NCBI GenBank assembly: GCA_038087875.1
Contig: CM075991.1
Span: 4,898,001 to 4,962,000 of the forward strand
Origin: Malacoraja senta
Lineage: Eukaryota
Direction: 5' to 3'
DNA length: 64,000 bases
The position numbers were made by a program, and so were the translations under genes. Below the pieces are notes generated by a model. It worked only from the letters and a program-made list of their open reading frames with translations, made no database searches and was not told where the DNA came from. Shown here piece after piece: positions 1 to 64,000 of the stretch. How positions within the stretch are numbered: position 1 is the stretch's first letter; each line of letters begins with the position of its first letter.

Positions 1-1129
1 AATTTACTAATTTACATTAATCTGTCCAATCTTATTTTACAGAGATTTGTTTCAAAAATTAACGTGGTGGAATGACTGTGGTGGTGACAATGGAGCAGAT
101 AGCTCAAATTTAAAAAAACAATAATTGCATGAAGATTCGAGGAGGGGAAATTGAATTGTGGCTATAAAACTAAATTGGTAATGTCAAAAACAGCAGATGT
201 TGGAAATCTACAATAAAACAGAAAATGCTGAAAACACCAGCAGGTTAGACAGCATCTATGGAAAGAGGCACAGTAAATGTTTCTGGTCTGAGACTCTTCA
301 TCATAACTTGGGCATTTGATTGTTCCAAAATTGAAAGATTAGCAAGATTCATCCAGTTTTAATTCAAAAAGGTTTCATAGCACGAAAAGATTGGAAACCA
401 TCATATTTAGAGATTGGCTCAGGAAAATCTGGAAACCATGTTTGTTTAATAATCTTGTTAAACTCAACAGTGCAAAGATTTGGAAATCCCCAACCACCCT
501 GTACAGCATCTAACTGGAGACAGTAGTAATGTATGTTAGTGTATGAGTCATGCTGGCAGATATGTATATCTACTCACTGATCTACTCACTGGAACGGTGA
601 CTCAGAAGAAACTCTTAGGATCATGAAAGGCAGAAGTCAGCAAAGCAGGGAAATGTCAGAAGTAGGTTGGAGTAGTTCAACAGGATGCCACAGGCTTTTA
701 AGACTCCTCCACAAATTTTCAGATTTTATTTAACCTTTATATTTATGTTGCAATGTTGTAGACCACAGAAAAAATGAACTCAAGCCAAAATGTTGCAAAG
801 ATAAGCATTTAATTTTTAAATGTGAATCCTTGCTGCTGTGTCTAGGTTTGAATCTATACCTCATATAAATACCTAAACATAACTAGTCACTTTTGTGTCA
901 TACAACTTTTACCTATATGTGAAGCTCTGCTTTGAAAGTTTATATCAGGTTAGTTTTTAGGTCATGTTGTTATAGTGGAATTTAAAAAAACCACAAGATT
1001 TCTCAGCAATCTTTTTTGTCCCATAAAGCTTCCTGCAGTTAATTCCACTTTGTTATCTGGTCACTGTAAAACCAGAATATGACATTATCTTTTGCTCTGA
1101 ATAGTCGTAAGTAGTAAGGAAGGCAAACA

Positions 1130-1590
1130 CAATGCAAACATTTATTTCTAGAGGACTAGAGTAAAAAAACAGGGCTGTAATACTGAGGCTCTATAAAGGG
1201 CCTGTCCCACTTGGCCGTCATTTGCGCGTCATGCAGGTGGCTCGCGAAGATTTTGTGAATCCCAATATCCTGGGGCGCCGCTCGCGACCGCGCGTCACTG
1301 CCTACGCCACCACGTCTCACCACGCGCCATGCACGCATAATGCACGCCATGTGCGCGTGATGCGTAAATGATGTCGCGTAAATGACGCGCAAATAACGCC
1401 CAAGTGGGACAGGCCCTTGAGGCACTGGTCAGGAGGTATTTGGAGTATTGTGAGCAATTTTGGGCCCCATATCTGAGCAGGCATGTGCTGGCTCTGGAGA
1501 GGGTCCAGAGGAGGTTTACGTGAATAATCCCAGGAATGAGTGGGTTAACATATGATGAGTGTTTGACGGCATTGGGCCTCTACTCTCTGG
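1130..1590 (+). mobile_element. CR1 RT fragment interrupted by a MITE
   Basis: LRLYK/ALVR..LEYCEQFWAPYL...LERVQRRFT once the 1197-1417 insert is removed. Confidence 0.8.
1197..1417. mobile_element. Non-autonomous TIR element (PIF/Harbinger-type MITE)
   Basis: TIRs AGGGCCTGTCCCACTTGG...CCAAGTGGGACAGGCCCT. 3-bp target duplication TAA/TGA inferred from the restored CR1 frame. CpG-rich interior. Confidence 0.8.
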
Positions 1591-3689
1591 AAGGTCCTGA
1601 TCAACCCCGCCCGGCTGGGTCGCCTGGGCGAGGGTGTCTGATGTTGTGAGACCCGAAACACGCGATGACCCCAGATCACATCACTGAGGATGCGTCCCAG
1701 TGCATCTAGAAGATGTATATTTTTCACACGGAATTGAACTTATTTGCTGACAATCTTTTTGCAAGATCATAATCTGTGCTAAAAGATTAAAATCTGGAGG
1801 GATGGTAAAACCAAATCTTATCAGATTTCTTGCACGTAGGTTTGACTCAACTGACTCCTGGATAAGAGACCCAGACTGACTGTTTACAAATCTAGAAAGG
1901 TTGGAGAACAGATTAACAAAGCAGTTGTGTGATTGTGGAAGCAGAGGCATGAAGTAAAATCCCAAGACATTGGGTTAATTGGACCACAATATTTTAGCTG
2001 ACTTCTACTTTGGCTTTAGTATCTCCCATTTGTCACAGATTATCGGCAAGTCTTCTAATATTGCCTGGGAACCAATCAGTTTTATTAACACTGGCAGGAA
2101 TGTGGAGAATTGAATCACTCTGTTTTTGTCTAGGATTCTATCATGATTTGTAATGAATTGAGAGCTTTACAAATACATAATAGTTTAATTGATATTATGA
2201 CTCATCCTAAAGGTTCAATCATAGCCACTCTCCGGTGACCTTTCCGAAAAGAGTCATAGCTGATGGACTCCCTATAATTTATCGTGCCCTCCTCCTCCTC
2301 CTCCCTTCTCTCCTTTTGTGTCTGTCCACGGAAAAAGATCCTTTCTCATTTCACTCTCCTCTCTACTTCAATCTCAACTCCCTGTACCCTTTATCCTGTG
2401 TCTGTACACTGTGGATTGCTTGGTTGTAATCATTAATAGTGCTTTCTTTGACTGGATAGCACAAATACTGTCGCATTTCACTGTACCTTGGTGGACAAGG
2501 AAATAATAAACCAAACTAAACAGAAACTAAACATTAACCTTAATCTGCAGAAATTAGCCATACAACTGCTCCACTCCGTAAGATCTAATTTGATCTTTAG
2601 CCTTAAATCCATTTCCAAGCTCAATCCATTCTGCGTACCCCTAATTTCTACTATTATTAACTTATTAATTACTATTAATAATTAGTAAAAACTGACTTTG
2701 ACAATTTATCTTCGATTAAAACTATAATCTCTCTCACCTCAAAGGAGTGCAGTAATAATAAACAATTGGATTAGCTATTTACTGAAAGATCTGACTGACC
2801 CACAAAGTCTCTCTTTCATCTGTAGAAATTGCTCAACTGCTAATTATATTTTTAAACCTCTGAAGCTTGTCTCCTATATCCTCACATCCAGAGCAGCTTC
2901 TCAGCTGTTATCAGACAACTGAACCATCCTACCAACAACTAGAGAGCAGACCTGAGCTACTTTCTACGTCATTGAAAACTCTCGGACTATCTTTAATTGG
3001 ACTTTATTGGACGTTATCTTGCACTAAACGTTATACCCTTTATCCTAGTGTATCTGCACACTGTGGATGGCTTGATTGTAATCATGTATACTCTTTCTGC
3101 TGACTGGCTAGCTTGCAACAACAAGCTTTTCACTGTACCTCGTTACATGTGCTAATGACAATAAACTAAACTAAACTAGCCATCCAATAGGTGCAAGGAG
3201 CTCCTTGTCACTATCTGCATTTCTCTAGTTTCCTTCTTATCAAACGTTGTTCTTTCCAAATTCATCGATAAAACTTGTCCCCATCTCCCTCAATCCTGTT
3301 CTCATTAAACTCCTGACCACCCAACTTTCTTCCTGAATTCTATGTTAACTGACATCATTAACAGCTTTCTCCTCAAGTTCTGGATTGGTGCCAATTTGCA
3401 ACTTTGATCAGGGCTGAATTTCAATCTAGTGGTAGGGATGGAAACATAATTGGGGTCATTCGCACAAGGAGATCTGGGTAAGTGGCAAGAATTTGGAAAA
3501 CTGAGATAGACTGTAGAAAATTATCATCATCACCACGCTCTTCTCAAAAGCCTTTTCATCTTTACAAACCTATTGCCCCATGTCCAACCTTCCTTCCTTA
3601 CCAAACATTGTAAATGTGTTTTATCTTTCCAAATTCATGCCCATCTTACTCAGAGCCCCCCTGTTGTTGCACTGACAGACTGAATGCTG

Positions 3690-4960
3690 CTGCTATGTAA
3701 AGTGATCACTTAATCTGCAGGTGGCTTCACCAGTGATGAGGAGACCACATTGTGAACACCAGGTATAGGAGAAGAGATTGGCCAAAGTGCTAGTGAACCA
3801 CTGCTTCATGGGATAGACTGTTTGAGTCCTGAATAGTGGGAAGGGAAGATGTGTAAGAACAGTTGTTGCATGTCCCGTGGAAAACTGACAGTGCCACAAG
3901 GTGAGGAGTGGCAGGTGGGAACCGAGAGTGCACCAGGAGTCACAAAGGGAATAATTGCTCCAAAATGCTAAAAAGGGAATGGAGTGGTATACGTATCCAG
4001 TGGTGCAATTTTGTTGGACCTGCCAGAAATTGTTAAAAAATGACCCGTTGAATGCAGAGGTGTTGATGAAGACCATTGGTCTCTGACATTGTTTCAAGAG
4101 GAGAGATGCTGAGAGAAGCTCAAGAAATGGATCAGATGGGGTCAGGGATCCTGGCCATTACAGTAGAGGGGGAAGCTATAGTTTATGAATAAGGCAGACA
4201 TTTCGGGAGCACCAACAATGGATCAAATTAGTTATTTGGGAGAGTCTAGGACTAGAGCTCATAGCCTCAGAATTAAATGACACAGAAGACTTTGGAGACC
4301 AAGTCAATGGTTATTTTTAAGGAAGAGATAGATAGATTCTTGATTAGTACATGTGTCAGGAGTTATGGGGAGAAGGCAGGAGAATGGGGTTAAGAAGGAG
4401 AGATAGATCAGCCATGATTGAATGGCGGAGTAGAACTCATGGGCCGAATGGCCTATTTCCACTCCTATCACTTATGACCTTATGAGATTGAGGAACTGGG
4501 AGAATGCTTTAGAGTACTTACAAGAGACATGGTGGGAGCAAGTATAACCATGTGCGTTCTGTGGATATGTAATGGGTGTTTATGTCTAACCTATCTCCTG
4601 AAGTGGTGGACAGACCCAGAAAGGAGAGAGTCAGAAAGGGACCTCGTAAAGGTAAGAGCAAGGAAGAAATTGATGGTAAACATAATGAAATTTGTGAGTT
4701 CTCTATGAGTGCAGGAAATATCACTACTGATAATTCAATTCTCAATGTACCAGTGAAAGAATTGAGTAGGATTGAAACAAAGACTGTTGCATGTGTCCAA
4801 GAAAAAAGACAGGCATGGCTTGGGTCCATGCAAGTTCCCATGGCACTACCTTTGTTCTGAGGACATTGAGTTAAAATGAAGGAGAAGTCGTTTAATCTGA
4901 AATTGTGTTCAGCCAAGTCAGTGAGTATGGAGGTGAACTACTAGGGCCTCCATTCAAGGA
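3690..4960 (-). mobile_element. Degenerate Penelope-like element (RT plus GIY-YIG endonuclease) with a nested CR1 tail (about 4235-4480)
   Basis: LNDFSF..T...Q.KG.AMGTCMDPSHACLF is the PLE RT motif. QWFTSTLANL.....CSQCGLL..GE...RL.DHF is a GIY-YIG relic. Confidence 0.8.
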
Positions 4961-4965
4961 AGACG

Positions 4966-5160
4966 GAATGGGTGACATTTCGGGTCGAGACCCTTCTTCA
5001 GACTTCCTTATCTATGTACCACCCACTCCCCTGACTTCAGTCTGAAGAAGGGTCTCAACCCGAAACGTCACTCCTTCCTTCTCTCCAGCGATGCTGCCTG
5101 TCCCACTGAGTTACTCCAGCATTTAGATTTAAACCAGCATCTGCAGTTCCTTCCTACACA
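4966..5160. repeat. Penelope-derived terminal repeat in inverted arrangement with a hammerhead-like core (representative copy)
   Basis: CTGAAGAAGGGTCTC(G/A)ACCCGAAACGTC on both strands. Other copies near 8390-8660, 13412-13540, 15120-15260, 16670-16875, 21330-21490, 27655-27820, 32000-32097, 36490-36585, 38750-39000, 46150-46310, 52920-53090, 55130-55300, 60440-60625 and 63740-63830. Confidence 0.75.
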
Positions 5161-5756
5161 TGAAATACTTGTAGTTTGTTCAATATTGGAATGGGAAAAT
5201 GTGTCAGTCCTTACAAATCAAGGTAGAACCCATTGCTGGAGTACCTCAACGGGTCTGGCAGCATCTGTGGAGAACATGGATATGTGATATTTTCGGGTCA
5301 GAATCCTTCTTCAGACTGATTGTAGTCAGGGGGAGAAAGTTGTAAAAGCATACAGCAAGCATGTTCAGCTAGTGGTGAGATGTCTGGTTTGAGGGATTGA
5401 TATTGGGAGAATATCTGGGGGAATGCACCTATTCTGCTTGTCAAATTTAGCTGAAAGTACAGTAAATATCTCAGTTTGCCTTATCTGAAATGGCATCTCC
5501 AACAGTACAGCAATCCCCCAGTGCTGCAATGGAGTATTTGCTTGTATTTTGTGCTTAAGTTGCTGAGCAGAACCTGAACCAACAGCCATTTTACTCAGTT
5601 GTGCAAACTACATACTGAACCAGAGCTGACTGTACCGTCAGACAAATCTATCGCTCTATTTTGAACACTTCCATTTGATATTCAGTATCTTTAATAAGGC
5701 CATGTTTGTTTGTTTTCCAAATCACAACCATTTATTGATCCATTAAGAGTCAAGTA

Positions 5757-6270
5757 GAAATAGACAATAGGTGCAGGAGTAGGCCATTCGGCCCTTTGAG
5801 CCAGCACCGCCATTCAATGTGATCATGGCTGATCATCCCCAATCAGTACCCCGTTCCTGCCTTATCCCCTTACTCCGCTATCTTTAAGAGCCCTATCTAG
5901 CTCTCTCTTGAAAGCATCCAGAGAACCTGCCTCCACCGCCCTCTGAGGCAGAGAATTCCACAGACTCACAACTCTCTGTGAGAAAAAGTGTTTCCTCGTC
6001 TCCGTTCTTAATGGCTTGCCCCTTATTCTTAAACTGTGGCCCCTGGTTCTGGACTCCCCCAACATCGGGAACATGTGTCCTGCCTCTAGCGTGTCCAAAC
6101 CCTTAACAATCTTATATGTTTCAATAAGGTTCCCTCTCATCCTTCTAAACTCCAGAGTGTACAAGCCCAGCCGCTCCATTCCCTCAGCATATGACAGTCC
6201 TGCCATCCCGGGAATTAACCTTGTAAACCTACGCTGCACTCCCTCAATAGCAAGAATGTCCTTCCTCAAA
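5757..6270 (-). mobile_element. Young 5'-truncated CR1 LINE 3' end
   Basis: LRKDILAIEGVQRRFTRLIPGM...SRTRGHSLRIRG...FFSQRVVSLWNSLP plus CR1 3' UTR. Confidence 0.93.
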
Positions 6271-9200
6271 TTGTGTGCACAATGTGTTTTTTTACAATCA
6301 AAAAAATAAAAGAAAGATTTTTTTCCCCTTAGTGAACAATTCTTCTTTGTTTCAAGCATTTTGCTAAAATCTAAGTTTTCAACCTCAGACTTTATGTCAG
6401 AGGCACAGCATTAAGTATGGTGAGGATCTATGTTTAGTGAGGTCATTGGTGTCAAGGTAGGAAGTGAGCAATCGTATCTCAGCCTCGCTCCGGGAAGCTA
6501 AAAAGTCACAGCGGTTTTTGTTCCTGATCAAATTTTCGTCATCCCTATTATTGCACAGACTAGAGTTATACCTTCAAATGCCACGATATTCATATCTAGT
6601 GAATGGTGGCAACTGCATTTCTAGTCTGCTTCTCACTCCAATCAATGAACATGATTACTTTTTTTATTATTTAGCCACCAACCGGGGATGAATCCTTATG
6701 CTGAGTCTGATATGCAAAACAATGAGGAAATGTTTTTTTTCCACACAGGCAGTGGAAAGCGGAACTTGCTTCTCCAAAACATTGTGGATGTTGGGTCAGT
6801 TGAACTTTCAAAACTGACATCATTAGGCTTTCGTTTTATGAAACGTATGTGCGAACGTGACTCCCTGATGCATGCAAGAAAGTAGCTGCAGCCAAACTGA
6901 CACAAAATTGGTATGACCCGCGACTGTGTTTAGTTTAGTTTAGAGAAACAGCGCAGAAATCGTCCCTTCTGCCCACTGACCAGCGATCCCTGTACACTAG
7001 CACTATCTACACACTAGGGACAATTTGACCAAAGCCAATTAACTTACAAACCTGTACGTCTTTGGAATGTGGGAGGAAACCAGAGCACCCGGAGAAAACT
7101 CACACAGTCACAGGGAGAATCTACAAACTCTGCACAGTCAGGATTGAATCTGGGTCTCTTGCACTGTAAGGCAGCAACTCTACCATGCACCACTGTGCCG
7201 CCCGACTGTGCTTTTAACAAACTGTAGAAAGTGCTTGATAGTGAAACACAGGTGCAGCCATGGATCTATTCCCATGCCTTTACAGTTGCACATCCATGTT
7301 ACGTGTGTTGACATGGATTGTGCTTTATGTTGGAGAGTTTGAAGTTAGGAATGGAGGCTGCTGTGTCGAGCTTTGATGAAACGATCCACAGATCATTTTC
7401 ACTTTGTCGACATTTACACTGCATTGTTCAATATGCACCCTTACTGCTAAACCCGTCTTGGAAATTGACGCAAATGCTCCAGAAGAGGGTGAGACTGGGT
7501 TCAAAAGATAACCACTGGATGGTGCTGGCCCGTAAATCTGGAAAAGACTGTGGCTTTCTCCCTTACCCCTGAGAAACTGTTGTGGGTAGCCAGTGCAGGA
7601 ATGATGGACTTGCAGTTTTCATCTCTCCTTCGGTTCGAGTCTGCGCACTTCTGTGCACCAACTGCTGTCAAGACCGAGAAGTCACCGTCACGTGGTTTAT
7701 GTTTAAGAGGTAAATGCATAGTGACAGACATTGCTTTAGATTCAGCCGGTTGTACCATCAAACATGTCAGGAGATCCACCTGATTGAATCCTTACTCTAA
7801 GGTCTTACTTGCAATGCTTCACTGATGTATCAACTTATATTCTAATATGCTGTCGTTTCTTTAGCCTAACGTTTAATGCTAAGAAGGCTATATCCGTTTT
7901 TTAAAAATGTTCCTTACCAAATTAAAATTACAGGAGCATTGGGAAGAATATGCATTTAACTTCTGTTGTAAGGATTAAAATTTAATTAAGTAAAACCAAC
8001 ATAGGTCTCCACAGTCCCATAGCAAGCTAGCAAAGGTTTAGAATATTATGCGCAGCCTATAAATAGAATCACCAGAATGTTGCACTACAGGAGGCAATTT
8101 GGCCCATCACGCTTCTGTTAATTCTTTGAAAAAGCTGTCCAATTAGTTTCACTCCCTTTTAATAACAGAAAATGCTGCTAACATTCAGCAGATCAAACAG
8201 TAACTGAAGGAAGAATCCAACAATTCAGGTCAAAGTGCTATCACCAGAACCAGGAAAGAAAGAAAAACAAAATAATTTGTCCACCCATCTGCCAATCAGA
8301 ATTCCCCTACACCAATATCAAATTAACATTTGCAAGGCTTTGTCCTGTTCCCATCTCTTTTGCAATTTTCTCTCCCCCTCTACAATCAGTCTGAAGAAGG
8401 GTGCCATGTCTTGCAGAGACACCGCCTGACCCGTTGGGTTACTCCAGCACTTCGTGTCCTATGTAAAATTCCAGCAGGTCTGGCTGTGCTAACGGAGAGA
8501 GAAAGGCTGAGCTAATATAACAGATGGTTAGTAGTAACGAGGAACTGCAGATGCTGATTTACCAAAGAAAGACACAAAGTGCTGGAGCAACTCGGCAGGG
8601 AAGTATCATTGAAGAACATGGATAGGCGAAGTTTCGGGTCGGGTCCCTTCTCCGGACTGGTTGCCTTACAACAGAAGTGGCCAGTTGTGACACAGATCAA
8701 GAAAATGAGTTACCAGAAGATATCAAATTCACAATGGATTTTGGAAGGCTGCACCATGCCCAGATGGAACATGAGGTGCTGTGGGAGGGACGGACAGACA
8801 CATAGGTCAGAGTGTGAGTGGGATGGAAAATTAATGTCTTGCCAGAGGGAGCTGAGGGTCAAATCTGGACTGAGCGCAGGTACTCCACAAAGCGATTACC
8901 CAAATCTGTGATAATCTCAACATTGTATTTGTGTATTTACGTATATAATGGTATATGGACACACTGATCTGTTTTGTAGTCAATGCCTACTATGTTCTGT
9001 TGTGCTGAAGAAAAGCAAGAATTTCATTGTCCTGTCAGGGACACATGTCAATAAACTCTCTTGACTTGACTTGACTTGTATTATGAAAGCTGGCTGCAAA
9101 AGTGAATCACTATTATCCCGGAAGGAATGTTTGAAGCCCTCATGGGTAGATTTGAAAGGATAGATGCTGCGTTCCCTGCGGCTGCATGGGAAAATGGTGT

Positions 9201-12200
9201 AAGAAAGGCAGCGACTGGTCGCGATAGAAGAACAGTCCAGGGAGTGACAAAAGGAATGGTGCCATCAAAATGAGAGGAGAGGAGGTGTCGGGCTGTGAAT
9301 CTTGCTGGATCTTAGGGAAATCACAAATGTTGGTCCATTGAATGCAGAGATTGGTGAGGTGGAAGGTGAGGACTAGGGGAATTCCAGTATTTGCAGCCTT
9401 GCTTATATTTTAGTCCTGCACCATTCATCTTTATTCCGAGGTGACACAGTGGTGCAGCTGGTAGAGCTGCTGCCTCAGAGCGCCACACACCTGGGTTCAA
9501 TGCTGACCCTGGGTGCTTGTCTGTATGGAGTTTGCACGTTCCCCTGTGATTCTTGGGTGTCTTCCGAGTGCCTCGGTTTCCTCCACATCCCAGAGATGTG
9601 CGGATTTGCAGGTTGATTGGCCTCTGTAAATTGCTCCTGGTGTTCTAGGGAGTGGATGAGAAAGTGGAATAATATCAACATAACATAAACGGGTTATTGA
9701 TAGGGGACGATCAGCCATGATCACAATGAATGGCAGTGCTGGCTCGAAGGGCCGAATGGCCTCCTCCTGCACCTATTTTCTATGTTTCTAAACAAGGGTG
9801 AATGCGTGACTGGTGGTCAGCGTGGACTCAGTGGGCCAATGGGCCTGTTTCCATGCTGTATCTCTGACTTAAACTAAACAGCCCTAATTCTTTACCCAAT
9901 TTCCTTTTCAAAGCCATTATTGAATTCATTTTCAACACTCTTAAGCGCAGTGCATTGCAGATCCTAAACTTCCCCACAGCACCACCGAGTATATACGAAC
10001 ACACCATTAATGCATGATAGCTTATTCGCTTTTCCATAATCATAGAATTAGAAAAAAAGCAAAAGAGGCTTACCAATCTGCAACTGTTGCTAGGAGATGT
10101 GGCACCTCTATACTGATCGGTTGTTTAAATGGTGCCCCAGCCTTGCTTCTGAAACTAAAACTATCACCATAGCAGTAGAAGAGAATCTCCTAGCAACCAG
10201 CTTAGTTGTAGATAAAGTGACTCTTTGTACATCTTTTCATCTAATTTTTGAGTAGAATTTTGTTTATAACGGTTATATTTCTTGTTGAGACTTGAGGCCA
10301 TTTCATTATATTAATATAGAGTTGAAATGAGTTGAAAGTGCGCCTATCTTTCCACTTCCACAGACTTAGCCTTTTTTACCCACTGTTGCTATTGAATCCC
10401 TGTCCAAAAATATTATATGTAATTCCATGATTTACCAAAGCAGAGGCAAAAACATTCATGCAATTTGGCCCGGAAAAGGTTCTTATTATTAAAGATAAAT
10501 AATGCCATAAAACTTCTTAAATAATTTGCAGGTTTATTATATAAAAGTCAAGAAGGAAAATTATAGTTTAAGCCCTTATTGAATTGCAAAGCAAAGAATA
10601 CAGCCCCTCAGCTCAAGTTAGTACTGAATTATTTTACATATCTTATGTAAATTTTATATGGGTATCTTTTTGTATGCAACAACTTGGTATTAAAGGATAC
10701 TGTGCCAAGGAGTTGTGGGATCATCAAAGACATGCACATCCCTGGCTATGCCCTCATTTCGCTCCTATATCGGGAATAAGGTGCAGAAGCCTGAAAACTG
10801 CACACCCCTAACCTCAGCAACTGTGAACTTCCATGGACTATGGCACTACGATTGCACTACAGGCTTCAGTTTTTGCACTATGATGGTTACCTGGCATTAG
10901 GGTTATCAATTTTGTTGCATTTTTTCATTATATATCATCTGTGTGTATTGTGTTTGCGGGCCTGTTAAGCAGCTGCAAGTAAGAATTTTATTGTTCCGTT
11001 GTCAGTACACATGACAAACACTCTTGACTCTCGATAAATGTTTGCTAGAATCGAGGAAGTTTACAATTAAGAATTGTTTGTCTCATCGTGTTCATGCAGC
11101 TTTAGAGAACTATCCAGCCTTTCACTTTCCAGCGTTTGGACTGAAGCCATTAAGGTTAAGGCATTTGAACTGCTCAAATTCCTTAAATGTTGGTCAGTTT
11201 GAAACTTGTTGGTGTTCCAGTGCAACAAGATATCCAGAAGTAAATGCCACCGACTGGATATCTGTGCACTGAAGCTCCGTGCAGCAAACACAAAGACTTA
11301 GTGGGGTAGGACTGCAGACCAAGGACTTTCTGCCACTGGGAACTGAGGGGCAGTTCCTGTGCAACAACCTCTCAAACATTGGGTGGATGTATTGTCAAAG
11401 AGGCCACATGAGTGTCAATGGAGCTATATATATAGAATGCATTGGTTTGTTGGCACTGTGAATGTAAAGAAAGACATTTACTGTTGTATTTATTTACTGG
11501 TGTTTAGTTTAGGGATACAACGTGGAAACAGGCCCTTCGGCCCACTGAGCCCATGTCGACCACTCGAGTACGATGTTATCCCACTTTCGTAACCTACACA
11601 CTTGGGACAATTTACAGAAGGCAATTAGCCTATAAATCTGTACGTCTTTGAAATGTGGGAGGAAACTGGAGCACCCAGAGAAAACCTACTAGGTCACAGG
11701 CAGAACGTACAAACCCCCCGTACCCATATTCAAGATTAAAGCCGAGTCCCTGGCGCTGTGAGGCAGCAACTCTACCATTGCACCATCGTGCCGTTCTGAG
11801 TAAAGTTTACTTTTGAAAGAATCAAAAAATTCCCACAAAATCCAGGACACAAACAAAGGCAAAATGGTGATTTTGCACAGGCGGGGTTGAAATATCAGCA
11901 ATTGAGTTATCCTAAATTACGCGCGTATTCTTGTTTGCAGAATGTTATGGAGTGACATTGGCAGAGATTTAGGGGAGAAGCAATGTTTATCCCTATCTTA
12001 ATTGAAAGCTCATGTTTGCTGGCAAAGAAGAAGCGATAAATTGCAACTCAACACAGTTTAAAAAAAAGACGTGGTTGTTTTTTTCCCTCCAACTGAACAG
12101 TGTGCATCAGGATGATGCATTGCCACATGCTGCAATGTAAGCCAGGTGGGTATGGGAGGAGCATAAGACTGAAGGGCCAGACTGTAAATGCTTACAGTGA

Positions 12201-13865
12201 GATAGGGAACACAACCTGTCTCACACACCTTTCACGACTTGTTTCAAACCCAAAGCAACCTGAGATGTGACAGCTGGCTATCAGTTCAGCTTTCATAATA
12301 ACTTAAAATGAGGAAGAAAATAAAATTAATTAAAGGAAATGGATGGGAAGAAAAATAATTCACACCTCAACAGTTAATAGACACATTCCGTAATGCAAAT
12401 TGAATAGTACCGTGAAAAAGATTTGCATTTAATTTGCGTGGTTTGTGAACCATAATGTAAGATGCAGAAAAAGTAAAAGAAAAAGTATAAAGCAAAGAGT
12501 AACATGGGTAAATCTCTCTGGAATAATTCTGGCAATAATAGTAAGAAGGACATTGTTGCTCTTTCTTTCATCTGCGAATGTAAAATAAGCATTGCGGGAT
12601 CGTACTCTATTATTAAATGGCCAATGGAGAAATTAGGGAACAACATTGATTCAGGGTGCACGCAAGGGTCATTGAGCAATTTTCAGCAGGATTTAAAAAT
12701 ATGACAAGCAGCAACCCCAATGGTAAAACATCGAAATCTCATCACAATCACAGCATAAAAAAACAGTGTGTCTGATGATTAATAAGAATCATAATAGGAA
12801 AACAACATACCACTCAGAAAATGAGATGAAATAAAACATGTATGCTTGCACATAACAATGCTTTATAAACATCAGAAAGATTCAATTCACTGGAAAACTT
12901 TCTTGGCTGACTATTGCTTAAAGGAAGTCCTGTTGAAAAGTGATTATTACTTTACGTGTATTAATCTATGGACTCGGAACAGTGGAAAGTTCTTGTTCAT
13001 GTTATGGGGACAGAGTTAGGCCATTCGGCCCATCAAGTTTACTCTGCCATTCAATCATGGCTGATCTATCTTTTCCTCCCAACCCCATTCCAATGCCTTC
13101 TCCCCATAATCCCTGACATCCTTACTAATCAAGAATTTATCAATCTCCGCCTTAAAAATATCCATTGACATGCCTTCCACAGCTGTCTGGCAATGAATTC
13201 CACAGATTCACCACCCTCTGACTAAAGAAATTCCACCTCATCTCCTTTCCTAAAGATACAACCTTTTATTCTGAGGCTATGACCTCTGCTCCTAGACTCT
13301 CCCACTAGTGGAAACATCCTCTCCAAATTCACTCTATCCAAGCCTTTCACTATTCGGTAAATTTCATTGAGGTCCCCCCTCATCTTTCTGAACTCCAGCG
13401 AGAGGCCTCTCAGTCTGAAGAAGGATCTTGACCTGTAAAGATCACCTATTCCTTTTCTCCAGAGTTGCTGCCTGACCCGCTGAGTTTCTCCAGCATTTTG
13501 TGTCTATCTTTGATGTAAACCAGCATATGCAGTTCTTTCCTACTCATTATCTCTTGATCAGACATGTGATATAGTTCTAATGGATGGCTACAAGAGCCTG
13601 TTGCACTATGATTTACATCATCCATGCCCGCTGTAAGTGCTTCAAGTGCTGGCACACCATGCACATGGAAACCCCAGGGAGTATTTTACAAGCTGTGTAA
13701 CGTGTGTGTTTTCACTAGATTTCATGTGTAGTCATAGACATTGCTCTTCAGAGAGACTTTAGAGATACAGCATAGAAACAGGCCCTTCGGCCCACCGAGT
13801 CACGCCAACCAGTAATCACCCCATAGCACTAGCACTTGAGATTATTTACAGAATCCAATTAACCT

Positions 13866-14680
13866 CGCGGCAGCGGCCTCTGCAGTCTGTCTGTCTTTTT
13901 TTCCTTTTTGTCCTGTTAAGTCTATGTTTTGGTTGCTGTTTATATATCATTTTTAGCTGTGTATATGTGGGAGGGGGAGGGGGGGGCGGGGTGATGGAAA
14001 CTTCTGCGACCTTTCCTTGTAGGGTCTCCGTTGTCATTGGGGCCTAGCACCGTGGAGCGGCCTCCAACCGGAATTGACCTGGGACACCGGTCGCAGGGCC
14101 TGCAGACTCACCATCGCAGAGCTGGCCGACTTCGGAGCGTGGAGAGCTGTGGTGGCGCGTGGCTGCGACCCGACTTCGGAGCTTCGGTGGCTCCAGCTGC
14201 AGGTGCTGTGGACGGTAACATCAGTTCGCGGGTCCCTGGTGGGAGACCGCTTTTCGGAGCTCCCGCAACGGCAACTTCTCCCGCCCGAATCGCAGGGTTA
14301 AAACGACCGGGAGCGGGGCCTTACATCGCCCGGCGCGGCTTTAATGGCCGCGGGACTTACCATTTCCCGCCGGGGGCCCCAACATCAAGACCCGGAGCAG
14401 GGCCTTACATCGCCCGGCGCGGCCTTAACAGCCGTGGGACTTACCAACGCCCGCCGGGGGCTTTAACATCGGGAGAAGAATAAAGATCAGGGGAGAGACA
14501 AGACTTTGCCTTCCATCACAGTGAGGAGGTGTTTGGAGATTCACTGTGATGGATGTTTATGTAAATTGTGTTAATTGTGTGTCTTGTTTTTTTTTCTTGT
14601 TTGTATGACTGCAGAAAATGTAATTTCGTTTGAATTTAGGTTCAAATGACAATAAATGGTATTCTATTCTATTCTATTCT
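13866..14680 (+). mobile_element. Unclassified GC-rich retroposon with an (ATTCT)n tail inserted in a V-SINE
   Basis: Splits the SINE sequence aattaacct|acaaacctgtacg. Internal about 84-bp tandem duplication (14305-14470). Ends gacaataaatggt(attct)n. Related 3' piece at 55575-55810. Confidence 0.65.
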
Positions 14681-15632
14681 ACAAACCTGTACGTCTTTGG
14701 AGTGTGAGAGGAGTGTGTGAGCTCCCGGAAAAAACCCACGCGCTCACAGGTATAATGTACAAACTATGTACAGACAGCACCCATAGTCAGGCTCGAACCC
14801 GGGTCTCTGGCACTGAAAGGCAGCAACTCTACCGCTGGGCCACTGTGCCGCCCTGTGTTTTATGCAACATAATTTCAGAAATCCTATTCATTTGGACCTA
14901 GAGAGGGCAGAGTGACCAGGGTGGTCTTGATAGAGAGTGCAGGGTAATCTCTGAGAGAACAGGGTGTTTTTCCTAACTCCAACTTCTGACAGCCACTGTT
15001 CTCCCCACCACATTGTTTTTTACCAATATTCCTCCCCATCCGTTCTCCACCTCCCGACTCACCTGAGCTGTAATAATGAGAATAGTTCCAAGCCTAACAA
15101 AATGTTCACAAATAATACCAGAATGGTCAGGCAGCATCTCTGGAGAAAAAGGATTGGTGTCGTTTCCCTTCTTTGGACCCGACCCGAAACATCACCCGCC
15201 CATTTTCTCGAGAGATGCTGCCTGACCAGCGGAGTTACTCTAGCATTTTATGTCTTGGGTATACTGTGATTTTACGAGTGGGAATCATAAGAAGTCTCAC
15301 CAATAAATAGCAAAATGTAATTATATATCTTATATTTTAAGAAACAATATGAGATGGAAGTCATATCTTGGAGCTACATGTATAGCTCGATACACTCCTT
15401 TTGAAGATTTTCTGAATCGCAACGACATCTTAAACCAGCATTCAGTGTTTCTAATCTGTGAGCAGCTTATGCCACTTCCATTCTACATACAATCCAAATG
15501 CAGAAGAATATCCACAAATCCCTGGATATGCTCATCCTGATGTGTTCATTTGTATGTTTACAGGCAAGTTTGGAATGTATCTTTTGTATGCTGCAATAGA
15601 TAGAGGTGCAGGAATCCAAGAAAGAGTGTTGA

Positions 15633-15782
<150 letters not shown>

Positions 15783-15977
15783 AAAGAAGGCAATTCTCCA
15801 AAAACTTTCAAAGAGGAAGTTAAGCATTAGATAATACCTGCTGGTGAAACCTCTTCACTTCTGTTGATTAAGTACTAACAAAGATCGATAAGATGGTATT
15901 ATTTTGCTGTTTGACCACACAGGTTAATTAAAAAATAATGTATAATAAGGGATAACCCTTACCTTTGTCATGATTGC

Positions 15978-15983
15978 AATAAA
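15978..15983 (+). terminator. Candidate polyadenylation signal of PEBP4
   Basis: AATAAA about 200 nt after the stop codon of the terminal exon. Confidence 0.5.
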
Positions 15984-18900
15984 AACTGAATTTGAAGTAT
16001 TTTATCATCAGTAACAGGAACAGAAAATTCCATGATATTTAGATACATAATCTGTAACTCTGTGATTTACTTTCTACATACACAGAACATAGAACAGTAC
16101 CTCAGTCAGTCATGACCGAGGGGGGCCTACTAGAACGGTACAGCACAGGAACAGACCTTTCATCCCTGTGTTTGTGCCAAACATGGTGTTAAATTTAACT
16201 GATCTCATCAACCTGTACATGATCCACATCCCTCACTTCCCTGCACTTCCATGTGCCTTTCTAAAAGCCTCTTAAACACCATTATCGTGTCTAACCCCAC
16301 CACCACCCATGGCAATGCATTCCAGGCCTCCACTGCCCTCTGTGGAAGAAAACTTCCCCCGCATATCTCCATTAAACTTTCCCATTTTACATATTCATAC
16401 TAAGAAACAATGATGGACTGCACTTTCTTCCAGGCATTTTCAAATCATACGATAGGTCTCATGTGACTAGAAAAGTCAGCAATCAGATGTTGCCATGAGA
16501 GATTACTTCCAGGCCCCAATAGTACCACCTATACTGGTTGACACCAGGTCAATGGGTCATGTAGATCTCTGTACATTTTGGTCCACACTAGACAGAATGT
16601 GTTGGCAATATTAATGTGGAATATAATTAGCTCATAAGGGAATGTTATGAAAAGGTTTTGGGGAGATATGTAAGAAAAAACTGCGGAGGCTGGTTTAAAT
16701 CGAAGGTAGACACAAAATGCTGGAGTAACTCATCGGGTGAGGCAGCATCTCTGGAGAGAAGGAAAGGGCGACGTTTCGGGTCGAGACCCTTGTTCAGTCC
16801 GAAAAGTTGCCCATTCCTTCTCTCCAGATAGGCTGCCTCACCCGCTGAGTTACTCCAGTATTTTGTGTCTACCTTTTGGGGTGATATGTTGGCGTGAGAT
16901 GTCTAATTAAATCTACTTGATGGTGGAGAGATGCTTTTATGTTCTCTTTATTTTTGCAATGAATTTATTAAGGGATATAAGAGTTTCTGTTCTGTTTTGA
17001 CCAAACAATCTTATGATTCTCCAAACAAAAGGTATGGAGTAAAAAGTAGGCCAAACTACTATTTAAAACAAGCGTAACTATCACATCACAGCTGTAGATG
17101 AGCACACTTTGGTACGAACCTATGCACTGATCATATTTGCACAAGATTGTAAGACAATTACAATGAAGAAATGTATTTTCCCTGTGTTAGTTCATTGTCT
17201 GTGGAAATTCACCCATGGTAACACCTGATTGCAATTTATCTTTTACGTTGATCAACCGGAGCGTGATAATAAAAAATCCTGACTTCATTGCCTTCCATTT
17301 ACTTGAATCTGTGCATCCTTGTTCCGTTCCACGATTTAGTTATATAAATTATCCGGTTTCATCTTTCCCTAGTCAGTTATATAAAACACAACTTAAATTC
17401 ATCCATTCTAGAATGGAAGGCTAAGTATCTATTTTTTGAATAATCTTTCCACAAGTGTCCTTTTCCCACCCAACTCCTTACATCCATGTTACTGCATTCA
17501 TCTGAGTAAATGAGGGCAGTGGAGAATGTGAGTATATCTAGTCTCAGTCCCAGCACAAAATGTGGAATTGCATACCAGACCATCTCACACCCTGTTTGCA
17601 CTTTCAATCGTGAAAATTTGCTCGTACATTTTATAAACGATAAAAACGTTTGAGACTTCAGTGAATGTTACTTAGCTACCTGATTGGCTTATCAGGACTA
17701 ACTAATTTTCTTATTAATTGAAGTAAACATAATTCTTAAGTTTCAAGATTTGGGTAATGTCAAAACGCATGAATTTTGTAAGTTCCTTTGATATGAATTG
17801 ATTTTTGATAAAAACCATTAAGGTCGACAAAATAAAACACTACGCTGTCATGGATTTAGCTGAGATCTGTTATGCAAACTACTAAATCGCACTTGGTTTA
17901 TTCTTCTGAAGGAGTTTCAATTTTATTCACTTTTCCTTTCTGTGACCCTTTCTGTAGTTTCTAATCAAAGCAATGAATAAAGCACTGCTTGATGTAGTGA
18001 AAATACAACCAGCCTTTTCATCACATAGATGTAACTAAATCAGACAGAATTTATTTCTTCTTTTTCCCCATTCACTACATTGGTATCAGCTCTGGTTTTG
18101 CTTTTTTACTTTAGTTTAGTTTTCAGATATAGGGCGGAAACTGGCCTTTTGGCCCACCGAGTTCATGCTGACCAGTGATTCCCTTACACTAACACACTAG
18201 GGACAATTTACAATTTTACCAAGCCAATTAGCCTATAAACCTGTACATCTTTGGAGTGTGGGAGGAAACCGGAGCACCCGGGGAAAACCCGCACAGTTCA
18301 CAGGGAGAACGTACAAACTCTGTACAGACAGCACCCATAGTCAGGATCGAACCTGTGTCCCTATATTTGTAAGGCAGTAACTCTACTGCTGCGCCTCTGT
18401 GCCACCCAAAGCATATTGAAAGGGTGCAATGTGCATGTTGAATAAAAGGCACCTTGCATTTTTGCATTGTTCTACATTGGAAAATATTCCACATGGGACC
18501 AAGGCCATGACCAGGGCAAAATAAAGAGGGCGGCACCCCCCACTAAATAAGACAGGGCCAAAGGGTGATTTTTACCAAGGGTCAGGACTTGGTTGTTGAA
18601 CAGTGGTTCGCTATTATCTGTGCTGGATTTAGATGAAGAGAGGCCCTAGGCTGTTCCACTTGTGAGGCCCCTCCCAATCCCCCACCCCCACGACTAGAAG
18701 AAGATGGAACAGTCCACCAGATTGACACCGATTTGCAGCCGAGCGTGTCCAATGAGATAAGGGGCTGGAAAGCTGCGCGTTTTATTTATTTATTTATTGC
18801 CAGTGCTAGTGTTGAGTTATCGGCTTAAAACACTATTATTCTGAAATGGAGGGCAAGGAAAATTACTGAAGGATTTAGAGACTACAGTGCGTTGTGACAG

Positions 18901-21900
18901 CATATGTAAGAAAGGCCTGTGACAGTGTCAAAAATATTATACACTTGGCCGGAGGCCCCCTGGATTTCGAGGCTCTAGGCTTTAGCCTATGAAGCCTAAT
19001 GGTAAATTCAGCTCTGGCTATTATCCTTGTTAGATGGAAGTAATTTGTTCTAACACAGTCTGCTCTGTCCATCCCCAGCAATTGTCTCTTAATTGCCCTT
19101 CAAAGTGGCCCAGCAAGCCAACAATCCAACAACAATCAGGGATGAGCAATAACCTCGACAGCGACTGAATGCATAAAATTAAAATCCTCCTCCGCTCTCC
19201 GTCTCTTAATTTAAACTGGGTCTTGTGAAGATTCAGTAATGGCAGGATAATCATTGAACAGAGAAACCATTATTAATTATTACCCATTATTACCAATCAA
19301 ATGAGCCAACACAGTGGGGTCTGGGGATGATAGTGCCTTTGTTAAACATTTCTTAGTATGTCAGGTACTTCCTCTTCAAAGTTTATTGTGAGGTTGATGA
19401 AGTACGTTACCAGCTTTAGCACAGCTGTGGCCTCATGGATTGCTCTCTGGCCTCTGGGTCAGTAGGTTTCACGTTCAAAAACTATTTTCGAGATTTGTGC
19501 ACAAAATCCTAGCCTGACATGCTGAGGATCTACAGGATATTGAAGGTAGCATCACTTGGATGAGACGGTAAACGGAGGCTCTGTCTGCTCTCAGGTGGGT
19601 ATAAGAGGTCTTTTGGAACTATTTTGATGATCAGCAGGTAAGTTAGGAAGTAAACAGAAAACATAGCGTAGAAATAAACAAGTCTTCATCCGGTGGCAGG
19701 TACTGACTAGCAGGGTGCCACAGGGATTATTGCTTAGCCCCCAGCTATTTACAATATGTATCAGTGATCTGGATGATGTAACCAAATGCAACATCTATAG
19801 GTTTGCATACAACAGAAAGCTGGAGCGGATGTATGAATAATAAAGGGGATGCAAAGAGACAGTGTGGGTTAAATAAATTGAGTGATTGGACAAATGCATG
19901 GAATATGTTCTTCCGGGATGCTGACTGACCCGCTGGGTAATTCCAGCACTTAGCCTTTTTTTTCCGTAAACCAACATCTGCAGTTCCTCGTGTCTGACCC
20001 GAATAATTGTGAGGTTATCCTGTTTGTTCATAAGTTCAAAAGTCGTAGGAGCAGAATGAGGCTATTCTGCTCCCCGAGTCCACTCCACCATTTAATTATG
20101 GCTGATCCATCTTTTCCTCTCAACCACAGAAAAGTTACCTTCTATCCAACAGCCATCTGTTGCAATGAATTCCAGAAATTCCTCCTCATCTTTCTAAAGG
20201 TACGTCCTTTTATTCTGAGGCTGTGCCCTCTGGTCCGAGACTCTCTCACTAATGGAAACATTCTTTCCACATCCACTCTACCCAGGCCTTTCACAATTCG
20301 GTAAGTTTCAATGAGGTACCCCCTCATCCTTCTGAACTCCAGCGAGTACAGGCCCAGTACATCAAAAGCTCCCACTTTCTAAAAACATCTGCTAATTTCT
20401 GACGTTTTTCCTGTCCTGTTCTTTGTCTTACATAAAACAATCACTGGTTTATCGGAGGATCTCACCATATTCTACCATGAATTATTGCTCGTTCAGTCAC
20501 CTCACCCGGGCACGGTGGTGAAGCAGTAGAGTTGCTGCCTTACAGCGCCAGGTACCCAGGTTCGTTCCTGACTGCGGGTGCTGTCTGTATGGAGTTTGTA
20601 CATTTTCCATGTGACCAGGTGGGTTTTCTCTGGGAGCTCCGGTTTATTCCCACACTCCAAAGATGTACAGGTTAATTGGCATGGTAAAATTGTCCCTAGT
20701 GTGTAGGATTGTGTTTATGTGTGGGGATAGCTGGTCGGAGCAGCCTACAAGGGCCTGTTTCCACGCTTTGTCTCTAAACTAAAAACTAAACAGCAGACAG
20801 CAAAGAGATCCCCTCCTGAGAGACAGACTCCTGTCCACCAGCTGCCAGCTGATCTTGCTCCCAACCTGCTCGGTGCTCCATCCTCGAGGTCTCAGTTGGA
20901 GATCCCTAATATTAATACTCCTTTACAGCTGGTGCACTGAGTTCCACATAGCGGGAGGCTCAGGCCCATGGGCATGCGAATGAACTGGCTCTTCAGGGAC
21001 AACAGTGGAAACACAAGAGGACAGGCAGTGCAACAATATCAGCAACACAGGTGACTCACCAACACCTGCGGAGCTAAAACAATTGCTCTATTCATTCACA
21101 ACATTTGGCCACTGCTGGCAAGGTTTCTGTTTGTCACATTTTCCAGTTTTTCCAATTTCTCCCTTCTCCATTTTTGCCTGAACTAGGTGCCTGTTGGTTT
21201 ATTTCACAGGGCATTGAAGAGTTAACTGTCGTGATGTGTGCTGCCCATGGCCACTTCGATCCAAAATTGGGAAGGACAAAAATCAAGCAGTGGTTTCATG
21301 CACACATCAAGATGTCTTGCCTGGCAGTTAACTGCAGATGCTGGTTTACACCAAAGATAGACACAAAATTCTGGAGTAACTCAGCGGGTCAGTCAGCATC
21401 TCTGGAGAAAAAGAATGGGTGACGTTTCTGGTCTGAAGACGGGTTTGCCCAACCTTTTCTCTTGAGTTACACCAGCACTTTGTGTCTAACTTCCACATCA
21501 AGATATATTTGAACAATTGTGTTTTAATTCCACCAGTTGCCATGTTGGGATTTGGTCTCTTATCATTGGATCGCTAATGCAGGAATAATGGAGTTATGGA
21601 TCCATTGTTCAATGCATGCTCTCCTCCCCCACATTTATCTCACCTTCCTGCTGGGATGGCAAATGGGTACGCGCTTTAGTGGTCAACCACTAATCAATGG
21701 AAGGCCAATGACAAGTTGTGACTTCTGCCACCTCACCTTCTGGTTGGGAACAATGGGAAGAGGAAGGGGCACAGGAAATCGGGTGCCACCTGATAGACGA
21801 ATGGAGATGGAAAATCCTCCCCAGCTGAGAGTGCTGAATGCACAATCTATTGACGGGACTGAATATCAAAAGTGGAGTTCAAAATACGAAGCATGATCTG

Positions 21901-23099
21901 GAAAGGCGGAGGTTGCGAGGAGACCTGGTGAAGAATATAACATTTTGAGAGGCATAGATAGGGTAGACAGTCAGAACATTTTTTCCCAGGATGGAAAATC
22001 TCAAATACTAGAGGACATAGATTTAAGATGCGAAGGGGAAAGTTTAAAGGAGATGTGCAGGGTAACTTTTTTACACAGAGAGTGATAAGTGCCTGGAACG
22101 CATTGCAAGGGGTGGTGGTGGAGGCAGATACGATAGTGGCATTTAAGAGGCTTTTGGATAGGCATAAGGATATGCAGGTAATGGAGTGATATGAATTATG
22201 CATAGGTAGATAAGAGATGGTCTTTGCATCATAATCGACACAGACATTGTTCTTGTGCTGTACTGTTCTATGTTCTACGATATATAGCATATTCAGCAGA
22301 GGGTGAAATATTATACTATGGCCTTTTAGCCAGCAGGAAAAGGGGAGAGAGTAAACACCATTAAAGTCCAGCGACATACGGACTCTACCAAGAAGAGGTA
22401 AAAGGACGGCCTGGTGACGCAGCAGTAGACTTGCTGCCTTAAAGTGACAACAACCCGGATTCGATTCTGACTATAGGTGCTGTCTGTACGGCGCTTGTAC
22501 ATTCTCCCTGTGAACACGTGGGTTTACTGGTCGATTAATTGACTTCTGTAAATTGTGCCTAGTGTGTAGAATAGAACTAGTGAGTGGGTGATCATTGGTC
22601 AGCACGCACCCAGTGGGCCAAGGGGCTGTTTCCATGCTGTATCTCTAAAAAAGAAAAGTGCATAGAAGTGAAAATAGATGTTTCATCAGTGCAAAGGACC
22701 TTGGAGGCAGGGAGTGAGGGAGAGGGAGCACAGACCCACTGTGCTGTTGCAGGAACCATAAGTGAATGGGAACTTTGGCTGCACACCTCAGTCCGAAACA
22801 CAGGCTTTGCTCAGCGTAGGTTGTCCACATGGACTCGTGCAAGGACTCCGTGGAACTTTGTTCTTCTGCTGGTTTCATCTCCCTGCCCTTGACAAATGTC
22901 TGTGAGAAAATGTGAAACTAACGTGTGAGTCAGAGAGACTTTCCTTGTCATCTTATCAATTCCTGACGACCCAGTTTCTGGTTTTTGCTCTATGCATGGT
23001 TGCAGTGGCAGTTTCTCCTTCTGTGCCTGCACAGTAACCACAGACATGTGGGTTTTGCCTCTAGTGTGTAGGAGGGAGGTGGATGAGAAACTGGCAAAA

Positions 23100-23452
23100 C
23101 TATGGACAAGCTAAATGCAGGAAAAATGTTCCCAATGTTGGGCGAGTCCTGAACCAGGGGCCACAGTCTTAGAATAAAGGGGAGGCCATTTAAGACTGAG
23201 GTGAGAAAAAACGTTTTCACCCAGAGAGTTGTGAATTTGTGGAATTCCATGCCACAGAGGGCAGTGGAGGCCGAATCAGTGGATGGATTTAAGAGGGAGT
23301 TAGATAGAGCTCTAGGGGCCAGTGGAATCAAGGGGTATGGGGAGAAGGCAGGCACGGGTTATTGATTGGGGACGATCAGCCATGATCACATTGAATGGCG
23401 GTGCTGGCTCAAAGGGCCAAATGGCCTCCTGCACCTATTTTCTATGTTTCTA
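23100..23452 (+). mobile_element. CR1 3' fragment nested in a V-SINE tail
   Basis: Reverse complement of the 5757-6090 sequence, ending ctattttctatgtttcta. Confidence 0.88.
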
Positions 23453-24719
23453 ACTTAGAACTAGTGTGAACAGGTGATCGATGGCCGGTGTGGACTGAAA
23501 GGCTTTTTCCCATGATGAACTAGATTTCCCATATCACAGTTCCATGCTGTCTGAGCAAACGTCTCCGACCATCCATCCCATAAAGCATCCTCCAGTTCTG
23601 GAGCACCTGTGGCAAACATTCCTTCCACACCTCAATGAAGCTAACCTCCCTCAGATTCTCCCTATCAACATTGTACTTTTCTACTTCTCCATTGAGTAAT
23701 AGAAAGCATATCCAAACATTCTTTACTCCAATCTCCCATCTGTTACTGACCACTGTTGACGGTCTTTGTAACGCAGATTTATTTTCCAAGTAGTGTTTTC
23801 CAAGTACTGCTGCTCAGAACTGATTGCAACTATAATATTCACCTATACCTCAATCCCTACAAAGGTCCTTACCCATTAGTACCTCCTGGATTATTCCTGC
23901 TTCAAACAGCAAAGCCTACGTCCCTCTGCATATGCAGATTTAATTTCTGATGAAAGATTTGACTTTACTTGGAATATCATATCAGGCCAGCAATGGGGGA
24001 AAAACTCATTAACATTCATCTGTCTTTCAGAGAAATCGGCTTTTCACTCAGTACAGTAATAGTATGATTATGCTTGTTGGCAAGAATCCTAACCACATCT
24101 ATTCAGATTACTACACTCCTCCAGGTTGTTTGCAAGCCCAGTTACAACTCCCACTGACTTTCTAATCCTCTAGTTTATCTCATTCTCAGGTGCTCAATCT
24201 TCTGCAACTGTAATTCCTACTGAAATAAACAGATCACCCCCCCTCCCCCCCTCCCCCCCTCCCCCCCCCCCTCAACATGACTGATGCCCCAAACCATCCC
24301 TCTAGCTAAGCCATATCTTTCCATTTCTACTGCCAGAGACGTGTGTTTCAGATGTGAATCTGCAGCAGCTGTTTCTGATGTTAGTCAGCATTTTCATAGC
24401 CATGAAAAGTACACCAGAGAGTAGTGTTCATTTTATTTTTGCAACATTCTATCTCCCCTCGCTTCTGTTTAATTCAGTCCAATTCACCTCCACGCCACTG
24501 GTGACATTGGACCTTGTCTATGGAATTGATGCATTACAATGCTAACTATATTCTGCACTCTGTATTTCTTTAGTTTGTTATTGTCACATGTCCCGAGGTA
24601 CATTGTAAAGCTTTCCAGCAGCCCTTTGTATTCTGGGCTGGTGTCGTGACCAAATGCATCCACTGCGTTCAGTTATATAAAAGGCTACAGCTGCATGGCC
24701 ATGTAATATGGATGCCGAC

Positions 24720-25960
24720 TCTCTCTAGTGTGAAGTGCACCCATTCAATCAGATGGGAAAGGTGGATGAAGTCAGGGCATGGATAGATACCTGGGACTGG
24801 GATATCATAGCCATTACAGAAGCATGTCTAAGGGAAGGACATGACTGGCAACTTAATGTTCCAGGGTACAGGTACTAGTCGGGATTGAGGTGGGGGAAAG
24901 TGAGGAGGGGTTTGCATTTTTGATTAAGGAGAACTTCAAAGCAGTAAACTAAAATAAAATTACTGAGGGATAGTCCAGTGAGGCTCGATGGGCTAAGTTG
25001 AGATATAAGGAATGGATGATCACCATGTTGGCTTTGTAATATGGACCCTAAATAGTTGACGGGACATAGAGGAACAAACATGCAGGAAAGTGACATCATG
25101 TTGCAAGAATAATAGGGTGGTCATTGCAGGGGAATTTAACTTTCTTAATATATACTGAGACTGCCATAGTGTGAAGGGTGTTGATGGGTAGGGGAAGATA
25201 GATTTTGTTGAGAAAGTATTCAAGAAAGTTTCCTCTGGCAATACATACCAGGAAGAGGGCAAATCTTGGGAAATGGGGCAGAGCAAGTGACTGAGGTGCC
25301 ATTGGGGGAGCACTTTGGGACCGGTGACCATAGTGTTTATAAACATTTAAGGAAAAGGATAGATCTGGTCCACAATTGAAATTTCTACATTGGGGCAAGG
25401 TGAATTATGACGGTATTAACCAGGAGCTTGCAAAGGTTGATTTGAGCAGGTTGTTTGAGGGCAAATGGACAAGCGGCAAGGCCTTAAAAAGTGTTTAAAG
25501 CCTTGCCGCTAGTTTAAAGAGAGTTCAAGATCTGCATGTTCCTGTTGTGTGAAGGGAAGACTGGCAGGAGTATGAAACCATGCATGACAAGAGACATTGA
25601 GGCTATGGTAAGAAAAACAAGGAGGCATGAGTCAGTTACAAGTAGCTGGGATCAAGTGAATCCCTGGAGGAGTATAGGGGGCTGTAGGAGGATACTTAAG
25701 AAGGAAACCAGAAGGGCAAAAAGGGGGGATGAGATAGCTTGAGAAGTTGAAGGAGAATCCAAAGAGATATTGCAAGTATATTCAAGGACAAAAGAGTAAC
25801 TAAGAGAATAGGGCCCCTCAAAGATCAAAGTGGGCAAGGTCCTCAATGAGAACTTCACCTCTGTTTTTATCATGGAGGTCCTCAATGAGTCCTCAATGAG
25901 TACTTCAGCTTTTATCATGGAGAAAGAATTGAAGACGAGGGAACAGAGGAACATTAATGC
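24720..25960 (+). mobile_element. Old CR1 ORF2 (endonuclease/tether region) relic
   Basis: Degenerate WD.DIIAITE, GDFNF, GEHFGTGDH and PCMTRDIE motifs with many stops. Confidence 0.7.
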
Positions 25961-27470
25961 GTATGCCTTTGGAATAGTCCATCACTAGAGGTGTTGCTGG
26001 ACATCTTAAAATGTATGAAGGCCTCGTGTACAATATTACTGAACATCTTTGCAAGCACATTAAAAAATTTTGTGATACTTTTTATCGCCAATATGTACAG
26101 TGGAATTTTTATTTTCAATGCCCTCCATAACTTTTCAATGAACCAAACAAATCGTGCAAAAACTTTTAGCGAAAGGATTTTCATCCAGTAACTTTTCTTT
26201 CTGATCATGAATGATCTGAAAAATGCTAAACACATAACTAGCAAAAAGAAATTCCAACATTTACTAATGACGTTTTATCGTGGGAGAACTTGGGAAATAA
26301 TTGCTTACAATCCCAGGAGAGTTTGAAACAAACTAGAGAAGATGTCAGCTGGGGCCGGTTTAAAATAGGAACAAGTGGGGAAGCTGTTGAGAGGTGTGAC
26401 AGACTCAACCATGGGTGGAGTGTCATCTCTGCCTTTGGTTTAACTCGTACCTTGAGCCTGAAGTTCTCAGTCCAAAAGGTGAAGGTTCAAGTAAAATATT
26501 TTTCTCAACTGAACCGTTTTTAGAACCCAATGGAAAATTTTCAATTTGTTTAGCTTTGCTTAGTTTGTTATTATTATTGTTATGTGTAACAAGGTACAGT
26601 GAAAATCTTTTTTGTTACGTGCTATCCAGTCAAAGAAAAGATTATACAGCAAACCCTCATTTTTACGGACCTGTTTATAATGGATTTCGGTTATAGCAGA
26701 CGGAGCTACCGATCTTCACCACCAGACCAGCCTGCCGACATCGGCCCCCAGTCTGCCATTTGCTATATTAAGACCTTGGAGCTTCGTAGGTTCCCATTGT
26801 ACAGAGCTTGCACAGTGAAAGTGCAACTCGTCACAGGGAAGGGTGTTGCAAGTTGAAAAATAAAGGAAGTCTACAAAGCAATACGCCACCGCACAAGGGA
26901 ACAAAACCTGCATGTCATCAGAGTTAAATAACCAAAGGAAAGGAAACAAGCAATTTAATTTGAGCAGTTTTAGCAAACTTCATTTGATGACTTGTAAAGC
27001 ACAACCTTTGCTACACCTTAGTGATGAAGCTAGAATGAGAGTGTATACATTCTGCATGTTCAAGTTACAGGAGACTTTAGATCCGAATGTTGAAACATTT
27101 AATTCACTCTTTTTCTCTCTCTTTTTGTCCTTCTCTCTAAACTTTCTTTGTCTCTTGTTCTTTCTTTCTCCCTTTCTCTATATTTCTCTCTTTCTTTCTC
27201 TCTTTTTCTCTCTTTCTTTTGCTCTCCCTCTCCCTCATGATCCATTTTTCCAACTCTGTCCATGTTGGTGCAGCTGCAGGATAATGTTGACAGATGTTGG
27301 GAGCTGGGCAACAGGAGGAGGGAGCTCCCTGCCCTCGCCTGGTGGGATCTGCTGAGCTCCCTCTCGGAGAAGCTAGGGTGGAGAAAGCATCTAATCTGAG
27401 AGAAATCCAATAGCAGCTGCCCAAGCTTTGCCCTCTAATAGTGCAGCTGCCAGGGTTTAAAGCCCAATTA

Positions 27471-28099
27471 AGGGCCTGTCCCACTTGGCCGTCATTTGCG
27501 CTCCATTTACGCGACCTGGTAGCTTGTGGGTAGCGCGGAGTGGCGTGGAGGAGTGTGGAGTTGCGCGCGGTATCACGCAGCGCTCCAGGATTTCGTCCTG
27601 TACGAAATCTTCGCGCGCCACCGGCCTGTCGCGTAAATGACACCCAAGTGGGACAGGGTGACGTTTCGGGTCGAATGGGTGACGTTTTGGGTCGAGACCC
27701 TTCTTCAGACAGAGACATCATCCATTCCTTCTCTCCAGAGATGCTGCCGGTCAGGCTGAGTTACTCCTGCATTTTGTGTCTATCTTCAATTTAAACCAGC
27801 ATCTGCAGTTCCTTCCCACAGATTAATTTGGTCTGCAGCTTGCTACTTTTCATTCAGTTCTTTTTTTGAATAGGGGCATTACATCTGCAATTTTTCCAAT
27901 TGCTAGCACCACTCAAGAAACTGGAACATTTTAGAAAATCACCATAAATATCATAAACTGGGTAAATATCATAAACTGGGTATTTAAATGACGTCACGCG
28001 CTCCAGACGTCTGTGCGGACGCATGATGATGCGTGCGACTGTCGCGCGTCAGTCACTACCGGCCTGTTGCGCAAATGACGGCCAAGTGGGACAGGCCCT
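27471..28099. mobile_element. Two copies or pieces of the same MITE (27471-27657 and about 27985-28099) with a Penelope-derived repeat between
   Basis: Same TIR AGGGCCTGTCCCACTTGG; left end preceded by TTA. Confidence 0.75.
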
Positions 28100-28770
28100 A
28101 TACTCTCATGGACACTGGAGAGTCATTGTTTTGCTGATCCATTGACAGAAAGCCTCTACACTCACCACGGCTGCCTCCTCCCACTCTGCCTCTTTAATCA
28201 ATGAACACAATTTGTCACACTTTCTGATATTTGGCCACATGATAGCGTCTCTTTCCCCTGGGTGTGTGCCTGTGACAACATGGAGAGGTGACGTTTCAAT
28301 CCTGACTACGGGTGTTGTCTGTACGGAGTGTGTACGTTCTCCCTGTGACCATACGGGTTTTCTCTGACAGCTTCGTTTTCCTCCCACACTCCAAAGAATT
28401 GCAGATTTGTAGGTTAATTGGGTTCTGTAAATTGTCCGTTCAGTATAGTTGTAGGTGGTTGTTGCTCGGTGGGTACTCATTGGGCCAAAGGGCCTGTTTC
28501 CACGCTAAATCTCTTAAACTAAACCTAAACTGAGACATGATATCTATTTCTCTTCCCACGATGTTGCCTGAGCCACTGATTTCCACCATTTTTTGTTTTC
28601 ATTCTAACAACAAACTAACAAAGGTCATTCACCTCAGTGTAGAATCGCTGCCGGCATCTTTCCCACATCCGAATCTCTCCTGTGCTGCAAAACCAACTAA
28701 TTCGCAGGAGAAAACATTGGGACCTTACCAAGTAAATATCACCTTACCAAGCATTCCCCCCAAACTTCAG

Positions 28771-29203
28771 TTCAAGTCAAGAGAGTTTATTGTCATGTGT
28801 CCCAGATAGGACAATGAAATTCTTGCTTTGCTTCAGCACAACAGAATATTGTAGGCATAAATACAGAACAGATCAGTGTGTCCATATACCATAGACCATA
28901 TATACATACACATAAATAAACAGATAAAGTGCAATAGGCTGTTATAGTTCAGAGTTGTGTTTAATTGTCTGATGGCTGTGGGGAAGAAACTGTTCCTGAA
29001 CCTGGATGTTGCAGATTTCAGGCTCCTGTACCTTCTACCTGATGGCAGCGGAGAGGTGAGTGAGTGGCCAGGATGGTGTCGGTCCTTGATGATGCTGCCA
29101 GCCTTTTTGAGGCAGCGACTGCGATAGATCCCCTCGATGGTAGGGAGGTCAGAGCCGGTGATGGCCTGGGCAGTGTTTACTACTTTTTGCAGCCTTTTCA
29201 TAA
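28771..29203 (-). mobile_element. Rex1/Babar-type LINE 3' end
   Basis: RLQKVVNTAQAITGSDLPTIEGIYRSRCLKKAGSIIKD..HPGHSL.SPLPSGRRYRSL...TSRFRNSFFPTAIR; (CTTGA)n tail. The same 3' UTR occurs at 8935-9078 (+). Related 3' ends at 2885-3178 (+) and 32880-33155 (-). Confidence 0.85.
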
Positions 29204-29207
29204 TGGA

Positions 29208-29445
29208 GGGCGGCACAGTGGTGCAGTGGTAGAGTTGTTGCCTTACAGCGCCAGAGATCCAGGTTCGATCCTGACTATGGGTGCTGTCTGTACAGGGTTT
29301 GTACGTTCTCCCCATGACCGCGTGGATTTTCTCTAGTTTTCCTTTCCTACCGAACTCCAAAGATGTACAGGTTTGAAGGTTAATTGAATTTGGTTTAAAA
29401 AAAAAGGAAATTAATCCCTAATGTGTAGGGTAGTGCTTGTGTCCA
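29208..29445 (+). mobile_element. tRNA-derived V-SINE (HE1-like), representative copy
   Basis: A box (tggtgcagtggtaga), B box (ggttcgatcc) and V-core (gggtgctgtctgtac.g.gtttgtacgttctcccc). Other copies near 6930-7203(-), 9440-9875(+), 11503-11793(-), 13760-14853(-, split), 18110-18407(-), 20508-20790(+), 22404-22650(+), 28290-28530(+), 31095-31411(-), 37615-37830(+), 48535-48700(+) and 62930-63110(+). Confidence 0.88.
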
Positions 29446-29449
29446 GAGG

Positions 29450-29932
29450 GAAAATGACATGTTGAAGACCTCCTTTGACTATGTTGAAGACCAGCTTCGA
29501 CTAGCTATGACTAGTTACGACTAACTTCGTGAAAATTGGACACCGAATAGTGGAGAGTGAAGACGACCTCCTTCGACCTCCTTCGATCTCCTTCGACCTC
29601 CCTTCGACCTCCCTTCGACTATGATGAAGACTATCTACGACTACCTTTGACTACTTTCGATTACCCTCGATTACCTACGACAAACATGCCGACCTACTAC
29701 GACCTACTACGACTAAACCTACGAGTAAAAAAAGTATTGATTTTTTCCATGGCGACCTTTTTTTACTCGCAGGCATTTTGAAAAAAACGCCGCGACCTAG
29801 CTAAGGCCTCGAGTACGCGGAGACCACTCTCGAGCATGAAGGAGAGTTACGAAGAGTTACATGCTGCGAGTGTGAGTCGAGGGCAAACTCACCAGAACTC
29901 GCGGATTAGGTCCCCCAAGTGGGACAGGCCCT
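29450..29932. mobile_element. MITE fragment with the same TIR but a different (CGAC/CTA)-repeat interior
   Basis: Ends CCAAGTGGGACAGGCCCT|TTA; interior of ttcgac/ctacga short repeats. Confidence 0.7.
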
Positions 29933-31439
29933 TTATTGTACAATCTAATTGTCTCCACCCAAAGAGGAGGGTGGGTGGTGTGTTCCTGAACCTGACCCTG
30001 TCCCAACGACTCCAACCTGAGATGGCTCACACTGCGTTATATGCACTAGCCATTCTGAAGAGGAAATGTGACAACACTCAAAGAGGGATCTGAATGCAAA
30101 TGAACAGATGCAGGTGTCAGTTGTTGGAGAAACATAGTTAGTGGAATCCATCCAAGGTTTTTAATTATGGTGTGGGTGTGATGGGAGAGGGGGGCATTTG
30201 GGGAGGAGTGTGTGACAGGAACAGAGAGGAAAGGTGACCACTCCTCTAACCTCACCCACTGCCCACAGACGAACACATGCATCTCTGTCTCACTGGAAGC
30301 CGCACCTTTCTGTCTCACAATGCCCGGCACTGTTAAAAAAATGCTAATGAATGCAAAACTGTAGAGTCCGGTTCAAATTTTAAAAAATAGCTCCAGGCAT
30401 TTATTTTGCATCAAAACTTCCTTTTTAAAACAAGCATGATAACTGGGTGCTAAATGTGGAAATCTTCTGCTGCTAATTGTGTTGAAAGGCAAAAGGAAAT
30501 GTACAGCTCTGGAGAGGAAATGGGTGACCAAATTTCTCACCGCAGACTGTTTCTTGCTTCTGTAATGGAACAGTGTTAGTGAAGGATTATTCTGAGACTA
30601 TTTCTGTCAGATGCATTACTTATTGATTTTTAATAGATTGTTCTGTGATGTTTCCTTTTGGAGGGACTGGTGTTCAACATTTGCATTTATTTCCATTGCA
30701 TGGGTGACGTTGTAAACACAACACCCAGTCGAACAGGAACAGCCGTGTTTCAAATTTACTAATTCTATTAATGTATCAGCAGGAGTAAGGAGATATCATT
30801 TTAATTTATTTTGCTACTTTCGTGTCTCAAAGCAGTTACAACTAATTGAGTACTTCTTAAAAGAAAAATCACATTTGCATTGTAAGAATATATTATGTGT
30901 TCCTGCTTGCAAAGTTATTGTGTCGTGGAGTTACAGGCTCATTCAGCAAAGAAACAGGCCCTTTGGCCCACCTCACCCATGTCAACCATCCTGCTTATCT
31001 ATACTAATACCACTTGCCTACATTAAGTCCATGCCCCTCTATGCTTTGCCATTGAAATATCTGTCCAGATACCTCCTAAATATTGTTCCTTTTAGTTTAG
31101 TTTAATTTACTTTGCTGTAGAGATACAGCACGGAAACAGGCCTTCAGCCCACCGAGTCTGCACCGACCAGCGATCCCCTCACATTAACACCACACTAGGG
31201 ACAATTTTACATGTATACATTAATACCGAGCCAATTAACCTACAAACCTGTACGTCTTTGGAGTGTGGGAGGAAACCGAAGATCTGGGAGAAAACTCACG
31301 TAGGTCACGGGGAGAACGTACAAACTCCGTACAGAAAGGCAACTGTGGTCAGGATCGAACCCAGGTCTCCGGAGCTGGAAGGCAGTAGCTCTACCGCTGC
31401 GTCACCGTGCCGTTCCTCTTCTTGCCTCCATCACCTCCT

Positions 31440-32720
31440 GTGTCAGTTCAATCCTGACACCAACTAGTCCGTACCAATTCTCCGCTCAAACCCACTTTAC
31501 CTTAAACCTATGCCTGCTCGTTTTAAACTTCCCCAGCCAGGGAAACAGACGCTGGTGATCTGCCCTATTAGTGCTCCTCATAATTTTATGTGGCTCTTTT
31601 ATATTACCTCACCCTTGTAGGCTCCAGGGAAAATAGTCCCATCCCATCCAATCCCTCCTTGTAACTGAAGCCCTCCGATTCAGCTAACATCCTTGTGAAT
31701 CTTTTCTGCACCACCTCTAACTTAATCACCTTGTTTCCACAATGTGAAGACCTGAATTGTACATAATACGCCCAAGTGTGGCCACAGCTGTAACACGATG
31801 TCCCAACTCTTATACTCCAATATCTCGGCCGATGAAGGCAGGCACACCATAAAGCCTTCTTCACCACATATCCTATCTACCTATGCCGCCAATTTGAGGG
31901 AATTATGTATTTGTACCCCAAGTTCTCACTTCAACAAAACTTCCCAGGAACTTGCCATTCACTGTGTTTGTCCAGGCCTAATTTAACTTCCCGAAATGCA
32001 TCTGAATAAGGGTCTCGACCTGAAACGTCACCCATTCCTTCTCTCCAGAGATGCTGCCTGTCCCACTGAGTTATTCCAGCATTTTGTGTCTATCTTCACT
32101 GTAATTTTGAGTGAATTAACCATTGTCCCCTTTTCCACTTTTTCAGTTGACCTACATCCTGTGTAAACCTTAGACAGCATTCCTCACTGTCCACCATATC
32201 TTCAATGTTGGTGCTGTCTGCAGACTTACTCATCATGCCACCGACATTCTCATTCAAATCATTGGTATAAACAAACAGCAAAGGACCCAGCACTAATCCT
32301 TGCAACACGCCACAGGTCACAGGCCTCCAATCTGAAAAGCATCCCTCCACTAACACCCTCTGAGTCCGACCACCAAGCCAATTTGTATCCAATTAATTAG
32401 CTCCCTTTGCATCTCATGTGATTTACTTTTCCAGCCTACCATGTGGAATCTTGTCAAAGGCCTTGCTAAAAGCTTTCTACTACCCGACCCTCATCTGTTC
32501 TCTTAGTCACCTCAACAGAAGGACATTCTGTCAAACTCAGGATTTCCAATGTGCAAAGCCATGCTGACTATTGGTAATCAACCCTTGCCTTTCCAAATGC
32601 AACTCAAAATTCCTTCCAATAATCCTCCACCACTGATGTAAAGCTCACTGGCCTATCAATCCATGGTTTATCCCTGCTGGCCTTCTTACATTAGCTATCC
32701 TCCAGTCTTCTGGTACCTCA
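31440..32720 (-). mobile_element. Old CR1 RT relic with a nested Penelope-derived repeat (32000-32097)
   Basis: NWLGGRTQRVLVEGCFSDWRPVTCGVLQGLVLGPLLF; YYVQFRS...LEVVQKRFTRML. Confidence 0.85.
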
Positions 32721-33577
32721 CCATTCAGGGTTTATGGGGAGAAGGCCGGAGAATGGGGTTGAGAGGGAAAGATAGATCAGCCATGATTGAATGGCAGAGT
32801 AGACTTGATGAGCCTAATTCTGCTCCTAAAACTTATGAACTAAGGAACCTCTGGCTAACAAAGATACAAAAGTTTCTTAGTTTGGTTTAATTTATTATTG
32901 TCATGTATACCGAGGTACCGTGAAAAGCTTTTTCGGTGCATGCTATCCAGTCAACGAAAAGATCATACATGATTACAATTAAGCCTTACACAGTTTGCAG
33001 ATACAGGGTAAAGGGTTCAGTGTAAGATGAAGTCCAGTCAATTCTGATTAAAGATAGCTCAAAGGTCTCCAATGAGGTCGACGGGAGGTCAGGACTGCTC
33101 TCTAGTTGGTGAGAGAACACTTCAGTTGCTCTTAAAAGCGGGGAAGAAACTATCCCAAGACCCCAGCAATCTAATCCCTTGCTTCCCATAACATATTCCT
33201 AAGATATGCCTGATCAGGCTCTGGGCATTTATTAAACCTTTGTGAATTTTAAGACTTCCAACATCAGGTCCTTCATAATGTTGGTACACTCCAGGATATC
33301 ATCTGAACTCACAGGCTTCCATGTCCTTCTCCAAGGTAAATATGGACAAGAAGTATTCATTTAAGACTTTGCCCATTTCCCATGGCACCATTGCTCTTTT
33401 GGTCTTTAAAAAACGTAGACTCTTTTACGATCGTCATTTACATTATCTGCTGGGATATTTAATTGCCTCTTTTTGCTCTTCTAACTTCCTTCTTAGGTCT
33501 GCTGCATCACGAGGATCACTTGATCCCAGCTGTCTACACGTCATCTGCCTCCTCCTTTTTCCTGACCAGAGCCTCAA

Positions 33578-34375
33578 TATAGAAACATAGAAACATAGAA
33601 AATAGGTGCAGGAGTAGGCCATTCGGCCCTTCGAGCCTGCACCGCCATTCAATATGATCATGGCTGATCATCCAACTCAGTATCCTGTACCTGCTTTCTC
33701 TCCATACCCCCTGATCCCTTTAGCCACAAGGGCCACATCTAACTCCCTCTTAAATATAGCCAATGAACTGGCCTCAACTACTTTCTGTGGCAGAGAATTC
33801 CAGAGATTCACCACTCTCTGTGTAAAAAATGTTTTTCTCATCTCAGTCCTAAAAGATTTCCCCTTTATCCTTAAACTGTGACCCCTTGTTCTGGACTCCC
33901 CCAACATCGGGAACAATCTTCCTGCATCTAGCCTGTCCAACCCCTTAAGAATTTTTGTAAGTTTCTATAAGATCCCCGCTCAGTCTTCTAAATTCTAGCG
34001 AGTACAAGCCGAGTCCATCCAGTCTTTCCTCATATGAAAGTCCTGACATCCCAGGAATCAGTCTGGTGAACCTTCTCTGTACTCCCTCTATGGCAAGAAT
34101 GTCCTTCCTCAGATTAGGAGACCAAAACTGTACACAATACTCCAGGTGTGGTTTCACCAAGACCCTGCACAGCTGCAGTAGAACCTCCCTGCTCCTATAC
34201 TCAAATCCTTTTGCTATGAATGCTAACATACCATTCGCTTTCTTCACTGCCTGCAGCACCTGCATGCCCACTTTCAATGACTGGTGTACCATGACACCCA
34301 GGTCTCGTTGCATCACCCCTTTTCCTAATCAGCCACCATTCAGGTAATAGTCTACTTTCTTGTTTTTGCCACCAA
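33578..34375 (-). mobile_element. Young 5'-truncated CR1 LINE 3' end
   Basis: QRDLGVMVHQSLKV...HLEYCVQFWSP...FTQRVVNLWNSLP; (ATAGAAAC)n tail. Confidence 0.93.
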
Positions 34376-34489
34376 ATCTCTTCCCAGAATATCTCTTCCC
34401 AGAATTCCCCTTCACTCTAACAGGAACGTGCTGGCCCTGAACTCTTCTAATCTCACGTTGAAAGCCACATGCCAGACATCCCTTTACCT

Positions 34490-34910
34490 TTATCGTGGCT
34501 AATCGTGAAGCACTTTTTCCTGGCCTCGACGGGCCTGGGTTCAACACCAGCTCCAGTTTGGTACTCATGTGATGCCGTGTCCGCAGAGGTGCCACCTTCT
34601 GGCAGAGACTTTCAACCAAGATGCCATCTGCTCTTTCAGCTGGATCTAATCCATCCCACGGCCCTATTTTGACGAAGAGTAGGGGAGTTCTCCCCAGTGA
34701 ACTCTGCCAATATTTATCCCTGAACCAAAACCACTAAAACAGATTATCTACTCATTATCGCACTGCTGTTTGTGGGAATTTTCTGTGCCCCAGTGTGCTG
34801 CCAAGCTTCCTGTGTTGCCACCGTTTGTGCAGTATAATGGTACTTAACCAGCTGCGAGGTGCTTTAAATGACATGAAAATTGTTGTAAGAACGCATGGTT
34901 TTTCTTTCAT
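34490..34910 (+). mobile_element. Ancient Deu-SINE (SacSINE1-like)
   Basis: Deu-domain-like core ctattttgacgaagagtaggggagttctcccc...gccaatatttatccctgaaccaaaaccactaaaacagattatct.ctcattatcgcactgctgtttgtggga. Further decayed copies near 19420-19640(+) and 5390-5630(-). Confidence 0.75.
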
Positions 34911-37900
34911 GTGTACACTAAAATACCATCATTGCAGAAATATTCTACTGTGTGTTTTTATCCCCTGGATTGGCACCTCCTCTACACCACTGGCTCAGAA
35001 AGCTTTTACAAGTTAATTTGCCTTGGCATGAGGACATTAAGAGATCTCGCCAACAGTTAATTCTTTAAATAAATTAAATTCAACATTGCTAGGAATGCAG
35101 CAATTTATTAATAATCTAAATTTAACTGCAGGGGCAGCAAGGAGGGGAGATTGAGCTTTAATGCAGCAATTTATTACTAAGCCTAATGTAACTGTAAGGG
35201 CAGAGAGAAGGGGAGATCGAGCTTTAACACACATCCTCACTCGGACTGGCAAGCCAGTGTTTCAGTAGCTTTTTTCCATGTACGTTCCAAGAAGTAAACC
35301 TATGTTGCCAGTAATGTCATCTGCTACGGGATAACTGGGCCAAAGACTGCACACGGGCAGCCTAGACCGTCAGGGTCTGCCAGGTTGTCACCTCAAAGCC
35401 AAGGTTCTTCATCGGGCCACACTGGAAACTGTGCCACAGATGAGAATCTGGCAACGTAGAGCCACATTTTTTCACAGGAAGTTACAGAAATCAAGAACCA
35501 GATGATATAGGTTTAAGGTGAGAGAGGGAAAGGTTTAACGGGAATCTGAGGGGCAACTATTTCACACAGAGGCTGGTGGGTATATGGAATGAGCTGCCGG
35601 AGGAGGTAGTTGAGGCAGAAACTATAGCAACATTTAAAAGACATTTGGACAGGTACATGGCGAGGAAAGGTTTAGAGGGATGTAGGTCAAATGCTGGCAA
35701 GTGAGACCAGCGGAGATGGGGCACTTTGGTCACATGGGCAAGCTGGGCCGAAGGGCCTGTTTCCATACTACATGAGTCTATAATGGATTCTGTTGACCAA
35801 CATCTGACGATTACGCATTGTGGTTTTATGAATTTAGGTTCAAAATTTTTCAGCCATCCAACAGTTTCCTGATACTTGGCGATAGATGGAAAAATGCAGC
35901 ATGGAAACAGGCCTTTCCGCTGAGCAGGTTTGCACCCATTGACACTAATCCTACACATTGGAGGAGGCCGGAGCCTTTTGTCAAATCCTGTCGTGGACAA
36001 GACTTAGTTCCAGGTGATCAGGTTATTGGAACCTAAGGTTGTTTAGCACCTCAAGCCTGTCCCACCATACACTGGGTTTGTAATCTAATCTATCACCACC
36101 TTGTCCCCAAAACTCTAATACTGGCCTTTATCTTGCACCAAGCATTAATCCCGTTATCATGTATCTGTACGCAGTGAATGGCTCGATTGTAATGGATAGT
36201 ATCTCCACTGACTTGTTAGTACGCAACAAAAGCTTTTCACCGTTGCAATTTGCCATGGTTCCAACTAAATTCAAAGACATGAATTAAGAACCAGCAATGG
36301 ATTTGGATAGAAAAGGTTTCGAGAGATATTGGCCACATGAGGGCAGGTGGGACTAGCGTAGATTGGGCATCTTGGTCGGTGTGGGCATACATGGACAAGT
36401 CAGACCGAAGGGCCTGGTTCTGTGCTGTTTGACTCTCTGACTGTGGCATCACCAATTCCACTCAGCTCAGTCTTACTAGAGCAGTGCAACCTGAAGAAGG
36501 ATCTCGACCCGAAATGTCACCCATTCCTTCTATCCAGAGACGCTGCCTGTCCCGCTGAGTTACTCCAGCATTTTGTGTCTATCTGCAGTGCAGGCTTCAC
36601 AGCTGGAGAGCTTGCACAAACAAATTCCAACAAACATTTGACAATGCAGTAGCAGCTCAGCAGGGCACTGCTGTATTTGCAGCAGGCCTCTCAATGATGT
36701 GAGTGCTTTGAACCCTGTATCGCTACTAAAGGAGTTAAGTGGATTTTACTCAATAACACACAGCGCTGTTTGTAGCGGCAACACCTTACGAGGATGTATT
36801 GTTTGTTAGTGACAAGCGGTGTTTACTGTCGAAAATAGGAAAAACATTGCAGGAAGTTGTTGAAGTGACTGCAGCTATTGTCTTGTTTTAGACACTAACC
36901 ATGTGATAGAAGACTGTGACGCGGTGACATGGGAAGTGGTTGAGGTCTGTTTTTTTCTCTCTGTGTTTCTATTTCTGCCAAATTCATCAAGGCCTCACTT
37001 CCCTTTTCCATTAATAGTTTTAGAAACAAAACTAATCTCAGACGTATGCGCAGTGGGTCAGTGCTCCCGACCTCAGCTTTGCTTCCTAATCCCTGACCGG
37101 CTGAGGTAATGTGTTCGGTGTGACATTTTCCTGATGTTAGCCATCTGGAGACATGGAGAAGCCATTATCAGGTTCCACCCGTAGCAGGAGAGGCAGTCTC
37201 TCGGCAGCAGGCCAGCATCACAGGGACATGCTGATTAATCTCCAGGGCAACCTGGGAGAAAAACCATGGAGGCGTTAGTGAGTGAATCATGATCTATCCA
37301 CACTTTGCATGTTTGTCACAAAGATGTGGGCATTGAGAAAAGGAAGGGTTGCTTGACTCACAATGCAGTTTCGTCTTCCTATCAAACAGCAAGGAGAGGT
37401 CCCAATTTCCAATGGGCTGTGGAAAGGAGAGGGAGGGTGTGGCAGTGATATTTATGTAACGTGACCAACTCAGAGATTGTGTTTCAGGCAGTGGGAGGGA
37501 GGGAGTGAGATTTCCATGACTACTATCTGACCGGGGAGTTAGTGACCAGAGCAACGATGCCTGAATGTTGATTACAACCAAAGCTGGAATATTTTCCCGA
37601 CAGCCTTGCCAATGAGGGTGGCGTGGTAGAGTTGCTGCCTTATAGCAACAGAGACAATCCTGACTATGGGTGCTGTCTATACGGAGTTTGTACCTTCTCT
37701 CCATGACCATGTGGGTTTTCTCCAGGTGCTCCAGTTTCCTCCCACACTCCAAAGACCTGCAGGTTTGTAGGTTAATTGGCTTTGGTAAAACATGTAAATT
37801 GTCCCTAGTGTGTGTAGGGTAGTGCTCGTGCCTCCCACTGCCTGCATTCTAGGGGAGATTTTTTACACAGGCCAATTAACCCACAAAACCAGCACGATCT

Positions 37901-39089
37901 TCAGACTGATTGTATGGGGAGGGGGGAAGTGGAAGCAAGAAAAGACCAGTATGTTACTGTTTCTAACGGCCTTCCTGTGTCCACTGGGCACCACCTCTGC
38001 ACAACTCACTGCAAATTCTTGCACTCTTGGATGGAGCTGTGTCCCAAACCAAGCCGTGAAGTGTCCCGATGAAATGTTTTCTACGGCGTATCCGTCGAAG
38101 TTGGTGAGAGTTATCGAGGACCTGCCGAACTTCCTGAGCCTTTATTGTGTTGTCTGTCTTCTCATAAAGGGGGACCACACAGAGTCGAAACGTCAGCCAA
38201 GGCACCGTTTATCACCTGCTCCCATCGTCCTTCAACAGATATGAACCTGTTGCAAGTTCACTGCCTGCAAGCGCATTGATGAGACAGGTTGTGAATATTC
38301 ACATTGATGGCTAACGAGGACAAGGGGAATAGTAAACATTGCCAGATCTCACAGCCTGCTAATGTACCTTCTTGATAGCTCTGCACGCCAGTTATATTTA
38401 TCATATTAAAGGCTTTTGAGGAGAGTTTAATTTTAAATTTAGAATCTGATCACCAGTTTTAAGACACCAATCTCCAGCTCGGAATTAATTTTCAAGCTCA
38501 TCCCAATGATTAAAATTGGAAATGTAAACTTGGGAGAGCAAAATAATATGGCTGAAATATCTGATCCTTAGTTTTATTAATCAGTTAGAGAGATTATATA
38601 ATAATAGACCTTTACCTGAAGCCTTTATGAATCACAGCGAAGGTAAAATGCTTCAGAGGGACTAGCAAATATTTTAATTGCTGGAGCAACAATCACAATT
38701 TCTTAGATTAACAGATACAGGGAATTCAGCCACCAATAAAGTAACATAAAAGACACAAAGTGCTGGAGTAACTCAACGGGTCAGGCAGCATCTCTGGAGG
38801 ACATGGATAGGTGATGTGCGTAGGAGGGAACTGTAGACGCTGGTTTAAACCGAAGATGGACACAAAAAAGCTGGAATAACTCAGCGGGACAGGCAGCATT
38901 TCTGGAGAGAAGGAATGGGTGACATTTCGGGTTGACACCCTTCTTCAGACTCAGTGGATAGGTGATGTTGCAGGTTGGGACCCCTCTTCAAACTGATTGT
39001 GAGAGCGGGGTAGGGGTGGGGAGCGTGGAGGTGGGAGCAAGCTAGAAGAGAGGAGGGGCAGGTCAAACTGGCAGGTCACAGGCGAAGGG

Positions 39090-39289
39090 NNNNNNNNNNN
39101 NNNNNNNNNNNNNNNNNNNNNNNNNNNNNNNNNNNNNNNNNNNNNNNNNNNNNNNNNNNNNNNNNNNNNNNNNNNNNNNNNNNNNNNNNNNNNNNNNNNN
39201 NNNNNNNNNNNNNNNNNNNNNNNNNNNNNNNNNNNNNNNNNNNNNNNNNNNNNNNNNNNNNNNNNNNNNNNNNNNNNNNNNNNNNNNNN
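39090..39289. other. Assembly gap (200 N)
   Basis: Run of exactly 200 N, a round number typical of scaffolding joins of unknown size. Confidence 0.99.
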
Positions 39290-41654
39290 CCGGGCAACCA
39301 CCTTCGTCTCCAACTCCTGCCAGTTCGCCGGCCAAGCATCCTCAGTGGGACTCAGGTAAACCCCAGATAGAGGAGATGTGTAGTGCTCCACACATACCTT
39401 GCCATCTCCTCCGGCAGGGAATCCACCTGCCACTGACCCACTAAAAGACCAGAACACTTACTCCAGTTAATCCTTGCAGAAGATGCAGCTGAGAAAATCT
39501 CCTGGCAGTCACGCATCCTCCGCAGGTCACCAGGATCAGTGAACATAAGAAGTACATCATCTGCATACGCTGAAAGAACCACCTCCAACCCCGGCCCAGG
39601 TAGGGCCAGGCCTGTCAACCTCCTCCGAAGAAGACACAGGAACGGCTCCACACAGACCGAGTACAACTGACCCGACATGGGGCACCCCTGACGGACCCCT
39701 CTCCCAAACTGAAAGGGAGCCAACAACGCACCATTAACCTTCACCAGTCACTCCGCTGCAGCGTACAAAAGCCGGACCCGGGCCACAAAATGCGGTCCAA
39801 ATCCAAACGCTTGCAACGTCCCGAATAGGTAATCATGCTCTACCCTATCAAAAGCCTTCTCCTGATCAAGAGACAGAAAAGCAGCTGACTGACCAGTACC
39901 CTGAACTATATGAATCAGGTCCCTAACCAAGTGGATGTTATCCTGAATGGACCTGCCAGGGACCGTATAGGACTGGTCAGGATGAATCATTTGAGACAGC
40001 ACAGGGCCCAGGCGATTAGCCATTGCCCGTGCAAATACTTTATACTCTGTACATAGGAGAGATACCGGCCTCCAGTTCTTCAACACGCGGAGTTCGCCCT
40101 TCTTGGGCAGCAAGACAACAACTGCCCTACGCCACGATAGGGGCATCGCCCCGGCCGCCAGACTCTCCCCCAGCACCAACATGTAATCACCCCCCAGGAT
40201 CTCCCAGAAAGCTCTGACAAACTCCACCGTCAACCCATCCATCCCGGGTGACTTACCCTTCCTGAGCTGAAACAATGCACAAGTCACCTCCTCCAAAGAT
40301 AAGGGGCCATCAAGAAGATCGGCCACCTCCCTATCAATAGTCGGTAGACCCTCCCACAATTCCTTCTGAGCCTCCCCGTTATACCCCCCTGCGGAGAACA
40401 GGGACCCATAAAATGACCTGACCTCCTCACTGATCCTCTCCGGATCAGTGACTGAGGATCCATCATCTGCGAGCAGCTCTACGAGCTGCTTGCAGGCTCC
40501 CCTCCCTTTCTCCAAAGAGAAAAAGAAAGGCGACGCTCGGTCCAGATCTTGCATCATCTGTACCCGCGCCCTCACGAAAGCGCCTCGGGACCGCTCAAGC
40601 AGCAGATTCCTCAAGGCTTCCTTCTTCTCCTGAAACTCTCCCCATTCACAGGAGTCCTCACCATCCCGACCCAGGCGAGACTCTGCACCCTGTAGCTCCC
40701 TCTCAAGCCTCGCGACCGCTGAGTCCCTCCGTCCTGTCGACCCCCACGTATACTCCGTACAAAATAGACGAATGTGAGCCTTCCCCACATCCCACCACTG
40801 CCTAAGGGAAGAGAAGCACCTCCGCCCCTCTCTCCACTTCCCCCAAAACCTACTGAATGACTCCCGGAAACACCGATCCTCCAGCAACCGGTTGTTAAAG
40901 TGCCAGTACGTGGACCCAGCCCTAGCGCGCGCCGGATTAAAGTCCACACGCACCAGACAGTGATCCGAGCATGGCACCACCCGCATTGAAGCCTCTGAGA
41001 CACGGCCAACAAACGCTCGGGAAATATATATTCTGTCAATACGGGAACCACCACCCTCATACCTCCGCGAAAAAGCATTGGAATCCGGATGGAGGTTCCG
41101 CCATGCATCAACCAACTCAAAGGATTCAATCATCCCTCTCAACTTCTTCGCTACAGCAGGGGCACACTGAGTACCAGAACGATGTCCCGCCTCAAGTGTG
41201 CAATTAAAGTCCCCACCAAGGAAAACACACTCTCCCCTATCAATAGTGCTCAACAGAGCAGTCACCTCCTGAATTAGGGAATTAGGCCAGCCCTGCATCG
41301 TACCGGAAGCTAGGGGGCATTACACGTTAATGAAATTGCAACGGCATGCCATCCAAGCTCACTGCCAGATGGAGCAACGTCCAGGCACAACTTCATTCAC
41401 TTTTAAAATCGTTGGCAGGAAATTCTGGCCAACAGAAAGGCCACCCCACTCGAATTTGAGCTGAGATGGCTCATGTAAACCCCCCTTCCCACTCCAGTCT
41501 CCAGGTAGGTTCATCACTAACAACTGTGTGCGTCTCCTGCAGAAAACCACACTGCAAATCTCCCCTCTTTAAGGCCTGATAAAAGCTGAAATCTACGAAA
41601 ACTCGATCTACTCCCGTTTAAGTTTAATGTTGCGACGGTGAATGTAAAGGCCCA
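39290..41654 (-). pseudogene. Tx1 ORF2 (AP endonuclease plus reverse transcriptase), interrupted
   Basis: A 516-aa open segment (39748-41298) continues in frame after a single TGA into 39352-39744. Frameshifts near 39360 and 41300-41600. Confidence 0.9.
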
Positions 41655-44381
41655 CTTTATTAAACCCCCTCAGTCCCCGTAGACACAAACAAATTTCTCT
41701 CTGAGTAACCCCAAAAGTCCCCAAACTGCCCCACCTCTACGTCAGTAAGATCACTCTCCCTGCTGCCAAGATATCCTCGAGAGTCGGAATCAAACCAGGC
41801 AGATCATCCCACCGCCTACTAGCAGCATCCAATCTTGTTCTTGCGGAGCGGCTTGTTCTGAGAAACTCTCGAACCACCTTTATCTCACAATCAAGGAGCC
41901 TCGGCCTTGGAGTCTGGGCACTCGGCCCAACGCACTTGCACCTGCACCATCAGACTCCACATCACAACGTTCAAGGGCTCTTTCTGTAACTGAACGCCCA
42001 GAGCTCTCCAAAAGCTCTCCACCCCCACTACCCAAACTTTCCGGTTCACCCTTCCCCCTCCTCCTGCAAGACACCACCCCCAGGATCACTGCCAGGTAAG
42101 GGCCCGAAACCCCATCTGCAACAAGCATCCCCCTGACTGGCTTGGCCCCTGCACGCTACCCTCACCCTCCACGCCTTGCCTGGGGAAGCAAAACACTAGG
42201 CTCCCCCAGGGCCTGGGATACACTGGCACCTCTTGAAACTAAAGGGACATCACCACCCAAAACTATCCCCGACCTCCACAACACCTCTAGCATCCCCACC
42301 ACTAGCAACACCCAGATGCTCGCCTCTTACTTTTAGCCTTCCCCTTCCACCTCATCCGGCGATGCAGCACACCCCCCATTACCACCACTGGCACTGATGT
42401 GCAGCATAGACTGGAACACCACAGCCCCCGACCACCCCCTCAGGCTGACTCTGCTCATCCTCCATCTCAGGGGCCCCCTACCAGGGGCACATACCCCATC
42501 CTCTGGCGTTCCATCACCCTCAAGAGGCCTCTGAAACGCGGGGACCTCCTCCGACCCAGAGGACACCCCCCCAGGGGAGCTCACCTCACCACCCGATGAG
42601 ATAACTCCATCGGAGGACGCCTGAAATGAAGACAGCCACCCGCCCAGAGGACACACTCCAGCGGAATCACCCCCTCACCTGCCCTAATTTTCGCCTCACG
42701 CCCTTCCTCTTCCTCGCCAGGCCTATTCCTTTCACCCCACTAGGCATGCGGCAGTACGGTGACCTCCATAAAGGAAGGGTCTTCCACCCCCTCCCTACCC
42801 CCATCCACTATACCCCCCGCACCCTTTACCAACCCTTCCCCCGTCTGAGCGATCTCATCGCCTTGCTGGGCCACATCAAGCACACTCTGGACCTCACTAG
42901 AACTAACACGCATATTTTTACTCTCCGGATGGCCCTTTCCCTTCTTCTTCCTCCCCTTCTTCACCTCCCACTTCCCCTCCCCGTCTTCATCCTCCCCTCT
43001 CCACCCTCTCCCTCCCCTCACCATTAGCCACCACCACCGCCACAGTCTCAGGGACGCAGGGCCTAAGGCCTTCCCCGCCGGGTCCCAAGGCAGAACCTTC
43101 AGACCCAGATGGCCTATCACTTCCGCCCGGACCCCCGAGTAGAGCTAGCCGCCCTAGCCAGGTCAGCAGTGCCGCCCCGCGCCACCGAGGCATGATGTAC
43201 CACCCCGGATGGGCCAGCATTGCAATCCTGGGCCACTACGCTAGAACTTCTAGCAACGCCCCTTCGAGAAAGACACTCGTTACGGAAATGTTCCATATGC
43301 TCCACACTCATGACACCGTGCCTTCCCCCAACTCCAATACACGGTTCTATAGAGACCCTGACAATCCACCTCAAAGCTCCCCTCCTCGCCTTCGCCCTCA
43401 CCACCTTCATGAACACCCTCCTCTTAAAACTCAAGATCCCTCTTTCCTCCGGGTCCCCCCCGAGGTGCCTGAGCCTAAAGCACTTAGACCTCACCTCCCC
43501 AATCGTAGACAGGTGTGGCATAAGTGCAGCATCCGAAATAAATGTGGGGCAAGTCCGCAGGAGAACCGGTCTCACCCTCGATAACCACGGATCCACCTGT
43601 AATTGGATCCCCCCCACTGATATCCCCCTCTCCAACGCCATTTTCACACCCTCCTCGGTCTTCAAATCATCTCCACCTTGCCTCTTACAAGCTCGGAAGA
43701 GACAACATCCCGCCCCCCAATAAGGTCATTCACGGCCTTGGTAATTGCACCCCTAGACATCTGGGGCCCAGTTTGGACCGAGATACCAAACTTGCCCCAA
43801 TTCAAGTTCACATAAGGCTCATGCTCCACTGTCCTCGCATCCGTCTCTGATGCCGCCACTGCGTAGCTCCGGTTCTTCGGCCTCGCCCCAGCCTTCGCCA
43901 TCCTGACAGAGGCACAACCAGCTCCAATCGCCCCGGCAGCTCAGCTCCACGTTAACTCCTGCAAACAGTCACAGTCAACAAGTAGCAGAACTCTGAAGCC
44001 TCCAGCTACAGCCAGAAAATCCCAAAGACGTCCACAGCCGACAGCAGCTTTTGGGAAGCTCTATCCCATTCTTTCCGAACTCAACAGTACCATCTTCACA
44101 TTAAACCCGACATCCGCCGGAGCAAAATGCCTTTTTTTCCGTTCCCTCTAATACCATCCACTCTTGGCAGTCCGCCAACGACAACCGCACCCTCGACAAT
44201 GGAAAAAATATCTCCGGAATGTCCGCACTTGTGGAGAATTCCTAGAGCAGAGAAAAGTTTCACCAGTCCAACAATAAGTTAGACCATGAAGCCCCTCTGC
44301 CTCTGTTCCTTCCCCATCGACAACGTCCTTGAAAGCTGTTTGAATCCTTCTCAACTGCAGAGCTGAAAAAAAGACAGCCAG

Positions 44382-44382
<1 letters not shown>
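39290..44382 (-). mobile_element. Tx1-clade (L1 group) non-LTR retrotransposon with an apparently complete 5' end; 3' end lost in the gap
   Basis: 5' UTR about 43902-44382. ORF1 starts at 43901 (MAKAGARPKNRSYA..., PTFISDAALMPHL, ILSFKRRVFM, degenerate zinc knuckle near 43280-43320). ORF2 starts near 41654 with APE motifs (TVATLNLNG, LGGDFNC, SRIDRIY, SDHC) and RT motifs (KSPGMDG, KNWRPVSLL, SLDQEKAFDRV, GVRQGCP, YADD). Confidence 0.95.
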
Positions 44383-44457
<75 letters not shown>

Positions 44458-44470
44458 ACTCTCTCTCTCC
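44383..44470. repeat. (TC)n/(GA)n microsatellite between two Tx1 elements
   Basis: Direct reading. Confidence 0.98.
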
Positions 44471-44471
44471 C

Positions 44472-45048
44472 ACTCTCTTTTTCCAAGGACATTAAACAAC
44501 AATTGCTTATTACAGTGTACCAAAAAGTACAGACACGTTCAATGGCCACTATACAGCAATCAGTCATTATAGTACAAGGGTGCAATCGTTATTACAAATG
44601 CTTTCGACTCCCCGCGGCGACCAGTGTCAACGGAAGTCCTCCAGAGTCCGTGTGGGTACCGCGTGTTCCATATCCAGGGACACGCGAGCACCGACGAGGG
44701 CCCGAATGGGGGCAGGAAGCCGACTCTGTTGTGACCATCGACCGCTCGCTGCCTCGATCCGCGAATGGCCATCTTGGCCAGGCCCAGGAGCAAACCAACA
44801 GGAGGTCCTTCCTTCCGACCCCCCCCCCCCACTCCGTGCCCTGTGCTCAAACACCAAGATCGTGGGACTAAAATGCAACCAAACTTGAGGAGCAACCCTT
44901 CAGAAATTCGGACAGGGGCAGCAATCTCTCACACTCCATATACACGTGGAACACGGTCTCTTTCTCGCCGCAGAAGTTACAGGCGGCGCAAGTCTGTGTA
45001 CCGACTCAAAAGTTAATTACGCATCACGGCTCTGTGCAACACTCTCTG
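44472..45048 (-). mobile_element. 5'-truncated Tx1 3' end flanked on both sides by (TC)n
   Basis: Degenerate ORF2 C-terminus: CNFCGEKETVFHVYMEC, HFSPTILVF, LLLGLAKMAIRGSRQRAV, ARVSLDMEHAV. Short 3' UTR. (TC)n at 44383-44470 and 45050-45086. Confidence 0.85.
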
Positions 45049-45052
45049 TATG

Positions 45053-45087
<35 letters not shown>

Positions 45088-45317
45088 CCCCCTCTCGCCC
45101 CCTCTCTCCCTTCTTTCCATCGAGCCCCCCCCACCCCCCTGCTCCCCACACCCCTGCTCACCCGAGCATATTCAACCCTGATCGTGTTGCGATCACATCT
45201 CTGTCTCCCTACCCCCCCCCCCCCCCAACTCTCTCTCCCGACTCCCCCTTCAGCCTTGAGATGCCAGTTCCGTGATCGGGATCACATCCTGTGAGCTAAA
45301 GGGAGATGATTACTTAC

Positions 45318-47159
45318 GGGTCACGGCAAAATATAACCAAAGAGCGAACACATGCACTTCCAGCAATTGGAGCTATTCCAATGTTCCCCGATTCATGAGA
45401 CGTCCCGTCGTGTGTGTCAAAGCAGACGCCCCTAGCTGTTGGTGACAAACACAGCGGGAGGTTAATGTCCCGTCAGGGAGTGCAGTGGCCCTCGGGGGTA
45501 GCGGGGCCGTGGTGATACGTCAATACTAACTCTCCCTGGAAATGAGCCATTCAGACCATTGGGAAGAGCGTGTGCATTGACCAGGATCCAGCATTTGGCT
45601 GCACGGCACCGTTTCAGCCGGGTTCGGGCATCAGCACCCTCCCCAACGCCCTGTTACTCATCTCAGAGGCCCAACTGCGAAATTGATGTCCAGAACTCAA
45701 TGCACATCTGTTTAAATAAAATTCAATGTATTCAGCTATTTAAGGAATTATTTAGGCATGGAACTATAAGAAACACCCACCGCCATAATATCAGACTGTC
45801 AATGATCGCAAACAAATATCAAATCACTATGTTACGATTCAAGAGACAGTCGGGCCCTCGCGACGGCCAGCCGTCCTGGGATCACCTCCCGGATGTCAAT
45901 GGACACTATGTGTTCTTTTTCAAAGGACAAACTGGCGCCAACATAAACTCGGGAAAGAAGCGGGCAGTCGGCTAGTGTGGAGCCCTCGTCTGCCGCAAAT
46001 GGCCAGGTTTGGCCAGGCGCAAGGTTTGATAGACACAAGTCATCCTCTGATCTCCCCCCCCCCGCACAGGGTGCACACAGATTAGTACGGTGGTTCTGAA
46101 GTGGAGCTAGAAAGCAAGGAGTAGCCCATACAAGTAGCTCACTCCATAAATTGTGTCGGAGGAAACTTCAGATACTGGTTTGCACCGAAGATTGACAAAA
46201 TGCTGGAGTAAACACTGCGGGTCTGAAGAAATGTCTGGGACCCGAAACGTCACCTATTCCTTTTCTCCAGAGGCTGCCTGAACCGACAAGTTACCCAGCA
46301 TTTTGTGTCTGTCACTCCATAATTGTGCACGTTTCGCAGTTCCCCCTTGATTACAGTGTGAACCCTGACCCACTGTGATCCCCAATACCCATCCGGGCTG
46401 TGGTGCCGGGAACAGTTACGGGTTTGAGAGGAACTCCTGGGGGCACTTTCACCATTTTCGGGCAAAACGCGTCTCGCGGCCAATGAAGAGCTGGTGAGGT
46501 GTCGCCATTGTTGTCGGGAAGCGGGACTTCCATTGGTGCACGGCATGATCCCACACAGCCCAGTGATTGGCTTCTGATGACCAGGTCCATCAACAGCTGT
46601 TGAGGACAAACACTGGTCAGTGTAAAGGGGCAGCGGTACTTAATTCTAATGAGATCCTTCAATCCACCTGTGAACAAAGTTTAGTGCCTCAGCTGAAGTG
46701 CGGCAGAGGAGCGCACCCTCAACTGAGGATTAGTCCGGGGCATCAACCTCCACTACTATCAGACTCCTACCGCCCGCGGAACCAAGTGTGACGAGCTTTA
46801 GCGTCGCGCCTTGAGTGTGATGTCCTGCTCAGTCCCTGTGTCGGCCGAGTCTCACTGCCGGATCAGAGTGAGATTCATATCGATAGATTACCGCTTGTGT
46901 GCTGTGCCGTAATGAAGCAGGCGGCTTCCAACCGCTGAGCGGCGAGAAGCAGCAGAGCGATGCACAGTTGGTGTTTCTGCACAGAGAGAGCGAGAGATGG
47001 ACAGCTTGGTGACCGTCGTGGTCAAGTAACTAACATTGCACCCTGCCCCTGTCACTGTCACCTCGGAAGGCGGCTGTGCAACGAATCGAAGCTGCGTTGT
47101 GTTGTTCATTGAACAACCCAAGAACAGTCGGATGCACAAACCTGATCCGTACATACCAT
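45318..47159 (-). pseudogene. MSMB: MSMB-like copy A: exon 1 (47157-47159), exon 2 (46892-46976), exon 3 (45318-45435); exon 4 not visible
   Basis: ATG|GTATGT; exon 2 KHQLCIALLLLAAQRLEAACFITAQHTS with intact splice sites. Exon 3 has a -1 and a +1 indel relative to paralogs. Intron 3 is occupied by Tx1 elements that run into the assembly gap. Confidence 0.75.
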
Positions 47160-48355
47160 GATCTCCGAACCAGACACTTCTCTTCAGTGTCTGAGCGGAC
47201 AATCTCTGCCCCGCTGGCACCGCCTGCAGACTTCATTCTCCGCTCTCGAGAACCTGCTTTTGACCCTTGCTGATGCTGCCTGCGTTTTATCCATTCAGAA
47301 AAGAGGTGGAGTTTCGCTGGTGCCGCCTTTCACTTCACCGGTCTTTCAACCAGCGTATCATCCTTAAAGTCATGGAGCACCGAAATTGACCATGCCTCTC
47401 AAACTGCGCCATCTCCGCTAGTCCCACCCACAAGTGCTTAGCCCATGTCCGTGTAAACCTTTCTATTCCATGAACCCGTCCAAATGCCTTTGAATGCTAC
47501 TGTGAGAACTTGTCTCACTGCTCTCCAACTTGGGAAACAGGCTCTACGCCTAAACTGCCCCCTCACCAACATGTCCCATCTACACTAGTCCTACTTACCG
47601 GCGTTTGGCCCATATCCATCTAAACCTATCCTGTCCGTGTACCTGTCTAATTGCTTCTTAAACGTTGCGATAGTCTGTGCTTCAACTACCTCCTCCGGCA
47701 GCTCGTTCTATGCACCCACCTCCATGTGTGTGTCAAAGGTTATGCCCCAGATTCCTATCATATCTATCCCTCTTCACCTTAAAACGGTGCCCTTTTAACT
47801 GTTTCTCCATTTCCATGATCTTAATATCCACCAGGTCTATATGTCTGATGGTTTTATACACTTCCCTAGAAGCCTTTGAATTTTACTTGCACGTACTCCA
47901 ACTTACATTTCCTCGCACACTCGAGTTCCCAAACACGCCACAGCGTTTTCCTAGAACCTTCCATTTCTCCAGCCAATTTCTTATTGAAATGATGGGTTAG
48001 ATGGAACCAATAACAGGTTTAGTAGCACCACTGGGCCTCATTCCCCATTTTCAAGCTAAACGTATCAAAGCCTTCAAATTTAATTATTTTCAGGTTAATT
48101 TACATATTCCATAGATGTATTCTCTTTACAACCTACATTTTGTTCAATTTAAATGTTCTCAATCATTGAAGTTCCCAGAGCCTCCTCCATCTCACGCCCC
48201 CTTTCGTATTGAATGATGGGTCAGAAGACGACGGCAGAACATGTTTGGTAAATATTTATTGTGATGCAAGAGTCATTACATTACATTCCATGCAAGAGTC
48301 AAGGCTCGTTGATGTATGTCTCCACATTTGAAGGAGTTGTCTGGTTTATTCCAGC

Positions 48356-48485
48356 TCATTTCCCAACAAGTATATCCACTTGACACTCGGCAGACGGGTC
48401 GTTCTTCCTTATGGCATGAAACGAACAAGTCCTAATATCGAAAGTTAACATACATTCGCTCGAGTAACCAGATGGCATGGCATAC
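48356..48485 (-). CDS. MSMB: MSMB-like copy B exon 4 (terminal)
   Basis: ttccctAG acceptor; (R)YAMPSGYSSECMLTFDIRTCSFHAIRKNDPSAECQVDILVGK-TGA. Splice phases 0/1/2 join all four exons into a 110-aa ORF with 10 mature-region cysteines. AATAAA at 48345-48350 and 48255-48260. Confidence 0.93.
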
Positions 48486-48799
48486 CTAGGGAACAGATCA
48501 AGGACCAATGATAAACAATTGGAAAGATCTGCCTCGCTGCGCTAGGAAAGCGGATTGGATCCTGACCTCAGGTCCAGACTGTGGAGTTTCCATGTTCTCC
48601 CTGTGACTGCGTGGGTTTTTTTTAATGGATGCTCTAATTTCCTCCCATACCCCATATATTTGCGTGTCAGGAGTTAACTGACGCTGCAACGTGCCCTGAG
48701 CGTGCAGGTGGAGACTAATATTAGGTCCAACACTAAGATCGATGCGGGGAGGATAAAACAGAATTAATTCATGGTCGATCTCTCTCTCTCTCTCTCTCT

Positions 48800-49315
48800 T
48801 TTTTCCTTTCCAAAGACGTTATTCAGCAACTGCATACTGCAGTGGACCAAAACGTACATAAACGTTCAATGATTACAATACATCAAACAGTCATTATAAT
48901 GCAATGGTGCCAATCAATATTGACAATGCTCTCGACTCCCCGCGGCGACCACCGTTCACGGAAGGCCTCAAGAGTCCCCGTGGACACCGCGTGTTCCCTT
49001 TCCAGTGACACGCGAGCACGGACATAGGCCCGGAAGTGGTGCAGGCAGCCGACTCTGTGGTGACCATCGACCGCTCGCTGCCTGGACCCACGAATGGCCA
49101 TTTTGGCCAGGCCAAGGAGCAAACAGACAGGGAGACCCCCCCATCCATCGGCCCTCCCACTCCCCGCCCTATGCCCAAACACCAGGATCATGGGACCTAA
49201 ATGCAACCAGAACTTGAGGAGGCAGCCCTTCAGATATTTGTACAGGGGCAGCAACCTCACGCACTCCGTATACATGTGGGGCAGCAACCTCACGCACTCC
49301 GTATACATGTGAGCA
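48800..49315 (-). mobile_element. 5'-truncated Tx1 3' end in intron 3 of MSMB-like copy B
   Basis: HMYTECVRLLPLYKYLKGCLLKFWLHLGPMILVFGH...LLLGLAKMAIRGSRQRAV...RARVSLEREHAVSTGTLEAFRERW. The 3' end abuts (TC)n at 48779-48798. A 33-bp tandem duplication lies at 49245-49310. Confidence 0.85.
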
Positions 49316-49501
49316 CGATATCTACATACCCGCATAAAATATAGGCCTGACTACTCCTTCTCCGGAAGGGAGTGGGGGCCATCAAGGATACATTTACCCT
49401 TATGAGGCACCGCGGGCTACAAAGTGCGGTCTGAGTCCAAATGCCCGCAGAATCTCCATCAGGTAGTCGTGATCCACCACTAAAAGTGAATGATTACTTA
49501 C

Positions 49502-49616
49502 CGCTCGCAGCAGTCATAACCTTGGCGCGAACACAAGCAATCCCAGCAGTTGGTCACCCAACTTTCTCCGTATGGATGATACGTCCCGTCGGTTAGATCA
49601 TGGCACATGCCCGCAA
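49502..49616 (-). CDS. MSMB: MSMB-like copy B exon 3
   Basis: cAG acceptor; 115 nt encoding (V)AGMCHDLTDGTYHPYGESWVTNCWDCLCSRQGYDCCE(R); GTAAGT donor. Shows the PSP94 pattern C-x-D-..-H..G..W...C..C.C......CC. Confidence 0.93.
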
Positions 49617-49722
49617 CTGTTGATGACCAAGACAGCGGTGGTCAGTGACCGTCGGTTAGTGGAGTGACCGAGGGAGTGGCAGAGGAGCCCTACTAGGGAA
49701 TTGATGTTCAGAGCTCAACCCA

Positions 49723-50899
<1,177 letters not shown>

Positions 50900-50908
<9 letters not shown>

Positions 50909-52560
50909 ACATAGCTAAAAACTGCCATCTGCTCTTCCGGTTTGCGTTGTGTTTACATTTGTGCAAAAATGGTACCCAATAGCGTTATGATATTTCGCCA
51001 CCCTACTCGCCATTTCCTGTGCTACAAACGCAAAAAGTTGTGTTCCGACTGGTGGAAGATTACAAAAGGTTTTAAGGTTTAAATTCGTTAAAAAAAACTC
51101 GCATGCGCCGATTGGTCTCCTTTTCTGTCGGCAGATTGGTCTTCACTCCTGCATATCGCCGGGACGGCGATGTCCCTTGTGGCGCCCGCTGTTACTCACC
51201 GGCGGCGAGGTGAAAAAAGTTGAAGGAGCAGAATAAGTTGCGTTTGGCGAGCGGCTGGGGCTGCGTATGCGGCGACCACCACTATGAGCCGGGAGCCGTT
51301 GAGTGGGGCCAGAAACCGCTGAGGCAGGGAGCTGCTGAGTGAGGCCAGGAGTCGTTGAGTGAGGCCAGGAACCGCTGAGTGAGGCCGCGAGGTGGCTATG
51401 AGTGAGGCCGCGAGCCTCTGACTGAGGCCGGGAGCCGTTGAGTGAGGCTGGCGCCGTAGAGTGAGGCTGGAGCCGGGGCCGGGGCCGGCGCCGGGATCTG
51501 ATGAGTGCAGCCGGCGCCGGGGCCAAGAGCCGCAGATTGAAGGCGGGAGCTGATGATTGAGACCGGGGCCGGGAGCTGCTGATTGAGGCCGGAGCCATGG
51601 CCGGGAACTGCTTAGTGAGGCCGGGGCCAAGGACGGGAGCGGATGAGTGCGGCCAGAGCCCCTCACCCTGCCCTCATGTCCTCCCACACCCCCCCTCCCC
51701 CCACACACCCACTCCGCACCCACACCACCCTCACCCACCGGCCCCCGACAGCTCCCGCTGAAGCCGTCCCCCTCCCCCGGCTGCAGAACGCCCCACCCCA
51801 CAGGCCCGCCATCCCCCTCGCCCGGCCGCAGGGCGCACCCCCACCGCCGCTCAACAGCCCGCCTGAAGCCGCCCCCTCTGCAGGATGCTCCCCACTGGGC
51901 CCCGCCTGAAACCGATGGGGAGCGGCAGCGGTAGGCGACGACAGCGATATGCCACAGCTGCGGTAGTGATAGGCAGCGGCAGCGGTAGGCCACGACAGCG
52001 ATAGGCAGCGGCAGGCCACGACAGCGATAGGCAACGGCAGTGGCAGGCCATGGCAGTGGCAGGTGTAGGCAGGAAGCGGTAGGAAGTGGCAGCAATAGGC
52101 CACGACAGCGCTCCCCATCGGCCCCCGGCAGGCACCGCCGGAAGCCACCCCCTCTCCCAGCTGCAGGACGCCCCTCCCTCCCCCACCAGCCCCGGACACC
52201 CCCTGCCTGAAGCCACCCCCCTACCCCGGCTGCAGAACGCAACAAGAGACGACTGAATGAATTTCATCTTTAACGTTTACTTTGATGTTATATTTTAAGT
52301 TGTTCACACTTTAAGCTTTAATCAATCCCCTTTACACTAGCCGTGCCCGTCAGCTGCGCATGTGCTGTAATACCTGCGTGGTTTACGTCACAATGGGCGG
52401 GAATGACTGCGCAGCCGGAGGGCCGCTAAGAGTGGATGGGGGTGGGGGGGGGGTGAGGGGGGATTGAGTGAGTGTCCGGGGGTGGAGGGCAAGGGCGGTG
52501 TGGCTGGGGCGGGGGGGGGGGGGGGTGAGGGGCGTCACAACGGGAACCCGTCAGCCGCGC
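50900..52560 (+). mobile_element. GC-rich insertion with internal minisatellites, possibly a non-autonomous Helitron-like element
   Basis: Absent from the homologous intron of copy A. Begins TCTATATACATAGCTAAAA. Internal tandem units of about 20 bp (gagtgaggccgggagccgtt, 51290-51630) and about 30 bp (ggcagcggcagcggtaggccacgacagcgata, 51920-52110). The family assignment is weak. Confidence 0.45.
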
Positions 52561-53589
52561 CTGTATTCTCCTAATTTATGCATGAAACTATTAAATAAAG
52601 CCTTACCGCCTTAACATCAGACTATAAACTATCACTGCCCAAATACCAAATTACTATGTTACAATCATGAAACAGGAGACAGCCCTGGCGGTCCTGGAAC
52701 GCCTCCACGGTGCTAGTGGGCACTGCGTGTTCTTTTTCAAGGGACGACAGTCGGGCTCGGGCGTAAGCTCGCCAAAGGGGCGGTCAGTCGGCTCTACTGA
52801 AGCCCTCGTCTGCCTGCACTGACCTACCCACTCTCCTCCTCTGCCGAAAAATAAGGATGGTGGGATTGAATTAGAGCCAGAAAGCAAGGAGCAGCCCAAT
52901 CAAATAGCTCGCTCCGTGATTATGTAGGAAGAAAATGCAGATGCTGCTTTCCGCAGAAGATTGACACAAAATCCTGGAGTAACTGTACGGCTCAGGTCTG
53001 AAGAAGGGTCTCGACCCCAACCATCATCTGTTTCTTTTCTCCAGACATGCTGGCTGAACAGCTGAGTTACTCCAGCATTTTGTGTCTATCACTCCCTAAT
53101 TTTCGCCGTGCCCGTGGTTACAGTGGCCCTGACCCACTGGGACCGCAATACTCATCCAGGCTGTGGGTGCCGGGACCACTGGACGAACTCCTGGCGTAAT
53201 TTCCCAATTTTCAGGCAAAACCCATCTCGCGGCCAATGAGGAGCTGGTGAGATGTCGCCATTGTTGGCGGGACCGTGGCTTCCATTGGTGCACGGCATGA
53301 TCCCACACAGCCCGGTGATTGGCCTCTGGTGGACCAGGTCCATCAACAGCAGTTGAGGGACACATATTGGTCAGTGTAAAGGGGCAGCTGCACCAAGTGC
53401 GACGAGGAGCGCTCACTCAGCCGAGGATGGTCGGGGCATCAGCCTCCACTATCCTCAGACTCCAGCCCTACCGAGGCACAGGCGGGGCGCCAAGGGGTGA
53501 CGAGCTTTAGCGAAGCCATGAGTAAAATGTACTGCTCAGTCGGAGTCTCACTGCCGGATCTGAGAGTGAGATTCACGTCGATATCATAC

Positions 53590-53674
53590 CGCTTGTGTCT
53601 TGTTGCCGAAAGGTGCAGGAGGATTCCGACAGCGGAGCAGCGAGAAGCAGCAGGGCGATGCACAGTAGTAGTTT
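53590..53674 (-). CDS. MSMB: MSMB-like copy B exon 2 (signal peptide and first Cys)
   Basis: ctccctccgcAG acceptor; 85 nt encoding KLLLCIALLLLAAPLSESSCTFRQQDTS plus 1 nt; GTATGA donor. Confidence 0.9.
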
Positions 53675-53853
53675 CTGCGGAGGGAGGGAGGGAGAGAGAA
53701 ATAGATTGTTGAGCGACGTGGTCAAGTAAATAAAACTGCAATCACATCCGTCACTACCACCTCAGAGGCGGCTTTGCGGCGACTCAAAGCTGCGCTGGGA
53801 AGTTTACTGAACACCCAGCATCAGTCAGTTGCACAAAGGCGATCCGTACTTAC

Positions 53854-53856
53854 CAT
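53854..53856 (-). CDS. MSMB: MSMB-like gene copy B (intact), coding part of exon 1 (ATG only)
   Basis: Minus strand reads gagatcATG|GTAAGT. An ATG-only first coding exon is the known MSMB architecture, and the same arrangement is present in copy A. Confidence 0.85.
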
Positions 53857-53984
53857 GATCTCCGAACCAGACCGCTTCTCCCCAGTCTCTGAGTGGACAA
53901 CCTGCGTCCCCGCCAGCACCGCCTGCAGACTTAACTCTCCGCTCTAGAGAATCTGCGTTTCAACCTTGGCTTTTGCCGGCTGTG

Positions 53985-54050
53985 GGCTATTTATTCAGAA
54001 AAGAGGTGGAGTTCCGCTTGTCTCGCCTTTCATTTCACCGGTCTTTCACC
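53985..54050 (-). promoter_or_regulatory. Putative core promoter of MSMB-like copy B (TATA-like AATAAATAG)
   Basis: AT-rich box about 135 nt upstream of the ATG. The flanking block (cagaaaagaggtggagtt...ttcaccggtctttca) is conserved upstream of copy A at about 47285-47350. Confidence 0.45.
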
Positions 54051-54060
54051 CCCCCCCCCC

Positions 54061-54389
<329 letters not shown>

Positions 54390-54396
<7 letters not shown>

Positions 54397-55575
54397 TTGC
54401 AGAATAATCCCAAACTCGGGGGTGATGTTTGGCAAATTTGTAAAAAGAACACAATGTAACTGAGAGCAACTCAGCTGGCCAGAAGGCACCATAGGAGAAC
54501 ATAGGAGACTTCAACTCGATCGGAGTTGGTGGGCACAGACTGGGAGCGACCGGAGATGCGGTCACTCAGACGATGGGCCCCAACCTGAGTGTGATGTGTG
54601 ACGGCCCCAAGTTGCTTATCCATATTCTCCCAGAGATGTGGCCTGACCCAATTGTCTGAAAGGCCTGTGTGACTCTATGGTTTGCTTCGACTGCACTTAG
54701 AACTTCTCCCATGCAACCTCTTCCCTCACTCTCCCTGTTGCAATCACAGCAGAGGAGAGATACCGGGCGCCAGGGCCCGTCAACTGTGCCCGACAATTGC
54801 CAACCCATTGCCAACAAACACGGCTCATACCCTCGCATCGGCGACGCCCCCTTGAGCCATGCGGTGCCATTTCACCCGTAGGGGTCAGATCCTGTGACCT
54901 AAATGCTAATCCTACGATGACTTACCTTTCGCAATAGCTTGACGAGGCATCACACGCCCTCGTCTGCCTGCCGGAATGGCCAGGTTAGCCAGGCCCAGTA
55001 GCAACCCAACTAGATCCAGCTCTGACCTACCCATTCTCCTCCGCACTTGGTGCCAAGCAATATGGATGGTGTGATTCAATTGGGGCCAGAAAGCAAGGAG
55101 CAGCCCATTCAAAGAACTCGCTCCGTAATTGTGTAGGAAGAAATTGCAGATCCTGGTTTACACCGAAGATTGGCACAAAATGCTGGAGTAACTCAGCGAG
55201 TCAGGTCTGAAGAGGGGTCTCGACCCGGAAACGTCACCTGTTCCTTTTCTCCAGACTTGCTCCCTGAACAGCTGAATTACTCGAGCATTTTGTGTCTATC
55301 ACTCCATAATTGGACAGGTTTCGCCGTATTCCCTGGTTACAATGTGAACCCCTGAGCCACTGGGACCCGCAATACTCATCCAGGCTGTGGGTGCCGGGAC
55401 CATTTACTGGTTTGGGAGAAACTCCTGGCGCAATTTCCCAATTTGCAGGCAAAACCCCTCCCGCGGCCAATGAAGAACTGGTGAGGTGTCGCCATTTTTG
55501 TCGGGAACTGTGGCTTCCATTGGGTGCACGACATGACCCCACACAGCCCGGTGATTGGCCTCTGATGATCAGGTC
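54390..55575 (-). pseudogene. MSMB-like fragment F: part of intron 3, 3' stub of exon 3 (about 54926-54940) and part of intron 2
   Basis: 54390-54590 and 54870-54925 match intron 3 of copy C (63210-63449). ...TATTGCGAAAG|GTAAGT is the exon-3 end. The rest of exon 3 is deleted and joined to intron-2 sequence. Confidence 0.7.
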
Positions 55576-56539
55576 CCGACGAGAGGGCCTACACATCGGG
55601 CCGTCCGTAGCGGCGACTACGGAGGGTCAAGGCCCCAACACGGGTGGACAAAAAGGAGGAAGACTGATTAAACTTTATTGCCTTCCATCACAGTGGATGT
55701 TTATGTTCAGTGCTATCGTGTATTATGTTCTTTTAATTGTACGGTCTGCATGGTAACTCAAATATCACTGTACCGTAATAGGTGCATGTGACATAAATGT
55801 AACAAATAAGACACGTCGCCACCTATTAATCCCACCTCTCGTTTCATCCCCCGTGTATACACAGTTTATACTGCGCAGCGTCCGCTTTTTTTTCCCGAAT
55901 GATCATTGACAAATCCAATGATTCCTTGCGTATATCGGAATACCGAACTGGCTGATTCTCGTCCCAACTGACGAGCCTGCTCATTTCGTCACCCTCCCCG
56001 CTTGACCCCTGGCATCTTTCGCTGCAAATTTAGAGAGTGCGACACCACACCTACTTCCTCATCAACGTTCAGGGTCCTAAACAGCTCCACTGAGGCGATG
56101 CCAAGGAGCACGTGCATCTCCCCGGCGTGGCGTATTCGTTCATCGAGCATTGACCAATACTACTCAGGATCAGGCTTGAAGAGAATGGATCCTGCGAGAA
56201 GCAGCAAGGGGAGGGGATGGGAAGACGAGGTTGGTGGTGAGATGGCCTTGGAACTGGCAGATGTGTAGAACGATACAGCACATGAATCTAGGAATGCAGG
56301 TACACAGTTCCCTGAGAGTGTCGTCAAAGGTGGATAGTTAAAAGTCAAATGGATCTTCGAAATATTGGCCTTTTTCACAGGGTATTGAGTGTAGAGATTA
56401 GGATGTTATGTTGCAGTACTGCAACACTTGGGTGGGACCGCGTTTTGAGAATTGTGTCATCATTTGTTCATAGGTAGGATGTCATGAAACTTGAAAAATA
56501 GCAGAAAAAAATATTAAAAGGTTGACAGCACACGAGGGC

Positions 56540-56776
56540 CCGACCCATAGGAGACCTCTCACGACCATACAGGCGACCCTTGGCGACATGTCGCGGGTGA
56601 CCTCTCACGACCATACTCATGTAAGGTCGTGAGATATATGCTATGGTCGTGAGAGGTTTTCAAAGGGTCGTAGCGTCTTCTGGTCGCCGCTGAATTTTCA
56701 ACATGTGGAAAATGTCGGCGACCTATCACGGGTGCCGGCAGTCGCCTGTAAAGGTCGCATAAGTGTGACTGGCCCT
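56540..56776. mobile_element. MITE fragment of the same TIR family at the left boundary of inverted copy D
   Basis: Ends aagtgtgactggccct|tta; gtcg/cgac-rich interior. Confidence 0.55.
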
Positions 56777-56779
56777 TTA

Positions 56780-59700
56780 GGTACATGATCACGTTGCCGA
56801 TGAAACTTTCTCTCTCCCCCTCCCTCTGTGTGTGCAGATACTCCCACTGTGCATCGCTCTGCTGCTTGTCGGGGCTCAGCTGTCGGAATCCGCCTGCTTC
56901 TTTCGGAAACAGGACAGGAGCGGTAACGTATAGTCGTGAATGAATCTCTCTGTCAGATCCGGCAGCGAGATATAGAATCATCGAACATTGAAAATAGGTG
57001 CAGGAGTAGGCCATTCGGCTGTTCGAGCCCAAATTGGCTAATCATCCAAAATTAGTACCATATCCCCTGATTCATTTAACTAAATCTAACTCTCTCTTGA
57101 AAACATCCAGTGAATTGGCCTCCACTGCCTTCTGTGGCAGAGACTCGGTCGACAGCAGGAGCAGGGATTGAGCAGGACATCATATTCATGGCGCCACCCT
57201 AACGCTCATCGCCGTTGGCTCCCCGCCTGTTCCTCGGTGGGTTTGAAGTCTGAGTGTAGTGGGGGTTGATAGCCCGACCAATCCCCAGCTTAGGGAGCGC
57301 TCATCTGTCACATTTCAGCTGAGGCACTAAACCTTGTCCACGGGTGGATTGAGGGTCATAAGGTCATAAGTGATAGGAGCAGAAATAGACCGTTCGGCCC
57401 ATCAAGTCTACTACGCCATTCATTCAAGCCTGATCTATCTCCCTCCGAACCCCATTCTCCTGCCTTCTCCCCGCAATCCCTGACACCCGTACTAATCAAG
57501 AATCTATCTATCTCTGCCGTTAACATATCCTTTGACTTGGCCACGGCCTTCTGTGGCAAAGAATTCCACAGCTTCACCACCCTCTGACTAAAGAAATTCC
57601 TCCTCATCTCCTTCCTAAAGGAACGCCCTTTAATTCTGGGTCTATGACATCCAGTCCTGGACTCTCCCACTTATGGAAACATCCTCTCCACATCCACTCT
57701 ATTCACGTTTTTCACTATTCTGTACATTTCAATGAGGTTCCCCTCACACTCCAGCGAGTACGGGCCCTGTGCCGTCAAGCGTTCATCATATGTTAACCCA
57801 CTCATTCCTGGAATCATTCTTGTAAACCTCCTCTGGACCCTCTCCAGAGCTTACACATCCTTCCTCAGATATGGTGCCCAAAATTGCTCACAATACTCCA
57901 AATGTGGTTTGACCTGTTCCTTACAGAGCCTCAGCATTATATTCCTGTTTTTGTATTATAGCCCTCTTGAAATTAATGCTAGCATTGCGTTTGCTTTATT
58001 TACTACCAATTCGATTTGCAGGGTAACAATTTGATAATCCTGCACCAGATCTCTCAAGTCCCTTTGAACCTCCGATTCCTGGATTATTTCCCCATTTAGA
58101 AAATAGTCTACGCCTTTATTTCTACTCCCAAAATGCACGACTCCATACCGTATTCCACTATATTCCACCCGCCACTTCTCTGCCCACTCTCCCAACCTGT
58201 CCAAGTCCTTCTCCAGAGTTCCTGCTTTCTCTACATGACCTGTCCCTCCACTTATTTTCGTATCACCGGCAAATGTGGCCACAAAGCCTTCAACCCACTC
58301 ATCCAAATCATTAATATATAATGTGAAGAGTAGCGGCGCCAGCACCGACCCCTGCGAAACTCCGCTAGTCACTGGCAGCATACCAGAAATAACCCCCATT
58401 TACTGCCATTTTTTGCCACCAGCCATCCAGCCAACCTCCTATCCGGGTTAGCATCTGCTCTTTCACACCATGGGCTTCCATGTTCCTTAGCAGCCTCACG
58501 TGTGGCCCCTTATCAAAGGCTTTCTAAAAATCGAGGTGAACAACGTCCACCGATTCTCCTTCGCCTGTCCTGCTATTGACTTCTTCAAAGAATTCCAGCA
58601 GATTCGTCAGGCAAGACCTCCCTTTCACAAAATCATGCTGACATCCGTCTATTTTATCGTGAACTTTGAAATACACCGTAACCTCATCCTTTAAAATGCA
58701 CTCTAAAATCTTACCAACCACCGAAGTCAGACTAATCGGCCTATAGTTCCCACTATTCTACTTTGCTCTCTTCTTCTGCAGCGGGGTAATATTGATAATT
58801 TTTCAATCATCTGGAACCATTCCTGACTCTTGTGATTCTTGAAGTATCACTATTAATGCCCCAACAATCCCTGAAGCCACCTCTTTCAGAACGCGCGGTT
58901 GCAGTCCATCGATCCAGGTGACTTATCCTCTTTCAGCCCTTTCAGCTTTCCAAGCACCTTCTCCTTAGTAATCGCGACTCCACTAACTTCCACCCCCTGA
59001 TTCTCTTAAATTTAAGGCACGTTGATGGTGTATTCCCCTGTGAAGACTGACGAAAATCAAAATACTCAACTCCTCTGCCAATTCTTTATTCACCTATTAT
59101 CACTTGTCCTGCATTATTTTCCAGCGGTCCAACGTACACTCTTACCTCTTTCTTGCTCTTCATATAACGGGAGAAACTCTTGCTATCCTCTTTTAGATTA
59201 ATAGCTTGCTTAACTCTTGATATCCTCTTTGATATTACTCGCTATCTTATTTCATCTTTTCTCCCGTATTGCTTTTTAGTTACATTCTGTTGCTTTAAAA
59301 GCTTCCCAGTCCTCTGGCATGCCACTAATTTTTGCAATGTTATATGCCTTCTCTTTTAGTGTTATACTGTCCTTGACTTCCCTTGCAGGCCACTGTCGCA
59401 TCATTCTCCCCCTAGAAACGTTCTTCTTCTTTGCAATTAAAAGATCCTACATCCTCCGACTAATTCCCAGAAATTCTTGCCACTGCTGTTCCTCCAGCAT
59501 CCCTGCTAGGGTCATTTTCCAGTCAACGTTGGCCAGCTCCTCCCTCATGCCTCTGTACTGACCTTTGCAATGCCGACATACGATTTCACCTTCTCCGTCA
59601 CAAATTGCAGGTTAAACCTTATCATATTTTGGTCGTCACCTCCTAGTGGTTCCTTTACCACGAGTCCCCTTATCAAATCCGGTTCATTACACAACACTAA

Positions 59701-61136
59701 ATCCAGAATTGCATTTTCCCTGGAGGGGTGCACCACAAACCGATCTAAGAATCCATCTCGTTAGCACTCTACAAACTTCTCTTTCTTGGAGTCCAGTGCC
59801 AATCTGATTTTCCCAATCAACCTGCATATTGAAATCGCCCATGACCACCGCAGCATTGCCTTTCTTACAGGCAGATTGTACCTCCTGATGTAACGATATC
59901 CTAGCTACTGTCTGGGGGGCTGTAAATAACTCCCATGAGGGTCTTTATACACTTACGATTTTCAGCTCTATCAACAGTGACACTACATCCTCTGATCCTA
60001 TGTCACCCCTCGCTAAAGACTGCATTTTATTCCTTACCACCAAATCTACCCCTCCCCCTTTGCCCACCTGTCTCTCTTTCCGATAGGACGTGGATCCTTC
60101 AATAGAAATTGAGGATCTGCTCAGAATTAATTGCTGCTGCCCCTGTACACTGACAAATATTTCACCCTCAACTGCTATTGATGGACCTGGTCTTCAGAGG
60201 CCAATCACTCGGATGTGTGGGATCATGCCGTGCCCCCAATGGAGGCCACGCTTCCCTACAACAATGGCGGCACCTCACCAGCTCTTCACTAGCCACGAGA
60301 CGAGTTTTGCCTCAGAATGGGGAAAGTGACCCAGGAGTTCCTCCCAAACCAGTAGCACTCACAGCCTGGATGAGTATTTGGGATCCCAGTGTGCCAGGGG
60401 TTCACACTGTAACCAGGGGCAACGACGAAACCGACCCATGTATGGATTGATGCACACGAAATGCTGGAGTAACTCAGCGGTTCCGACAGCATCTCTGGAG
60501 AAAAAGAATAGGCGACGTTTCGTGCCGAGACTCCTCTTCAGACCTGATCCGCTAACTGACAGAGATACCCCAACATTTTGTGTCAATCTTCGGTGTAAAC
60601 CAGGATCTGCAGTTTCTTCAGACATAATTATGGAGTGAGCTATTTGAATGGGCTGCTCCTTGATTTATGGCTCCGCTTCCGTCCCACCATCATAATCTGT
60701 GTGTACCAAGTGCGGAGGGGAGTGGGTAGATGAGAGGAGGATCAGATTGGTTTGCTGCTGGGCCATTATTGCGTCAAGGCGCCAAGCAGACGAGGGTTCC
60801 ACATCCTCGCCCGACTGTCCCTTGAAAAAGAACACGCAGTGCCCACTGGCACAAGGGAGGTGTTCCAGGACCGATGGCCGCAGCGATGGAATTGACTGTC
60901 TCCTGGATCAAGAATGTAGCATAGCAATTTGGCATTTGCTTGCGATCTTTGACAGTCTGATGGTGGTGGGTGTTTTGGTCAATGCATAAACAATTCTGTA
61001 AGTTGCTGAATATATTCAATTTTATTTTAAATATATATATAGAGTGAGCGCTGACCACCAATTCCCCAGTTGGGCTTCCGAGATGAGTGAAGTTGGGTGT
61101 TGGGTTGGGGGGCTGGTATCAGATCCCGGGTGAAAC
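56780..61136 (+). pseudogene. Inverted MSMB-like copy D: intact-looking exon 2 (56838-56922) plus intron 2; exons 1, 3 and 4 not found
   Basis: tgtgtgcAG|ILPLCIALLLVGAQLSESACFFRKQDRS plus 1 nt|GTAACG. 60090-61136 is the reverse complement of intron 2 of copies A/B/C and stops short of exon 3. Confidence 0.75.
57356..60090 (-). mobile_element. Degenerate CR1 LINE (ORF2 to 3' tail) inside intron 2 of MSMB-like copy D
   Basis: ENAILDLVLCNEPDLI, QHDFVKGRSCLTNLLEFFE, VTSGVSQGSVLAP, ESRTGCH..RIKGRSFRKEMRRNFFSQRVV. Octamer tail (catAAGGT)n at 57356-57372. Confidence 0.93.
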
Positions 61137-61189
61137 ATAGAGAATAGGCGGAGGAGTAGGCCATTCGGCCCTTCGAGCCAGCACCGCCC

Positions 61190-61378
61190 ATTCCTTATGG
61201 AAATGATAGGTCAGAAGACGACGGCAGAATGTTGGGTATATGTTTATTGTGAAATGAACTTTACATGCAAGAGCTAAGGCTCCTGCATCCCATTGTTGAA
61301 TGCCTCTAAATTGGAAGGGAGCTGTCTGTTTATTCCAGCTCATTTCCCAACAACTCAATGCACTGGGTATTCGACAGA
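61190..61378 (-). pseudogene. MSMB-like fragment E: 3' end of exon 4 and 3' UTR
   Basis: Matches 48200-48395 and 62600-62795. Reads VEYPVH*VVGK*, with the last Cys lost and a premature stop. Confidence 0.7.
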
Positions 61379-62757
61379 TTATCTCTTGAATAATTCTGAC
61401 CTGTGTAACTGTCTGCGTGGAGAGTGCAATTTCCCGCCACGGCGTGATTACACCGTGTGCTCTGGTTACAAGGGCCTGCAAATTTGTGATGAACTTGCCA
61501 TTGCAGTAGGTCATGAGTATTCATGGGAGTGGTGGGAACTATCGGGAATGTGTGGAGAATTTTTTTTAAGTCTGGAGTAACTCCGCGGGCCAAACAGCAT
61601 TTCTGGACAACACCGACTTGTAACATTTCGAGTCGGTTGCTGTCGGTAGGCCCGTCGTGGGATGCGATCACTCTGAAAACGGATTCCAAGCCAAATAGTA
61701 GCTTGCACATGATCAACAGGGATGCAGAATGGCGAACTGCGTTACTCCCGTCCTTCGTGTCTTGTGGTAGTGGTAAACCACCATCTACAGTTCCATGTGT
61801 GGACATGTTAGGATAATCATCTGCGTCAGGGTAGGATGTTCTCCATGTTCTCCGCAGATGCGGCCTGACCCAGTGGACAATAGGGCCTGTGTTCGTGCCG
61901 TATGACTCTATGGTTTGCTGCGACTGTACTTTATGGTTCCCTGTGCCGAAAGTGAGCATGCATCTCAAAATCACCCATCTACTGGAAGTGTTTAGCCCAT
62001 GTTTGTCAAACCAGCTTGCTCATATACCTCTAAACCAATCCTATACATGTACATGTCTATGATTTCTTAAGTGTTGCATTAGTTCCCCTTCTGGCTGCTT
62101 GTTCCATACACCCATCGCCCTTTGTGTGAAACGGTTATCCCCAAGGTTCCGACTGAATCCTTCTCCCTTCACCTTGAACCCATGTCCTCGGGATCTCCAT
62201 TCCGCCACTCTACGCAAGAGAATTCGTGCGTCGACCCTCTTATGATTGTATACACCTTTGTAAGATCACCCCTTCCTGCGTTCCAATGAATCAACTCCCA
62301 GCCTGCTCAATCACTCCCTATTAAATTAAATTTCATCAACCATTCCTCAGCCCAACTTCCATTTTCTCACACACTCGTTCGCGAACGCACCACGCCATTT
62401 CCCAGTGCCTTCCCTTTCTCCAGCCCATTTCTTCAATGGTTTGTGAGGGGTCACTAGGCCTCGTACCCCACGTTCAGGCAAAACGCATCAATTCCTTAGG
62501 ATTTATCACTTTGCATATTCAGTGACATTTCATAGTAATATGTTCTTACAAATTACACTTCGTTCAATTTACATTTTCTCAAAAACACTTGTATCTCACG
62601 CCCATTTCTTATTAAAATGATGGGTCAGACGATGACAGCAGAATAGGTTTGTTATATATTTATTGTGGGCTGGAGTCGTTACATTATATTCAAGAGTCAA
62701 GTCTCCTGTATCCCATTGATGAATGTCTCCGCGTTGGAGCTGCCTGTTTATTCCAGC

Positions 62758-63567
62758 TCATTACCCAATAGCTGCACCCACTGAACATTCGACAGCCGGG
62801 TCATTCTTCATAAAGACTTGAACAAGTTTTAATTTGGAAAATTAACATTCATTCAGCTGGGACACCAATTGGTACGAAATACCCGGGGAACAGATCAGGG
62901 AATCAATGATGAACAATTTGGAAGATATGCCTCACAGCGCCAGGGACGCGGGTTCGATCCTGACCTCGGCTCATGTCTGTGTGGAGTTTTTTTACGTTCT
63001 CCCTGTGACTGCCTGGGTTATTTTTAGGGATGCTCAAATTTCCTCCCACGTCCCAGAAACTTGCGGATCGGGAGGTTAAATAACGCTGTTACTTGTCCCG
63101 AGCGTGCAGGTGGAGAATAATATCTAGGTCCTGCCCTGAGATCCAACCATAATGCGGGGTGAATAATGGAGGATTAATGCATGGCCGTAGTTAACGGGGA
63201 TTTATCGTCTCTCTCTCCTTGTGGAATAATCCTAACCTCGGAGCATTTTTTTTCATGGACACAGTACTGAAGCAACTTTGCGGCCAGGCAGAACCCCTGG
63301 ACTTTTTGAGTCGGTCGCAGTCAATGAACCCGGACTGGGAGCGCTGGAGATGCGGTCACTCGAACGACGAGTCCCAACCTGAGAACACGCTTAGCCTGTT
63401 CACCCGTCGGGGTCAGATCCTGTGAGCTAAACGGCGGATGATTACCTACCGTTCGCAGCATTCATAACCCGCGCGCGCACACACGCACTCCCAGCAGTTG
63501 GTGTTCATCCAACTTTCTCCGAATTGATGAGACGTTCCGTCGTTTGTGTCAAAGCACGTGCCACTAA
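62758..63567 (-). pseudogene. MSMB: MSMB-like copy C: intact exon 3 (63450-63567), disabled exon 4 (62758-62882); exons 1-2 would lie beyond the window end
   Basis: Exon 3 SGTCFDTNDGTSHQFGESWMNTNCWECVCARAGYECCER with good splice sites. Exon 4 has its acceptor AG changed to GG, a Cys codon changed to TGA (62849-62851), and a 4-nt deletion relative to copy B. Confidence 0.8.
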
Positions 63568-64000
63568 CTGTTGGTGATAAAGACAGCAGGGGGTCAGTGT
63601 TCCGGTGGGGATTGGAGAGACCCGAGGGAGTGGCGGGGCACTGGCGTTGACTCAATACAAAAACACCCTGGAAATGAGCCATTCAGACCACTGGGACCGT
63701 TCCCGTGTGTACTGACCCGGACCTCGCACTTGGCTGCACGGTAGACACAAAATGCTGGAGTAGGTCAGCGGGACAGGCAGCATCTCTGGAGAGAAGGAAT
63801 GGGTGACGTTTCGGGTGGAGACCCTTCTTCATACTTGGCTGTACGGTCCCGTTTCACCCGGGTTCCGATAACAGCGCCCGACCCAAGACCCAGCATCACT
63901 GATCTCGGGGACCTAACAGGGGAATTGGTGGTCAGCGTTCACTCCATATGTTTTAAACTAAAAAGAAACGTACCCAGCTATTTTCCGAAGTATTTATGCA

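What the first reader, a model, noticed from the sequence alone, without database searches (positions are those of the whole stretch)
39290..49315. Tx1 elements repeatedly hit the (TC)n microsatellite in MSMB intron 3; filled and empty paralogous sites coexist
Seen: the long Tx1 starts exactly at the (TC)n at 44383. A truncated Tx1 (44472-45048) has (TC)n on both sides. The Tx1 piece in copy B ends at (TC)n 48779-48798. All three are in the same orientation. The homologous spot in copy C has only a short empty tctctctctc (about 63208-63217). Established: some Tx1 families are sequence-specific, including Kibi for TC repeats. Inference: a Kibi-like family uses a microsatellite that every duplicated gene carries, making the cluster a recurring landing pad and possibly inactivating copy A.
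Basis: partly seen in the sequence, partly recalled or inferred. Interest (0 to 1): 0.72.

Follow-up and report, generated by a model that had tools for sequence, protein, structure and literature searches.

The report
Jumping genes homing on TC repeats
Three decayed Tx1-type jumping genes sit against TC microsatellites in introns of a duplicated beta-microseminoprotein-like gene cluster, likely because they home on such repeats, a habit already known from related elements of bony fish and crocodiles.

Summary
The observation mostly holds. Three Tx1-clade retrotransposon copies lie in one orientation, and 4 of their 5 visible junctions abut (GA)n on the element strand. Copy B's insertion sits at the spot where copy C has an empty (TC)5; remnant D has about (TC)159 there. 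The two 3' fragments look like separate insertions (pN/pS 0.49). Target preference is the best reading (about 0.75), but the genome-wide flank test could not be run. Copy A's tract is not shown to be the homologous one, and remnant F has no tract. An older Tx1 fragment in intron 2 has no (GA)n. Filled B is the only intact gene; empty C is broken, and A has its own exon-3 lesions. The long element groups with shark and ray elements beside Xenopus Tx1, not with the teleost pol-like clade that probably holds Kibi. It has a shorter endonuclease hairpin. So it works like Kibi but is probably not Kibi. The scan noted microsatellite-flanked LINEs with other repeats in other genomes, with no look-alike of this sequence.

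The parts
39290..44382 (-). Long Tx1-clade non-LTR retrotransposon: 5' UTR, broken ORF1 (ATG 43901), broken ORF2 (APE endonuclease + RT, about 41650 down to the gap); 3' end lost at the assembly gap
   Evidence: Pfam RVT_1 and Exo_endo_phos; 48% to Xenopus Tx1 ORF2, 85% to unnamed P0275; 5 frameshifts and 2 stops in 760 codons against P0016
39090..39289 (.). Assembly gap (200 N) that hides the long element's 3' junction and possibly exon 4 of copy A
   Evidence: no exon-4 match below 44000
44383..44477 (+). (TC)36 plus interrupted units; 5' flank of the long element and 3' flank of the truncated one
44478..45047 (-). 5'-truncated Tx1 (ORF2 C-terminus, 3' UTR, A5); 5' junction has AGAG microhomology to the tract
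   Evidence: tblastn; 5 frameshifts and 2 stops in 150 codons; junction
45053..45086 (+). (TC)n on the 5' side of the truncated copy; not shown homologous to the B/C/D tract
45318..45435 (-). Copy A exon 3, with two compensating 1-nt indels that lose Trp and Cys residues
   Evidence: no PSP94 hit
45794..46132 (-). Old Tx1 3' fragment in intron 2 of A, also present in B (52689-52906), D (54964-55113) and inverted E (60641-61013); no (GA)n at its 3' end
   Evidence: nhmmer E 9e-17, 7e-10, 5e-6, 6e-17; scores 55-92 against shuffled maxima 32-37
46892..47157 (-). Copy A exon 1 (ATG then GT) and exon 2 (46892-46976, signal peptide)
48356..48485 (-). Copy B exon 4 (coding part, intact)
   Evidence: PSP94 E 0.006, below the cut-off; beta-microseminoprotein chains E 0.003
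48779..48798 (+). (TC)10 at the position homologous to C's (TC)5; 3' flank of the B insertion
48799..49478 (-). Internally deleted Tx1 in B intron 3: RT piece (about 49345-49478) fused to the ORF2 C-terminus, 3' UTR and A6; 33-nt tandem duplication at 49245-49311; no (TC)n at the 5' junction
49502..49616 (-). Copy B exon 3 (intact; exon 2 at 53590-53674, exon 1 ATG near 53856)
54079..54395 (+). About (TC)159 of remnant D at the homologous intron-3 site; its exon-4 side is deleted and abuts B's promoter
61185..61960 (-). Remnant F (exon-4 end and part of intron 3) with no TC tract
63208..63217 (+). Empty (TC)5 in intron 3 of copy C (exon 3 63450-63567; exon 4 62758-62882 with GG acceptor and early stop)

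Best explanation
Three broken Tx1-clade retrotransposon copies abut (GA)n tracts on their own strand inside introns of a tandem MSMB-like gene cluster, likely because their endonuclease prefers TC/GA microsatellites, and they probably arrived as separate insertions. The inferred mechanism is ordinary target-primed reverse transcription: a nick in the (TC)n strand primes on the short A-tail, so the repeat ends up on one or both sides. An intron-3 tract older than the B/C/D duplications took the B insertion. A tract in A took the truncated copy first, and the less decayed long copy probably landed later in the tract left at its 3' side. The insertions are intronic and are not shown to have inactivated any gene. 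Shown: junctions, B/C/D site homology, lesions, tree position. Inferred: nicking preference, order of events, cartilaginous-fish host.
For: 4 of 5 visible junctions abut (GA)n on 3 distinct tracts, while only 1.0% of positions are near such tracts. Empty homologous tract in C, and the same tract beside the same exon-3-side flank in D, with no Tx1 3' sequence next to either. The truncated copy has the repeat at its 5' junction, which a tail cannot explain. Truncated A copy against B piece: pN/pS 0.49 over 125 codons (Fisher p 0.002); neutral simulations reach this in 1.5-2.5% of runs at transition ratios near the observed one, and up to 7% at extreme ratios. At 24 listed sites where B differs from the run's other copies, A has the other letter at 14, B's letter at 5 and a third letter at 5. 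Lesions: 7 in 150 codons in the A copy, 0 in 120 codons of B's 3' piece. Known precedent: Kibi (TC)n, Koshi (TTC)n, crocodilian Tx1 in (TTCC)n/(TTTC)n (PMC4494074; PMC3812793).
Against: Only three events in one locus; genome-wide flanks not seen. B's 5' junction lacks the repeat. The old intron-2 Tx1 copy has no (GA)n in A, C or E, so 1 of 4 Tx1 insertions here is off-repeat. Divergence between the two fragments (0.18) lies in the range of paralogous introns (0.10-0.21), and the third-position excess alone is not significant (27 of 66, p 0.11). All 15 TC runs of the window lie on one strand inside the cluster, which seeding by elements could also give. Related sequence is very abundant in the runs (1707 contigs laid in X1), so some off-target copies are expected. 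Indels near the gap may be assembly errors.
Confidence: 0.75

Rival explanations
1. (GA)n is an element-encoded tail, and the tracts are seeded by the elements.
For: Both visible 3' ends are A5-6 then (GA)n; the long copy's 5' tract could be the truncated copy's tail; all TC runs of the window are on one strand within the cluster.
Against: The truncated copy has (GA)n at its 5' junction with no Tx1 3' end beyond it. C and D carry the tract with no Tx1 sequence beside it, and B's tract is at that same site. The old intron-2 copy has no such tail.
Confidence: 0.12
2. The truncated A copy and the B piece are one old insertion inherited through the gene duplication and later trimmed by deletions, so there were two hits rather than three.
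For: Fragment divergence of 0.18 matches paralog divergence; the cluster is full of deletions (D, E, F); an older Tx1 piece was in fact inherited this way in intron 2.
Against: pN/pS 0.49; lesions 7 against 0; A sides with other genomic copies at 14 of 24 sites; in intron 2, B is closer to D (0.10-0.12) than to A (0.12-0.16); A's site does not align to the B/C/D site.
Confidence: 0.1
3. The elements insert without preference and are merely retained near microsatellites in a decaying, deletion-prone cluster.
For: Passive accumulation is invoked for Drosophila Waldo-A/B (PMC3812793 passage); related sequence is abundant; one old copy is off-repeat.
Against: Junctions are flush with the repeat and share one polarity; no other Tx1 piece was found in the first 39 kb except one E 0.14 hit that I dropped.
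Confidence: 0.04
4. The tandem sense-strand insertions inactivated copy A, for example by premature polyadenylation.
For: At least 5.7 kb of sense-oriented LINE follows A exon 3, and exon 4 is not found; one AATAAA lies on the gene strand in the insert.
Against: A exon 3 is itself damaged, filled B is intact and empty C is broken; exon 4 may lie in the gap.
Confidence: 0.15

Closest known systems
Kibi (KibiDr1/2, KibiFr1, KibiTn1) and Koshi, Tx1 clade, teleosts (Kojima & Fujiwara 2004, not held; cited through PMC3812793 and PMC4494074 passages)
   Same: Two-ORF APE-RT element of the Tx1 clade inserted in a TC microsatellite
   Different: Falls outside the teleost pol-like clade; 7-residue rather than 11-residue endonuclease hairpin; host probably a cartilaginous fish; flank is (GA)n on the element strand, and Kibi's polarity could not be checked
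Xenopus laevis Tx1L (ORF2 P14381)
   Same: Nearest characterised protein, 48% identical; same supported 10-row clade (97/97)
   Different: Tx1L targets a site in the DNA transposon Tx1D (PMC4494074, PMC1950540 passages), not a microsatellite; its hairpin has 11 residues
Crocodilian Tx1 group 2 (Tx1-1_Crp and others)
   Same: Tx1 elements preferring pyrimidine microsatellites, (TTCC)n or (TTTC)n (PMC4494074 section 15)
   Different: Different repeat unit; sequences and tree figure not available here, so their relation to this lineage is untested
Keno (U2 snRNA-specific Tx1)
   Same: Tx1 clade; A-tail then target
   Different: Keno-like loci L011 and L015 are only 32-33% identical and are followed by U2 sequence

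Membership tests
Tx1 clade | ORF2 with APE endonuclease and RT | tested here: met
   Pfam PF03372 and PF00078
Tx1 clade | RT/EN phylogeny with Tx1 elements | tested here: met
   Groups with P14381, turtle and sturgeon proteins
Tx1 clade | ORF1 upstream of ORF2 | tested here: inconclusive
   Broken frame from ATG 43901 with a recalled Tx1-like motif; no Pfam or homolog hit
Kibi | Copies flanked by TC repeat | tested here: met
   In this window only: 4 of 5 junctions, 3 of 3 younger copies; 3 of 4 counting the old intron-2 copy
Kibi | More than 20% of genomic copies in the target repeat | tested here: inconclusive
   No genome held; the read tool skipped the repeat; no useful related loci
Kibi | Monophyly with Kibi/Koshi RT | tested here: not met
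   p-AU 0.012 and 1.3e-7; conditional on BAC82605 and BAC82609 being Kibi/Koshi, which is recalled and unverified
Kibi | Same strand polarity of the repeat as Kibi | not testable with these tools
   Primary paper and supplements not held
Kibi | Endonuclease nicks the TC repeat specifically | not testable with these tools
   Needs a nicking assay
MSMB/PSP94 family | Four exons with ATG-only exon 1, signal peptide and 10 Cys (features recalled) | tested here: met
   Copy B: 110 aa, 10 Cys after residue 19, GT-AG intron 3; exons 3 and 4 hit consecutive PSP94 profile parts, each below the cut-off; all 9 listed structure hits are beta-microseminoproteins
MSMB/PSP94 family | Orthology to the MSMB locus by synteny | not tested
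   Neighbouring genes were not annotated

The most novel reading that the evidence does not exclude
Cartilaginous fish carry their own Tx1 lineage, sister to Xenopus Tx1L, that evolved TC-microsatellite targeting independently of Kibi. It uses a shortened 7-residue glycine-rich endonuclease hairpin and possibly attacks the repeat from the opposite strand ((GA)n on the element strand). That would be convergent use of one microsatellite by two Tx1 lineages, with a named loop to test.
Probability: 0.3. Interest if true: 0.55.

Novelty: new member of a known kind. Interest (0 to 1): 0.3.

Why it matters
Microsatellite targeting by Tx1 elements is known, so the behaviour is not a surprise. The locus adds a filled/empty paralog pair and, in the papers I could search, a lineage and likely host group not reported with this target; Repbase, which I could not see, may already hold it. 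How APE endonucleases choose microsatellites is stated to be poorly understood (PMC3812793 passage), and the hairpin is a known determinant of nicking specificity (PMC1950540). A 7-residue natural variant would therefore give a direct test. The claimed effect on MSMB gene fate is not supported.

Tried and rejected
Laying three runs on the B site gave no flank information because the tool skipped the repeat; X3 laid nothing, and no RNA holder was listed, which says nothing on expression. Related-locus scans: viral contigs 0 confirmed in 4 protein scans and 0 in one pattern scan; metagenomes 3 weak loci, of which I examined 2, a decayed relative with no TC tract and a marginal hit; genome contigs 13 distant loci at 32-46%, none with a TC/GA tract of 12 nt or more and two followed by U2. 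Plasmids: no match. ORF1 homolog search: 0 of 2584 candidates. The idea that C's or D's flank is a decayed Tx1 3' end was rejected (scores 21-23, below shuffled maxima 32-37). 1 of 280 fetched proteins has (SL)n runs after a Tx1 piece (P0241); it looks like a chimeric gene model, so I did not use it. One nhmmer hit at 16529-16606 (E 0.14) was dropped. A 230-nt donor-to-tract distance in both A and C was treated as coincidence, because A's donor-side intron resembles the longer D form. Kojima & Fujiwara 2004, Christensen 2000 and the PMC4494074 supplements could not be read; they bear on Kibi identity and polarity. The tree was the quick substitute; one search is the careful one (25 rows, LG+G4). 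mis-cut A exon 3 and was redone.
Full report
Genes. The window holds a tandem cluster of beta-microseminoprotein-like genes on the minus strand. Copy B is complete: exon 1 (ATG near 53856), exon 2 (53590-53674), exon 3 (49502-49616) and exon 4 (48356-48485) give 110 aa with a signal-like N-terminus and 10 Cys, and intron 3 is GT-AG. Exons 3 and 4 hit consecutive parts of Pfam PSP94, each below the curated cut-off, and all 9 structure hits listed are beta-microseminoproteins. Copy A has exons 1-3 only. Its exon 3 carries a 1-nt deletion and a 1-nt insertion that keep the frame but lose the Trp/Cys core, and no exon 4 is found for it. Copy C has an intact exon 3, but exon 4 has a GG acceptor and an early stop.

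Elements. The long copy (44382 to the gap at 39290) has a 5' UTR, a broken ORF1 and an ORF2 with endonuclease and RT; ORF2 shows 5 frameshifts and 2 stops in 760 codons. The truncated copy (44478-45047) has 5 frameshifts and 2 stops in 150 codons. The B insert (48799-49478) is internally deleted: an RT piece 68% identical in DNA to the long copy is fused to a C-terminal piece with no lesion in 120 codons, although there is a frameshift in the RT piece and a 33-nt duplication. At least two families are therefore involved. A fourth, much older Tx1 3' fragment lies at the homologous place in intron 2 of A, B, D and E (E 6e-17 to 5e-6; scores 55-92 against shuffled maxima 32-37). It predates the duplications and ends in AT-rich sequence without (GA)n.

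Junctions and chance. On the element strand, the long copy's 5' end, both ends of the truncated copy and B's 3' end abut (GA)n. B's 5' end does not, and the long copy's 3' end is in the gap: 4 of 5 visible junctions, on 3 tracts. Only 1.0% of positions lie within 10 nt of a (TC)5+ tract (0.7% without the flanking tracts). If (GA)n were a tail, two coincidences would remain: the truncated copy's 5' tract and B's landing on the C/D tract. Target-site duplications cannot be defined inside a perfect repeat.

Filled and empty sites. B's exon-4-side flank aligns to C up to the tract, and D's exon-3-side flank aligns to C from the tract on, so the tract is older than the B/C/D split. C is truly empty. 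D cannot be called empty, because its other side is deleted. F has no tract. A's tract is unplaced: the flank toward exon 3 does not align above shuffles, and the other flank is beyond the gap. Run X1 also holds a 469-nt contig about 90% identical to B exon 3 and intron 2, with 206 nt on the intron-3 side that do not fit B's insert (table 8); this points to a further paralog or allele without B's 5' junction.

One insertion or several. The two 3' fragments differ by 0.18, within the paralog range of 0.10-0.21, so one inherited insertion had to be considered. Against it: pN/pS is 0.49 (Fisher p 0.002), reached in 1.5-2.5% of neutral simulations near the observed transition ratio and in up to 7% at extreme ratios. 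A carries the other genomic copies' letter at 14 of the 24 listed sites I scored and B's letter at 5 (73 further sites were not shown by the tool). Lesions are 7 against 0. The third-position excess alone is not significant (p 0.11). Separate insertions are likely but not proven.

Relationship. Nearest named relatives are a stingray (67%) and a horn shark (60%) protein, then sturgeon, turtle and Xenopus Tx1 ORF2 (48-54%); the teleost pol-like deposits BAC82605 and BAC82609 are at 38-39%. A cartilaginous-fish host is inferred from this. In the careful 25-row tree rooted on three distant loci (two followed by U2), the element lies in a 5-row clade (100/100) inside a 10-row clade with Xenopus Tx1 (97/97), apart from 12 teleost-type rows (100/99). 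Forcing it together with all 12, or with the 7 that include the two deposits, is rejected (p-AU 0.012 and 1.3e-7; groups were named after a first tree was seen). That these deposits are Kibi or Koshi is recalled, not verified. The endonuclease hairpin, located by the RDGH motif of Tx1L (PMC1950540 passages), has 7 residues in the window's copy, in P0157 and in the horn shark protein, against 11 in 19 of the 20 other rows printed. It is thus a lineage trait. That paper (abstract, passages, section 24) reports that loop changes alter specificity, but also that other factors contribute.

Genome-wide test. It could not be completed. No genome is held. Laying runs on the B site showed abundant related sequence (1707 contigs in X1, 598 in X2, 0 in X3; summed depth up to 284,967 against 36-39 on unique bins, which is not a copy number), but the tool skipped the repeat. 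Collection scans gave no close loci. Three unnamed proteins 98-99% alike and up to 85% identical to the long ORF2 each list a longest contig of 18,092 bases; this fits clustered copies on one contig but is unverified.

Literature. Seen as passages: PMC3812793, PMC4494074 (section 15; supplements not available), PMC4640811, PMC3747384, PMC2684134, PMC8869645, PMC6515669, PMC2996927 (nothing decisive). Kibi and Koshi are described as teleost elements in (TC)n and (TTC)n, and crocodilian relatives prefer (TTCC)n/(TTTC)n. Searches showed no report of TC-targeting Tx1 in cartilaginous fish; Repbase and subscription papers were not searchable. Earlier notes of this scan describe microsatellite-flanked LINEs with other repeats in other genomes; none resembles this sequence.

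Verdict. A real, probably target-driven pattern of a known kind. It works like Kibi, is probably not Kibi, and has no demonstrated effect on gene fate. Interest 0.3.

Noticed in passing
window 45794-46132, 52689-52906, 54964-55113, 60641-61013: Old Tx1 3' fragment shared by intron 2 of four paralogs, inserted before the duplications, with no (GA)n flank; a marker for dating the cluster
   Followed up: yes
window 54040-54395: Remnant D breaks at its long TC tract and is joined to copy B's promoter, so the microsatellite may also be a rearrangement breakpoint
   Followed up: partly
window 49723-50908 and 50900-52570: A 1.2-kb (TATC)n array followed by a GC-rich stretch with short tandem repeats inside intron 2 of copy B; origin not identified
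   Followed up: no
window 56770-61136: Inverted paralog E (exon 2 intact) with a roughly 2.7-kb RT-bearing LINE piece in intron 2; it ends next to remnant F, suggesting an inversion breakpoint near 61140-61185
   Followed up: partly
L004-L015: Contigs of two bacterial MAGs hold animal-type Tx1 elements, some in tandem, among U1, U2 and 5S genes; L011 and L015 end in an A-tail followed by U2 (Keno-like). Likely host DNA binned into the MAGs
   Followed up: partly
proteins P0157, P0274, P0275: Three near-identical relatives of the long element, each with a longest contig of 18,092 bases; possibly a tandem cluster
   Followed up: partly
window 49500-49569: Several contigs and higher depth over exon 3 point to more MSMB-like paralogs outside the window
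   Followed up: no

Follow-up and report, generated by a model that had tools for sequence, protein, structure and literature searches.

Part of a 64,000-nucleotide stretch of Malacoraja senta DNA (the whole stretch is called the window) had been described from its letters as a birth-and-death cluster of beta-microseminoprotein (PSP94) genes, which raises the question of which branch of that family is present, how far the cluster extends, and what its products might do. Our analysis indicates that the window is probably one block of a skate PSP94-family expansion on its own contig, C15, likely of the USM/USMH/snake-SSP branch, and that the predicted secreted proteins are likely diversifying protein-binding defence factors. 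Unprefixed coordinates are positions within the window; those on C15 are numbered chromosome-wide.

Paralogous exon and intron segments with 70–82% identity lie across 44–64 kb. Exon profiles scored up to 69 bits in this interval, with chance maxima of 13.9 bits in 20 block shuffles and 12.1 bits in window 1–39 kb, a control that is circular for copy B because the profiles include B. The features are as follows.

39090–39289: assembly gap.
39290–44372, minus strand: young high-copy non-LTR retrotransposon inside copy A intron 3, ending at the assembly gap.
45318–45435, minus strand: copy A exon 3, broken; cysteine-rich middle scrambled by two compensating 1-nt homopolymer indels; one further Cys codon altered.
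46892–46976, minus strand: copy A exon 2, an intact signal-peptide exon; 96% to the corresponding exon of two paralogues in other blocks.
47157–47159, minus strand: copy A exon 1, ATG followed by a GT donor.
48255–48260, minus strand: candidate AATAAA polyadenylation signal of copy B, lying 96 nt past the stop.
48356–48485, minus strand: copy B exon 4, 130 nt; encodes the C-terminal domain with 3 Cys, then the stop.
49502–49616, minus strand: copy B exon 3, 115 nt; encodes the N-terminal domain with 6 Cys.
49617–53589, minus strand: copy B intron 2, 3973 nt, enlarged by a microsatellite and a GC-rich insert; contains the putative chimeric junction.
53590–53674, minus strand: copy B exon 2, 85 nt; encodes the predicted signal peptide and the first Cys.
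53854–53856, minus strand: copy B exon 1 coding part, ATG.
54956–55576, minus strand: remnant of a further copy, intron 2 alone; 78–82% to A and B intron 2.
56838–61136, plus strand: copy F, inverted fragment; exon 2 intact at 56838–56922, and a 2.7-kb repeat insertion interrupting intron 2.
61187–61378, minus strand: copy D, of which only the 3' part of exon 4 and the 3' UTR remain.
62758–62882, minus strand: segment E, which is gene C exon 4, broken; acceptor not AG, in-frame stop, 5-nt deletion.
63450–63567, minus strand: gene C exon 3, intact.
C15:4963397–4963481 and C15:4963664–4963666: gene C exons 2 and 1, beyond the window.

Six segments (A, B, F, D, E and C) had been reported. Their paralogy is confirmed, and their number is reduced to five exon-bearing units, since segments C and E belong to one gene, as its exon 3 and its exon 4, separated by a 567-nt intron; exons 1–3 of this gene are identical to little-skate XP_055518467.1 at 63/69 aa. 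B is the single intact gene in the window, as the preliminary description had it, with A, F, D and C/E broken. The reported exon lengths of 3–130 nt agree with the gene models, and the predicted continuation past the window end was found to reach C15:4,974,400. No exon 4 was found for copy A, and genome searches gave no extra A-type exon 4; copy F lacks exons 1, 3 and 4. The retrotransposon in copy A carries an open reading frame judged by eye to be of endonuclease/RT type, and its copies genome-wide are 92–98% identical (40 of 332 candidates scored). No other gene was detected in window 1–39 kb by a Pfam scan of 140 of 547 flank open reading frames and 54 window open reading frames, which short exons would escape.

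Copy B consists of four exons of 3, 85, 115 and 130 nt on the minus strand, joined across GT-AG introns to encode 110 aa, with ten mature cysteines spanning positions 21–102, an N-terminal hydrophobic core (mean 3.25 over residues 3–14) and no later membrane segment; a second AATAAA lies 6 nt past the stop. At 3973 nt, intron 2 of B exceeds its counterparts in 10 of 11 other measured genes, which span 689–1849 nt. Exon 2 is 92–93% identical to one paralogue type, exon 4 is 96% and 92% identical to orphan exons of another type, and exon 3 reaches 80% at best to anything. We infer from these identities that B is a chimera, with exons 1–2 probably derived from one paralogue type and exons 3–4 from another. 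Exon 4 used alone as a query returned no database relative. Contigs of a related organism matched 45150–49690 in short, divergent pieces only and carry no weight in the argument.

Membership in the PSP94 family was addressed with the Pfam model PF05825, a check that the preliminary description had itself proposed. PF05825 is the best family for B exon 3 (E 0.013, model positions 18–50), B exon 4 (E 0.0068, model positions 54–91) and C exon 3 (E 0.0023), three of the four exons tested, the signal exon not matching; each single-exon score lies below the 22-bit cut-off. Full-length skate relatives (not spliced B) scored 41–47 bits, five of five above this cut-off, and the closest relatives are skate proteins, so that a PSP94 family in cartilaginous fish is upheld. 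A genome search at E ≤ 0.001 returned nothing (0 of 37 candidates) because exons score separately, and a search at E ≤ 10 returned 23 matches, including a weak one on C1. Matches on C2 are VWC-type repeats by eye, the match on C4246 yielded no exon on follow-up, and a separate C1 candidate was noise. Ten conserved cysteines in the mature chain are a family feature (PMC8167871); ten are present in 11 of 12 complete genes and nine in the remaining one, and cysteines and tryptophan are near-invariant across copies. The MSMB/USM type is distinguished from MSMP by four coding exons and an ATG formed by the last three bases of exon 1 (PMC3268785), which is the layout of the skate genes. The predicted model of a little-skate relative (not B; pLDDT 86.7) matches 6rwc, 3ix0, 2iz3, 6imf_B and 1xhh at E<0.001; these five, all MSMB or SSP structures, are the only ones of at least 500 matches to do so. 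The intact genes are predicted to encode secreted 10-kDa disulfide-rich proteins.

The six-segment description underestimated the scale of the cluster: 27 copies of exon 3 are spread over 2.3 Mb of C15, where 10 canonical four-exon genes are intact, in an arrangement of three segmentally duplicated blocks and one orphan (5.63 Mb). Blocks at 3.76–3.81 and 5.98–6.08 Mb are mirror images at about 90% identity, and the window block matches both at 83–95% in the best stretches, multi-gene blocks having been duplicated whole, with inversion. Approximately 17 of the 27 exon-3 copies fall outside any confirmed intact gene. Orphan last exons retain AG acceptors and AATAAA, and two stand behind one gene in the 6.0-Mb block. 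Many broken copies beside intact ones bear out the proposed birth-and-death turnover, in which new copies would arise by tandem and segmental duplication and by unequal exchange between neighbours (B being a possible example), and would die by deletion, retrotransposon insertion and point mutation. A 200-N gap lies inside or beside every block, with gaps at C15:3,790,123, 4,937,090, 4,966,839, 5,627,945 and 6,021,562, which leaves uncertain how many copies there are, how they are ordered, and whether A and two other copies truly lack their missing exons. The blocks nonetheless differ by ~5–15%, with some positions in three versions, and the copies are therefore divergent rather than assembly duplicates, as had been argued. 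That copy number is largely an assembly artefact, with haplotypes or contig-end overlaps placed apart, is very improbable: the blocks are located at gaps, a repeat of the orphan at 5.63 Mb is present on C1302 at 99.8% and the 6.0-Mb block includes a 9-kb tandem repeat of 98.6% identity, but three A-type gene versions differ by ~9–14%, each block has unique flanks, and the one apparent contig overlap, 5.1 kb shared between the window contig and the 3.79-Mb contig, was rejected as a young LINE, the second copy of which reaches just 93% identity, lower than many unlinked copies.

RefSeq models of relatives exist in Leucoraja erinacea and Rhinoraja longicauda (nine distinct cluster representatives, on single 15.6- and 19.8-Mb contigs), so the suggestion of under-annotation is supported only in part. 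The models, named “beta-microseminoprotein-like” and “prostate-associated microseminoprotein-like”, fall into groups with the A-, C-, d/e-, b/i- and l-type genes of this cluster, one of them matching exon 3 of copy G at 80%; the “prostate-associated” (MSMP) name misfits skate genes because of the four-exon structure. Five subfamilies are thus common to two other skates, and much of the expansion therefore predates these species: the claim of an independent expansion is supported in part, the expansion not being private to this genome. B is without a one-to-one partner among those models (best 67/110 aa; close in exon 2 only, 26/28).

The question of branch turns largely on chromosomal neighbours. 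C15 carries NCAPH, SNRNP200 and ASH2L, 0.4–4.8 Mb from the PSP94 blocks, and a beta-adrenergic receptor of subtype not fixed; we take NCAPH, SNRNP200, ASH2L and ADRB3 to be linked to the ARID5A chromosome, the first two as neighbours of ARID5A. C14 carries NCOA4 (ARA70), presumably linked to MSMB, together with CAP-ZIP/WASHC2, zf-AN1 (ZFAND4) and an anthrax-receptor-family gene, the CAP-ZIP, zf-AN1 and ARA70 matches lying at 4.05–4.83 Mb. PSP94 exons are absent from the 970 kb searched there (C14:3.93–4.90 Mb). Of the neighbours that define MSMB orthologues (FAM21C/WASHC2, ANUBL1/ZFAND4, NPY4R and ARID5B), those found sit on C14, with the cluster on C15; NPY4R and ARID5B were not located. The C15 markers and the PSP94-free C14 locus therefore place the cluster likely in the USM/USMH/snake-SSP branch rather than MSMB, and the MSMB label of the preliminary description does not stand in its strict sense. 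The USM/USMH/SSP synteny is defined by ARID5A (PMC3268785), with KANSL3/FLJ10081 or ELP3, and searches for ARID5A, KANSL3 and ELP3 placed nothing on C15.

Sequence comparisons divide between the two branches. The best PDB match of the exon-3 profile is snake SSP-2 (E 4.6e-7 versus 0.005 for MSMB), whereas the full-length skate protein ranks chicken and mammal MSMB above SSP-2 by sequence and by fold. Among ten matches looked up, seven are named non-skate proteins, of which five come from squamates and two from teleosts; two of the seven carry SSP-like names. In an unrooted tree with no named MSMB row, the skate rows cluster together (95/83), one unnamed row among them, and do not join the squamate SSP/USMH clade; family trees are unresolved in PMC3268785 also. 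The full-length ranking would suit true MSMB orthologues relocated to C15, or MSMB and USMH being inseparable in cartilaginous fish, as would exon 2 (85 nt) and exon 4 (130 nt) being the same size as in chicken MSMB3, and a C14 locus without MSMB, as relocation would explain. We consider this unlikely, given that exon 3 is long (115–136 nt), like lizard USMH (127–130) and unlike bird/opossum MSMB (103–110), that the four C15 markers belong to the ARID5A-bearing paralogon, in which one would expect an ancestral member of the family, and that losing one paralogue is simpler than losing one and moving the other into its place. If the synteny reading favouring USM/USMH/SSP holds, the jawed-vertebrate ancestor already had USMH/SSP as a branch distinct from MSMB, MSMB may have been lost in skates, and skate genes carry misleading RefSeq names.

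Both mature-domain exons exhibit diversifying selection, with excess amino-acid change at non-cysteine sites. For exon 3 (20 sequences), 2dL was 32.7 for M2a versus M1a and 30.5 for M8 versus M8a; for exon 4 (14 sequences), the values were 28.4 and 27.8. Over the two exons, about 41–58% of sites had omega near 3, and null simulations (12 each) gave maxima of 7.8 and 9.4. These site models were run with purpose-written code on fixed topologies, included exons of incomplete genes and ignored gene conversion, an exchange among copies to which chimeric B testifies. Pooled omega was 0.52 for the signal peptide and 1.02 for the mature part, with 31 of 66 pairs above 1. Mostly neutral churn in an unstable repeat-rich region, with few working genes and an omega signal from gene conversion and relaxed constraint, would fit the pooled mature omega, the exchange evident in B and the many exon-3 copies lying outside intact genes. 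It is nevertheless improbable: the per-exon site models reject neutrality well past the simulated nulls, cysteines and tryptophan scarcely vary, and five subfamilies are retained in two other skates.

With regard to function, we lean slightly, by analogy with the family, toward a beta-sheet scaffold that stays fixed while each paralogue binds a different extracellular target, for instance CAP/CRISP proteins, proteases or microbial surfaces. Proposed sites of action would be serum, or mucosal and reproductive secretions. The strongest competitor, which we regard as a real though lesser prospect, is that the proteins serve reproduction rather than defence, as egg-capsule, jelly or seminal-fluid components whose diversification is driven by sperm, egg-coat or CRISP interactions. 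Skates are egg layers with encapsulated eggs, which we count in its favour, and positive selection fits it equally well. In marsupials, USM is a protein of the egg coat, and most zebrafish usmh ESTs derive from the reproductive tract (PMC3268785), and chicken MSMB3 is oviduct-specific (PMC9363672). Against this, USMH is expressed in non-reproductive tissues too (PMC3268785), snake SSPs are serum proteins, with CRISP, metalloprotease or PLA2 as their binding partners, and a zebrafish family member marks macrophage-like cells. A bolder proposal, which we hold to be doubtful, is that skates keep a modular SSP-like decoy repertoire replacing MSMB, with N-terminal (exon 3) and C-terminal (exon 4) domains exchanged among paralogues, B being the example, and orphan last exons used as alternative ends. 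If true, this would constitute a combinatorial, positively selected defence versus parasite or prey secreted effectors in a non-venomous vertebrate, and the snake anti-venom role would have grown from an old jawed-vertebrate defence function. At this stage, nothing in the skate expansion appears mechanistically new. Ligand screens could readily draw on this positively selected set of paralogues from a non-venomous animal.

PSP94-family expansion had been described in snakes, lizards, opossum and New World monkeys, to which the skate cluster adds cartilaginous fish. No study of a chondrichthyan expansion was found among the papers listed in the literature covered, most subscription journals lying outside it; one skate EST is listed in PMC3268785. 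The 27 exon-3 copies, with about 10 intact genes, are above the largest vertebrate count in the literature consulted, 14 in opossum. Snake SSP-1 to -6 (PMC6609765, PMC7150969) and lizard and zebrafish USMH (PMC3268785) are likewise four-exon PSP94-family tandem arrays, and share with the skate blocks inversion, LINE insertions, fragmented pseudogenes, accelerated evolution and likely the same paralogon. They differ in size, with three blocks over 2.3 Mb in the skate versus 5–6 SSP genes and 7 lizard USMH genes, and in their low sequence identity to the skate proteins. Skates are not known to have a venom system to neutralise. Human MSMB, chicken MSMB1–3 and opossum MSMB1–14 share PF05825, ten cysteines in the same order, the ATG-only first exon, the 130-nt last exon and the same predicted fold (TM 0.60–0.64 by query length), and in opossum also a lineage-specific tandem expansion; the skate cluster differs in lying away from the WASHC2/ZFAND4/NCOA4 locus (C14) and in its longer exon 3. 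The PSP94-like cluster of sea cucumber is similarly a tandem expansion, of 11 genes, but it is an independent event in an echinoderm with a link to gut regeneration (PMC5638244).

Self-comparison of the window confirmed paralogous blocks between 44 and 64 kb (70–82% identity), and exon models, splice sites and reading frames bore out the preliminary description in that copy B is a complete gene and the remaining copies in the window are broken. Copy B lies on the minus strand, with coding exons of 3, 85, 115 and 130 nt, GT-AG introns, AATAAA signals 3′ of the stop codon, and a 110-aa product with a hydrophobic N terminus and ten mature cysteines. Its assignment to the PSP94 family also held: PF05825 was the best family for exons 3 and 4, each below the cut-off when scanned alone, and all five PDB matches of exon 4 were microseminoproteins. 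The six segments originally proposed reduce to five units plus an intron-only remnant, since C and E form a single gene with exons 1–3 intact and an exon 4 that lacks a proper acceptor and contains a stop as well as a 5-nt deletion. Copy A retains exons 1–3, with two compensating 1-nt indels and one lost cysteine in exon 3; because both indels fall within short homopolymers, sequencing error is possible. Its intron 3 passes into a young LINE that ends at a gap, where exon 4 could be hidden. Copy F consists of exon 2 and partial intron 2, inverted, and copy D of an exon 4 tail. The window also contains:

39290–44372, minus strand: young, near full-length non-LTR retrotransposon with 40 or more copies, 92–98% identical
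49700–52560: two stretches inside intron 2 of copy B, one a TATC/TCCA/TCTG microsatellite complex (1.2 kb), the other a GC-rich insert (1.6 kb)

The GC-rich insert has internal repeats of 16–23 nt, and neither stretch found a match in the other blocks. The retrotransposon adjoins a (TC)n run, a setting reminiscent of Tx1-type elements, which target microsatellites.

Own-genome searches revealed more copies on the same 14.3-Mb contig (C15), at 3.76–3.81, 5.63 and 5.98–6.08 Mb. Iterative profiles over 664 kb around the known places recovered 25 exon-3 and 22 exon-4 copies, and another two exon 3s, both divergent, and one exon 4 emerged with protein profiles, for totals of at least 27 and at least 23. 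When twelve four-exon models were translated, 11 ended at a normal stop and one stopped six codons early, coinciding with the end of a Rhinoraja protein; two had a nonstandard exon 2 splice site. These stops and splice sites together yield ten intact canonical genes, nine with the full set of ten cysteines; two copies that lack exon 4 beside a gap may also be intact. Mature proteins share 33–90% pairwise identity (median 46%), with pI values of 4.2–8.4. Other C15 features are:

3.813–3.814 Mb (sub-stretch L027:2803–4412) and 6.072–6.078 Mb (L040): at the outer block edges, two PSP94-family genes that have diverged much further, with exons 3 and 4 open
6000540–6002877 (L032), minus strand: a gene, then three extra exon-4 copies
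L023, L034, L035 and L036 (e.g., 3770174–3770232): exon 2 remnants just 3′ of several exon 4s, orientation shared (four short profile hits)

Of the three extra exon-4 copies, two still have an AG acceptor together with AATAAA signals, and one of these two also has an open reading frame and an additional Cys-Cys pair. The exon 2 remnants suggest old head-to-tail fusions.

The 3.8-Mb and 6.0-Mb blocks are mirror-image duplicates (∼90% identity), and both resemble the window block, at 83–95% identity in the best stretches, indicating that duplication of whole multi-gene blocks postdates the origin of the paralog types and that the genes lost afterwards differed from block to block. Copy B occupies the position of the d/e-type gene in other blocks. 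Its exon 2 is 92–93% identical to that type, for exon 4 the matches are orphan exons of a different type (96% and 92%), and none of the compared copies exceeds 80% identity in exon 3. From these comparisons we infer that copy B would be a product of fusion or conversion, with a junction early in intron 2. Assembly duplication, rated unlikely in the preliminary description, is indeed unlikely for most copies, with two exceptions: C1302:1–28988 (L046–L048), 99.8% identical to C15:5630999–5660000, is by its sequence probably an unpurged haplotig, and the genuineness of one 9-kb tandem repeat (98.6%) is in doubt. A gap lies inside or beside every block. On other contigs, duplicate-looking segments with identical translated hits occur ∼52 kb apart at C14:4.72–4.79 Mb (L145–L151) and ∼64 kb apart at C2:48.52 and 48.59 Mb (L082/L083), possibly as assembly duplications or recent tandem duplications.

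Pooled over 66 pairs, dN/dS was 0.52 for the signal peptide and 1.02 for the mature region. Site models were fitted exon by exon to 20 of the 27 exon 3s and 14 of the 23 exon 4s, leaving out copies that were frameshifted, interrupted by stops, fragmentary, duplicated or very divergent. With purpose-written code, fixed topologies and gene conversion ignored, M2a was favored over M1a (2dL 32.7 for exon 3, 28.4 for exon 4) and M8 over M8a (30.5 and 27.8), with omega ∼3 at 41–58% of sites; null simulations (12 per exon) reached maxima of 7.8 and 9.4, respectively.

For Leucoraja erinacea and Rhinoraja longicauda, the NCBI annotation contains relatives that amount to nine cluster representatives. 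A 46-row tree was built from the 12 Malacoraja senta models and 34 of 61 fetched relatives, leaving out fragments, fusions, isoforms and the two divergent C15 genes; in it, skate rows cluster with one further, unnamed protein (support 95/83). The supposed lineage-specific duplication stood only in part: types A, C, d/e and l each pair with other-skate proteins (starred support) and b/i does so weakly (81/92), whereas copy B has no one-to-one partner among the skate relatives compared. Exon 3 of the G copy matches one Rhinoraja protein at 80%. This pairing of types indicates an expansion common to skates, with ongoing turnover. One Rhinoraja longicauda relative (P0062, RefSeq isoform X1) includes a repeat-derived stretch with >100 matching places in 370 kb of C14, likely a spurious exon or exonized SINE.

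Neighbor genes distinguish the two branches of the family: according to PMC3268785, MSMB adjoins FAM21C and ANUBL1, close to ARID5B, USM/USMH adjoins ARID5A, and snake SSPs are classed with USMH. CAP-ZIP, zf-AN1 and ARA70 families were located on C14:4.05–4.83 Mb, and neither a PSP94-family exon nor an NPY-type receptor was found in C14:3.93–4.90 Mb, a region with 11 gaps. SNRNP200, NCAPH, ASH2L and a beta-adrenergic receptor, presumably markers of the ARID5A-bearing chromosome, are present on C15; searches for ARID5A itself gave no placement. Sequence signals disagree, the exon-3 profile favoring SSP-2 and a full-length skate protein and its predicted structure model favoring MSMB. On balance, the cluster probably belongs to the USMH branch. 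Nearby on C15 are:

5055495–5056721 (L010:3495–4721), minus strand: intact ORF (409 aa) of a beta-adrenergic receptor, contained in one exon and expected from synteny to be beta-3
3.730–3.739 Mb (L049:601–9419), plus strand: at least three CD163/DMBT1-like SRCR-domain exons, ∼25 kb from the 3.76-Mb block

The cluster is less under-annotated than proposed, some skate copies being in RefSeq already, but no published study of a chondrichthyan PSP94 expansion was found in the literature searched; a single little-skate EST appears in PMC3268785, where it carries no subfamily name. In other lineages the family is well known to undergo tandem birth-and-death, with 11 tandem genes described for a sea cucumber (PMC5638244); the kind of event is familiar, and what is new is the cluster size, block duplications, chimeric gene, selection signal and likely USMH identity. 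A constant cysteine scaffold with fast-evolving remaining positions would fit a set of binders with differing targets. By analogy, a reproductive role is conceivable, but a part in defense seems somewhat the better guess. CRISP3 binding as well as activity against fungi and bacteria has been described for MSMB (PMC8167871; PMC9363672), a zebrafish family member marks macrophage-like cells (PMC11505477), and SSP ligands include triflin, metalloproteases and PLA2 (PMC7150969); snake SSP genes form an array similar to that of the skate (PMC6609765).
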